A program made the position numbers and the translations under genes. The notes beneath the pieces were generated by a model. It was given only the letters and a program-made list of their open reading frames with translations. It made no database searches and was not told the origin of the DNA. A stretch of 63,935 nt of DNA, filler included, from Craspedostauros australis (taxonomy: Eukaryota): the NCBI GenBank assembly GCA_030167865.1. It is 8 parts of 8 records of this genome, joined end to end, with 100 filler letters (N's around TTAATTAATTAA, not from the genome) between each part and the next. Parts side by side here need not be neighbours in the genome. Positions count along the whole stretch, not along the records: positions 40,206 to 53,192 come from JALAGF010004065.1; 7 more parts are not named here. The stretch is one strand, 5' to 3'. Below are positions 1-63,935 of the stretch, one piece after another (the first letter of the stretch is position 1; each line of letters begins with the position of its first letter).

Positions 1-160
1 TTGTTGTTGTTGTTGTCTCACGCGAGGCACCATAGACTTCCAGCTCCACTATTCGCAGCTGTTCCAACAGTGGCCACCATCGCATGCACACTCACACGCT
101 GATCCAAGTTGACAGCAGCATGCACTGGATGTGTTCTGTGACACAAAGAAGGATCGGCAG

Positions 161-3100
161 ATGGCAATGATGGACAAGCATGAGCATGACCCAAGTATTA
201 CAGCGAGGATTGGGAGACGAAGGAGCACGACGACCAGGCGTGCGAACACTGGTGCAAGGAATGACGCGCGGAGGATGACCCTGCGCAGGGTGGAAGTGCT
301 GCTTCCCATCCTCACCATGATCGGGCTGTATTGGTTCTCTACCTCCTTCTTTCTCGCCAAGCGCAGTCTGCCGCAGACATCGACGTGCGACGAAGCACCG
401 GAGTTGCTGCGATCGATCTTGGGTCTGTCTTTGGAAGAAAGCCAAGCCGCATTGCTTCGGCCAACGACGAACGATGATCATCACCCACACCTGCAGCAGC
501 AGCAGCAGGAACAGCAGCAACAATCGACAGGCTGCTGGCTGGATCGACGCATAGATTCACTCGTCATCCTGGTCGTGGATGCATTGAGATTCGACTTTGC
601 GCAGCATCATCTCCCCATGTCGGTGGGAGCACGGTTGAATGCCACGCGCGACGCAGCGACTACTTCCACGACATCGTCTCAACTGCTGCAGTTCGTTGCG
701 GACCCACCAACAGTCACGATGCAGCGTCTCAAGGGCTTGACGACAGGCAGCCTGCCCACCTTTGCAGATATATCCGGCAATTTCGGCGGATCCACCGTGG
801 ATGAAGACTCGTGGGTGCAGCAGCTCAAGAGCACCCCATTTCAAAGGCGCGGGCTGTCGCATCCGTCGAGGTTGGGATTCGTGGGTGATGACACGTGGGT
901 GGACCTGTTCCCCACACAATTCGAGGTGTGCTACCCACTCCCGTCCTTCAACACGAGGGATCTCAACACGGTGGACGATGGCTGCCTGGAAAAGCTGCCG
1001 TCGTTGTTGGAGAAGCTTCGGATGCGCGGGAGTGTTGATGTCGACAACGGTGACGGCAATGACGAGGATGCGCTGGAAGTGATCGTGGCGCACTTTCTGG
1101 GGGTGGACCACGTGGGGCATACCTACGGACCGCACAACTACCACATGGATGACAAGCTGCGGCAGGTCGATGCCGCGCTGGCGACGACGCTCGAGATTCT
1201 GGATGAATCGGAGAGCTGCCACATGGCGCTGATATTCGGCGATCATGGAATGACGGAAGATGGGAATCATGGTGGCGGGACGGATGATGAAATCAACGCG
1301 GCTCTCTTTGCTCACTTCTCTCCAGCATGCGGTGCGATGCCCATCGATTCAACACCGCAGATGGGAAGCTCGTACATTCAGGACATCTTCCAGTCCATCC
1401 ATCAAATCGACCTCGTGCCGACCATCTCAGTTCTGCTCGGATTGCCCATTCCGTATGCGAACCTGGGCGGCATCGTGCCGTCGCTGCTTGGCGCGGAAGA
1501 CATACGGCAAACGGCCGCAGCACTGGCGTTGAACGCGGCGCAGCTTTGGAGGTACTTCACGGTGTATTCCAGCACAGCGAACAAGCTACCCAGCCTCCCA
1601 GAGCTCGAACAGCATCTGCGCACGGCGGTGCATAAGTACCAGCAGGCCCTGGCCCACTCCGACGCCGAGGACTCCATCGCGTACTACGAAGCGAGCGGTC
1701 TGTTCAAGGTCTTTCTGGTGGAAGCGTCCGAGCTTGGTCACAGAGTTTGGACTCGCTTCGATTCAACGGGGATGGTGGCAGGCGCGGCAATCCTCCTTGC
1801 TGGTTTGGTCGCCGCTTGCTTGGTCCTGGCGATGTCGGTTCCAGCCATCACCTTACCAACGGCACAGATGATGGAGGTTGGGCTCGCGACGATCTTCGTC
1901 TTCTTCCAAAGCGCCGTGCTGACCTTCAGCAACAGCTACATTCTGGCGGAACAGAGCATCGTGATGTTCATGCTGTCGATACTGGCTTTGGCGGTGTGCG
2001 TGCGGTACCGAGACGGAAGCAATGCCACCGTAAATGCCACAGCCGCTGGCCATGCTCCATATCAAGGCCGTCATAATTGGAGGGAGCTGCTGCCATTCAC
2101 GCTGCCAGTGATGTCCCGCATGGGCGAATGCCTCATCACAGGACACGGTCTGGATTCATCCATTCGACTGCATGCGGCACACAACAGCGTGTTCTTCTTG
2201 ACAAGTCTATCCGTGTTGGGCTTCTTCCGTGTGCGGCTGTTCCGCTCCTCCCCCGCTCTTGCGACATCCACAGCCCGCTACCACGCGGCGTTGGATTGCA
2301 TAGTCCTTGCCCTCGTCGCAATTGGTTGGATCGAAAAGCGCGACGCTGATACCTCACGGAATGGATACTCGTGGATGAGCGCTGCCATCTTCCTTCTGCT
2401 GCTGTCCATTCCGCTCGCAATCTTCGAATCGATTCAGACGAAACGATCGGCGGCAGTTGCAGCGGCAGCCATGCCAACACCAGCGGCGAACTCCAAGCCA
2501 GCCGAGACAACAGCGACGAGGACGGCTTCGTTCATGGTCGACGCAGCTCTCATTTCGAAGATCTTGATCTTCATCATGGTGGTCACTGGTCCATCCACAG
2601 CATCCACGCTGGTGTTGTTTTCCATTCAGACATCCGTATGGTTCATGCTCGTTGCGGAGAAAGGTCGATTCGTGGTGAGTAGTGCGCTCGGACGGTATTT
2701 CATTGGACTGCATTGTAGTGCACTGCATTGGCGCTGCATGGAATACATTGCTTAAGTTTCTGTCTCTCACTTCAAGCGATATTGGTGTTCATCTGTCATA
2801 TCACGCGCAAACAATTTGCACCAAACGAATGAACACAATCTACCCATTCTGCCGCATTATTCTACTCTTATGACGACGCACAACCCGCACCAGATATCGA
2901 CGATGGTGTTGGCGATACTTTGGCGTTTTGTGGTGCGCCACACCTTCTTCGCAACGAACCACGCCTGCGCCTTCAGCCGGTTGCAGTACTCGGCTGCGTT
3001 CGTTTCCACCATGGAATTCAACTTTGCTCTGGGTGGCACCCATCTCTTCCTGAATACATTTGGTTGGGAGGTGGTTGGGATGATGATCGTTCGCATGACG

Positions 3101-3301
3101 GCGACGTGGAGCAGGCGGGAGAGCCTGTGGAGATGGTACGGCCTCTTCCAGTTGCTGGAGACGTCAGCGAATTGCATCTCCGTGAGCCTCCTGAGACGGC
3201 ATCTGATGGTGTGGGCCATCTACGCTCCTCGGTTTCTCTTTTCGAGCATCTTTCTCATTCTGCACGAGACTGCTCAACTGGTCTCGCTGCTGGTGTCGTG
3301 A
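161..3301 (+). CDS. PIGO: GPI ethanolamine phosphate transferase 3 (PIG-O/Gpi13); exons 161-2674 and 2894-3301
   Basis: Alkaline-phosphatase-family motifs LVVDALRFDF, DPPTVTMQRLKGLTTGSLPTF, HFLGVDHVGH and GDHGMTEDGNHGG, followed by many TM segments. A phase-0 intron GTGAGT(2675)..CAG(2893) joins in frame to the C-terminal exon carrying RRHLMVWAIYAPRFLF. First ATG is at 161. Confidence 0.93.
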
Positions 3302-3499
3302 GCAGAACTTGGTTGCTGCAATTCTAAGGATTAGCAAGGAATAGCAACACTCCATTCTGCTGTGCTATGCTCTACATACACTTGCGGGCATACAACTACG
3401 GGTGCTACGGTTTACTACTGCACGGATAGGATTGGACTACGTGATGCTGCCCCGAAGGTTACGCCGCAAGGCAAAGTGCGATGCGCCGATTACCCATCT

Positions 3500-5079
3500 C
3501 TACAACTCGAACGATGTCTCCAAATGGGCCATGCAACCAGCGATTCCGGCTTCCAGACCAGAGTCGATGACAGGACCGCCATTGGCGGGATCGAAGTTAT
3601 CCACCCACGTGCAGGTATCGGAGACCTGGATATTATACGCAGTGATGATGGCCTGCATCTCGGCGTAAAATGTCGCCTTGTCCACCTTGCGCTCGCGGAA
3701 GAAGGATGCGTTGATGGGCACGCCACCGGCGAAGCTTTGCGCAGTTCGCGTGCGGCGCATGGCACCATCTGGCGTTTCCGTCAAGGTGGTGAGCTGGCTT
3801 TGGAAGATGGAGTCGCCCAGAAGGACCTGGTAGAGCACAGCGTTGTCCGCCCCGACGAGCTCTGTCGTCGTAGCGAAGATCCCAGCGAACGGACCAGAGA
3901 TGTCGCCGCCGAGCTCTGGGTTGGTGCTGCACGTCATCGCAGCTTGGTCGGCCTCGAAGACCTTGGTGTTACCGTTCACTCCGCATGTGCCGGTCCCGAC
4001 GACGGAGTCATTTACTGCGCACTCCTCTGCGATTTGCGGGGGGTAAAAGAAAACGTTGCGCTGACGGTAGGCATTCCTGGTGTTGTCGGTGTCGCAGTGT
4101 GTGGAACGAATATGATGGTGACCATCAGATGATTGGTCGAGATTGCACCGCGGGTGAGCAAGTTGCTGCGATAGTCACATACAGTACATGACGAGAGATG
4201 CAACTCGAGTATGTATAAAATCAAGCAGTGTGATATTCCATACCGCATGCAGCACGCGATTTGTGCCATGCCCCTCGATGCTTCACAAATTACGAGCACA
4301 CAACAGAAGAACGCCTCTGCTGGGCATGATCATGACTCACCCTTCGACATTGCCCGTGATGAAGCCCTTGTACGAGTCGTAGCGGTAGTTCCAAGTGGCA
4401 GAGCTGAAAGGTTGGCCATCCGCACCGTAGAAGGTGTAGTCGCCAATCCAGTACCCCTCCTCTGCTCGCCACTGGGGATAGTCTGCAAGGTTGACAGTCT
4501 CCGGGTCGCATTCGTCGACCTCCGATTTGGATGCTTTCGATGATTTACTCGTCTTCAGTGTTCTTTGTTGGATGCCGCTTTCACCATCGCGAAACTCGTG
4601 GACATGATCGGCTTCCTTTGCGCCAGCTTCAGTTTGTGCTTGTCGTTGACGACGGTGCGCGGATTGCTTTCCAAGGTGATGCGTTGGCGTCTGCGCGGTG
4701 CGTTGGATCGATACAAAGCATTATTGAATTAGATGGTGCAGTCCAGAGTGAAGTGGAGGGGAGTGGAGCACAAGCACAGTTGAGTGATGTAGGCGACGAG
4801 AAGCAAACGGTGGTATCGGCACAGACAGATGGATGAGTCGGAGTGGGCGGATTGTTTGCGAACATTCGAGTTCCCTGTGCTGTCTCTGGTCGAAGAAGAA
4901 GATACGCTGGTCATTCCAGGATACTCCCATGAACGTACGTCGCCGATGATCGCCTGGAGCTTCGCCGCGTCGTGGTAATCGATCTCGCTGCCTGCTGCAT
5001 GTGTCACTGCCGATGCGACGGACGAATTGGCAATGGCCAGGGCAACAAGCGCCACCAAACGCTGGTTGTTGGACATCAT
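3500..5079 (-). CDS. Secreted ~380-aa protein with RXL-KXXK cluster and a globular C-terminal domain; exons 5079-4864, 4690-4341, 4076-3500
   Basis: Signal-peptide-like N-terminus (RLVALVALAIANSSVASA). Introns GT(4863)..AG(4691) in phase 0 and GTGAGT(4340)..CAG(4077) in phase 2 give one continuous frame. Exon 2 is absent from the ORF track because it has no start codon. Confidence 0.8.
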
Positions 5080-7686
5080 GATGCCGGATGATTTGAGAGA
5101 GCGGTGCGGAGATGCTCAATGCGATGTTTGTGAGCCAAAGGTATGAGAAGGAAGGTGGATGGAGGACAGATGGATGGGGGGCGTTGTTGTTGTTGCTGTC
5201 GTTGCTGAATGCGGACACTTGGAGGGCGGGATCGGAAGATCTCAATTTTTCATGGAATAATTCGTACGCGTGCTTTGGTGACAAGTGAACATACTCTGTC
5301 CGTGGGGGCGCTTGATCCTGTGCGACTGGTACAGGGACATCACGGTGCTGATGATACACGTGTGACAAAACGTGTTGGGAGCTTGGCACGATGGAGGCTC
5401 ATTGGCCATCTCTGTGGAGAAGAACGCTGGTGAGAGCACGTGCACGAACCGTGAGCACTCAAAGTGCATGGCGAGTTAGTGAAGGCACAATCTCCCCGGG
5501 GCGGGCCTATCCTTTCTGCTTCAAGGTAGCCTCAATTCGCACTATGCCAAGAGAGAGAGAGACGGCAAGTCCAAGGATTCATCGTTTCACTTGCATCTAA
5601 TCAAAACCACGCCGTGTCCTGGTACCTGCAGAGAGGCGTTGCCGTTGCCAAATAGGGATGCGTGCTGGTGGCCAAAAAGGCGCCACCATCGAGGGACGAC
5701 CAACGAATCCTTCACCAACAAGAAGAGCAACAACAACCGCTCTGTCAGAAAGTGTGAAGTGAAGAGATTGTGTCGCGAAGGGCAATTTGTGGTGCGAGAC
5801 TGCATTAATGAGCCATGCGGGATTGTGGTTGAAGTTGATTGCTCTCGCTTGGCGAACACGGACGAGTCCGATCACGGTCGGCGTTGTCGGACAGTATTGA
5901 CATTTTTCATTTGACCGTTTGAGTGTACGGTCCATCTGTGACCGTTTGGACGTACCTGAGTGTCTGACCGTTTGCATTCCACCGACGCATACACTGCACA
6001 GTACTGCAATGCTATTCCAGATTGCACGACTTCACCATTCACTCATTCTCATCTTCTCCATTTCACGCTCCTCTACTCTCCTCTCCTCTACTTTTCTGTG
6101 TTTTGCTTGCATGTGATGTCGGTGGGAGCGGCAGTACGATGGATTGTGTGAGGTTGATGTTGCTGACGTTTGCTATGTTTCGAGTTGTTGGGAGAGGCAG
6201 AGACGGCCGCCAGCATGGATACTTGCATCATGCGGACCGCATACTCTTTCGTTTCCTCTACCACTTGCACTGCCGTTGGTCCATCTATCCGTATGTGCGT
6301 GTGCCCTGGATTCGCCGCTCTTCCTCGCTCGCAACGCAGATGATGAAGACAATGAGGACTCCTTGTTCAATGCCTCGTTTGGTTGGAAACTAGTTTCGTG
6401 CCATTTTCATTTCCGCCTTGCGTGACGCCGATGATTTGCACACCGATGCTGATCGAGAGCGAGGGATGACGAGGAGATATCTGCGATCGATAAGATCCTG
6501 GATTTGGAGCAGCGGCGTTATCTGTTGATGAAGGATGTGGCATGGAGTGCTGTGATGGGGCGAGATGCGTTTCTGAGGACTTGGTTGTGAAAGGTATATC
6601 ATGCATAGAGATTCGGTGGTCCTCATGACCCAGCAGCGTACAATATAATAGCATCTGCTCTAGTGTCGCTCTGCTGCTTCATGGTTCGACAGGGGGACGA
6701 CACTCACGCGAAGCGATAGCAGAATTGATCCGCCATGCATTGGCTGGTCCATGCTATCTGTTCGTTCATTCGTCCATCCCTTTGTAAGAATTTGGATTGC
6801 CGATCCAGTCGAAGCGGTTGTGCGGCACCAAGACAACTGTGTGCATTGTACGTGCATTGTACATTGAGCTGATTGCTGGTTGCTGCCAGCAGTGTCGTGA
6901 TCATCTCCCGATCCCTCGTTCGTCGGATGCAGTCATTGAGTCGCTTGCGCTCCGGATCATCCTTGTGACAGCTTGGGTACAGCTATGATGTATCACGAGA
7001 GGGGCAGACTCCTTCTCATTGTCCTTCTGTGCAGGTCATGTGCTCTGATTGCATCGGTATTCCAGTGAGATACCAATTATACGATCAATGGCTGCACAAA
7101 CCAGAACCGATGTTGCAGATACGTGAGAGGGGAGGGGAGAGCTCGGATGGTGTTGGGATTGTGGTTCTGTTGGTGTTGGAGTGAGCAGACGAAGAAAGAT
7201 GTCGTTCATGTTTGTCGCTGAGATGAACAAGAATCGCGAAGCGAAGATCCAAACTTTGCAGGGTATATGAATTTGCATTGTGTCCAAAGCGTCAGCCTTG
7301 CACCTCTCTAAAATACCCTCATCTCTTGCATTTTCCTAGAGATAACCGTGGTGAGATGCATCAATGGGCCACACGTCATTCTTTGAGACCCTTTGAGGGA
7401 ACACACATCTTTTTGCACCATCCGCCCTTTTTCAACAGTTTTTCTTTTTTTCGTGTATCGATTTCTGCAACACTCACATCCCATTGTCTTCTGTTGTGCT
7501 CGTACATATTATGATAACCTTGGATACAATACTATGAGCTACTCGTACTGTGACGTACTTTTATTTTTACTTACACAGAGTGCGGGCATCCTCCGACCTG
7601 ATGGAGTCTCACTCGTTGTCGAAGTACGGATGAAGCAAGCGCGGCCGCATCAGGGGCTGTCCCTCACCCAAACGTATCTATTTCAT

Positions 7687-9393
7687 TCATTCCGACTCTA
7701 TTGCTCCTACCACGCTCTCTAGTCCCCATCTCATGCGCATTCCGTCCATGTCTTGATGCGGATTTGTGTCCCTGTCCTCACATCTCTTTTCCGTGGCAGG
7801 CCGAACAAGGAAGCACGCCACGTTGGAGTCGGACAGCCCCACGACCGCTGATGGTACCAGAGGGGTATCGTGCGAGGATCTCACAGATGCGCGGCGGGTA
7901 TTTTCCTGTTCAATGCTGCTGCCGTTTCTCTTGTGCTTTGGCCTCCGTCGGCGTATCAGAGCGGTGGCTTCGCTTGTTCCTTGTCGCGGCGGGTGATGAT
8001 CCAGCCTCGGCTCAAAGAATGCAGGCATCTTCGCATCACTGTGGAAATGCTTCTGCGCATACTTCAACGCCGTATCGCCAGCCTTGTTCCGCACGTGCGG
8101 ATCGATCTCCTTCAACCTCATGAGGTACTGGACCAGCTCCAAGCAGTTGTCTTTCACCGTGCAGTGAAGCACCGTGTTCCCTTCATTGTTCACCCCATGC
8201 ACATCCATCTTCGCGTTGCTTGAATTAACAAACAGTTTCATCATCTCTACCTTGTCATCGTCACGGCCGTCATCATCATGGCTGTTATCGTCGTCATCGA
8301 CAAAATTTCTGCCGACGATGCCGTTGGTGTTGCTGTTGCTTTGGGCTTGGCAAGTGCAGTGCAGAACGGTGTCACCATTGCTGTTCTGCAGCGTTGCACC
8401 CACCGAGTCACGCCCGACCAAACGTTGAAGGATGGATATACCACCAGCTTGGCATGCAAGATGGAGAAGTGTGTCATCATCATGATTATGAATGCTTGCG
8501 ATTGGTTTGGCCTCAGCCATCAATCGTTCGATGATAAGCGTATCTCCCAAGGAGTTCTTTGGATGACAGAAGTCGTTGAGGTTGGTCTTGGGGACGACTT
8601 GGTGTTGGATGAAATTGAAGGGGCAGGTGTGTCTGGTGGTATCATTGGTCCGGCATCATCTGATTCTGGCAGGTATCGAAGGATGTCTGTTCCCGCCCTG
8701 CAATATGCCAAATGCAAAGGTGCGTCACCTTCATCATTCTACTTGTTGATGTTGACATCGACACCGAATTGCCCTGATCGTACCAAGTGCTGCAACGTTG
8801 GCCTGTCCTTGTTCGCAAGCATGATGGAGCAAACTGTTCTTATCGTTGTCTTCCATGATGAAGTGGAGTCGATCAGATCCCCATCAAGTGATCGACAACA
8901 CCTCTGTTTCCGTACCTGGGAGCAAGATGAAGCAACGCCTGCTCTTTGTTGTTTCGGGTGTTGGCATTCACATCGCTTCGATCCGACTGCTTGAAGTACT
9001 TGATGATGTCTTGGTGTCCAGCCTTGCATGCAGTATGCATTGGCGTTTTGCTGTCGTTGTCTCGAATGTTGACATGCACGTGCACACGATCCAACGCCAT
9101 CAGGCAATCCACAGCGTCTGCGTGTCCATGATGATATGCGAGATGGAGTGCTGTCATTCCTCGGTTATCCCGATGGTTGACATCAACCTTGATTCGACTA
9201 GACTTCAACAAGCACCTCACCATAGCTTTGCCTCTCGCAAGACAAGCGAAATGGTTTAGGGCATCATCATGTTTGCCTTCGCCACGACGAAACATACCCT
9301 CCTCACATATTTCGACCAAGGCTGGAGCCCGCATCGCGTTGTTGTGAGCACATGCTTGGAACAATCGAGCAAGCCATTTTCTGGTGCTGCCAT
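7687..9393 (-). pseudogene. Ankyrin-repeat pseudogene
   Basis: Ankyrin repeats (GMTALHLA, KTPMHTAC, DTLLHLAC, GDTVLHCT, GNTVLHCT, GDTALKYA) are spread over several reading frames, with an in-frame TAG at 8739-8741 and no clear introns that repair the frames. Confidence 0.75.
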
Positions 9394-9527
9394 CACTGCT
9401 TCTATTCTAGTTTCATTTGTAGTCTTATTCCGGCGCAGACAACGCTCCAACGGATGGTTCAGAATTGCATGGGAGACGAAGGAAGAGAGAGAGAGAGACA
9501 GGGATGCGAGAGAAAGTGCAAGTACTG

Positions 9528-10356
9528 TGTTGCATAAAATTCGACGTCTGTCGAGATGTACATGTGAGTATATGTCGAAATGTACGCGTATATGTGCATC
9601 GCTCACCCGTTATTCTCTCATACGCACTTGGACGGTATAACTACATTCGTGTCGTTAGTATGCTGTGATTCGTCAGAATTACAGTGGAAATGGAACACAC
9701 GAAAATGAGCAGAATTTCTGGAGGAAATTTGCAATCGACGATTTCTGAGAGAATTGGAATATCGTCCGTCCATCCATCAATGGAAACGTATGGTACCAAG
9801 AGAATCTTGAGGTACTTCCCAACTAAACCTCAGATGACGATATCATCTGACAGACTGCTGCATCACCAATGGAGCATGACATCTGGAGAGCAGAAGGACA
9901 CCTACTGACGTTGACAGGATGTCATCGTGTCACCACGTCGACATCTGTCTCCAGGTCAGAGCAGGGGGCGAAGATCCAATGACCGAAGGGCATCAAGATC
10001 ATGGATACAGGAGGTGAACTTCAAATGGTAAGTACTCATGGAGTAGGAGACAGTAGTGAATTGACGGAGTGTCAAATGCGGAGTACGCATCGAATACGGA
10101 GTATCATGTAGCACAAAGCACAGGATGCTGAGACAGAGAGAGAGAATACGAACAGCAGCAAGAGAGTATCTCACACACCAACTCATAGTTGGAGACCAAA
10201 TCTACGAAACAGATTGAAGCACCAAGAGCATCAGGCAAGAGAACGGGTGTACACCGAGAGGATCGGAGTAGCCAAGTAATGAAATAGCAAACGAACAACT
10301 ATCAACCAACATCATCTTCCACGATCGTGGGCTTCAGTGAGCGGAACTTGCCAACA
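9528..10356. mobile_element. Solo-LTR-like repeat, copy 1 (~830 bp, TGTTG...CAACA)
   Basis: Homologous to 12337-13133 (direct) and 10822-11171 (inverted). All three stop aligning at GGAACTTGCCAACA. TGTTG is at 9528. No clean TSD found. Confidence 0.6.
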
Positions 10357-10821
10357 CATACTCTGCTCTCCTTCAAAGGTGCTCAGCGTCAATCGATATC
10401 GCTATCATCATCAGCATTGTTATAATAAGTGATGTAATCTTGCATGGAGCACTTCACACCACTCTACATTACTTCACCACTATGCCCGACTTCATTACCA
10501 CCACCATCTCACTCTTGTTGATCACGTTTGTTCTACTGTTGCTTGTTGCTTGTTCATGCTGGCGAGTGTTACGTGAAGTGGATCGTCGGTTGGATGATGC
10601 TGACGACAATAGCTTGCAGCGCGGGGGCGGCGTACCCAGGGATCTGTTCGCTGAAGGCTCATCTTCCGTGCCGTCGTTCCACCATGCAACGCTCGGCTTC
10701 TTGACTGGAGCGCACAAACTGAGAGCAAGAAGAGCTGTCACCGTTGCGCGTCCCACTGCTGCTGGAGGTACTCGGCGTGCGTCCAAAGTTTCGGTTCGAT
10801 ATCGCACGCTGATGCAACGGT

Positions 10822-11171
10822 TGTTGGCAAGTTCCGCTCACGGTAACCTACGATCGTGGAAGATGGTGTTGGTTGATAGTCGTCTGTTTGCTATTTCATT
10901 ACTTGGCTACTCCAATCCTCTCGGTGTACGCCGTTCTCTTGCCCGATGCTCTCGGCGCTTCAATCTGTTTCGTAGATTCAGTCTCCGACTATGAGTCGGC
11001 ATGCGAGATCCTCTCTCGCTCCTCTCTGTATTCTCTCTCTCTCTCTCTCAACATCGTGTGCTCATGCTACACGATACTCCGTGTTCAATGCGTGCTCCGC
11101 ATTCGACACTCCGTTCATTCAGTACTGGCTTCTACTCCATGAGTACTTACCATTTGAAGTTCACCTTCAGT
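10822..11171. mobile_element. Solo-LTR-like repeat, inverted copy truncated by the assembly linker
   Basis: Begins TGTTGGCAAGTTCC and is a diverged reverse complement of ~10010-10356. Confidence 0.6.
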
Positions 11172-11271
11172 NNNNNNNNNNNNNNNNNNNNNNNNNNNNN
11201 NNNNNNNNNNNNNNNTTAATTAATTAANNNNNNNNNNNNNNNNNNNNNNNNNNNNNNNNNNNNNNNNNNNN
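11172..11271. other. Artificial contig linker (also at 17873-17972, 32216-32315, 40106-40205, 53193-53292, 57185-57284, 61591-61690)
   Basis: Identical 100-nt N44-TTAATTAATTAA-N44 spacers carrying stop codons in all six frames. Confidence 0.98.
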
Positions 11272-12231
11272 GACAACATGGATGGAGCGGATGGACGTGA
11301 TGTGTGGTTCTCCTTCATTGGCAACGGGATGGACCTCATCGCATCCACATGCTCCATCTACACACAGTTCAACACACAGATGACGATGTACCGTGGTGAT
11401 GAATGCACATCGTTGTCATGTGTGGCTACTTCTGCAACCACCAACGATGGCAATGACTATGACAACGACGATACAACTACACCACGTGGAATGGAGATGA
11501 ACTGCAGCGATGTGTTCTTGAGCGAGGATCGTGACTTCAACAAGATCGCACAGGGCAGAGGAAGATCCATCCGCTGGACAGCGAAGGAGGACGTCCTGTA
11601 CTTCATCCGTGTGTCAGGTCGTGATGTGAATGAGGACTATGGTGTGGTGGACTTTCGCATCTCTCCCAGCAACGATGTGTGCAGTCGAGCGAAAGTGGTG
11701 AGGTTGACGGCATTGGCATCTGCATGGAGCACGGCCGACACAACACAAGGTGCTCTCGATTATGAAGCATGCAATCCCGATTTTCTAATTCAGAGGCACA
11801 GCGGCATGTGGTACAAGGTGGAGGGCACAGGCGGCCAGATGTATGCCACCACCTGCAATACGATTGGTCGAGCACGAACTCGTGTGTCTGTCAGTGAGAT
11901 CGACTTTGATCATTACACATCGAATGGTAGGCTGTTGGAGGGTGATACCCATTCGTACGGTGACGATCCGCTCCACCAAGATTCAATGAGTGGTGGAAGT
12001 GGCCATACTCGTATGTCTCGGCAACTGGCGGATGATGGTCCACTGTTTGTGGATGAGAATGCGTTTGATTGCGACGTGTTGCAATGCATCGACTTGGTGT
12101 CTGATGAGAGGGACTCGTGCGGAGCTCATCACCGTGTGGTTTGGAACTCCACAGCAACGGTGACGTATTACATCATGGTGCAGAGCACAGGCACAGAGCA
12201 GTTTGATTTGGAGGTTGGTCGCGTCCTATGA
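11272..12231 (+). CDS. C-terminal part of a Cys-repeat (VW[YF]..ASTC..T.F.T..C..L.C) extracellular protein, 5'-truncated by linker
   Basis: Two repeat units (DVWFSFIGNG..ASTC..LSCV; NDVCSRA..GMWYKVEGTGG..ATTCN) of the same family as the gene at 14575. Confidence 0.75.
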   Translation, partial: DNMDGADGRDVWFSFIGNGMDLIASTCSIYTQFNTQMTMYRGDECTSLSCVATSATTNDGNDYDNDDTTTPRGMEMNCSDVFLSEDRDFNKIAQGRGRSIRWTAKEDVLYFIRVSGRDVNEDYGVVDFRISPSNDVCSRAKVVRLTALASAWSTADTTQGALDYEACNPDFLIQRHSGMWYKVEGTGGQMYATTCNTIGRARTRVSVSEIDFDHYTSNGRLLEGDTHSYGDDPLHQDSMSGGSGHTRMSRQLADDGPLFVDENAFDCDVLQCIDLVSDERDSCGAHHRVVWNSTATVTYYIMVQSTGTEQFDLEVGRVL

Positions 12232-12336
12232 AGAGGATACAAATTCTGTCTGTCTTGGATACAAGTACCAACACAACATTAGTTGAGGGAATTCACTAAA
12301 CAGGTCTTTTGGAGGCCAAAGTTCACTGACAAGTGC

Positions 12337-13133
12337 CAAGATGTACATGTGAGTATGTTGAGATGTACGTATATATGTGCATCGTTCACCCACTATTCTC
12401 TTATACGTACTTGGACGGTAAAACTACATTCGTGCCAATAGTATTCTGTGATTTGTCAAAATCACAGCGGAAATGGAACACATGAAAATGAGCAGAATTT
12501 CTGAAGGAAATTTGCAATCAACGATTTCTGAGAGAATTAGAACATCGTCTGTCCATCCATCAATGGAAACATATGGTATCGAGCGAAACTTGATGTACCT
12601 CCCAACTAAACCCCAGATGACAATATCATCTGACAGACCATCGCATTATCCATGGAACGTGACATCTGGAGAGCAGAAGGAAGCCTACTGGCATCGACAG
12701 GATGTCATCATGTCAACATGTCAACATCTGTCTCCATGTCAGAAGCAGAAGGTGAAGATCCAATGACCAAAGGGCATCAAGATCATGGATATGAGAGGTG
12801 AAGTTCAAATAGTAAGTACTCATGGATTAGGAACCAGAAATCAACAAACAGAGTGTCAAATGCAGCATACGCATTGAACGTGGAGTATTGTGTAGCTCAA
12901 GTACACGATATTGAGAGAGAGAGAATACGAGGAGCAGCAAGAGAGCATCTCGCGTACCAACTCATAGTCAGACAACCCAATCTATGAGACAGACAAACAC
13001 TCCAAGAGCATTGGGCAAGAGAACAGAGACACCAAGAGGATCGGAGTGCTCAACTACTGAAATAGCAAATGAACGACTATCAACAACACCGACTTCCACA
13101 ATTGTAGGCTTCCAATCATGGAACTTGCCAACA
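12337..13133. mobile_element. Solo-LTR-like repeat, copy 2 (more decayed)
   Basis: Direct diverged copy of ~9552-10356, ending in CCAACA at 13133, with many CG->TG/CA differences. Confidence 0.6.
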
Positions 13134-13364
13134 TGAGTGCTGGCTGAGTTGTGAGGGCTTGGCAACTGACGAAATGACCAAATGGTGCTCACATTTTCAG
13201 CTTGCTGTGCATGATCCTCACTGCAATCACTGTCACAACACAGCGATATCTCGCAAATTGAGCACAGTTCCAAACCACAACAGTACTTTTTCACAAGAGA
13301 ACGCACAACAAATGACTTGCCAACATGGCAACAAGGAGACAAATAAAACAAGAACCCATCAATT

Positions 13365-13889
13365 ATGTCAAGGAGAGAAGGTCGGATTGACTGGAAGGCC
13401 AGCAGAGCCAAAGCAATCATCTTTGATGACCTCCTCACTGGAGTGTTGCCAATGAAAGAAGAAGAAGAAGAGCTGTCTGTGGTAGAAGCATGGGAAGTGT
13501 GCTACTTTCACATGGCTGAGTTTGTGGACGTTGCTTTCAGCCAGTTTGAGGCTCATCTCCATGATCATTGCAAGCAGATGGGCAAGAAGCTGTGTCATTC
13601 GCTGATTGAATCTCATGCATCGGCGCATGACAGGGCCATTCATCCCAGAACAGATGTGGACTCTCGAGCCAAGAAAGTGTTTGACATCTCTGATGCAAAA
13701 ATGCGCCTTTGCCAAGACGTCAAAGATGGAAAGCACGAATCACTCACACCATCAGATCTTCAACAGACCTGCCCACAGTACGCTCAGTTCGGTAAGCGCA
13801 AGCTCAAGGAGCGGATCTACCAAGAGGTCCGGCACAATATATTCATTTATTGTCTTGAACTCAAGCGGGGAAAATCAATTCAGAAGTAG
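13365..13889 (+). pseudogene. Decayed ORF with duplicated helical module (W..S.AK..L..D....P), probably repeat/TE-associated
   Basis: Two similar units, IDWKASRAKAIIFDDL and FDISDAKMRLCQDV..PSDLQQTCPQYAQF..LKERIYQE. His/Cys occur where Arg would be expected (FEAHLHDHCKQ). Flanked by repeats. Confidence 0.45.
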
Positions 13890-14574
13890 TACACAGCTAA
13901 TAGTCAACGTAGCCATCTGCACACAATAACTTTGTTCCTTGCGATTCATCAATCCGCCCAGTTGTTTGACTCAGACGAGGCGTGGCGTCGCACAATTTGT
14001 CGTTGTCCAGATCTGTCCGTATATGTCCGGATGAGTCTGGATGTGTCCGAATTGGTTCCGTCTATCCGAATACGTTCAAATTTGTCCGTTAGTTTCAAAT
14101 TCTTCCAGAAATCGCCAAGGACAAACGAATCTGCAACTATTAAGAGCGAAACTCTGATAATGTCTTTTGTGTGTCCCGTAAGACTCACAAAGGATTTTTA
14201 ACAGAATTCTGGACAAATTGTTGGTTGTCCCAGAAGAATGAGCGATGACGCGAACGAATGGCTCGGAGCAACGTGTCGTGAGAGGTGTCTGACGAGTTGC
14301 CCTGCGATCCTGCGACTCTTTCCCTCCCAGGACTCCTGCCAATCTCATCATTCGTTCGTTCTTACCGGTATCGTCATCGCGATGAGCATGGTGAGGCGAT
14401 TTGTACTGGTATTGCCACGATGTCACACCAGTACTCCATCAGTGCTCCGCTCTGCTTCAATTCTTGGAGTACTCATACATGCATTGTGATCAGACCATCC
14501 TCACAGTCCATCGCCGTCGGAGAGCATCAACTCACACCAGAATCAAGCATTGGTAGTGAGTGTCAACAAACATC

Positions 14575-17500
14575 ATGAACTCCAACACGAACAATGCAGG
14601 ACAATCCAACAAGAGGAATGAGGATGATGGCAAGATGAGAGGACGAGCCCGTGGCGACCGCGCGGCGGCTGGTGGCAACAAGGCTCTTGGGAGCAAGAGG
14701 AGTGACGCCAACAAAGTCGGAAGGATGGACAAGTCAAATGAAGAAGACCTCATGATCGGAGCGGTCTCCGTAACACCTTCGTCTCAGATGTCCGACTTCG
14801 TCGCCGATGGAGCGATGTCTCACAACGGCGACGCGCAGTTCGTGGCGGCTGCACCAGGAGAGCACGTTGCTGGAAGAAAGGCGCGACGCTTGGATCGGAC
14901 CATCAACTCCAAACAGCGGCAAGCCAACCCGGGCACGGTCACACCCAGCACGCCTTCCATCGCGTACGCCGCAGCGTCTTCGGCAGGCATCAGCCAACGA
15001 GGCCAATCAAGCCAATTAGCGTCGCCCTCCAATGAATCCGGAATCGGCTCGCAATCTGCGATGGGGGTTGCGGGTGGCAGCGGTGAAATAGCACAGATAT
15101 CCTCTGAAAATCTATACCGCAAGAAAATTCAGAACGCGGCTCAAGGTGCTGCCGCAAGTGGCGCTCGTCTGAATTCGTTCCAAGCACCACCACGTCCATA
15201 TGACCAGTTCCGCAATGGACCACCCGACGACCGCGCTTCCCTCGCGGGCGGCATCGCGTCATCTGACGATCACATCGATCCGGGGTCAGCGAAATCTCTT
15301 CCGAAAGCGGTGCTGTTGGAAACAGATTCAGCCACGTTCGTCAACGACGATCGCACTGATGTCACCGATGCCGAACGACAACGCATTCGAGAACAAGCCG
15401 AGGAGAATGCCCGCAAGAAGATGGACGAAGCTGCAGTGCATGCCACAGCTGCTGAGGAGTACGTTAAAGACAAAGATACCTCCTCAAGCAACAAACGATC
15501 CAAATCGATCATGATCTGCATCGCCCTTCTCATCGTGGTCGGTGCCATCGTCGGCATTGCTGTTGGCGTCTCAGGCAACAGCTCCAAGTCTTCAAACTCC
15601 TCAAGCTCATCGTCGCCGGAGAATCCGACGAATGATGGTAGTGGTGGCGGTGAAATTGAAGCAACCGGAGCACCAGTTGCCGACCCGGTCGCAACAGTGC
15701 CACCAACTCCGATGGCAACCATGCCACCCACCTTCTCTCCACTCATCGACACCGATGCTCCATGCACATCCAACAACTTCTGCGAGTGTGCTCTGGAGAT
15801 CAACGAAACTCACATTGGCGAGTCCCTCTTCGGTAGCACAGTGGGTGCCACACCCGATGCGGTCAACACATGCGATGGCATCTCCAGAAATGGCGCTGGT
15901 GTGTGGTATCGCATGAGCAATCAACCCTTCATGGACAGCAACAGCAATCTAGATGTGGCCGCAGACACTCCAACCCAGCGCAGATTCCTGGCGTCGCTCT
16001 GCGAACGAGCTTCTGCTGCCGATGCCGAACCTGGGCAACCGTTTGTGCAGAGAACGAACTTCGACAGCCAGATCTCGATCTTCACTGGCGATCGATGTGA
16101 CCGATTGAAATGCGTTGCAGGCAATGACCAAGGCGGGCTCGGCTGTCTTGATAGGAGCCGCGCATCATTCGCCTTCAATAGACAAGGTGGTGCTGGTGTT
16201 GGTGCCGACGGTGGTGCCGACGGTGGTGGAGATGGTGATGAGACGTACTACATCTACGTTCATGGCTTTCGTTCTTCTCGTGGTGAATTCATGATGGAAC
16301 TTTCGGAGATACCCAACAATCTTCAATGTGAGGACGCCACCCGTGTATTTGCGGAATCATCAGTGGTTTCAACCACCAAAGGCGCAATCATCCAGCCTCC
16401 GGAGATCGGAGATTGCAGGAATAGTATTTCCTCCGCACCCGGAGTTTGGTTCCAAGTCGAGTTCGAAGATTTCCACGTTGAATGCGGTTTTGATTTCTAC
16501 TTCCGCACAAGTCCCATCACTGACGGGTTCATTCCACAAATGTCCGTGTTCAGGGGCGATGGCTGCAATGAGCTTCGATGCCTCGATGGAGACTCAGCAG
16601 AGGTCTTCGTCTTCCCAGAAGTTGGGGTAAAGTATCATGTCCTCGTACACGGCCTCGGCAATAGCGTCGGAGACTTCGTTTTCTCGGTCACATCGGATGA
16701 AGAAGAAGGCTCAGAAGTACCAGAGCTGGATCCTTTGGATTGCAGCTCATCGGTTGGATTGCCAGTGGGGTCCAGCGCAGAAAATACCCTGCTCAAGTTC
16801 GGCCCTGGAGTGGATCCAATCGTATCTTGCGCCAACAATGTCCTCGTCGACATCAGAGGCAATCCTTCGTATACGTACCGAGGAAACTGGTTCAACACGA
16901 CCGGGACCGGGACAATTCTGCGTGCCTCGACATGCAACACCGAGACGGCCTTCGACACCAAGATCAGTGTTCTGGTGGGGTCATGCGACGACCTCCAATG
17001 TGTCGATGCCAACGATGATGTCTCATCGCCTGCAGGCACGTCAGGTCGCAACGCTGAATCGTGCAGTGTTGTGGAATGGTACGCGCATGAGGGAGTGGAG
17101 TACAAGATCATCGGTACGTATTGTACAGTATGGTGCCCTTGCAAAGGGTGGTGTTTGTGGTCATCATCGTTGCATGTTTGCTGTACGTCTGTCCCTCTCG
17201 TTTGTTCCTCTCGTTGGGTCCTCTCGTTTGCACCAGGTCAAACATCGTGGCTTGAGCATCTGACTCGGATGCCCCTTCATGTTGAGAGTGCGGCACCAGT
17301 ACATCTTCGCCACACACTTCCTGCACACCACCCAACGCTCCGATGAACCCAACTCCTCACACTTGCAATTGCAATCGCTGAACAACGAATCTGTCATTTC
17401 GCATGATGCATTTCACATGATGCATTTCACATGATGCATTACACATTCTGCATTTCACATTCTGGTACCGTGCGAGTAGTGCATGGATCCGTGGATCGAC

Positions 17501-17872
17501 CGGCAGATGATCTGTTCGAGTGTGAGGTCATCTTCAAGGTCACATTGGAAGAGGCTGAGTCTTCGGCAAACCAAACCTGCCTCACTGCAACTCACATACC
17601 AACTGATGGAACCACCACCATCACCACACTCGATCCAACCATCAAAACCATCGATCAGATGGATCCCACCATTCCCATCACCGTCGATGACTCCGGAACC
17701 ACTGCCTCATCTGACAACCACGACGAATACCTATTCTGGTACACTGTCAAGGGAACTGGCACATCCCTCACTGCATCCACTTGCCATCCAGGATCCATGC
17801 TACCAGCCACATCGGCAGCCGCTGCCACTTCCACATCCATCTTCATCCTTGCCAATGATGGCAACGACAACA
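14575..17872 (+). CDS. Type II single-pass membrane protein with extracellular Cys-rich beta-sandwich-like repeats; exons 14575-17113 and 17480->17872 (3'-truncated)
   Basis: Disordered N-terminus, TM IMICIALLIVVGAIVGIAVGV, Ser/Pro/Thr stalk, then at least 4 repeats (GVWY/GVWF/GNWF/LFWY..FDSQISIF..LKCV..YYIYVHG). Intron GTACGT(17114)..TAG(17479) restores YKII-VHG. Confidence 0.85.
17402..17464. repeat. Intronic 14-bp tandem repeat (CATGATGCATTTCA)-like, ~4 copies
   Basis: Directly visible. Confidence 0.7.
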
Positions 17873-17972
17873 NNNNNNNNNNNNNNNNNNNNNNNNNNNN
17901 NNNNNNNNNNNNNNNNTTAATTAATTAANNNNNNNNNNNNNNNNNNNNNNNNNNNNNNNNNNNNNNNNNNNN

Positions 17973-20900
17973 AAAATGACGGCGGGCGATCTGCTGGATG
18001 TCTTGGATGACGTCGATGACATCCTCAACATGTGATGGGCCATCATCAAGACGGTAAAGTATGGCATGGTACTCGTCGGTGCCACCTCGACGCCAGCACA
18101 CATACGTGTCCATACGATCGGCTCAAAAACAAAGGAGGTCCGCGATTTTGGCGCTCTCTGCAGCTTTCGACGTGGGGATTTTGATACAGCGACATCATTA
18201 CAATAGACAACATTTTTACTCTACTAGTGCTCCCTCGTGCAACGGTTCTCCACAACCTGCGATGGCCTCAATGCTTTGGCAGACGGGCGCTAATTGAGTG
18301 GAGACCCAAAGGACAGAGTATGAGTAACCGTAGATCGATGTATTGTGCGGTATTGGAATCGTATTATGTGTAATATTATCTATTGCTGAATCACATTACA
18401 AGTACGTTGACTGTGCGCTGTATCATGTTCTATCTGTGGGTATTTGCAGTGGATTGGGACCAGCGAGGATGCCGCTCAGACGGATTGTTCTTGGCTGTTT
18501 GTCTGGGCTTCGATCTCGACTCCAGCTTCAGCGTCCTCCTCCTGGCCTTCCTGCTCAGCAACGACCTTGTTGAGCTCCGCCTTTGCGTAGTAGGATGTCA
18601 AAGCGATGGCGCCGATGCCGAAGATGACACCCACGATCACCACGATGATTGTCACCGTGGAATCACCTCCGCTGCCGGCAGAATCGGCCAACGATCCAGC
18701 AGAAGCGCCGAGGAAGACGTAGAGGATGGTGCCCGGAAGGATGGCGAACATGGCCCAGACGTACGACCAGAATCCGATGGCCGTGACGCCCGCGATGTAG
18801 TTGATGGCATTGAATGGGATGATGGGTGACAGTCGCAGCAACGCCATGATGCGGAATCCCTTCTCCTCGAGCGCTGCATCCAGGGCCTTGAAGAGCGTGT
18901 ACTTGCTCGTCAGGGTGTTGCTGACCCAGTCGCGCAGCAGGAAACGGCCCAGCAGGAACGATGCGATGGCTCCCACGCTTGCTCCGATGAAGACCGCGAG
19001 GCTGCCGACGAGAACACCCACTCCCAATCCAAAGGCGTTGGCAAAGACGAATCCTGCCCCGAGTGTGAGGATGGATCCTGGGACGAAGAAGATGGTCGCG
19101 AATGTGTACACCAACATGAAGGCGAAGAATCCTCCCGTCGGATTGTCCTCGATCCATTCCAGGAACGATTCCAAGCCATCGCGGATGTAGCTGGTGGTCA
19201 GCGAATCCGCGATGACGAATACGACGAATCCGATCAAGAACAAGGCGATGATGACCTTCTTTGCGAAGTCGCCCTTGCTTGCGCTTTCCTCATCCGATGA
19301 TGCCGACGACGAATCCGCGTCGGTATTGCTGTCGTTGTCGTTGTCGCTGCTGTTGCCGTTGTCATTGGCGTTGTTGGAGGCAGCGGGCTTTTCCGAATCC
19401 ATGTGTCCGGATGCCATCTCAAGATCCTCTTGGTGCATGTTGGATGATGGTTGCTGCATTTGTTCCTGGTCTGTCATGTTGGTGTTGGTGTGAGTGTTAA
19501 TGTTAATGTTGGATGTTGATGATGTGAATTAGTGTGTTGTGGAGTTGCTTGGGTGCTGCAGTGTTGTGGTGTGATGATGTGATGGTGATGCGATTGCGAT
19601 TGCAGTTGTTCTTTGATGTGGATTTGTTTTTATGAGATTGATCAGGCATGTTCCACCCTTGGACATGAGATCCAAAGTACAATAGGAGACACTCTCTCGC
19701 AAACCACAACGACCGATGGACACGGTATATCCGCACCATACCACACTCTTGTGGATCTGCAACGCCGATGGCACAACCCTGATGCTGCAATACAGCGCAC
19801 GCGCGATCCACATCACAGGATGTTCTTGTCTGTGAGAGCGAAGATGCCCGAGACGTGAGGGAAACCTCACCGACGGCGATCTTTTTGTGGTTGGATGGTG
19901 CGCAGGCAGGAAGTTTGTTGTGTTCCTTGCGTTTTTGTGGGAACAGAAACCGCGCAAGCAACAAACAAGGAAGAAGAGAAAGACAATGAAACACGATCGA
20001 TTCCCGCTTGTGATCATCGACGATGCGTCCAAGTCACGGGTACGACTCGAGGACAACTTCGATCAAATGGAGGTAAGCATGACTGAAATGGATTTGAACA
20101 TGTTTCTGCCAGCGAAAAAGTGGCGGCCGAAATCAATCGATACAACTCGAGCGCACCCGTTGATGCAGCTGATCGTGAGGAGCTTTGGTACAGATGGGAT
20201 GGGATGGCAAGAAATGGCGCGGACATCACATGTGGACACCTGCGAGCAAAAGTGGGGTATCATCGCCACGCTCTCTCCAGAGTAGCGAAGCTGTGATCTC
20301 CCAGCGATGATCATCGTTGCGACGGTGATCTACCACACAAGTACGCTGAACCAGCAGTAGTGGTTGGATGCTGTCCACATCAATCATCGTCGGGAACGCT
20401 TCAGCGGAACAAGAGGAGCTACTGCACGAGAGACGATGACACCTTGGGTGAGGGGACAGCAGTGTATCTATGTTGACCGCAGCGTGCGACTGTGCCGATG
20501 TGATTGGCGGTAGTCTTCCCGCGCAACATGAACACCGCCCAACACTCAAGCTGGTCGCGAATTCGTCAGTGAGTTGGCACATGCGTTCCCTCTGCGGTGA
20601 TGCGTCCCCCAAACATTCCCGCAAGAAGCTGCTCGGCCAGCCCCATTGAACTCGAATATTCACCGCAGTACGCTCTTCAGTCTCGAATTGGTGTTCAGCT
20701 TTGCGGTATCAGTGGAAGAGATACCGCGTGCGCAAGTTTCATGAATGACGTCCGCATTGCATGGACGGAGGAACATGATACCCCCTGGAAGAGAATGAGA
20801 CGCAGTCAGTTGATGCGGATGTAGTCGAGCGCTCTGGAGGGCCGTGGAATGATTGGGAAGCCCGTCGCTTCCTGGGAAGACACTGCGCGGTTGGAATCGC

Positions 20901-21531
20901 ATCATCCGGAACATGCCGATGGTCAAATCTCCAATGGATCATTGCGCGTATTTTCCAGCAGTGTCCGTCCCCATACATTCATGTCTACCAATGCATTCAT
21001 GTGTGATGGCAAATTCATTTGTGCAAATTGACAGCGCAGATGCAAAACGTTGATGTGCTTATCAGAGCCTCGCTTCTTGTCTTTACGAAAGAACCATCGT
21101 AATCACTCTTTGATTGCATACGCGGTCGGCAGCCACACCTTGGCCGAACCTCGCACCAAGATATCGTCTTGCAATTTTGTCGGAGCGCCGACATCAGCTC
21201 TATCCTCCTGTTCTGCCAACCCTCCGCGATCATCTGGGCTCAATACAGCCTCTACACCATCCCCGTTCTCATGCTGATCGTTTCCAGCCTCGATGATGTG
21301 AGATGTTTCACAACCCGTATCGCCGTCTTCATCATCCGGCAGCACCCTACCATCCTCCAACCTCCGAACGGTAGTGGTACATTGGACCAGCAACCCACCA
21401 CCAGGTGCACTCCGAAACCGTTCGATATCGACGCGTCCGACCACGATATCACCAACATACGCTGGCTTGACAAAATCAAGAGATTGCTTCAAGTACACGG
21501 CGCCAGGCGCAAGATTCGCGAATATGCTGGA
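17973..21531. repeat. 3559-bp segment matching the reverse complement of 32316-35874
   Basis: The ORF track is mirrored exactly (coordinates sum to 53847, translations identical). Both copies start at a linker. Confidence 0.97.
18476..19477 (-). CDS. TVP38/TMEM64 (DedA/VTT, SNARE-associated) membrane protein
   Basis: FFVPGSILTLGAGFVF, GASVGAIASFLLGRFLLRDW, LLRLSPIIPFNAINY, LPGTILYVFLG. Confidence 0.93.
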   Translation of the reverse strand: MTDQEQMQQPSSNMHQEDLEMASGHMDSEKPAASNNANDNGNSSDNDNDSNTDADSSSASSDEESASKGDFAKKVIIALFLIGFVVFVIADSLTTSYIRDGLESFLEWIEDNPTGGFFAFMLVYTFATIFFVPGSILTLGAGFVFANAFGLGVGVLVGSLAVFIGASVGAIASFLLGRFLLRDWVSNTLTSKYTLFKALDAALEEKGFRIMALLRLSPIIPFNAINYIAGVTAIGFWSYVWAMFAILPGTILYVFLGASAGSLADSAGSGGDSTVTIIVVIVGVIFGIGAIALTSYYAKAELNKVVAEQEGQEEDAEAGVEIEAQTNSQEQSV

Positions 21532-22167
21532 GAACATGCTCGAGAGCATGATGCCGTGCACAATGGGCACAGTCCGTTGCTTCGTCTCGTCCAAGCGTAG
21601 AAAGCCCATGTCCACATGACGTTGCAGTCTTCGCCGATCGATAATTTCATCAGCATCAACCTCGTTGTTGTTGCTGACATCCCACTGCATGCTTTGATGC
21701 AAGATGTTTTGATCATCGATCAATCGGCCAAATGCCCGCACGTCCTGCTCCAGATAGCGGCGTTGGACCTTTTGAGGAGAGCGGAGGTTTGGGTCGGCGG
21801 TTACCCAAGTGATGTCACGAAAGAATAGTAGGGAAAACACTTGCATTGGGTGAGTGCGCTGTGGCTTCAAATCCGGACAGAATGAAAGCAACAATCACAT
21901 GGCACTCACCTCCGCGAATTGACCAACAACAAGGCCCTCACCATGCTCTGGAATCGTCCCAACGATCTTTGCGCTCACGGATGACATCATCCTGACCAAG
22001 TTCTTGCGTTTGTGCATGTTCGTGCATCCAGATGTTGCAACGCTGGGCTCCAAGCATCGCTGAGAACCACAGTGGCTACTTCTGGAGAGAGATCGAGCCA
22101 GCCGACACGTGATGCGAAACCGGCGGCTACTGGACCTGAAGGACTGAGACAACCACGCTATTTTCAT
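21103..22167 (-). CDS. MaoC-like hot-dog-fold (R)-hydratase/dehydratase (HTD2-like), possibly mitochondrial; exons 22167-21910 and 21768-21103
   Basis: DVRAFGRLIDDQNILH, IVHGIML and PGAVYLKQSLDFVKPAYVGD motifs. Phase-0 intron GTGAGT(21909)..AAG(21769). Arg/Ser-rich N-terminus. Confidence 0.82.
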
Positions 22168-24795
22168 ATCTATACTCGTGAGTATGGGAGGGACGGCAAA
22201 GCACGGCACGGTGGAGGGTGGAGTGTGGATGCGCCAGTTGCGATGCTGTCGCCTTGCGCAGGGCTGATCTTGTGATGCCTCCTTGTCATTTTTGATGCGC
22301 CAACGTGTTGATGTCTTTGTCGAAACGTGGGTTCTATTGGAGCTCAGGGAATGCATCCTTTTCAGCAAATCCTGGATTTGATGACACAGTCTCCGACTCA
22401 ATGGACTACATGGCTTGCGATGAGTTGTGAATTCATGATCGAGATGTGGGTGCCATTTCAGGATGTTGAAGCTGAGGAGAGGAGCTGGTGGATTGCGATC
22501 TATGGATTGGGGCAGGACAAGCAAAGCAGGCTGTGGATGTCCACTCGCAATCGCAGCGCATCAGCCCTGTGAATGCATTGTTTCACCTATCGCTGATTGG
22601 TCTCGCATCACTCGATCGGCTGTCGGTGCGGGGGAGGATTTTGAGATCTTAGCTGTGTTCGCGGTTTCGGCCATACACTCTTGGCGAGTCCCTCTCTCAC
22701 CACTCTGCACAGTCATTTCGTTCTTTCGGAGACGGCAAGCAGGAAGTCTGCAGGGGAGACTGCATTTGATGAAATGCTCAGGGTGAGAAGGATCTCCCTT
22801 CTTCGTATTCCTTGTTCCAAGGGGGAGGGCCAATACCGTACAGACTTCGCAGGATGTCATAGATGTTGGCCCTGGAGAGGAGAAAGATGAAATGGATTTT
22901 GGTGGGGGGTGACGAATGCTCACTTCTCCTCATCCTATTCGCTTCAACCGGGGACTGCTCAATTGGTATTCGTACTCCTGCGATGTGTGGGTGCGTGGAG
23001 CGGGTACTGGGCTACTTGGAAAACGGAGACTCGAAGAGGTAGGCACTTCTTCATCTCACCACCTCACCCGATCCTCTTTGGAGGAGATATCCAAAGGTGT
23101 ATTCGTACGCCACATGCTCGGGAGTCAAGTATAGCAGCTCGTACAGCATTCATTCGAGATTTCAACGTGTTCCTCATGAACCATCCTTGAACAGCCCAAT
23201 CTACCACACTTTCGATTCGTTCGCACTGGTGCCTGAGACTTTCAGGAGTTCCTCTTCCGTCTTTCCGTGTGCGTGTATCATCCTCCAGTCCTTGGCAGTG
23301 ACGGGGATTGATCCTCTGTACAATACTCGTGGCTCATACCACGTAGAAAAGTGATACTCTATCATTGTGCCGGCTCACCAGACTTTTAGGCCACACCTCG
23401 CGCATGTGGATGTGCCAGGAACTACCTCGTCACCCACTGAGGTGAGGTGACGTGAGGCGAGGTCATGCGATGTCTCCAGTCAACGAAGACCCGGGCGAAT
23501 ACCGTATGTGATCCCTGCGTGATCATTCTGCGCTCCGGAACGGTGGGTGGTGTCACCAATTGCAACTCCCACGCAACCAACTCTATCCGCTCGTTCTCCA
23601 TTCCGCTTTTTTCGCCTGGGTCTTTTGGTTCGTGAAGTGGACACTCGATGAAAAGTCACGGACGGCAGCGTGTACCGTAGGGGGCGGGTAAAGCTGAATA
23701 TCCCTTCGATGGTTCTGGCTATTCCAAGGCGTAGTGGAGAACTGTTTGAGGTGACAAAATGAAGTGACGCAGATCTGTGCTTACTCGAGGTGGCTTAAGA
23801 TACAGTGATCAAAGTCATAGACTGGAGAGAGCGGACTCTCTAAGTTGTCTCTTTTTGCGAAACGAGAAAGGTGATTCATGTCACCTCAGCAGAGCACCAT
23901 CGTCGATTCTTTGTGTCAGTCCTCGTTGGGTGGACACACTCATGGGTACGTGTAGAAGTGGGCGCGTTGTTTGGATTGGATCCAGAGAGTTCAAGTACAT
24001 GCATTCGCGGTGGTGTGTGCATTCTGCGCTTCTGTGAACCCAGGGTGCATCTACGAATACTCGCCCTCGTCGCGGATCGGCGACGAACCCTCCTTCGGAG
24101 AAAGGCGAACACGGATTGTGTGTCTGAGACGGATACGAGCCTTTTTGTACTTTTGACACTCGCTTCTTTTTGCTGGGCAATAACGTTTCGCCAAAGCAGC
24201 TGCAAACGTGAATGATCCTTCGCCCCTCGCCACATCCAAAATGACCCAAGACATATCCACTTTTGGGAGATCACAAGCGACGGCAACGCTTGAGCGCACA
24301 TGGGGCTTCCTTCTCTGTGCTGTGCTCTGGGGCGAGAGAAAGTCAGCAACCACCAATCAGCCGAAGTCCAAACTGCGGCCGCAACGACTACTCCACGAGC
24401 TGCCTCACATCATCTGGCTTTCTCAGATCCACCAGACTTCTTCGATTTCAGCAGAATTAGTGGCAGAGCATGTGAACACCAGTACTCAAGATATCTGCGC
24501 ATCCGTAAGCAGACTTGTGATACCTGGTGCATTGAACGCTGGTCGACAACGAAATGAATCGGAGGCAACAGTCGCAGCCGCACTCACATTCGCACACGCT
24601 CATCGACCCATCGGAAGAGTCTGAGAAACAGCGCATAAAAAGAAGCACCATCCAAACTCAAACTCGTGAAGTATCACAATCACAATCACAATCACAATCA
24701 CAACGTCGACACGAACACACACAGCGAAGGATCCTCACGAGACTCCTCTCACAAAACACAAGTACAACCGCCGACTCAAACCCTCGAACACAGCA

Positions 24796-25776
24796 ATGTT
24801 GCCAACAACGAAAGCTGACCCACAACACGGGAAAGAAGCCATGCAGGAAGCATCATTTCTCAATGATCGAGGTATCGAGCAGCTCCAACGAGGCAACGAG
24901 GCCAAGGCTGTGGACTGTTTCGTTGCATCCCTCGGCATCCTCAAGAGCCTCTTGACGAGCTCAGCATGCCCAACGAACTATGGGCGGTCAGATCCTTCGG
25001 CATACAGCAATGGCATGATCTGCGACCCTGAACAGCCAACTAATGAGGATGGGCACAATTCTGGATTGTATCCAAGTCAGCATGGAGGTGTGCTCTTCTC
25101 CTTCTATGCTGCCACGCCATCGAGGCACACGGAATGCTCCATGGAAAGCAAGACGCTCTCCCAGAAGGGACAAGCACAGGATCCTCGCGGACCAGGACAC
25201 GACGATCAGATTATGGAGAGCCTGCTACGATTTTCACCACATACCATCCACTCCGATCCGTCCCCTTTCGCGCCACAGCAGGAGCAACAGGTGAGTTGGG
25301 AGCCGGATGATCTGCGATTGATCACGGCGTGCATTATTTACAATACGGCCGTTGTCTACCATCTCAAGTTTTGCAACGCAACAGCGGTGGCCAGCACGAG
25401 TCCGAACGGCTCCGAAACCTTTGTGTTGCGAAAGGCTCAACAGCTCTACGACAAGTCATGTGCCGTGCTGCAAAGCATAACGCAAGGCGGTCCTTCGGAG
25501 CATCCGCAAGGAATGCATCGAACCCAGTTGGACAGCAACCATGCTGCCACCATGCGGACGTTCCAGATGCTGCTGATGCACAACACGTCTTACATCAAAT
25601 ACCAGATCGGGGACATCGATGCATCGAGACAAGATTTTGAACGGTTGTCGTCGTTGTTGAAGGCGCTCCTGCTGCAACAGTCGCCGCCAATGTTGGAGGT
25701 CCACGAAATGAACAAGATGCTGATGAACATCATGCTGATGCAGCACATGAACATAGTTGCCGCCGCCGCAGGTTAG
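24796..25776 (+). CDS. Hypothetical helical (TPR-like) protein
   Basis: 326-aa ORF with LNDRGIEQLQRG..AV, ACIIYNTAVVYHL, LRKAQQLY and a C-terminal AAAA, a pattern I associate with an expanded diatom family. Confidence 0.7.
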   Translation: MLPTTKADPQHGKEAMQEASFLNDRGIEQLQRGNEAKAVDCFVASLGILKSLLTSSACPTNYGRSDPSAYSNGMICDPEQPTNEDGHNSGLYPSQHGGVLFSFYAATPSRHTECSMESKTLSQKGQAQDPRGPGHDDQIMESLLRFSPHTIHSDPSPFAPQQEQQVSWEPDDLRLITACIIYNTAVVYHLKFCNATAVASTSPNGSETFVLRKAQQLYDKSCAVLQSITQGGPSEHPQGMHRTQLDSNHAATMRTFQMLLMHNTSYIKYQIGDIDASRQDFERLSSLLKALLLQQSPPMLEVHEMNKMLMNIMLMQHMNIVAAAAG

Positions 25777-26815
25777 GCGAGGATTCACAGGCAAGTTTCG
25801 AAATTCCATTTTATTCTAAATTAACAGATCCAGGATTTTTCGAAACACACACAGCAGTGGTAGTGCGGCGATGTTTGTATGTAACATTGGATGCAGGAGG
25901 ACATGGCATCGTGAATAGAACAAAGTGAGGAATGTATAACACCACACGAGGTCTGAGGAAGATGAGACGCAACGTATTGGGCAACGTATTCGTACTCTGG
26001 TCTTGATGTCTCGCTTCAGTACGTGTTGCCACCCTGGAGAAAGTGGCCCCGCACCACGGGGCCTCTTGTTGTCCAGGTTCGTTGTTCTGTTGACGAGTGG
26101 GGACTGCATTGGGCATGCTTGGGGAGTGCAAGTGGTGGCGAGGCATGCGATGGCGAGCGTATGGATCAGTTGGGACATGGCGCGAAGTCATTTGTCCCAA
26201 CGCTGACCGGCGCAGCAGTTTGTGGGGATCGGGAGCGCATCCCATTCTCGTGAAGGACCAGCAGAGTCATGAGAAAGACACAGTGGGTGATTTTCGGAGT
26301 GTGGGCAGATACGAGTACTGTTGGGCAAAGAGGTACTGTTGTGTTGGTATTGCCAGATCTTGTGCCAAACAAGAGAGAGAGAAACGATGACGAGAGCGAT
26401 GACGAGAGTGATGGTAGCAGCGACGACGAAGATCACAATGATGTCAACAAGCAAAAGGCAAACTCACGCACAATCTGTGGCACTCTTCCATGCCGGCAAA
26501 CGGGTGCTCGTGTCGCCCACAGAGAGCTTCTTTTGTTCTCCTCGTACGAGTAAGTTTGTCGCCTAATGTTTTTTTTTAATTTTTGCGCTTACTGTTCCAT
26601 CAGGAGATACCACCGGAGCGTGACAAGGGTGCGCACCGTGCTACTGTGCCCGGTTTTCGTCCAAAAGCAAATCGGCAAAGGCGAGGCCTACGCGGCGTCG
26701 TTGCCTCCCATCGCAATTGTTGGGATCGATGTTGTGACACGAAGCGCTGGAGGATGCGAGGGCGGATTTGGGTGCTAGCACGATTTGCACAAGGACACGA
26801 TGCGCTGTACCCTGC

Positions 26816-28354
26816 TTATCCGTTTCGTAACCGGTCGATCATCTTCTCCAGCAGCTCCAGGACTTCGCCTGGGGCGCGCTTGCGCAAGGCGATGTCTAGC
26901 GGATACTCGCCCTTCTGCGTCTTGGCCATGCAGGTCTCGGGCGAACTGGCGACCAGCAATTCGACGATGTCGTACGATGCCAATCCCATGAGCGCCATGT
27001 GGAGGGGTGTGTGGCCGAGCATGTCGGTGAGGCGGCAGACGGCCGTGTCACCCTCGACGAGCAAGACCTTGATGGTCTCGAGGTTGGCGTTCTGGGAGCA
27101 GGCAAAGTGCAGCGGCGTCATGTCGTACTGGCTCGTGGCGTGGACGGCGTCGGGGAAGGTCTTGGTGAGCAGGCCGATGACTTCCGGCGCTGCGCCGTTC
27201 TCGCAGGCGAGGTGCAACGGCGTGTAGCCCTCCTTGTCCTTGATCTGGGCAGCGGTGGGGTACTTCCTGAGAAGGATGGCCATGGTCTTTTCTGGTGCCT
27301 TGAAGAGGGCGCCCATGTGCAGCGGCGTTCGGCCGTAGTAGTTGGTGGCCTCCACGCCCTTGGGGTCCTTCTGGACCAGGTACTCCACGACCTCCGGCTT
27401 GGATTTGTAGGCGCAGGCGTAGTGCATGGGCGTGCCGACCCAGAGATCTGTCTCGCGGATGGCGGCAGGGAAGGCGTCGTAGGCGAGCTCCACGGCGTCC
27501 TTGGAGGCCTCGAGGGCGCACAGCATGCTGAGCGGGTAGATGCGCCCCGAGAAGCCTTCGAATTCGTACTTGTAGTGGCAGGTCTCCGGGTGCTCGATTA
27601 TGAGATCGCACGTGTCGTCGTCATCGTAGCGAGTCTTTTCGTTCCAGGGGTCCAGGTTGAGGAGCTTGTACAGCTTCTTGCAGAGCTTCTTGGTGGCGTC
27701 GTCCGTGATCTCGGCGAAGGACTTGGCGTCCTGGGACGGCGTCGCGGCCTCGTTGGGCTCGAAGAGCTCCACCTTGACTTTGGCAGGCGGGGGAGGCATT
27801 TTGTAGGCGGGCACAGCAGGAGCGGCGGGTTCTGGAGCCACAGGCTCGGGCTCGGCCGCCTCAGAGGCGGACTCCTCATCCTCCAGATCCGGCTCCGGCT
27901 CGTCGCTGTCCTCGTCGGTGTCGCTGGCCTTGCTCTTCTTCTTCTTGTCCTTCTTCTTCTTGTCTTTCTTCTTCTTCTTGGCGTCGTCGCCGCTGCCGAG
28001 GTCCTCCTCCGACTCGGAGCCGCTGTGCTTCGAGGCCAGCTTCTTGTCCTTCTTCTTCTTCTTCTTTTCGTCCGGCACGTCCACCGCCTCTTCGTCCTCG
28101 TCGGTCGCGGCGCTGATCACGCTGGTGCTCTTCTTTTTCTTCTTCTTGGCCGCCTTGTCGTCCGTGGGCCTCTCCTTCTTGCTCTTCTTCACCTGGGCGC
28201 TGGCCCCCAGGGCGGCGTCATCGTCGGAGTCGCCGTGGGAGCTGCTGCTCTTCTTCTTATCCTTCTTCTTCTTCTTTTCTTCGCCGCCGCTGCCGTCCTC
28301 CGACTTATCCTTCTTCTTGTCCTTCTTCTTCTTCTTTTCCTCGTCCTTGGCCAT
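26816..28354 (-). CDS. Ankyrin-repeat protein with Lys/Asp/Glu-rich N-terminus (512 aa)
   Basis: ATG at 28354 (MAKDEEKKKKK). Repeats GTPMHYAC, GRTPLHMG, GYTPLHLAC, MTPLHFAC, GHTPLHMA. Strong GC3 codon bias. Confidence 0.9.
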   Translation of the reverse strand: MAKDEEKKKKKDKKKDKSEDGSGGEEKKKKKDKKKSSSSHGDSDDDAALGASAQVKKSKKERPTDDKAAKKKKKKSTSVISAATDEDEEAVDVPDEKKKKKKDKKLASKHSGSESEEDLGSGDDAKKKKKDKKKKDKKKKSKASDTDEDSDEPEPDLEDEESASEAAEPEPVAPEPAAPAVPAYKMPPPPAKVKVELFEPNEAATPSQDAKSFAEITDDATKKLCKKLYKLLNLDPWNEKTRYDDDDTCDLIIEHPETCHYKYEFEGFSGRIYPLSMLCALEASKDAVELAYDAFPAAIRETDLWVGTPMHYACAYKSKPEVVEYLVQKDPKGVEATNYYGRTPLHMGALFKAPEKTMAILLRKYPTAAQIKDKEGYTPLHLACENGAAPEVIGLLTKTFPDAVHATSQYDMTPLHFACSQNANLETIKVLLVEGDTAVCRLTDMLGHTPLHMALMGLASYDIVELLVASSPETCMAKTQKGEYPLDIALRKRAPGEVLELLEKMIDRLRNG

Positions 28355-30855
28355 GGTTGCTTGTGTTGTTCTGCGCGCTGTTGTGTTTGCACTATTAACA
28401 CTAGTTGCACTATTAGCACGAGCAGGGAGAGCTGATGGGAGAGCTAACGGGAGGGGTGATGACAATGGATGATTGTCGGATCCGTCCTTCCGATGGCTTC
28501 TTCTATGGAGTTGGAGCGTGGTTTTATTGGCACAGCATCGACAGCAAAGGGTTCGGCCAGTTTCTGTTGTCGCACCTGTCGTCGTTGTCGTGATTGTTGT
28601 TGCTATGATTGGTGGTGGTGGCAAGGGCAACACAACCAGTCTCTCCCTCTTGCCTCTTGCACCCCATCTCCACACACGCCAAGAAGCACCGTTGCGCCAC
28701 ACGGATCATTCTGGGAAAGATCGAACCAAATCGCGAAAATCCTTTGAGATGACTGTGACCACAAGAAGTCATGAGAGTCATGCACACAAAGCTCGTGCCA
28801 ACACACGCAACTGGGCCTTTCTCAGCTCTTCAGGCGAACGATTTATGCACGACTCCTTGCGAATGTGGTTGGTCGTGAAATGGAGGCTCCTCTGAGTCCA
28901 ACTATTAGTTTCCTCGTGTGGTGACAAGGACGACTGAACTCGGGTTGTGACTGTTTGACAACATCAATTGTATGAACACACTATTGGCTGTCTTCCAGGA
29001 ACAAACAAACAAAACAGAAGCTAACAGACAGACATCCAAACATGATTCAAACCCAAAGAGCATCTCCCACAAGAACAGAAGATCAACCAAGATGCCTCCG
29101 CAACACTCGCAATGGATGCATGGCGTCATGAAGCGCTCGCTGTCCAATACGCCAGAGACATGGAGTTGTGGCGAGCGTACTCCATGGTGGTCTCACATCA
29201 CAACGGAAGTTGCCAGACTGTTGGTACATCCAAGATGTTAGAGTACAAGTGCGAGTGCGAGCACATCATGACAAGCAAGGGAAGAGCTGCGCTCGTGTCG
29301 CACATAGATGGGCAACCGATTGGAAAAGCACACCACTTTGCTGTGATGTTCATAAAGTTCCATTTACAAGCAGGCAGGGCGCACTCGGATCACTTTCATG
29401 CAAGTATAATATCTGCTTGTTTGTGGAATGATCTACTCCCACTGACACATATCATACATATCATGCATGTAATTTGCACGGTGCCTACTCGAACCAAGCG
29501 ATCCCTCCATTTCCATTCGATCAGTGATTGCGCGATCCAACTCGGGTTGTCAGCTGAGCATCCGTGCGCCACGGATCTTTCTCTTTCTGTGTTTGCTGTT
29601 TGTCTTCCATTACTTGGAGCCGCCACAACAGATACCTGGGCGAGGTTACCCATTCGCATCCGTGGAACCCATGTCCCAGATGGCTGTGACTCGCGGTTGC
29701 TCAGATGTTTGCTCCAATCCTCCAACTTTCTCCTCCCTGTTTGTGGCGTCCTCGCGGTTTCGCATAGCAATGAATGGTGCGTCGCGTGGACACGTGCTCT
29801 GTTGCGAATTCGACAAGAGGGCGCGGCATCGCCGATAATTCCGTCTGTCCGTCCATCACGACACGTTGTTTCGCGGGAAAGAACGCACAACTTTGCTCGA
29901 TTTGGGCACAGATGTTTGCAAACGACTCAATCGACCACCATTTACCTCGGCACAGATGTGCGTTCCATTTCTTGTGCACGGACGTTCGCGAATGATTGAT
30001 GAAGTCTGTTCATGTCGCAGTGACCCACGTCGACGCGTTGGCTTCGGGGGAAGATGTTCGTGCTTCGTATGAGAGAGTCGTCGAATAGGGGCGTTCTGGG
30101 CCTTTAAATGCCAAACGGGTGCTGTGACCCATCGTTCAATCATCAACGAGCTAAGAGCCACACGCAACCCATGAGTATTTAGAGTAGTGTGAACGATGTC
30201 GATTTACGTATCAAGAGGAACGCAAGTGACGAACTGCCAGCAGGCGCGGCTTCTTCTTGGGTAGAACTGCAATGTGGGTGTTGCTGACGCTCCTGGTGCA
30301 TGTTCATCACAGAATCCATGTCATGTGGTCCCAACGCTGCTGGTACCGCTGCAGGTGTGGCTCCTACTCGTACTGCCGTGGAGTGTGGAGTAGGCGCACT
30401 TCCAAGCAGCGACCTCGATTCGTTGGTCCGAGAAACGCAGAAACCGCTGTGATGGTGGCGACCAACGCTCATCAATCACACACGGCAAGCAGACAGCAAC
30501 CGCGAAATCAAATCGTTGCTCTCCGCAGCGCTCGCGCAGCGTAGCCTCGGTTTCTCGTCTCAGCATTCACCGCAGTCATCGCAGTCACCGATGTACTCTA
30601 TTCCATTGTACCGTCATAATACACTCTCCATACATACCAATGCTCGTACAAACTCTACGAGCACTCTGCGTACGATCAGCAGCCCACCAGACAGACAGAC
30701 CAATCAGGCAGCCAATTGATCGGTCTCATAAAAATCGTATCGATCAGCTCTCAACACAAACACAGCTCATCAAACCAACCCAAAGCACTCCACAACAAAG
30801 CAATCCACAACAAAGCAATCCACAGCAAGACAGACAAGACAGAACCACACGCAAC

Positions 30856-32166
30856 ATGAGCGCCTTCCTCCATAACCTCGATCTGAACAAGATCAAGACC
30901 ATCCAGCGCAGCAACCAGCACAAGATTCCATATCTCCCATTCCCAATCAAGCTCCACCAGCTCCTCACCGACGTCGAAGAACAAGGTTTCGAGGACATCA
31001 TTTCTTGGATGCCTGACAACGAGAACGCATTCCGCGTCCATGATCGAAAGCGGTTTGTGGAACTCGTCATGCCAAGGTACTTCCGCCAGACGCACATGCG
31101 GTCCTTCACCAGACAGCTGAGGAACTACGGTTTCGTGAGGATGACGCGTGGCAGGGGCAAGAACAGCGCATACCACCATGAGCAATTCTGCCGCAACGAC
31201 TTCGAGTCCGCAAAGCGCGTCGGCAACCTCAACTCTCGCCACAATGCCGCCGTCGCATCCGCTGATACATCGCCATCCTCGGCGAAGGCTGCATCGGCGG
31301 TGTCGAAGAATGTCCAGAAACTCAAGAAGATGCCCAAGTTCGCACCTATTAGACAGTCAGCGTGTCCCTTGACGACGCTCAGCGAGAAGACGTACAGCGA
31401 CATGATCGCATCAGCGGTGCTCTCCAACGCGAAGGTCGGCAACAGGAGCGTTCAAGCCGACGACGCTCTTCCATCTTCCGTTGTCCCCATCAACTCAATC
31501 GTTCAGATCTTCAGCAAGCGGGTGAGCGATGCCTCATCTTCCAGCGTATCCGTTCTTCCTCCTCCAAGCCAGCAGATCGCATCCGATCCAGAGAACGACG
31601 ATGCCAGCCAAGCTTGTTCCATGCAAGACTGCACGTCAATGAAAGCGCCGCTGGATGTTGATGGCCTGTCAACGTTAGATGCAACCCACATCGCGCGCAA
31701 ACAGTCCGCGGTGGCATGTGGCCCTGTGAGACCATCTTGTTACAACAGCGCCACCACGCAAAGAGACGACTTTGAAGGCCAGGGTTACTTCCCAATCCCA
31801 TGCGCCACCACGGGCAGCAGCATCGACACATTGTTGAGCCGCCATGAGAGTTTGGCGTTGCCTAATATCTTCCCGTTGGCTGGTACCGAACAGGATATCG
31901 AGGCCGGAAAAGAAGAGCGTCGACCAAGCTTGGTGTCACTAGAAGGGTGGGATGAAGTTATTGATACTGTGAAGGAGCCCGCCTGGGATGGTGATACCAA
32001 CGGTAATTCCAATGGCGATGGTGACGATGACATGGATATCCAGAAAGGACCATTCTTGCTGGATGATGCCTTGCCGGTGCCAGTAAGCACTTGCTCGTAC
32101 AGCGACACTCAGGCTGTGCCGATGCACCAGCTTAGCTCGGTACCTTCCTGCATCGTGGAGTTGTAG
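30856..32166 (+). CDS. Heat-shock transcription factor (HSF DNA-binding domain)
   Basis: FPIKLHQLL..IISW..AFRVHD..F..VMPRYFRQT..SFTRQLRNYGF..YHHEQF. Confidence 0.92.
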   Translation: MSAFLHNLDLNKIKTIQRSNQHKIPYLPFPIKLHQLLTDVEEQGFEDIISWMPDNENAFRVHDRKRFVELVMPRYFRQTHMRSFTRQLRNYGFVRMTRGRGKNSAYHHEQFCRNDFESAKRVGNLNSRHNAAVASADTSPSSAKAASAVSKNVQKLKKMPKFAPIRQSACPLTTLSEKTYSDMIASAVLSNAKVGNRSVQADDALPSSVVPINSIVQIFSKRVSDASSSSVSVLPPPSQQIASDPENDDASQACSMQDCTSMKAPLDVDGLSTLDATHIARKQSAVACGPVRPSCYNSATTQRDDFEGQGYFPIPCATTGSSIDTLLSRHESLALPNIFPLAGTEQDIEAGKEERRPSLVSLEGWDEVIDTVKEPAWDGDTNGNSNGDGDDDMDIQKGPFLLDDALPVPVSTCSYSDTQAVPMHQLSSVPSCIVEL

Positions 32167-32315
32167 AATGCTCTTGGACCAATATGTATTTTGTTATACA
32201 TTATTAATAGTACTCNNNNNNNNNNNNNNNNNNNNNNNNNNNNNNNNNNNNNNNNNNNNTTAATTAATTAANNNNNNNNNNNNNNNNNNNNNNNNNNNNN
32301 NNNNNNNNNNNNNNN

Positions 32316-32744
32316 TCCAGCATATTCGCGAATCTTGCGCCTGGCGCCGTGTACTTGAAGCAATCTCTTGATTTTGTCAAGCCAGCGTATGTTGGTGATA
32401 TCGTGGTCGGACGCGTCGATATCGAACGGTTTCGGAGTGCACCTGGTGGTGGGTTGCTGGTCCAATGTACCACTACCGTTCGGAGGTTGGAGGATGGTAG
32501 GGTGCTGCCGGATGATGAAGACGGCGATACGGGTTGTGAAACATCTCACATCATCGAGGCTGGAAACGATCAGCATGAGAACGGGGATGGTGTAGAGGCT
32601 GTATTGAGCCCAGATGATCGCGGAGGGTTGGCAGAACAGGAGGATAGAGCTGATGTCGGCGCTCCGACAAAATTGCAAGACGATATCTTGGTGCGAGGTT
32701 CGGCCAAGGTGTGGCTGCCGACCGCGTATGCAATCAAAGAGTGA
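32316..32744 (+). CDS. Duplicate partial copy of the MaoC-like gene (3' part)
   Basis: Part of the inverted duplicate of 21103-21531. Confidence 0.7.
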   Translation, partial: SSIFANLAPGAVYLKQSLDFVKPAYVGDIVVGRVDIERFRSAPGGGLLVQCTTTVRRLEDGRVLPDDEDGDTGCETSHIIEAGNDQHENGDGVEAVLSPDDRGGLAEQEDRADVGAPTKLQDDILVRGSAKVWLPTAYAIKE

Positions 32745-34369
32745 TTACGATGGTTCTTTCGTAAAGACAAGAAGCGAGGCTCTGATAAGCACATCAACGT
32801 TTTGCATCTGCGCTGTCAATTTGCACAAATGAATTTGCCATCACACATGAATGCATTGGTAGACATGAATGTATGGGGACGGACACTGCTGGAAAATACG
32901 CGCAATGATCCATTGGAGATTTGACCATCGGCATGTTCCGGATGATGCGATTCCAACCGCGCAGTGTCTTCCCAGGAAGCGACGGGCTTCCCAATCATTC
33001 CACGGCCCTCCAGAGCGCTCGACTACATCCGCATCAACTGACTGCGTCTCATTCTCTTCCAGGGGGTATCATGTTCCTCCGTCCATGCAATGCGGACGTC
33101 ATTCATGAAACTTGCGCACGCGGTATCTCTTCCACTGATACCGCAAAGCTGAACACCAATTCGAGACTGAAGAGCGTACTGCGGTGAATATTCGAGTTCA
33201 ATGGGGCTGGCCGAGCAGCTTCTTGCGGGAATGTTTGGGGGACGCATCACCGCAGAGGGAACGCATGTGCCAACTCACTGACGAATTCGCGACCAGCTTG
33301 AGTGTTGGGCGGTGTTCATGTTGCGCGGGAAGACTACCGCCAATCACATCGGCACAGTCGCACGCTGCGGTCAACATAGATACACTGCTGTCCCCTCACC
33401 CAAGGTGTCATCGTCTCTCGTGCAGTAGCTCCTCTTGTTCCGCTGAAGCGTTCCCGACGATGATTGATGTGGACAGCATCCAACCACTACTGCTGGTTCA
33501 GCGTACTTGTGTGGTAGATCACCGTCGCAACGATGATCATCGCTGGGAGATCACAGCTTCGCTACTCTGGAGAGAGCGTGGCGATGATACCCCACTTTTG
33601 CTCGCAGGTGTCCACATGTGATGTCCGCGCCATTTCTTGCCATCCCATCCCATCTGTACCAAAGCTCCTCACGATCAGCTGCATCAACGGGTGCGCTCGA
33701 GTTGTATCGATTGATTTCGGCCGCCACTTTTTCGCTGGCAGAAACATGTTCAAATCCATTTCAGTCATGCTTACCTCCATTTGATCGAAGTTGTCCTCGA
33801 GTCGTACCCGTGACTTGGACGCATCGTCGATGATCACAAGCGGGAATCGATCGTGTTTCATTGTCTTTCTCTTCTTCCTTGTTTGTTGCTTGCGCGGTTT
33901 CTGTTCCCACAAAAACGCAAGGAACACAACAAACTTCCTGCCTGCGCACCATCCAACCACAAAAAGATCGCCGTCGGTGAGGTTTCCCTCACGTCTCGGG
34001 CATCTTCGCTCTCACAGACAAGAACATCCTGTGATGTGGATCGCGCGTGCGCTGTATTGCAGCATCAGGGTTGTGCCATCGGCGTTGCAGATCCACAAGA
34101 GTGTGGTATGGTGCGGATATACCGTGTCCATCGGTCGTTGTGGTTTGCGAGAGAGTGTCTCCTATTGTACTTTGGATCTCATGTCCAAGGGTGGAACATG
34201 CCTGATCAATCTCATAAAAACAAATCCACATCAAAGAACAACTGCAATCGCAATCGCATCACCATCACATCATCACACCACAACACTGCAGCACCCAAGC
34301 AACTCCACAACACACTAATTCACATCATCAACATCCAACATTAACATTAACACTCACACCAACACCAAC

Positions 34370-35371
34370 ATGACAGACCAGGAACAAATGCAGCAACCAT
34401 CATCCAACATGCACCAAGAGGATCTTGAGATGGCATCCGGACACATGGATTCGGAAAAGCCCGCTGCCTCCAACAACGCCAATGACAACGGCAACAGCAG
34501 CGACAACGACAACGACAGCAATACCGACGCGGATTCGTCGTCGGCATCATCGGATGAGGAAAGCGCAAGCAAGGGCGACTTCGCAAAGAAGGTCATCATC
34601 GCCTTGTTCTTGATCGGATTCGTCGTATTCGTCATCGCGGATTCGCTGACCACCAGCTACATCCGCGATGGCTTGGAATCGTTCCTGGAATGGATCGAGG
34701 ACAATCCGACGGGAGGATTCTTCGCCTTCATGTTGGTGTACACATTCGCGACCATCTTCTTCGTCCCAGGATCCATCCTCACACTCGGGGCAGGATTCGT
34801 CTTTGCCAACGCCTTTGGATTGGGAGTGGGTGTTCTCGTCGGCAGCCTCGCGGTCTTCATCGGAGCAAGCGTGGGAGCCATCGCATCGTTCCTGCTGGGC
34901 CGTTTCCTGCTGCGCGACTGGGTCAGCAACACCCTGACGAGCAAGTACACGCTCTTCAAGGCCCTGGATGCAGCGCTCGAGGAGAAGGGATTCCGCATCA
35001 TGGCGTTGCTGCGACTGTCACCCATCATCCCATTCAATGCCATCAACTACATCGCGGGCGTCACGGCCATCGGATTCTGGTCGTACGTCTGGGCCATGTT
35101 CGCCATCCTTCCGGGCACCATCCTCTACGTCTTCCTCGGCGCTTCTGCTGGATCGTTGGCCGATTCTGCCGGCAGCGGAGGTGATTCCACGGTGACAATC
35201 ATCGTGGTGATCGTGGGTGTCATCTTCGGCATCGGCGCCATCGCTTTGACATCCTACTACGCAAAGGCGGAGCTCAACAAGGTCGTTGCTGAGCAGGAAG
35301 GCCAGGAGGAGGACGCTGAAGCTGGAGTCGAGATCGAAGCCCAGACAAACAGCCAAGAACAATCCGTCTGA
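34370..35371 (+). CDS. TVP38/TMEM64 protein, duplicate of 18476-19477
   Basis: Identical translation. Confidence 0.9.
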   Translation: MTDQEQMQQPSSNMHQEDLEMASGHMDSEKPAASNNANDNGNSSDNDNDSNTDADSSSASSDEESASKGDFAKKVIIALFLIGFVVFVIADSLTTSYIRDGLESFLEWIEDNPTGGFFAFMLVYTFATIFFVPGSILTLGAGFVFANAFGLGVGVLVGSLAVFIGASVGAIASFLLGRFLLRDWVSNTLTSKYTLFKALDAALEEKGFRIMALLRLSPIIPFNAINYIAGVTAIGFWSYVWAMFAILPGTILYVFLGASAGSLADSAGSGGDSTVTIIVVIVGVIFGIGAIALTSYYAKAELNKVVAEQEGQEEDAEAGVEIEAQTNSQEQSV

Positions 35372-35811
35372 GCGGCATCCTCGCTGGTCCCAATCCACTG
35401 CAAATACCCACAGATAGAACATGATACAGCGCACAGTCAACGTACTTGTAATGTGATTCAGCAATAGATAATATTACACATAATACGATTCCAATACCGC
35501 ACAATACATCGATCTACGGTTACTCATACTCTGTCCTTTGGGTCTCCACTCAATTAGCGCCCGTCTGCCAAAGCATTGAGGCCATCGCAGGTTGTGGAGA
35601 ACCGTTGCACGAGGGAGCACTAGTAGAGTAAAAATGTTGTCTATTGTAATGATGTCGCTGTATCAAAATCCCCACGTCGAAAGCTGCAGAGAGCGCCAAA
35701 ATCGCGGACCTCCTTTGTTTTTGAGCCGATCGTATGGACACGTATGTGTGCTGGCGTCGAGGTGGCACCGACGAGTACCATGCCATACTTTACCGTCTTG
35801 ATGATGGCCCA

Positions 35812-36178
35812 TCACATGTTGAGGATGTCATCGACGTCATCCAAGACATCCAGCAGATCGCCCGCCGTCATTTTTGGACCATCAAATGCAAGTGGATGGT
35901 CCTGCCACACAAACCGCGAGGCAACGCTGGATGGGCTGCACCGGAATTCAAGTTGGGACGAATTCAAGACGCTTGGTGCTGCCGGTGTCGTCCATGACGA
36001 TGATCGATCGATAGCGACGTGCTTGTGGGTTGGCGCGGAAGCGTCCGCACGAGTTGGATCGGAAACCATCATTCCATCTGACTGTCCTCGTTGTTCTTGT
36101 TGCTGATGTTGTTCTGCACTGTGGTGCTCTGGGAGAATTCTGTTGGAGCATTCGGCCGTCCGTGTCTGGGTGTCTTCT

Positions 36179-36210
<32 letters not shown>

Positions 36211-36489
36211 GAGTTGATGTCCGTGCGAGGACATCCATTCTTGGACCCTGGCTTGATGTTCCTCGTCGAATGTGAGATCGCAGGAACGAAGGGATCTGAG
36301 CGTTATTGGGCAATGAACATGCCCGGCATCCAACCACGAGAGAATCGCATTTCTCTCGAAATGAATACCATGTCGAGTGACAACTGGATGTGTCATGAGT
36401 TGACCTGTTAAAGGGCAGATGAGGTCGACCGGTGGTTGTGCCTGGGAGCTTCCGCAAGCGGTGGGACGAGCGTTGGTAGAAGTGGACAT
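35812..36489 (-). CDS. U-box domain protein (putative E3 ligase), 225 aa
   Basis: PPVDLICPLTGQLMTHPVVTRHGIHFERNAILSWL..CPIT..L. ATG at 36489. Its last codons also appear at 17973-18035. Confidence 0.88.
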
Positions 36490-38060
36490 GTTAGTAGTGG
36501 TGATGTTGCTGAGGTGCTTGCGATTATCGATGATGGGCTTTGAGTGTCTTGGTTTCTTTGGAGTTTCTGCACGGTTTCTGTGAAGTTGCGTTTGCGTTTG
36601 CGTTGCTTCGTTGGTGTCTTTTGAAATTGTGAGGAGATGACCCAGCATCGAGACCAACATGGGTAACTTTCGCGATTGGTGCGGTTTCTACGTGATGGTG
36701 GCCATCACTGTTCGTGGGCGACATCATTGTAGGGGTTCTGAGAACGCGAGTTGTGACCAGCTCAACGCGTCCGTGTGCGTGGCCGAAGGGTGGGTTCCAC
36801 AACTCCGGACCAGCCTGGTTGCTCTGCTCTGCGCTCTGCGTGCTCTGCTCTTGCCTTCGTCACCTTTGCTTCCAAAAACTGAAAGATGTGGCGAACAAAT
36901 GAAGACTGTGCTGTGCATAAATACTGATGTTACGATCAAGATGAATGATGGCACAATGCACGTTTGCAGCAGAATGGACAAAGATGTATGAACAAATCAC
37001 GACCAAGGCATACACCCCAGTGGCTTGTGTCTTTAGCGCTTATAATACGTGTGCAGAATGTATGGTGCTATTACATCTGCGTATGATGTACATGTACAGG
37101 ATCCTGGTTTGATCAGTTCGTGCCATCACACCAATACTCTCTCCAGTAGCTTTCACAAGGAGAAGATGACAATGCAGAGAGGACACGTATCTGTTGTGCT
37201 GAGGTGGACAATGAAAACTATCCGCGGCAACCACCACGCCGTTCCCCTATTCGATTCTATCTATACCCGGACTTGGATTGTTTGCCCTCCTTGATCTTGC
37301 TTTGTGCTTCGTTTAGACGAGTCGACACCAGAATAGAGCCACGACAAATCCGGATCATCCGTTCTGTGGACCATCATTTCTGTTAGTCGGACGGTTTTAC
37401 TCGCATACCACTTGTGTTGGTGACAATCTCACATCACAAATAAACTAGTTAGTCCATTCATTGCACCGGGTCTCGCCTGCGTGGATTCCAAAGACAAACG
37501 AGAGTGCAGAACCGGCGCCCTGGCGCAACTGCTATTACACGATGGTCGCAATAATCTTACTCGTATTCTTGCTGCATCATGATCCACAATGACCCGCACC
37601 GTTCCATCGGTAGTGGCGTATCCATATGTACTAATACATCAGAGACCTTCTTCTACCGTTTGTCTTGTGCATGGCTGGCACGGTCTTGGAAACAAAGGAG
37701 AGCAAGACCTCGAAGAAGACCCCTGTGTTGCTCGGTTCTCTTGACGAATGCTTCATTTTTTGTCTTGGATGAAATACCATTCAGCACATACTCCGTCTGC
37801 CATTGGCCCGCTCTTGGTTTGTACATCTAGTCTGCTGTGATCTAGACTACGGATATGGCCTATCTCTGTATCTGCGATCACTATCCGATTCCGACTCCCA
37901 ACAGAAGACGAAGTGCAGTGCACCATTATCGGCAGGATGGGAAGCTGCGTGTGTGCAACGGTTTCTCTATCTGTATGCAGTTTGGCGAACGGCCATTCAA
38001 CGGTCTTGATGGCGGGGAGCATCCATCTGAAGCTTGATGCGGACCAAGTCGATTGGACGC

Positions 38061-40105
38061 TCATACCATGGCGACTTTGGCCGTGGCACTTCGCTTTGTC
38101 TGTTCTTGCTGTTTTTGTTCGCCAGCATCACCGCCAGCAGGAATCACCCCTTCCGCATCATCGAGCATGCCCTCCTCACCTTCGTCGTCGTCGTCATCAT
38201 CATCATGATCGTCGTCGCCATCATGGTCGCCGTTTTTCAGCGCGCAGCTCGTGCCCGTTTGCTTGTTCTGAACAATCGCCATCGCGATACTTTGCGATTC
38301 CGGATTGTCGTCCTCACCCACGATGTAACCGGTCTCCGTGTACTGGTCGAACAGGCGCCCCATGAAGCGCGCATTCCAAATCAAGAAGCTGGCGACGCAG
38401 ATGCCCACCAGGCTGCCGTTCTCCACGAGGACCTTGGCGGAGTACGAGAAGGCGTTCGTGACGACGCTGCCCAGGGCCTTGCTGCCTCTGGCGCCGAATA
38501 TGTCGATCCACGATTTGGCCTTGTACCGCACGGCCGGGCTGGTGGGTTGGTACAGGATTTCCTTCGTGGGATTGTTGAGCGCGTAGCTGCAGGCCTTGAG
38601 CATGATCATGGCCGCGAAGACGACTTGCAACGTTGGTCGTAACCGCACGCAGATGATGACGATGAGGCACAGCGATGGGAAGAGGAGCAGGGTGGTGCGC
38701 AGGCCGAGATACCGAATGACCGCGGACGTTCCCAGGAGGCTGAAGAGGAAGCTGAGGCTGTTGGTGGCGACGCCGAACAATCCCATGAAGGACGCGATGG
38801 CGTTGGTGGCCTCCTTGGTGAGACCGAATTCGCCCGTCTCGGCGTCGTAGCACGGATCGGACATGTCGCACGGGTACTCGGTGGAGAAGAATTCCTTGGC
38901 CAGGACCTTGAGCATGAAGTCGATGATGGTGACCTCCACCATGAAGAGGCAGCTGATGGCGAAGATACCCTTGACGTAATTGTGCTTGTAGAAGAGGACG
39001 AGGCCCTCCAGGATGCCTGCCTTTTGCTTCTTCGCGGGTTTGCTGCCGGCCGGCGATCCCGCCGCTTGCTCCTCCTTCTCCTGCCTCTGCTCGGCGGAGC
39101 CGTAGTTCTGGATGTAGTTGTACATGCTGGCCTGCAGCAGCAGCATGCACATGGCACCCAGCATGTAGCAGTTGGCCGGTCCCCAGACCTCTGCATAGCG
39201 ATTGACGATGGCCGGTCCGATGATGGATCCTATCTGCGCCGTCGCCACCATGACGCCGTAGCTGGCCTTGGCGGTCTCCAGGGAAATATTGGAGTTGGCG
39301 AAGGACCAGAAGAGGCTGACCATGACGCTTCCGAAGCTCTCGATGGAGCAGTAGCTGATCCAACCCAGCAGCCTGGCCTCCGACTGGATCTGGTTGTCAA
39401 TGCCGATGGTGGGGTGCCTGAGCAAGAGAGCGATGACCGTGAAGAGGCAGAAGTAGAAGGATCCGAAGATGTAGAAGAGCTGATGCTTGGGCAGGCTGCT
39501 GTCGAGGAGGTGATTGTAGATGGAAACGACGCCCAGCACGACGAAGACGGAGAGCATCTTCGCCTTGGGGATGGCCTGGACGCCACACAGCGTCATGAGC
39601 ACGGTGTCCTTGAGCGAACGCAGCAACCAGTAGCCACCGATCATGAAGAAGAGCGTCATTGCCAGCGTGAGCGTTCGGATCATCTCCGACGGCGGCAACT
39701 TGTCACCGTATAGACGCTTGTAGATTTTCAGCAGCTTTCGCTCGCCGGATCCCATCAGCCGATCGAACCGCGATCCCCTGAGCTCATCCAGCGGAACGTC
39801 CAGCACTTCATCGTCCTTGTCGTGAACATTTTTGGGCAATACGTCGAGGTGGCTGTAGATGTCGCCTCCCTTGCTCACTTTGCCCGTGAGGTTGGCGGCT
39901 CCTTCATCACCGAATCCCTCCGCATCGGTATGTTCAGGCGGAGCATTGGCCGATTCCAGGGCCATCGTCGTCCACTGCTTGTCGGAGCTGCCGCCTTCAT
40001 TTTCGCTTTGCGGACGCAGGGAGTCGGACATCCTCTTTGCCTCAGGGGAACTCATGGGGTACGGATCCCTCCGCTCCAATGGCGACGGTGATTGCGATGA
40101 TGATG
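38061..40105 (-). CDS. TLC/NTT-family nucleotide (ATP/ADP-type) transporter; frame open into the linker
   Basis: [32 protein letters not shown] and [16 protein letters not shown] motifs; ~12 TM; acidic C-tail. First visible ATG is at 40055. Confidence 0.9.
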
Positions 40106-40205
40106 NNNNNNNNNNNNNNNNNNNNNNNNNNNNNNNNNNNNNNNNNNNNTTAATTAATTAANNNNNNNNNNNNNNNNNNNNNNNNNNNNNNNNNNNNNNN
40201 NNNNN

Positions 40206-40612
40206 CTCACACACTCTCACACACTCTCACACACTCTCTCTCTCACACACACACTAACCCTCGCACTCAAACACACACTCAAACACACACACACACTAAC
40301 CCTCGCACTCAGACACACCCTCGCACTCAGACACACACTCACACTCACACTCAGACACACACTCACACTCACACTCACACTCAGACACACACTCAGACAC
40401 ACACTCAGACACACACTCAGACACACACAGTCACAGCGAACAACACACAACGACTGTACACACACTACACAACACAGACTACACACTCACACAGTCACAG
40501 CGAACAACACACAACGACTGTACACACACTACACAACACAGACTACACACTCACATTCACAACGCACAACGAACGATGTACAGACCAATGACTGTACACA
40601 CACACACACACA
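40206..40612 (+). repeat. CA-rich degenerate tandem repeats (CACTCAGACACA-like, CTAACCCTCG, 64-bp duplication)
   Basis: Directly visible. The 64-bp period runs between 40428 and 40492. Confidence 0.85.
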
Positions 40613-40894
40613 ACCAAACGGACGAAGGGCAGACCAATTATCCACAATCCAGTACACTACGGACGACGTACGGACGGTAATGTACACCATATCGCCATTT
40701 CCCGCAACTCCCAAATGTACCACCAAATGCCCATGTCCCACACCTCCCAAAATACCCCTAATCAACACCAAAATAGTGACAAACTTCAACACCCCGCAGC
40801 TCGCTCAATATCCACCTGTTGACAAAATCGAGCGTCCCTACAACCGCCCAAGACCCCCCTCCACACCACCAACAACAAAAGAACCAAAAATATC

Positions 40895-41012
40895 AACCTT
40901 GACTTTCAGAGGTTCCGGCTTTTATAAACCCTAACTTAAAAAACTGAGCCCTTGACTTTCAGGGGTTCAGGTTTCTGTGAAGCCTAAACCCTAACCCTAA
41001 TTAGCCCTAACT
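40895..41012 (+). repeat. Short direct repeat plus cluster of CCCTAA telomere-like hexamers
   Basis: CCTTGACTTTCAG.GGTTC occurs twice, followed by AAACCCTAACCCTAATTAGCCCTAA. Confidence 0.7.
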
Positions 41013-41534
41013 TTGAACTTTTCGATCGCTGTCATAGTGTCCACACGAGAAACCAATGAAACCCTAATGCACGAGGAAATAACACTGTGACGTAGGACGG
41101 CCAGACCAATGTTTGGGTTGGTTGACGGTCGACGTACAGACGTATGTATGGGCACACAATAAGGTACGTACGACGTACAGAAGTTAATGTGTGGAAAATG
41201 ATCCGCAACTCCCAGACAACACGACATACTACGAGCCAAGCGGTACATCGTGTTAAACATGTTCACCATGCTACACCATGATGATCACATTTCCACGCAC
41301 ATCCACTTGTACACACACACGTCAACACGTCCATACACACAAGTCAACACTTCTATCACCTTCAACGGACCTCTACAACGTGCAATATCAATGATCAACG
41401 TAACAATGACAAGAACCCAAAAAACCCAAACCAACGATAACACTAACAAAAACCAAATCCAAATCCAAAATCTCTGACACCAGTACAGATTCTATGGAAT
41501 CCTCAAATAGGACGAGAACAGCAGCAAACCGACC

Positions 41535-43957
41535 ATGACGTCAAAAAACGGCACAAGTTTGAAGCAACATCCCAACGATAAGGAGCACTCTACGAACCAA
41601 AGCATGGCATCAGGAACAGCAGGGGGACCCAAACCACCTCCAGAGCCAGATCCGAAGGTTGTGGAGGCAGAACTGATGGAGAAACAGAACAGAATAGCCA
41701 TCCAGTGGCATGAACCGGAGACATCACGATGGAAAAGCTCCCAAAGCGGGTGGCAGAGAACGCCAAGGCAATCAAAGCGACCGACGTCTACGACGAGGGT
41801 CCATCCTCCCTGCACGACAGAGCCAAACGGATGTACATCCAGAAAGCGGAGTGGGAAGGGAAGGACATGGCCAAAGCGTTGGCACACATGCCAAGCACGC
41901 AGGAACTCGCAGAATTTTTCCAGAAGGTGATGGACGGGCAAACGAACAAATTCGGCACACACCGAGTGGCTCAGGACGCTCCCCAACGGGTGAAAATCAA
42001 GCAATTGGTTGCGGACCTCTCCAAAACAGACCCGGCCGAATGCTTCAAGATGGAGCTGCACGCAGATGGCAAGTCCATGACGCGAAACCAAATGACACTG
42101 GCATGGGCGGCAGCGGTACAATACATGGGATGCCAATTCTCAGATGTCGTAATGGCACAGGAAGCATCTTCGGACAGCGACGACGACATGGACGGAATCC
42201 AACTGGAGTCGATACTGGTCAAACGAACAAGGCAGACAGCGCTCACGCAACACGTGGTCAAGACACCCCCAAAACACAAAGTGAGAGTGATAGCGCCAGA
42301 TGACACGTCCAACACCGAAGTACCAGAAGACAAGGATCCCACCAATAAGGAACCATGGGTCCGCGTGAGAGCCTCCTCTGTCCAAATGATGGCAACCCCC
42401 AAAAGGAAGTTCAATGAACGATTCGACCTCCGGCTGACCATTCCAAAGAACTCATCCACACCAATCCGAGACTTCCAATCCAGATTCGAACTATGGTTCG
42501 ACCATGCTCTGACCATTGAACCAAAGTTGGTCATATACCCATGGTACAAACGCCACAAGTCTGCAGGCACTATCTCAGACAGCGAGCCAATCCCCACGAA
42601 CTGGGACGAACTCAAGAAGTTTGTGTGCCGAGCGAAACCCAACCCAAAAGAGACAGACGTCTACATGCAACTAGAACTGGGAGGCGGCCAGAACCTGAAT
42701 GCACTCACAAGCCAACGAGCGGAAATGGAGGGCAGATACGCAACAGGAGAATACGCGTACGTCAGGGACCTAAAGGACGCGGAGAACATCACCGACGTAG
42801 GCTTCCTAGCATACTCAGGAAATTTCACCAACGCAAAGCAGACCATCGGAGTGATCAACAAACTCCTGGAGAAAATCCAGCCCAAGCTGGAGGTAGGAGG
42901 AAGGACCAAATTCCTAGGACAGGTGTCGGACGAAGCAAGAGATGAACACAAAAAGAATGGAGGCACATGGATAAACACTCCGTGGGTGGCCTTACATCTC
43001 CATGCGAACACCATGCAAGCCTGGAAAGTAGCGAAAGCTCTGGGCAAGGTGTTCAACACAAAAGGGGCCGACCGAGGAGGGTTGAACTACAGGTTCGTAC
43101 CAAACCCAGGAACAGCCACCATCGGCGCCGACACCGCGACGAAGCTCAGAAAGATGACACGAAAGCACCAACGCTATGTCAAGCAGCTCAAACGGTTCAG
43201 ACTGGACGGAGACGTAATGCTGGACACCAAAGACGAGCGCACAGGGACAACCACCCTGTGGGAGTTCCTCAGTACACAACAAACGCCGGAAGAAAACCCG
43301 TTTATCCACAATGTCAGCACCACACACATGATAGGCAGAGACGAAGACGCATTGAGCATCGTAGCATTCGACGACCGCTATGACCAAGCCAAGAATGTCC
43401 TCAACTCCATCGCCATCCGATGCAGAACGGAGATCAACGAGTCTACAGACGTCTGGTTTGATGACAACATCCTGGAGATGAGTGCGGGGTACGCCAAGGA
43501 CGCCACAGGGAAAGGATACGAAGATGTGGAGTTCGAAGGAGAATTGGACTTCATCATGGACGAAGAGATGGGAGAAGTGGAGATAGAAGGGATGGAAGAG
43601 ATCCAAGATGACTTGCCAACAGGATCCCCAGTGGGCAAAAAGCCCCGGCTAGAGGACGAATCCTACCAAACATTCTGCTCGGAATGCGGGAAGTCACGAG
43701 CATCCACCATCTACAGTGTCGTGGAATCCGTTGATGACAGGGAGGGAGTGAAGCAAGATGAGTTGTCAACAGTCATGAGGCAGGCACGCAAAGCACAACA
43801 AGCCGAGGTCAACAGAAAGAAGCTGGAGAAGCAATGACAAGAGCTCATTGAGAAAGACCGCATCATCGAGGAGTTAAGGGCAAAGCATGCAGAAGCAGAG
43901 CCCAACCACTCCGGGATCCCCAGCTCAAGCACGGCAGGGGGCCAATCTCAAGATTAA
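41535..43957 (+). pseudogene. Retrotransposon ORF1 (frameshift ~41715, premature TGA 43835-43837)
   Basis: 702-aa ORF 41729-43837. An upstream part lies in another frame, and a coiled-coil-like read-through continues to TAA 43957. Confidence 0.7.
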
Positions 43958-44042
43958 CGACAGGCTGGAGGGCGGGGAAGCATCAACACCCACCACCACA
44001 AGCATAACGGATGCACCTGGGGAGAAAGTGTGTCGGAATTAG

Positions 44043-47000
44043 CACGACCTCCAGGTCTCCTACTGGGGTGACAACCCTCGCGACAAAGGGCGCCAAGCAA
44101 TACGAATAGGGGCCCTCAACATGGGTTGTCTTCCGGAAGAGACTGGTCACTGGAAGAACCGCGACACATGGGAGTGGACAAAGATAATGCAGCTCGACAT
44201 GATACCGTTCTCCGAAATCGGGTTGAACTGGTCCAAGGTAGCCAAAACGCCACTCGCGGCATGCGCGAGTCAAGGGACAGTTCAACTCGTGGCGCCAAAC
44301 CATGGCACACAACAAACAAGAGAAGATGGGGCCCATATGGCAATGGGGAGGAACAGGATTCCTGCTCGTCAACAATGCAGCAGGACGGCACAAAACCTCA
44401 GAGGACGACCCAAGGAAGCTGGGGAGGTGGTCCAACATGACGCTCTGGGGGCGAGACGACAAAGCTGTACGAGTCGTAAGTGTCTACATCCCCACAAAGT
44501 CAGGGAAAGGGCCGCGCACAGTCGCAAACCAACAGGCAGCATGGCTGGAATCCCAGGGAATCACGACCCCGCCAATCACGGTGCTTCTGGAAGACCTCGC
44601 GGTCGAGATACAAAAATGTCACAGTCAAGGGGAAACGGTAATCCTCGGCGGCGACATCAACATGAAGGTGACGAACTCGCAAATGGCGACAATGTTGCAC
44701 AGGCAAGGACTAAAAGAAGCAGTACTCAGCAAACATCCACAAACAGCTCCAGTCTCCACCCACATACGCGCAGAGACTGACAGAGTCATCGACAGCATCT
44801 GGGTCTCTGATTCGGTGGTGATCCAGCAAGCAGGATACAGCAAGTTCGGGAGCTGGGATCACCGCACGGCATGGATAGAAATATCCGGCGAGTCAATTTT
44901 TGGAGCCCACAGCAGACCAACGAAAAAGTTCGAGGGCAGGCGCTTACAGACCAACAAACTGGCCACACTGCTCAGATACCAAAAGCAGTGGAATCAGGAT
45001 ACAACACAACAAAGCCAGGCTTCCACAACGAGCGGCGACCGTGCTAAAAGAAGTATGATGCAAACCAGACCAAACAGACGCACTCATCGAGGAGATCAAA
45101 AGCATTGACAGGGCACGAGCAGAGATCATGCTACAAGCAGAGAAAGGATCCCGACGAGTATTCGCAGGGCGAGTGCCGTACTCACCAACAATAAAAACAG
45201 CAGCCATGAAGAAGAAATTATGGGAGATCGCGTGGAAAAGAAGGCAAGGAGCAAGGGTCAGCGCACAGTGGTACGATCGCGTTAAGAAGCAACCAGGCAT
45301 ACGACAACCGACAGCGCACCTCACCCAGGCAGAAATCCAGCAAAGACGCAAAGTGGCGCACGAACACTGGAAACAGGTAAAGCGCGAAGCCTTTGAGCAC
45401 CGACGCACGTTCCTGGAACACCGAGCAGACGAGATGGCCGAAGCCGGCAACACCTGCGCAAGCACTGCGCTGGCAGTACTCATAGCAAGGGAGGAGACCG
45501 CCAAAACGTTTCGCTCCATCAAGCGTGCGATCCAGGGAGACTCCAGTGGAAGCAAAGTCACAATGGTCATAGCCACCGACAGAGCAGGAGAATAACAGAC
45601 GTACAGCAAGGAACAAGATGTCATCGCCCAATGCATGAAAGCCAACGAGCACAAATACAGACAGGCATACATGACGCCGCTGCAAACAGACAGCTTCAAG
45701 AGGAGCCTGGCGCAAGGCGGGATCGACCACGCCGCGAGACGACACAGGAGCTCCATGGACCAGCACACTCAGGCTCTTCTCGAGCAGCTGCAGTCCGCCA
45801 GTCTAGCGCCATTATGGGACGAACATCGATTGGAAATACCGGTAAAGGAGCACCAGCAGGCTTGGGCACGAGCCCGAGAGCGTACGGCTTCAGGGCCCTC
45901 AGGATTGCACTTCGGAACATGAAAAGCGAACGCGAAAGTCCTCGAGGTAGCCGCCACCGACGCAGCCATGCACGAGATATCCCTACGAACTGGATACGAC
46001 CTGAAGAGATGGCTCCAATGCTCAGATATCACCCTACTGAAGGAGGAAGGCAACTTCAGAGTCGACCAATTCCGAACCATCAGTTTGGTCGAAGGTGACT
46101 TCAACGCCAACCTGAAGAAGATCGGAAGGGAGATGATGAGCCACGTCGAAGCCAACAGTCTGCTCCCAGAGGAACAATACGGCAGTCGCAAGCAACGGAG
46201 CGCCGCCGAAGTAAGTCTGAACAACCAGCTGACCATCAACATCATCAGAAGCACAGGGCGAACGAGTTTTGTCTGCTCCAACAACGCGAAGAGCTGCTAC
46301 AATCGAATGGCACATGTGCCCCTTCACCTGAGCATGCGCGGAATCGGAGTGCCACCAACGGTGGGAGCGAGTGTGATAGCTGCAGTGGAAGCAATGAGGC
46401 ATCACGTACTCCCAGGGTACGGGCTATCAAGGGACACCTACCCCAAAAAGGGGCCCAAGCTCCAAGGTCTACTTCAGAGACTCGGGATATCGCCAGCAGG
46501 ATGGGTAGCCATGAGCTTGCCCTTGATGAAGACCATGGCAGATAAAGGCTATGGGTTTTCCACGGAGCACCCAGTGACAAACGAGGCCACAAAACTGGTC
46601 TGCTTCTCATTTGTAGATGACACAGACATCATACACACAATCCAAGAGGACGCAGCCAACGCGGAAGCATGCATGGCAGAGATACAGCAAGTGGTGGAAA
46701 CGTGGGAGGGTATGCTCTGAGCCACAGGCGGGGCTCTCGAACCACGGAAAAGCCACTGGTATCTCCTGGCATTCAAATGGAACAGCACGGAATGGATACA
46801 CTGCAGCGAAGAGGAGATCCTGGGCAGCATCAGCATCCGACAGCCAGACAGCGCGGAACGATCAACGCTGCTACGACTGCCCGTCGACCAAGCAAGAAAG
46901 GCTCTTGGAGTAATGGTGCGTCATGACGGGGTGCAGCAGGACAACGCGGAAATGTACACGCAGAAAGCTTGGAAATGGGCCGACGCAATAAGATGAGGCG

Positions 47001-49606
47001 GGCTGCTCCGAGGACAGGCAAAGGTAGCTCTACACGCTACCATCATGAAAACCTTGGAGTACCCCCTAGCAAGCGCGACGTTTACGAAGGAAGAGTCCGA
47101 ACGGATTATGCGCTCCATGCTACAATCGGCGCTCCCTGCGACGGGAGTCCAACAGAACGTATCGCGAGCGCTGGTCTTTGGTCCGCGAAGACGATTTGGA
47201 TTGGGAACACCACACATATATCATACGCAAGTCACACGGAACGTCGAGGAAATCACCAAGCATTGAACCAGAGCACGATCACAGGGAAACTGATGCGCAA
47301 CGTCATGGGCACCCTGGAGCTGCAGGCTGGCATGGATCAAGTATTCACCAGGATGCTGAGCCAATGGCAAGGAGCGCTGCCAGACTCTTGGATGAAGGCA
47401 GTATGGGCCGAACTCAACCACGTTGAGGTCACCCTTCGGTTCGAAACATCACCACTGACGCCGCCAAGGGAAGGGGACTCGTTCATCATGGAATGCATAC
47501 TCTCCCTCAACCTGTCCAAGGCGGAGCTCCATGCAGTCAACCTGTGCCGATTGGCGAAACAGGTACTGTGGGTTTCCGACATTGCGAATGTGCAAGGGGA
47601 CGAAGTACTAACGGCCTCCACCTCTCCAGGACTAACGCCTCTCCGGAAAAGCAGCATATGATGGCCGCGCGTCGGAGAACCATCGCCACGGCAGTGGAAG
47701 GAATGGTCACAGGTTATTGGCCGATGCTTCCCGTCCACCAGAGGGCCATCCAGAACGATATCCCCACCTCTCGGAGAGTGGCAAAACTACAGCTCTGAAA
47801 ACCCCCAGTACATGTACGATCTGGGCGCAGACAGAATCACACCCATAGACCAGGCGGGAGTGTACTATAGACGGGTCCCGCGCAGGGGATGCAGGAGGGA
47901 GTACACACAAACCGTCGGCACCGCTACCCAGGGCACGCAGCCTGTGGATGGATACACCAGCGGGTCGAGCTTGGCAGTCGCAGGACACTCTCCAGGCATA
48001 GTCGCCCAGCCGCCACCGCCAATTCGGGACCTCGCAGCAACATTCCAGCATCTCTCGGACTCGTCAGCGTGGGCGATCGAGGCATGGGACATCGTGGGAG
48101 ACGAGAAAGTGCTTGGAGACGCCATCAGGAATGGAACACTCACCGCATGCAGCGACATTTCGGTAGCTGATGGGCGAGGAGCAGCAGGAGCAGTGATCAC
48201 AGGCGAGACCCACAACCAAATGGCCAAGCTGTGGTTAACCTGCAGGACCCCACGCAGCAGCGACACAATGCAGTCCTACAGGGCGGAGCTATCAGGTCTG
48301 TACAGCCTTATGGTGACGATCCAATGCATATGCGACTCCCAGGGAGTTATGTCAGGACGAGCGGTCGTCGGGTGCGGCAACATCGGCGCGCTCAAGGCGC
48401 TGGATGTTACTTGGCACTTGACGCCCAGGTCCTCCGATGCTGACCTAATGCGGGTCACCCGCAACAAAATGCTGCAGCTATCGATCAGCATTGAGGGAAG
48501 GCATGTGAAGGGGCACCAAGATGACGGCAAGCAGTGGCACGAGCTCGACGACTGGGCAAGAATGAACGTGGAAGCCGACAGGTTGGCTGGGGCCCAGAGA
48601 AGAGTCAGCGGCGACACCATACCCTATGACGGCATCATCGAAGGCGAGGAAGTATACTTTTTCAGGTGTATGAAGATAACCTCGGTGTGTTATGAACACA
48701 TAGCCGAGGAAGGTCTGACCAAAGCAATATTCGAGGTACTGCGAAACAGGAAAGTGGTGGACCGGGCAGAAGAATTCAGTTGGCCGGCAGTGGGAAGGGC
48801 CATCACAGGCCTCGATCACACCAGCGCAATGCTGACGTTCAAATTGGTCACCGGAGAAGCGGCAGTGGGGAAAAGGATGAAGCAGTGGGGGCTCCGGACG
48901 TCCAGCCAGTGCCCCAGCTGCAAGGCAGAGGAAGTCCAGGCGCACATCTGGTCCTGCCCCGCCGAGCACAGGGCGGAAGCGACCGCCAAGCACCTGCAGG
49001 ATATCCGCATGTGGATGGCGAAATATCCAACGAGCCCACAGGTCACTGCAGCCATAACAGCCATGCTGAGAAGCCAGCTGGCAGGGACAGTACATCTTCA
49101 GGCGGCACCTGCGAGCAGTGCGCTGACCGAGGCGATAGAGCAGCAGCGGCGAATCGGGAACGTGTCTCTTTCCCGTGGGCTGATTGGCACAAAGTGGGTG
49201 GAACTGCAAGCGGTGTTTCTGGCGAGCCAAGGATCGCAACGATCGCCCCTAACATGGGGGGGCGGAGCTGGCCCGAAGCATATGGCGAATAGCGTGGGAG
49301 CAATGGCGGCTTCGAAACCATGACATGTTCAATGAAGCCGAGTCAGGTGAGCAGGAGATGATGGAGGCCATGCGAGACAGGTTGGAAGACCTGGCAAGCA
49401 TGCTCCAAGCCGACAACGCCATCCACCAGCGAGTGTTGGCAGCACGTCCAGGACGCGAGTCTGATGCTGCAAGCGTGGCACTGTGGATGGAGCGGCCGGC
49501 GAGACTGCTACGCGCCAACCTGGCGACAGGCCTGCTACTCAAGTGGATGCAAGTCCACTCGAAGACGGGATTCCAACTACGCCGCAAGGACGAGCCCAAC
49601 AAGTGA
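44043..49606 (+). pseudogene. Retrotransposon ORF2: AP endonuclease, reverse transcriptase, RNase H, Cys/His knuckle; many stops and frameshifts
   Basis: APE: IRIGALN, SEIGLNW, VVSVYIP, ILGGDIN, IDSIWVS, DHRTAW. RT: RERTASGPSGLHFG, FRTISLVEGDFN, PEEQYGSRK, SNNAKSCYNR, FVDDTD. RNase H: ACSD, SYRAELSG, HVKGHQD, NVEADRLA. Knuckle: CPSC..HIWSC. Confidence 0.9.
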
Positions 49607-49771
49607 GAACAAGAACAATACATGCACGAAGGTGCTTAGCACCAAACCTTCAGATTCCGTACCCTCTCCAGGTGTCCCACCTGGAGTTGAAAGAAGGCGG
49701 AGAAAAGCGTCGCCGACGCAGTCGAAGCATAGGACCGACTAATCTATGAGTTATTTATTAATTCATTTATT

Positions 49772-51050
49772 CCTATACCCCACCCCCAACCGACCAACTA
49801 ACTTTGGCATGCATTGCCAAAACTAACCCTTGATACAAATTCATCACCCATTTACCCTTGATACAAATTCATCACACATTAACCCTTCATACAAGTTCAT
49901 CACACATTAACCCTTGGTACAAATTCATCACACATTAACCCTTGGTACAAGTTCATCACACATTAACCCTTGGTACAAATTCATCACACATTAACCCTTG
50001 GTACAAATTCATCACACATTAAGCCTTGATACAAGTTCATAAAGCCCCAACACCCTAACCCTTGTCATCACTCACCATACAACACACATTGGCCAAAATC
50101 TATTCCTATACCCCACCCCCAACCACGCAACTAACTGCTGCAAGTATTGCCCAAACTAACCCTTGATACAAATTCATCACATACTAGCCCTTGATACAAA
50201 TTCATCACACATTAACCCTTGATACAAATTAATCACACATTAACACACATTGGCCAGTCTCTATTCCTATATCCCACCCCCAACCACGCAACTAACTCCT
50301 AAAAGTATTGCCCAACCTAACCCTTGATACAAATTCATCGCACATTAACACCCTAACAAGTTCATCAGCCATTCACCCTTGCCACAAGTTCATAAAGCAC
50401 CAACACCCTAACCCTTGTCATCACTCACCATACAACACATATTGGCCAATATCTATTCCTATACCCCACCCCCAACCACGCAACTAACTCCTGCAAGTAT
50501 TGCCCAAACTAACCCTTGATACAAGTTCATCACACATTAACCCTTGCTACAAGTTCATCACACATTAACCCTTGCTACAAGTTCATCACACATTAACCCT
50601 TGCTACAAGTTCATCACACATTAACCCTTGCCATCACTCACAGCACAACACACATTGGCCAATATCTATTACTATTCCTATACCCCACCCCCAACCACCC
50701 AACTAACTCCTGAAAGTATTGCCCAACCTAACCCTTGATACAAGTTCATCACACATTAACCCTTGATACAAGTTCATCACACATTAACCCTTGATACAAG
50801 TTCATCACACATTAACCCTTGATACAAGTTCATCACACATTAACTCTTGCCATCACTCACCATACAACACATATTGGCTGGTTTCTATTCCTATACCCCA
50901 CCCCCAACCAACCAACTAACTTTGGCATGTATTGCCCAAACTAACCCTTGATACAAATTCATCACACCCTAACCCTCGATACAAATTCGTAACACCCTAG
51001 CACCCTAGCACCCTAACCCTTGCCACAACTCACACCCTAACACCCCAACA
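49772..51050 (+). repeat. Higher-order satellite: 28-bp unit TTAACCCTTGATACAA[A/G]TTCATCACACA with a CCTATACCCCACCCCCAACC head, six blocks
   Basis: Heads at 49772, 50105, 50266, 50458, 50677 and 50890, each followed by about 2-8 28-mers. Confidence 0.93.
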
Positions 51051-51699
51051 TGCAGTGAACAGCTATTACCATCAGTCACCACACAAAAGCAAACACTGTC
51101 CAATATCCATCTCAGACACTCACACACACACACATCTCACACACCCAAAATGCAATGTACAGCAATTGCCATAACTCGCCACACAACACACACTTGCAGT
51201 CCCTCTCTCTCTCTCTCTCTCAACACCTCTGATCACCGTAGTCACACATCCAACAACTCCAGGAGATTTCCCACACCACGCATGACATGGCAGGAGCGTG
51301 GCACATATGGCTGTCAACTCCATGATGCTCGTTGCTACCGCCACACTCAAAGACTGATCATGATATGCCTTCCTTCCTGCCCATCCTGCTGTGGTGAATC
51401 CATACTGCAGTGGTGCTGACAACAGTGGCGTTGTCATCAACAATCACAGCCGCAGCAACGGTTCCAACAATGCCAACAACACAGGCAATTGTGGTGCCAC
51501 CAACCAGACCACTGATGCTGATACTGCTGCTCCCCCAGCAGCTCACGCCCCCCTCCTCCACCCGTCCCTGAGGCAGCTGCGGTGCCAACAGCCGCTCTTG
51601 TTCCCACTGACTATGTGGAGGTCCCTCCTGCACCTGAGGGATCCAATCCTGCTCGATCCAAGGCTGCCACCACTGCCAGAGCCTCTCCGTTGCCATGAC

Positions 51700-51963
51700 G
51701 GGCCTGTGCTCGCTCCTGACAACATTGTGACTCCTGGCAAGGGCACAGATCTCCCTGGCTATGCCGCACCTCCTGCAGATGTCAAGCTGGATCAGGTGTA
51801 CGGCGACCATGCCCACAACAACAACAACAATGACGGCTCCCACCTCCATGGTGGTGTTGGCAGAGATGCTGTGTGGCAGCAGTGCTGGGCTCGCATCGTC
51901 ATTGCGTTCTCCCCACAACAATACTTGGTCCCACATTGTTGCATTGGCCACAGATTCCTTCAC

Positions 51964-52000
<37 letters not shown>

Positions 52001-53192
52001 AGCTCAGGGGGGTTCGCAACCGGCTGTGGAACTCGGAGCAACCGCTGTTGCCTGTGGCAGTGACCCTCCAGACCACCCCTGGTGTGCCTGGTCGCAGCAA
52101 AGTACGGAAGCGGCTGCCCTCTTGCATGGATTTGTGAGAGACCAGCAAGTTTGCCGCACTGGTTGAGGCCACGGAGTCAGAGCTGCGCCAGCATGCCATT
52201 CCATCTGGTGGCACCTGCGACAATGTGCCACATGCCCGCGCCTTCAACTCAAAGGTTCTCTCTGGTTGTCTGCATATGCTGCGGTTCGCACCTTCACACA
52301 CATCTTGTGAAGGTAGTGATCTCCTCTTGCCAGCAGAAATCGACACCAAGTCTGCTCTGCCCATGGAGGAGGCACTGAGACTCGGGCATCCTGTCATGTC
52401 ATACGTGATTCTGACATCAGTGGCGACGGGACAAGAGCATTCGAGCCATATGACAGTCCTGCTCCCACCCCTGTCCCTGTCAAGATCACTGCAGAGGTGG
52501 TTGGATCAGTTGCTTCCAAACTCTCTGGGGAGGCTGGTCCGGTCAGGGCGGTCTTGATGCTGTCCATCTGGGAAACTGGTGCCTGCGGTTTTGGCAGCAA
52601 GTCCAAGCATCTCCGCGAGGAGGTTGCTGCTTGGACCAACTGGCTCTCCAACTCCCATCCTCCATGGGCTGCCTACTGCGCCATGATGGCGTGCCACCTC
52701 ATTGCTCTGGACAAGCGTCCAGGTGTGCGTCCTCTCGGCATTGGCGAAGTGTTCTGTCGTGTCATGGCGAAATGCGTCCTTGCTTCCATTGGTCGTCGTG
52801 CCACTGCTGCCTGCAACAACCTGAACCTGTGTGCCAGCTTGCCAGCAGGCATCGGGAGTGCCATCCACACGGTGCAACATGCGTTCCACGACGGCGACGA
52901 CGGCCCAAGCAACGATGCCGCGCTCGCCAGTGGCAGTGACAGCACCGAATCTGGCGCCCCAGCTGCCTCTTCCAGCGAAGGCGATCATGCGATGAACACT
53001 GGCGGTGGCGACAACGGCGACGACGGTGACGACAGCCACCAGGCAGCCTCTACCCCATGGGGCATGCTGCTCGTCGATGCTCGCAACAGAGTTGACGATC
53101 TGAGCTGCAAGGCCATGCTCTGGACTGTTTGGCACTGCTGGGCAGGCGTGGCTCAAGGGGATCCTCTTTCAATGGTTCTCTAGGAGATTGCT
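51700..53192 (+). mobile_element. Degenerate CRE-clade (restriction-like endonuclease type) non-LTR retrotransposon, 3'-truncated by linker
   Basis: VYGDH..NDGSHLHGG..W, ELRGVRNRLWNSE, LIALDKRPGVRPLGIGE, LLVDARN, QGDPLSM. Contains frameshifts, stops and a (CT)n tract at 51967-51998. Confidence 0.82.
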
Positions 53193-53292
53193 NNNNNNNN
53201 NNNNNNNNNNNNNNNNNNNNNNNNNNNNNNNNNNNNTTAATTAATTAANNNNNNNNNNNNNNNNNNNNNNNNNNNNNNNNNNNNNNNNNNNN

Positions 53293-56200
53293 CCTTTCGC
53301 TTCCCACTCCTTGCGATTCGCCGTCGCGTAGTTCAGGTACTCGTCCGACGCCACGCCAAACACGCCGCAATCCTTCAGCTTCTTGGCCAGCGGGATGATG
53401 TAATGATCGAAGAATCCAAGCTCGCCCGTGTACCAATTCTTGGCAGGATCGCGTCCTGCGCGGCCTTCCTTGTACGCCATGGCGCATTCCTCGAAGAAAC
53501 GCTCGTTCCATTTCAAGTACACGTGCCAATGCTGCATCGTATGCGACACGTCGGAGGCTTGGATCAGATGCTCGATCACGACGGTGGCCTTGCGGTTCAT
53601 GTCGTTGCGCGTCGTTTCGGAGACGTTGGTGTGGTTGGATGGATTCAGTGAGGACATGGACTTCGGGATGGTGATGGGTGATAGCAGGAGGTTGTCTTTG
53701 TTGTTGTCGGCCTTATTGGGGTTAGCGCTGTTGCCGTTGCCGTTGCCGTTGCCATGGACGTTGATGGTGTTGTGTTTGATTGGGCTTCGCAGATCCAGAT
53801 GCGGCACCTTCTGCAAGATGGTCTCGGTCATTTTGCCGGAAAAGTCGATGCTTGTCACCGACGATCTCACGCCGCCGGGCTTGACCGGAGATGGCGTTTT
53901 GAATTGCTTGCTGTGCTTCTTCAAGATCTTCTTCTTGGGCGGGACGGGCGTTGCCGGTGCCGAACCAGGGTGCTTGGGTTGGACATTGGCGAAGGCCGTC
54001 TCCCAGCGCTTCTTACGGAGCAAGCCGAGCTCCTTGTCCACGATGTCCGTGGCCATGACGGTGTTGACGATCAGCTGGCGGAAGCGGTTGAATTCTTCGC
54101 AATTACTGTAGATGCAAGCACGCAGGGCCTCGTACTGGGGCGCCATCAGCAAGTCCCAGCCAAGGTCGATCGAGTTCTGCTCGGCGACGCTCTGAAACTT
54201 GTAGCGCACGGCGTCGGGATCGCGTTCCTTGCACAGCTGTGCGTTGGGGACGCCAGGATGATCCACGTCATGGATCAAGGCCGAGAGGGCAACGGAGAAC
54301 TGCGTCAATGGATCGGATGTGATACCGTACGTGTACTGGTGCAACGTCTTCGTAGCGGTCTTCGTGTATGCCATCTTCTTGTAATCAATGGAGTCCGGCG
54401 TGACGACTCTGTGAATCAACTTGATCACAGATTGCGTCACGTGGCTGAGGTGTGCGGATGTTCATACAGTGCATGGTGGAACGATTTGAGCATTGCGGAC
54501 GGAGTGGAGCAGAAAAGGGCAACGTAGCACAAAACGATTCGTCGATCAAGCAGGCATGACAAGAGTGAGATGTACGGGCATGAGTGGAGTTGCCACAAGA
54601 TTGAACAGTCATCACTGCCGCCATCTGTGCCGTTGCCATCTCCAAGACCTGAACAAAACAATAACACAAAACGACCATACGTATAGCATAGCATGATGCC
54701 AATACTCACCTGGCATGCTCAAAGCAATGGAAGCTGTTGTCGCGGTACATGTAGCAGATCCTCGACACGAAGTCTCGCAACTCCGCCACGACGGCATCAT
54801 CCAGGTGGACGGACTGTGGGTCGGTGCCGTACTTCGCTGGCTTGTTGGGGAGTTCGATAATCTCCTGAACCTCGTCGAGGATGCTGTACTTGATGGAATC
54901 GTGATGTTCCTTCTCCAGGTCCCGAAGCTCTGCCTGCTGCTGGACTGTGGCTTGCAGCGACGTGGTGCTATTGTTGGAATGGCCACGTCGCATGGCCACG
55001 ATCTTCTGGAGCAACTCACGCAGCACGTCGACGTTCCAATCGATCAAGCGTTCTCGTCTGTCGATGACACTCTCCCGAAGAAACTCGGGCATCTCTGCAG
55101 ACTCGCTGCTGCTGTCATCGTCGTCATCCGTACTCGTACTTCGATTCGCTTGTGAGCCGTACGACGAGCGAGTTGTTGAGACTGCGTCGACGCTGTCACC
55201 GAAGCTGCTGAGGCTTCCGTTGGAGGAGCTTGGTTTCATCGAAAGTGTTTTCTGTTGAAGTGGAGCTGGCGCACTGCCATCATCTATTGGCTGCGTCAGC
55301 GGCTCATGTTCCGATACACCTCCCAATCCGCTGAGGCGGCGTTGAGGGAACTTTCGTTTTTGGATTTGCGGTGTGCCTCCAACAGTGCTGGACGTCGCAG
55401 ACCCCGTGCTCAGTGACCCGTACGCCAACCAGAACGTCTCCATCTGCCCCTTGCCCTTGACATCGATTGGCTCGTTGCGTGGCATAATCCATATGTTCTG
55501 AGTTTTCTCGGATGCCTCCATGGATGCGGTAATGCTGGTTGCGGCGGACGCGGAGAGGTGAATCTTGTGCTTCTTGCCGGTGGACTCCATCCGCGCCGCC
55601 GTGTTGACTGTGTCACCGAAGAGCTGGAATCTGGACTTCTCTCCACGCAGGACGCCCGCAGTGACTGGGCCAGAGTTGATGCCAACGCGCATGCCCAGCT
55701 CGACTGTGTCAGGACCGAGCGACACCTCAAGGCGCCTGAGGACGCTGGACATCTTCGCCAAGCAATCGCGTGCGAACTTGGCCATGATGAGAGCATGGTG
55801 CTCCTGCTGTTCGGGAAGGCCAGTTGCGGCTACATAGCAGTCACCGATGGTCTACTCGTACGTGTGATAAAGAGTGAGTGAGTGAGCGAGGCAGCATCAG
55901 TAGGCATTTACGAGTGGCAGGAACGTGGAATTGAAAACAGTTTGTGATGAGTGGGAGAATGAGCAAGGTTCCTGGGTGATCACTGGGCATAGCAATCAGA
56001 GCCCAGCTCAATTTTACACTTGCACAATGGTACAATAGTGCGCACTTGCACACTGCTCATCCATCGTCGCGTGATGGGATACCAGCTTGGTATCATACCA
56101 TATGTAACCGTACTCACCTCCACCTTGAAGACGCCACGCTTCCTTGCCAGCTTATCGAAGGCGTTGTAAATGCCCTCCAACAGAATGAACACCTGCGTCG

Positions 56201-57184
56201 GTTCTCGCACGGATGACCAAGCAGTGAAGCCAACGATGTCCGCAAACAAGACCGAGGCGTTCAGGAACAGATCCGCAATTGGTTTGCTGTTCTGGTGCAT
56301 CGATGAGGCTGGGATAATAGACGCCATGGACAGCTTCCGACTCATCGATGCCTCCGTCACAGAGTGGCTGTGTTGACTGTATCCGCCGTCCAATCCCATT
56401 CCTGCGCTGCGTTGAGGGCTCGCCCCAACAAAGCTGGTTTGATGGCCGTCGCCGTTGTGCCCGCTGCTTGGAGAAAAGGGTCCCAACGAGTGCTGCGATT
56501 TCATGACTGTGACGGGACCGCAAGATGCCGCAGAATCCGACGCCCGATTCGCCATGCGGAACGCGTCCTTGTTCTTGTCGTACCTTCCAAGCAGCTCGGT
56601 GACAGGGTTCTTGGCTCGGTTCAGATTCGCTTGCTTCTGCTCCTCCTCTTCTCGTGCTGCAGCATCTTCCATCAGCCGGTCCTGCACGTTCCGGGGGAAC
56701 AGCGAGCTGACGATGGCGGTGGATCTCGTGGCTGTCGTCATGACCTTGTCCTGCCGGCGTTTCACGGTGCAGTCGTAGATGACGAAGACAAGCGCCGTGA
56801 TGGAGAGGCCTATGATCACACCGACAGTGTAGATGATGGGCTTGTCGGTGATATATGTGCTATGGAACTCCGAGGTTGGGTACATGTAGAGAGAGTTCTG
56901 GCAGTCGCTTCCTTCGAATGGGGAGAATGTGGTCTTAACCTCGTACGCATCCCATTCAGTGTCATGGAAGTCGCCGTTGCCCAGGTAGGACACATCGGGA
57001 CCCGTGATGAGGAACGTGTACTCGACACCGCAGTTGCTGCGAATGACGATGTAAATCGGGTCGATGTCCTCCGGCAGGAGGTTCACGAAGTAGTTGTGCC
57101 ACGGCAACAAAGAAATGACCGTCGCGACGATGGTTCTGTTCTCTGCGCTGGGCTTCTGGACCCGGTTGCGGTTGTTGAGGCTGC
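53293..57184 (-). CDS. Receptor-type class III nucleotide cyclase fused to class I cyclic-nucleotide phosphodiesterase; exons <57184-56118, 55851-54710, 54444->53293
   Basis: TM IIYTVGVIIGLSITALVFVIYD. Cyclase: LFADIVGFTAWS, KVE|TIGDCY, RFQLFGDTVNTAARMES. PDE: FHCFEHA|SHV, HDVDHPGVPN, ATDI, QASDVSH, ELGFFD. Both GT-AG introns (56117-55852 and 54709-54445) restore motifs in frame. Confidence 0.93.
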
Positions 57185-57284
57185 NNNNNNNNNNNNNNNN
57201 NNNNNNNNNNNNNNNNNNNNNNNNNNNNTTAATTAATTAANNNNNNNNNNNNNNNNNNNNNNNNNNNNNNNNNNNNNNNNNNNN

Positions 57285-60200
57285 GGGTGTCATCGAAGTG
57301 ACGATCCCAGTCTCTGCTCCAATGGTATCATCCGATGCTTGCTTCCTGCCATCGAAGCTGATGGTTGGGATGTGCGTTGCAGTGATTAGCTTAGCCTTTG
57401 ACTTCGCGAGCTCCTTGAGGTCGAGGTACTTCAGATGGCGCGACTTGATGTCGTCGACTTTGGCCTTGCAACTCCATCGGTTGTAATGAATGACCGCATC
57501 CGTGAAGTACGTGCCGATCATCTCTTCCTCGCCCATTCGGAGAAAAGCTTCACCAGCTAGTTCCGAAGCAAGCGCCACGTCGTGGATGCAACCTGCCTTG
57601 CTGGCGACAGCGATCGCAAGGTCGTAGGATTGCTTTATTGCGATCTTGTGGCTTGAGGTGGCAGCCTTGAGTTGCGCCGTTAGCATGAGACTGTGGTGGA
57701 GGCAGTTCGATCCTCTGTGGCGCACCAGACTCTTCAGTTCCCGCATGTTGTGTTGGAGCCTTCTCAGGTACTTCTTCTTCTTCGTACTTCTGTAACAGCC
57801 CGCTGCTGCAAGGCCGGAAAACAGCAGACGAGGAACGAGTATGCTGTAAGACGGTCTCTCTTGATGAACTTTCTCGAACCTTTCAGCGAGCTCGCTGGCG
57901 ATGGTGTACCGTTGAAAGTAGACGGCCAGACGGAGTCTGAGGGAATACCCACCTGTCAAGAAGTAGATGTCATTGGAAGCTTCATAGCTCATCGATTGCG
58001 AGCCGAAGTTTTGGACCTCGACCCAATCGATAGGTGCCTCACCAGCCAAGTTTCTCATCACTGGTAGTTGCACCTCAGAGACCCTTTGCATTGATAGGAT
58101 GTGGTACTGTTTTGTCTGATCGAGGATGGCACGCTGCGATTGGATGAGACTTCCGAGGTCGTGTCCAACGGCAATGCCAAGATCAATGCGGGAGGACCAA
58201 TTCATGGCGGCAATCTCAACGTCACCAACCTGCATGGCCGATCTATATCCAGTCTCCAGATCCTTGAAATGCTCGTGGTGAGGTCTACTCCATGAGAAAA
58301 CGAAGGAGCTGGTGCTCATATGTACTCTGCCAGACATTGCCTTTGCTTGCGTGGTGACCAACATCTTTCTCGCAAGGAGGGCCAGGCGATTTGCAGTGCT
58401 GTAATCGTTCATGTTCAGAGCAATCACCGCGCATGACGTCAAAGCAGTAACCGAGTATTCGCACAGGCCATATTTCTTGGCGAGGCGGAGTTGCTGGCCT
58501 ATGCAGACAAGGGCGACCAAATGTGTCTTTATCAAGAAGGCTTGCATTCCAAGCTTGCTCAGAATTTGCATTCCCATCTCCTTGACAGAATCAGTCATCA
58601 GCGGGAGATTCAGGATCGTCTCGTCGCTCTGACCCTTGAAAAAGTTGCTGACGAAGCGCCAGTCCTTGGCGGCTTGAAGAGCGAACCACCTCTTGGGGAA
58701 GATCTTGAGCTCCTGGGCCACACCGACCAGCAGCTCCACTGCCTTGTCACGCTGGTGCTGACGGGTGAGGATGTCGGCCATCGGCACGTAGCATGGGAGT
58801 CGTTCCTCCAGCGTCTTCGCTCGTTTCAGGACGAGTTCGAACATTGACGTGGCAACATCGTAGTTGCCAAGGGCGGCCTCCGCGCTTCCTCTGGCACGGG
58901 ACAGGCGGATGAGGATGCCGTGGAAGTGCTCGCTTTGGTTGTTGCGAACGAACTGGAAGCCACGGTAGGCCTTCTCCAGGTAGGATGCGGCCAGGGAGAG
59001 CGCGCTCTTGGCCAGTGCGATCTCGCCGACTTGGAGGTTGAGGTTGACGAGAAACAGAGTATCCTTGGTCGGCACACTGTTGAGATGATCAGCCGCGATG
59101 AAGAGCAGACCGTCATCAGTCTGCACGATGGGCTTGGCCGCAGCAGTGCCGTCCTGAGAGCTGCTGAGCTGATTGTACATGTCGAGGATGCTGCATCCGA
59201 TGGCCCTGCGGAGCTTGTCGCGGGACTCTCCCTCTGGGATGACGTTGCGAGCCGCCTGCTGGATGCGATCATGAGCGAAGCGGTAGCTTGCGGCGCCGAT
59301 GGTGTTGGTCAGCAGCCCTTCGAGAACCGCCTCGTCCAGAAGGAAGGTCAGGTCCTGATCTCCATCTGGCGCAGAACCCGAGATCTGCTCGCCGCCCCAG
59401 CAGGCGAGATCTCCGTCGTACATGCTGATGAGATCCTTGATCTCGTTCCAGACAGCCCGCAGCGTCGAAAGGTCGAATTGGGACTGGATGTAGGATGCCA
59501 CTGTGAGCAGCTGGTGCAGGGTCTTGGGGAGGTACTTCATCTTGGAGGTGATGAGATCCTCAATGTTTCCGCCAACGGACACGGTCAGGAGCGATCGTTC
59601 GTCGTCGTCGATCCCGAGGCTGCTGTTGGCGTCAGCGTCAGATCCTGGGCTTGGTCTGGTGTCGCGCCCATCTGCTTCCCATCTCCACGTGCAAAGAATG
59701 TCATCGTAGCTGATGCGGTTTTCTCGCTGCAGCGCCTCCAAGGCTTGGACGATGTAGAATGGGTTGCCCAGCGTCTTGGAGTGTAGCTTGAATGACAAGG
59801 GCCGGATGACCTTGGTCGGCGAGTCGAGCAGAGATGACATCCATTGGGTGACCTCTGCCAACGTCATGTTCCGAAGCTTCACATGGGACATGGTGGGATC
59901 GTAGCGCGGCAGTGTCTCGAGCGTGCCAACCATCTGCATGAACGGATTTGAGGGTGGGAGGTTGATGGCATCCTGGTCTGGGTCGTCTTGTTCATGGGAG
60001 AATGCGGGATCATCGATGTCGATGTGATCCTCGTCGTCATGATGACGATTGTCGATCTCATCCTCTCTCACGGTCCCAATGAGCATGAAGTTGGTGATGT
60101 ATGGGTCCATGAGAAGGCGAGAGAGCAAGGTGAGGGTGGCGGACGAGGCCCACTGCAGGTCGTCAAGGAACAGGATGATCGATGGTGCAGCTGCCGTTGT

Positions 60201-61112
60201 TGCCGCTGTTGTCGTAACTGCAGCGTCTGCTTCAGCGTCTGCTTCTGACGAGATGATTTTGATGAGCTGAACGAAGAGGTATTGGACGCTCTTCCATGTG
60301 TCGCCAGCATTGGTGGCGATATCTTCGTGATGATCTCGCGTGGCATCGGTGGGGCGAGCGGCGGCATGGGAAGGCAGGAGTACAGCCAGTGGCGGGATGA
60401 CCTTGGTGAGCACCTTGCAATCATCGATGGACAGTCCAGCCGCGAGCTTGTGCTGAAAGTACTCCATCATGTGTGTCGGGCCTTGTTCCAGCTGCTGGAC
60501 GAAGCTGGTGATTGCTTGGACAAGGGCGACGTATGGGTTGTTCATGCCGCTGTACTCGTCGAGCTTGCCCCTCAGGATGTACACTTGATCGTCGTGGCGT
60601 TCGTGGTGTTCGTGATGCTCATGATGCTGCTCGTTGGCTTTGGCAGCCGCTGTGTCCTCACGACGCTGGCTCTGTTTCGGATGCACTCGCAGTTTGATCT
60701 TGAGATCGTCAAAGAACTCTTCGAGGAGATTCGACTTGCCTGTTCCACTCACGCCGGATACGAAGACGGCAGGAATCGGGCGGTTTGTCTTGGGACGGTG
60801 TTGAGGATGGTTCGAGCCGTCGTCAATACCGGCGCTGGCATTGGCTTGTGTTGTTCCTGCTGGCTGAGTGGAAGGCCTGACGGCGTCTGCAGATTGCGCA
60901 GACTTTCCGACCTTGGATGAGCGTCGTCTTTTCTTGTGCTGCTGCTGCTGCTGCCGAGGCTGCCGTTGTTGTTTGGTGACAATGGTGTTAAATGCATCGA
61001 AGAGCAGCTTGATCTCGGCATGTCTACCGAACATGTCGCCCACCAATCTCTGCTGCATTCCGTCGGTTTGGTGTCGGCTTGTTCCTGTCATCATGTTCAT
61101 GTTCATGTTCAT
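57285..61112 (-). CDS. STAND-class (AAA_16-like) P-loop ATPase with helical/TPR-like C-terminal region; 3' end runs into linker
   Basis: Walker A GVSGTGKS, Walker B ILFLDDLQWA, KTLGNPFY, YRFAHDRIQQAA; intronless, >1270 aa. Confidence 0.88.
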
Positions 61113-61690
61113 GTTGGTGTTGGTGGCGGTGGCGTTGGTGTGTTTGGTGCTTGATGTGGTGATCGTGCTGATGGTGTTGCATCACTTGCCAATGGAAGTC
61201 GAGTTTGTGAGCTCGATTTGGACTTGGTCTTCTTCGGATGACGAGTATGAGCCCCTCGAGCGAGTCGACCAACTGTTTGAAATGAACTTTCATACTTTTT
61301 TCCTCTGATTTAAAAACTAAGCGCATATTCGTAATCCTCATAGATCTAAAACATATACTGATCCATTTTGGTTCTGCTATTGCTCCTATTTTATGTTTTA
61401 TGGACCGATGGATGTNCATATTTTCCGATCTCTTTCGGGTTTCAGCCCTTTGGCTACGACTACATCGATCCAACTTAACCCTTTGCTGTTCTTCGTTTCA
61501 GCAAGTTTGTTCCGATTTTGAATTGTTTAGTCTCTTTTTGAGGTGTTCCGATGAGACCATCCCACACCTCCTCCACGATAGCGCTAGTTGNNNNNNNNNN
61601 NNNNNNNNNNNNNNNNNNNNNNNNNNNNNNNNNNTTAATTAATTAANNNNNNNNNNNNNNNNNNNNNNNNNNNNNNNNNNNNNNNNNNNN

Positions 61691-62371
61691 GCCCCACATC
61701 GCAGTGGGCAAGACAATGAGCCATGCACTCCTCATTTGAAGAAGCTTTCAGTGTTGCAGGAGCACCACAGCTCCTTGAAGCTCAACAAGAAGAAGGCAGC
61801 GGCTCGTGCCAAGCTGGGAGAAGAAGCAGCTGAGGAAATGCAGCTTGCTATGCTCAACCGCCGAAAGAAAGCAACACCGCGCCAGCCTCCAGCTGACAAC
61901 GACCAGAAGCAGGCTGCTGTGGGACAGCCTACGAAGAAGCAGAAGCAACAAGATGTGTGGGATGCAACAAAGCAAACCACAGCATTGGTTGAGAAGCTGA
62001 TGGAGTCGCGTGCAGCCCTCCTTGCACGCATGGACAATCCTTCACCCACGGCCGCAACTACCAATGGTGCAGCCCCAGATATCAGCAGCAGCATTTCCGA
62101 ACTCATTCGTTTGCAGCGAGCTGCAGAGGAGCGCCAGGAGGCAAGAGCAGCCGTGGAGGCAGAGGAAAGGCGGCAGCTTCGTCTTCATCAACAGTATCAG
62201 ATGGCGGAATCGCGTCGCCTCGAGGATCATCGGTTGGCCGAGTCTCGCCTCTTCGAACAGGAGCGCTCCCATCGACAGGCCGCGCTCAACACAAGCATCG
62301 AATCCATGATGCAAATGCTGGCGAGATTCCTCCAGGACAAGACTGAACGTCGTGACCACTCCACAGAATGA
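61691..62371 (+). CDS. Coiled-coil ORF (5'-truncated), putative second gene of the Harbinger-type element
   Basis: Frame is open from the linker; E/R/Q-rich helical C-terminus; convergent with the transposase. Confidence 0.55.
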   Translation, partial: APHRSGQDNEPCTPHLKKLSVLQEHHSSLKLNKKKAAARAKLGEEAAEEMQLAMLNRRKKATPRQPPADNDQKQAAVGQPTKKQKQQDVWDATKQTTALVEKLMESRAALLARMDNPSPTAATTNGAAPDISSSISELIRLQRAAEERQEARAAVEAEERRQLRLHQQYQMAESRRLEDHRLAESRLFEQERSHRQAALNTSIESMMQMLARFLQDKTERRDHSTE

Positions 62372-62791
62372 TGGAATCAGAATGCATCAGTTGATCCAAG
62401 AACACAAGGTAAGTACATACATGTCAAGCGATGTGGAATATCGGTCCATGGTGAACTACAGCTTGATCGAATTGTGCATTCTGCCATCTATTCTCCACCT
62501 CTCTGGGTCACAACATGAGCGTCAGCCTCAGCAAAAACAGAGCAAGAGCATAGATAGATTGGAGTGACAGCAACAAGCGTAGACGTAGTCATAACTGTAA
62601 ACACAATCATAGCATACAACACAATTGTATCAATTCAACAGAATCGTAGCTTACACGAATTCTCCAATTCACTGATCAAATAATGGCATGCTCCAATCAC
62701 AAATTGTCGGAAAGTGTAACTGGAGCAATCGTGTACAAGGATTTGATCACATGTTCACTCTGTGTTGCTATTTAGGTTACCGTATTCACAG

Positions 62792-63935
62792 TTATGGCAC
62801 CAGTGCAATGTACTCCTCAAATGTCATGCGGGGCCCATCAAATCGAGCAGACTGCTGGTTACCATAGAGAGTGCAATGGATGTTGGTCAAGAATGCAGCA
62901 ACATAGTGTATGTGGGTGAGAGGCACGCCATAAATGCGCATGACCTTCCTCACATCAAGGAGAGGAAAGAGCTTGACGATCTCCTTAAATGCCCATTCGA
63001 CACAAATGCGCACAGAGGACATGTCCCTGTTGCAGAGGGCCTCTGTGGACCCAGGAATGGTATCCTTGTATGCACCGAAAACATACAGCGTGTTGCTGTA
63101 GGCAGGATCCCCATAGATCCGATAGACTGGATCCGGCCCATCCACTGGCATCAGCATTGCCATATCCTCTCGGATTCGGCTCTCGCTGAGCATGAAGCTA
63201 TCATGGCGGTTCCCCGAGATGGGACCGAAGTAATGCATCATGATTCCGTCGGGTGCTGCGATGCCTTGGAATTTGATACCGTGGCAGCGTTTGTGTCCCG
63301 AGTACGCAAATTCTTGGAAACGATGTGGTCGGCAGGTCTTGCGCAAGGTACCGTCGATGAACCCGACAACGTTGTTCACCAGTCCATTTGTCGCACGTTC
63401 GACGTATGCTGCGTATGAAGGGAAACGAGGAGTGAACAAGGAAATATCGACCAAGTATGGGAGTGCAATTTCGTAGAAGTACTCGTAGAAGGTGAGAGCC
63501 ACAGCAGAGATCTTGCCAAATCGGACACCGAAGACAGCCTCCATGTCCATGAGAGTTCCGCGATGCGACAAGCGGTAAAGCATGATCAGCATGCCTGTCT
63601 CGAAGGCAATGGAGTACCTGTTCCTCACTGTTACGTTTTCTGGGTCAGTAGCACCAGAAACAGCTTGGAACTTTGGCCACAGTGCCTCCTTGATGCGATG
63701 CAAAGCATCCTTGCGGAATCGGAAATGCGAAACGGCTTGCATCTCCGTCAGCTGCTCAATCCGGAGCTCAGCTGACATCGGCGCACGTGGAGGTTCGGCT
63801 GGAAGCAGATACTTCAGGTCCAGGTTGAGGACATGCACACCCATGTCGACAACGAGGTCGAATTGATGGCACAGGTTGGATAGCATGTCGGTATCGATCT
63901 CTTCCTCATGCATGTCGATGAGGTCGGTTGCCGCG
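62792..63935 (-). mobile_element. PIF/Harbinger-superfamily DDE transposase (DDE_Tnp_4/HARBI1-like), intact ORF open to window edge
   Basis: VGFIDGT, YSGHKRCHGIKFQ..PDG, GNRHD, IYGDPAY, SSVRICVEWAF; upstream HTH-like region. Confidence 0.9.

Follow-up and report, generated by a model that had tools for sequence, protein, structure and literature searches.

The contig examined here, C4065 (G000:C4065), comprises 12,987 bases bounded by N-linkers at positions 40206-53192 of the window, the 63,935-nt stretch of Craspedostauros australis DNA that was analysed. Judged from its sequence, it is subtelomeric repeat-block DNA with the telomere side to the left. We consider it likely that these subtelomeric blocks are capped by telomerase and that both retroelements found in them, an Ambal-like LINE and a CRE-like non-LTR element, are passengers. 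C4065 had been read in a first-pass annotation as a telomere-associated retroelement array; its subtelomeric location and orientation were borne out, but telomere or subtelomere targeting was not, and a retrotransposon-based telomere system was not revealed by this contig. The genome is assembled in 6,734 contigs, a fragmented state with repeats collapsed and only 10 terminal arrays; counts from genome searches are lower bounds. Linkage of C4065 to neighbouring genes of the window was ruled out, as those neighbours are separate contigs.

Location and structure of the contig

Among the genome contigs, all 10 (CCCTAA)n arrays located at contig ends adjoin block types that are also present in C4065, namely the telomere-adjacent sequence (TAS; 8 arrays) or the 28-bp satellite (2 arrays), in the same orientation as in the window. 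The chromosome end therefore lies to the left of C4065, as had been proposed. On its left, the contig begins within the subtelomeric array and not at its edge, given that homologues of its first block have further subtelomeric repeat before them in C2708, C4950, C6481, C1369, and C5878.

A motif scan placed the telomere-like motifs on the + strand where they had been annotated: TAACCCT at 40255 and 40297, CCCTAA within 40929-41062, and 23 copies of TAACCCT within 49771-51364; TTAGGG and AGGGTTA had zero occurrences inside C4065. When compared with 100 dinucleotide shuffles, the 6 copies of CCCTAA in 40206-41402 (shuffle mean 0.22, maximum 2) and the 23 copies of TAACCCT (mean 0.29, maximum 3) were far in excess, whereas counts in the LINE and CRE bodies were at chance level. 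The longest true telomere run of the window is (CCCTAA)2 at 40989; the TAACCCT of the satellite is part of its 28-bp unit in a longer higher-order repeat and forms no hexamer array.

Comparison with sister contigs clarified the individual blocks (Table 1). The endA block lies in C-strand orientation in every contig that it matches, and is followed by internal (CCCTAA)3-5 in C2044, C2708, and C948. The degenerate telomere remnant occupies the position of the terminal array in 8 other contigs, and the DNA that follows it is 72-80% identical to that immediately behind 8 of the 10 terminal arrays. The TAS continues uninterrupted, without the LINE, in 17 other copies. Moreover, the satellite is present in 19 contigs (in C2731 and C5172 it immediately follows the terminal array), and 12 copies of the spacer block lack the CRE element and run beyond 51364. 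Consistent with the first-pass annotation, a Pfam scan of 12 frames found no host gene in C4065; there was one weak NttA match, together with weak, below-cut-off matches to endonuclease, RT, and zf-RVT. Taken together, the inner subtelomere probably consists of repeated non-coding blocks (TAS, the 28-bp satellite, and CA-rich minisatellites) common to chromosome ends, and the CCCTAA remnants between them would be former ends that were extended by recombination.

Table 1. Features of contig C4065 (positions are those of the window)
Feature	Position	Strand	Basis
CA-rich minisatellite interrupted by TAACCCT; block inside the subtelomeric array	40206-40430	+	TRF; homologous blocks
Subtelomeric block endA, ending in a telomere-like junction	40431-40982	+	Matched by 16 of the 36 contigs fetched
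Degenerate internal telomere remnant, (CCCTAA)2 plus variants	40983-41011	+	Motif scan
First part of the TAS, interrupted by the LINE	41012-41402	+	Homology to TAS behind arrays
Ambal-like LINE, full-length, dead; (TTTA)n tail; no target-site duplication	41403-49770	+	
LINE ORF1	about 41468-43955	+	
LINE ORF2: AP endonuclease, RT, RNase H-like, zinc finger	about 43920-49606	+	
28-bp satellite (TAACCCTTG... unit), 161-219-bp higher-order repeat, subtelomeric	49771-51050	+	TRF
Start of CA-rich subtelomeric spacer or minisatellite block	51051-51364	+	
CRE-like non-LTR element, 5'-truncated, decayed	51365-53192	+	Identity to C4256 copy

The Ambal-like LINE

As had been reported, both elements are sense on the + strand with their 5' ends distal, and both copies are dead. 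In the 8.4-kb LINE, ORF1 contains 3 stops and ORF2 contains 7 stops and 4 frame changes; intact relatives, with frames of 847 and 1894 aa, were found in C1235 and C1236. Elements of the Ambal clade are long two-ORF LINEs in which ORF2 encodes an AP endonuclease, RT, RNase H, and a zinc finger. These features were all recognized here, with Pfam matches below cut-off and RNase H assigned from motifs and from PF00075 in 1 of 120 relatives listed. No named relative was present among the 120 LINE matches listed; "Ambal-like" denotes a resemblance and not established membership.

A telomere-targeted LINE should be confined to chromosome ends or lie in telomere repeats. Of 34 LINE 3' ends in the genome, 33 had flanking sequence, and 31 of these were outside subtelomeric blocks, the random placement that had been named as evidence against targeting. 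Six of ten 5' ends could be paired with their 3' flank through a 14-16-nt duplication, and telomere priming of the LINE was ruled out by these flanks and duplications. The two subtelomeric copies belong to different subfamilies, which have dispersed sisters (C4560/C4762/C6730 and C4754/C4837). When the window was left out, chance could account for the subtelomeric count of 1/32 (P 0.09-0.15, taking the subtelomeric share of the DNA as 0.3-0.5%); when it was included, 2/33 exceeded the DNA share (P 0.004-0.012), but the window was ascertained. Counting against a passenger, both close-family insertions in subtelomeric blocks (2/2) are sense on the C strand. A third copy, in C6145, is ambiguous, its flank matching repeats that also occur on subtelomeric contigs. 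Retroelement sequences also run antisense on two telomere contigs, C6248 and C5667, namely a fragment of a distantly related LINE (23% identity, E 2e-9) and a Copia element. On this sequence evidence, the LINE belongs to a dispersed family and looks like a passenger in the subtelomere.

With a possible chimeric origin in mind, the window copy was compared with its subfamily sisters along its length; identity was 91-96% for the 5' end, 86-90% for the body, and 93-94% for the 3' end. One copy would have landed in the gene-free zone and then decayed; the absence of both a duplication and the DNA that elsewhere leads from the TAS to the satellite may have arisen through a deletion when the element inserted or through a subsequent recombination of two LINE copies. 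The junctions without a target-site duplication could also be a misassembly.

The CRE-like element and (CA)n tracts

The CRE-like piece contains frameshifts and stops and is 81% identical to an intact 1277-aa copy in C4256; the contig stops within it, ahead of the YADD motif and the endonuclease. The intact frame has the architecture of the CRE clade, a single ORF with RT (QGDPLS and YADD) followed by a CCHC finger and a restriction-like endonuclease (C-x2-C-x7-H-x3-C-x8-RHN...E...RGD...D), in which the spacing is one residue shorter than in the published pattern and RGD stands in place of R/KPD. None of the named references (CRE1, SLACS, Cnl1, MoTeR) was among the 120 CRE-like matches listed, and the clade label is drawn from these motifs. 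Three matches of the CRE search, with E 6.6e-4, represent a helicase gene and were excluded. Among the same 120 matches, 6 of the 7 organism-named relatives were from Fragilaria crotonensis (the seventh was a Myxococcota MAG), which is consistent with a diatom host.

CRE copies were found on 4 of the 10 terminal contigs, and every subtelomeric copy runs sense along the C strand, its 5' end towards the terminus. However, the 5' junction is common to 6 contigs (the window and 5 others), as opposed to 12 empty sites; the window and C3640 copies have a deletion and a stop in common, and C11 and C3640 have the same 3' flank. Five subtelomeric copies are 92-94% identical to one another, 83-85% identical to C4256, and share 78 of 894 columns against it. 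These common junctions and derived changes argue for one 5'-truncated insertion copied between ends and rule out many independent insertions there; as read from these alignments, the apparent enrichment at ends is one insertion duplicated between ends. Through such copying, a single dead insertion can take on the appearance of a telomere-targeted family. Counting against the passenger reading, 9 of the 10 contigs carrying the family can be linked to the subtelomeric lineage, and the known independent insertions number only two. One of the two is subtelomeric, and random placement was found only in part for this element.

Neither insertion joins a telomere repeat. Three CRE 3' ends were found, two with the same flank, and each of the two 3' junction types known leads into a CA tract; the 5' ends adjoin (CA)n or the spacer block. 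The intact C4256 copy has (CA)n on both sides, with no subtelomeric block in the 2,655 bases downstream, and its contig starts at its CA tract. Among 11 metagenome relatives, 4 had a microsatellite at an end and none had a CCCTAA array. In 195 kb of subtelomeric contigs, 121 runs of (CA)5+ were found on the C strand versus 4 runs of (TG)5+, compared with 2 runs in 188 kb elsewhere, a density ~60-fold higher in the subtelomeric contigs. The place and orientation of the CRE-like copy can be explained by this density and strand bias, since CA tracts lie almost only on the C-rich strand. In addition, CpG transitions numbered 85 of 326, compared with 51 of 777 for non-CpG. The family may target (CA)n microsatellites through target-primed reverse transcription, and a single insertion into a subtelomeric CA tract would have been silenced (CpG decay) and spread to other ends by recombination.

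The same tracts would also suit an element that is effectively a subtelomere specialist, which need not recognize CCCTAA at all; a (CA)n target concentrated on the C strand of chromosome ends would give it MoTeR-like placement and orientation. The density, the 121:4 bias, the CA junctions, and the one subtelomeric insertion in two all favor such indirect targeting, but so few insertion events, an intact copy with no subtelomeric block downstream, and relatives that end in AGTC or CTA microsatellites or in none lead us to regard it as unlikely.

Telomerase, a recombinase-like gene, and known systems

TERT, a check that had been suggested, was found as one uninterrupted open frame on C2945, in which Telomerase_RBD, RVT_1, and TERT_C all scored above cut-off. 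Given this frame and plain (CCCTAA)n arrays, telomerase loss with replacement of the HeT-A/TART type was ruled out. Chromosome ends would be maintained by TERT, and the locus is probably an ordinary subtelomere with a telomerase cap, in which transposons accumulate as in a sink.

A tyrosine-recombinase-like gene is carried by sister subtelomeric blocks. Its frame of 1,600 codons lies upstream of the satellite in C5878, is nearly the same in C1369, and is present as pieces in C2731 and C828. The query contains R235, K264, H333, R336, and Y377 (R, K, and Y in 17 of 18 aligned proteins). Its recombinase-like identity is suggested by Atlas features (score 0.97 to PF00589 clusters) and these catalytic residues; Pfam support was weak (E 0.033), and a PDB profile search gave zero matches.

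This gene, and block ends that adjoin CCCTAA at conserved junctions, invite the speculation that the blocks are a self-spreading unit whose own recombinase (intact in C5878 and C1369) integrates into CCCTAA and builds end arrays, the CA-rich strand then drawing a microsatellite-targeting CRE-like element in MoTeR-like orientation as a possible intermediate towards telomere targeting; we hold this to be improbable. That the blocks belong to a TATE-like or Y'-like recombinase unit integrating into CCCTAA, the window copy having lost or replaced its gene, is a very doubtful proposal. A second recombinase subfamily does lie after the TAS in 6/6 copies, but these share one 5'-truncating junction and thus point to one captured copy. 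Of 18 additional contigs with a recombinase that were retrieved, 12 had no TAS, satellite, or telomere array, and some of these hold copies 90% identical to C5878. Least credible of all is the proposal of the first-pass annotation that telomeres are the target of both elements, with priming from the G-rich strand as in MoTeR or HeT-A/TART: position, orientation, and the CRE copies on 4 of 10 terminal contigs agree with it, as does the orientation of MoTeR and FoTeR (PMC12857005), but neither end of either element joins (CCCTAA)n, dispersal with duplicated flanks largely refutes it for the LINE, the CRE copies are one event, telomere contigs carry antisense elements, and the genome has TERT and plain arrays.

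We therefore favor telomerase-capped blocks with passenger retroelements. The literature searches run found no description of diatom subtelomere blocks, of which a map is provided here, and the intact (CA)n-flanked CRE-like element and the recombinase family, which has no name, are leads for further study. Targets of Ambal and diatom CRE families may already have been described in their Repbase entries.

Like CryptonS (PMC3212892), which has 5-6-bp terminal direct repeats (TATGG), the recombinase is a tyrosine recombinase in a stramenopile, but most copies here are not subtelomeric; TATE (PMC6681497) inserts in telomere hexamers, and no RT linked to the recombinase was seen here. According to PMC12857005, the CRE-clade elements MoTeR1, FoTeR, and Cnl1 similarly have a single ORF with RT and a C-terminal restriction-like endonuclease and a 5' end towards the terminus, but they insert into the telomere repeat, and FoTeR occurs only at chromosome ends; the CRE-like element here is (CA)n-flanked, with an intact copy lacking a subtelomeric block downstream. 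Togen, at (TG)n, and some HERO families likewise have a dinucleotide-repeat target on both sides, as given in PMC4640811, but they are labelled as a different clade, whereas the motifs here are CRE-like and the relatives are from diatoms. The Ambal clade is listed in Repbase (PMC4455052), and Ambal LINEs are abundant in the diatom Pleurosigma (PMC12803021). The LINE resembles Ambal as a long, dispersed two-ORF diatom LINE with endonuclease, RT, and an RNase H-like domain. With Drosophila HeT-A/TART the elements share the 5'-distal orientation, but C. australis has TERT and plain (CCCTAA)n arrays and no head-to-tail arrays of one element. Yeast X/Y' and protist TAS are telomere-associated sequences or subtelomeric duplicons with internal telomere tracts. 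The blocks here differ from them in having their own sequence and no helicase gene found, but are alike in being common to ends in one orientation, with telomere remnants between them and transposon debris.

Location of the contig in a subtelomere

The stretch under study is a single 12,987-base contig flanked by N-linkers (C4065) within a genome assembly of 65.9 Mb and 6,734 contigs. Direct mapping placed the motifs and elements where the first-pass annotation had put them, all on the + strand. Comparison with shuffles showed a strong excess of telomere-like motifs in both non-coding flanks and chance-level numbers inside both elements; two hexamers formed the longest genuine telomere run in the window. 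A genome search with (CCCTAA)4 yielded 85 matches on 11 contigs (control, 0), with the array at the contig end in 10 and internal in one (C2044). Directly behind eight of the 10 terminal arrays was sequence 72-80% identical to window positions 40987-41402, which hold the telomere-adjacent sequence (TAS); directly behind the other two was the 28-bp satellite. Moreover, block matches in 36 fetched contigs were all of the same sense (satellite, 18; CA-rich spacer, 21; endA, 16; TAS, 22; endB, 21), a test that is partly circular given that contigs were oriented by their own C-rich motifs, and for which the 10 terminal contigs serve as anchor. Blocks were parted by short internal CCCTAA tracts in C2044, C2708, C948, and C6079. 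From the terminal arrays and the block orientation, the chromosome end is placed to the left of C4065, as had been proposed. C4065 is real subtelomeric DNA, and its retroelements are probably passengers. The telomere repeat unit agrees with AACCCT, the telomere unit given for Phaeodactylum in an excerpt of PMC9266582.

In nine contigs, the sequence directly before internal CCCTAA tracts is a conserved block end that contains an imperfect hairpin; together with TAS, it formed a ~1.05-kb unit tandemly repeated in C1103, C1757, and C5458. The first-pass annotation had also suggested a check for TERT, and the gene is present on C2945 as one uninterrupted frame of 1454 aa from stop to stop (1322 aa in the fetched part). 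Telomerase_RBD, RVT_1, and TERT_C were all over cut-off, RT motifs were visible, and the frame holds long low-complexity insertions. Neither the transporter gene nor the phosphodiesterase-like frame on neighbouring contigs (Table) is linked to the subtelomere finding.

Table. Features in the window and on further contigs
Feature	Location	Strand	Remarks
TLC ATP/ADP-transporter gene	window 38061-40105	-	PF03219; neighbouring contig
Ambal-like LINE	window 41403-49770	+	full length, dead
CRE-like element	window 51365-53192	+	lacks ~first 500 bases
Frame presumed to resemble cyclic-nucleotide phosphodiesterase (motif)	window 53293-54461	-	neighbouring contig
Intact CRE-like copy	C4256 2696-6815	-	1277-aa frame, RT + restriction-like endonuclease
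Tyrosine-recombinase-like frame	C5878 9850-14649	-	1,600 codons; inside subtelomeric block upstream of satellite
Second recombinase subfamily, 5'-truncated	C5636, C6310, C5596, C3013, C6337, C1116		behind TAS

The two retroelements

Intact relatives of the LINE, with 847-aa and 1894-aa frames, were found in C1235 and C1236, and C4588 was similar. A tail-pattern search of the genome recovered 34 LINE 3' ends, all of which were inspected. Among the 33 with a flank (one had none), only the window copy and C5360 lay inside subtelomeric blocks; C6145 was ambiguous. In a FastTree analysis of 500 bases from 29 of the 34 ends, these two copies belonged to different subfamilies, each with dispersed sisters, some on contigs of >56 kb. 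The fetched subtelomeric contigs make up ~0.33% of the assembly; LINE ends in subtelomeric DNA numbered 1/32 with the window left out (P 0.09-0.15) and 2/33 with it counted (P 0.004-0.012). A 14-16-nt duplication paired six of ten LINE 5' ends, including that of C5360, with a 3' flank; comparison of the 5' and 3' flanks of the window copy revealed no target duplication. The window LINE joins TAS straight to the satellite, an interval of 0.7-1.8 kb in three sister contigs, all with N gaps. A distant LINE fragment was antisense on telomere contig C6248 and likewise on C754, and a Copia was antisense on C5667, with another Copia in sense on C3383 and C3384. The telomere targeting earlier suggested for the LINE was not supported: the family is dispersed, and any excess in gene-free DNA is mild at most.

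The CRE-like family was present on 10 contigs in a genome search. Its sole intact copy is flanked by (CA)n on both sides, and no subtelomeric block was found downstream of it. The 5' junction of the window copy was identical in C3383, C5260, C6373, C2731, and C5172, and 12 spacer copies were empty sites. One deletion and one stop were common to the window copy and C3640, whose CRE 3' end enters a CA tract with a flank matching that of C11. Five subtelomeric copies were 92-94% alike mutually and 83-85% to C4256, sharing differences from it in 78 of 894 columns, and a genome search with the CRE 3' end returned three element ends only. This leaves two known independent insertions, one of which has spread among chromosome ends. 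CpG transitions in the CRE copies (26% vs 7% non-CpG) point to methylation.

In 195 kb of subtelomeric contigs, (CA)5+ occurred 121 times on the C strand vs 4 for (TG)5+; 188 kb of other DNA held only two such runs. Because CA runs are dense and C-strand-biased there, a (CA)n-targeting element would often land in the subtelomere, in the observed orientation, without telomere recognition. The telomere targeting once proposed for the CRE element thus finds no support, the intact copy being (CA)n-flanked and the subtelomeric copies one insertion. Four of 11 metagenome relatives end in a microsatellite (AGTC in two of them, CA in one, CTA in one); none ends in a telomere array. Many metagenome relatives of the C4256 element lay on contigs of ~4.1-4.4 kb, the size of the element. 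A second broken repeat was fused to the truncated CRE copy in C6373 (oriented 7113-9544) and also in C5249, C4950, C3383, and C5260; with its 'LDAFWSR' motif, we take its frames to resemble a recombinase-type retroelement.

The block architecture, the flanks and duplications, TERT, and the descent of the subtelomeric CRE copies from one insertion are shown; beyond these, we propose that the CRE-like element may have inserted by a target-primed route into CA tracts, that the subtelomeric copy would have been carried between chromosome ends by recombination and its copies silenced via methylation, and that internal CCCTAA tracts may be former chromosome ends.

A tyrosine-recombinase-like gene

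An exact overlap of 2,102 bases joins C5878, which carries the 1,600-codon frame, to telomere contig C3640. A near-identical frame was found in C1369 (1-3858), with pieces in C2731 and C828. The N-terminal part of the C5878 frame matched phage-integrase clusters at 0.97 (Atlas) and PF00589 weakly (E 0.033); R-K-H-R-Y is kept, and the tail is acidic, then proline/alanine-rich and repetitive. There were 25 relatives in the representative library and 29 matches in the genome search. Of 18 further recombinase contigs fetched, 12 were without TAS, satellite, or telomere arrays, and six had, immediately after TAS and at one shared junction, a 5'-truncated version with 41% identity. The gene is most likely a Crypton-like passenger; a part in building the subtelomeric arrays is a less likely reading.

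In C6310, a MATH-BTB host gene follows the truncated recombinase and probably marks the inner edge of a subtelomere. In C4886, C5212, and C299, which are without telomere motifs, a copy of this recombinase gene (90%) stands head-to-head with a 65%-identical paralogue, a pair that is possibly part of a larger unnamed element.

Comparison with known systems

In the literature searched (few subscription journals and no Repbase Reports), we found neither a description of diatom subtelomere blocks nor a report that Ambal or CRE elements of diatoms target telomeres. One endonuclease-less Penelope-like telomeric element has reportedly come from a diatom. According to excerpts of the sources cited here, Penelope-like elements without endonuclease occur at telomeres in several kingdoms (PMC8557442), and diatoms go unmentioned in the excerpted survey of retroelements at telomeres (PMC10088271); PMC5348765 and PMC8147415 contributed nothing further. 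In the same kind of excerpt, Repbase clades include Ambal and CRE (PMC4455052), one diatom is rich in LINE/Ambal (PMC12803021), CryptonS is present in a diatom (PMC3212892), and Leishmania telomeres are insertion sites of TATE (PMC6681497). For MoTeR, the excerpt gives the telomere repeat as insertion site, and for FoTeR, telomeric motifs at junctions and occurrence solely at ends, with both oriented 5'-distal (PMC12857005); RLE elements specific to microsatellites were already known (excerpt of PMC4640811).
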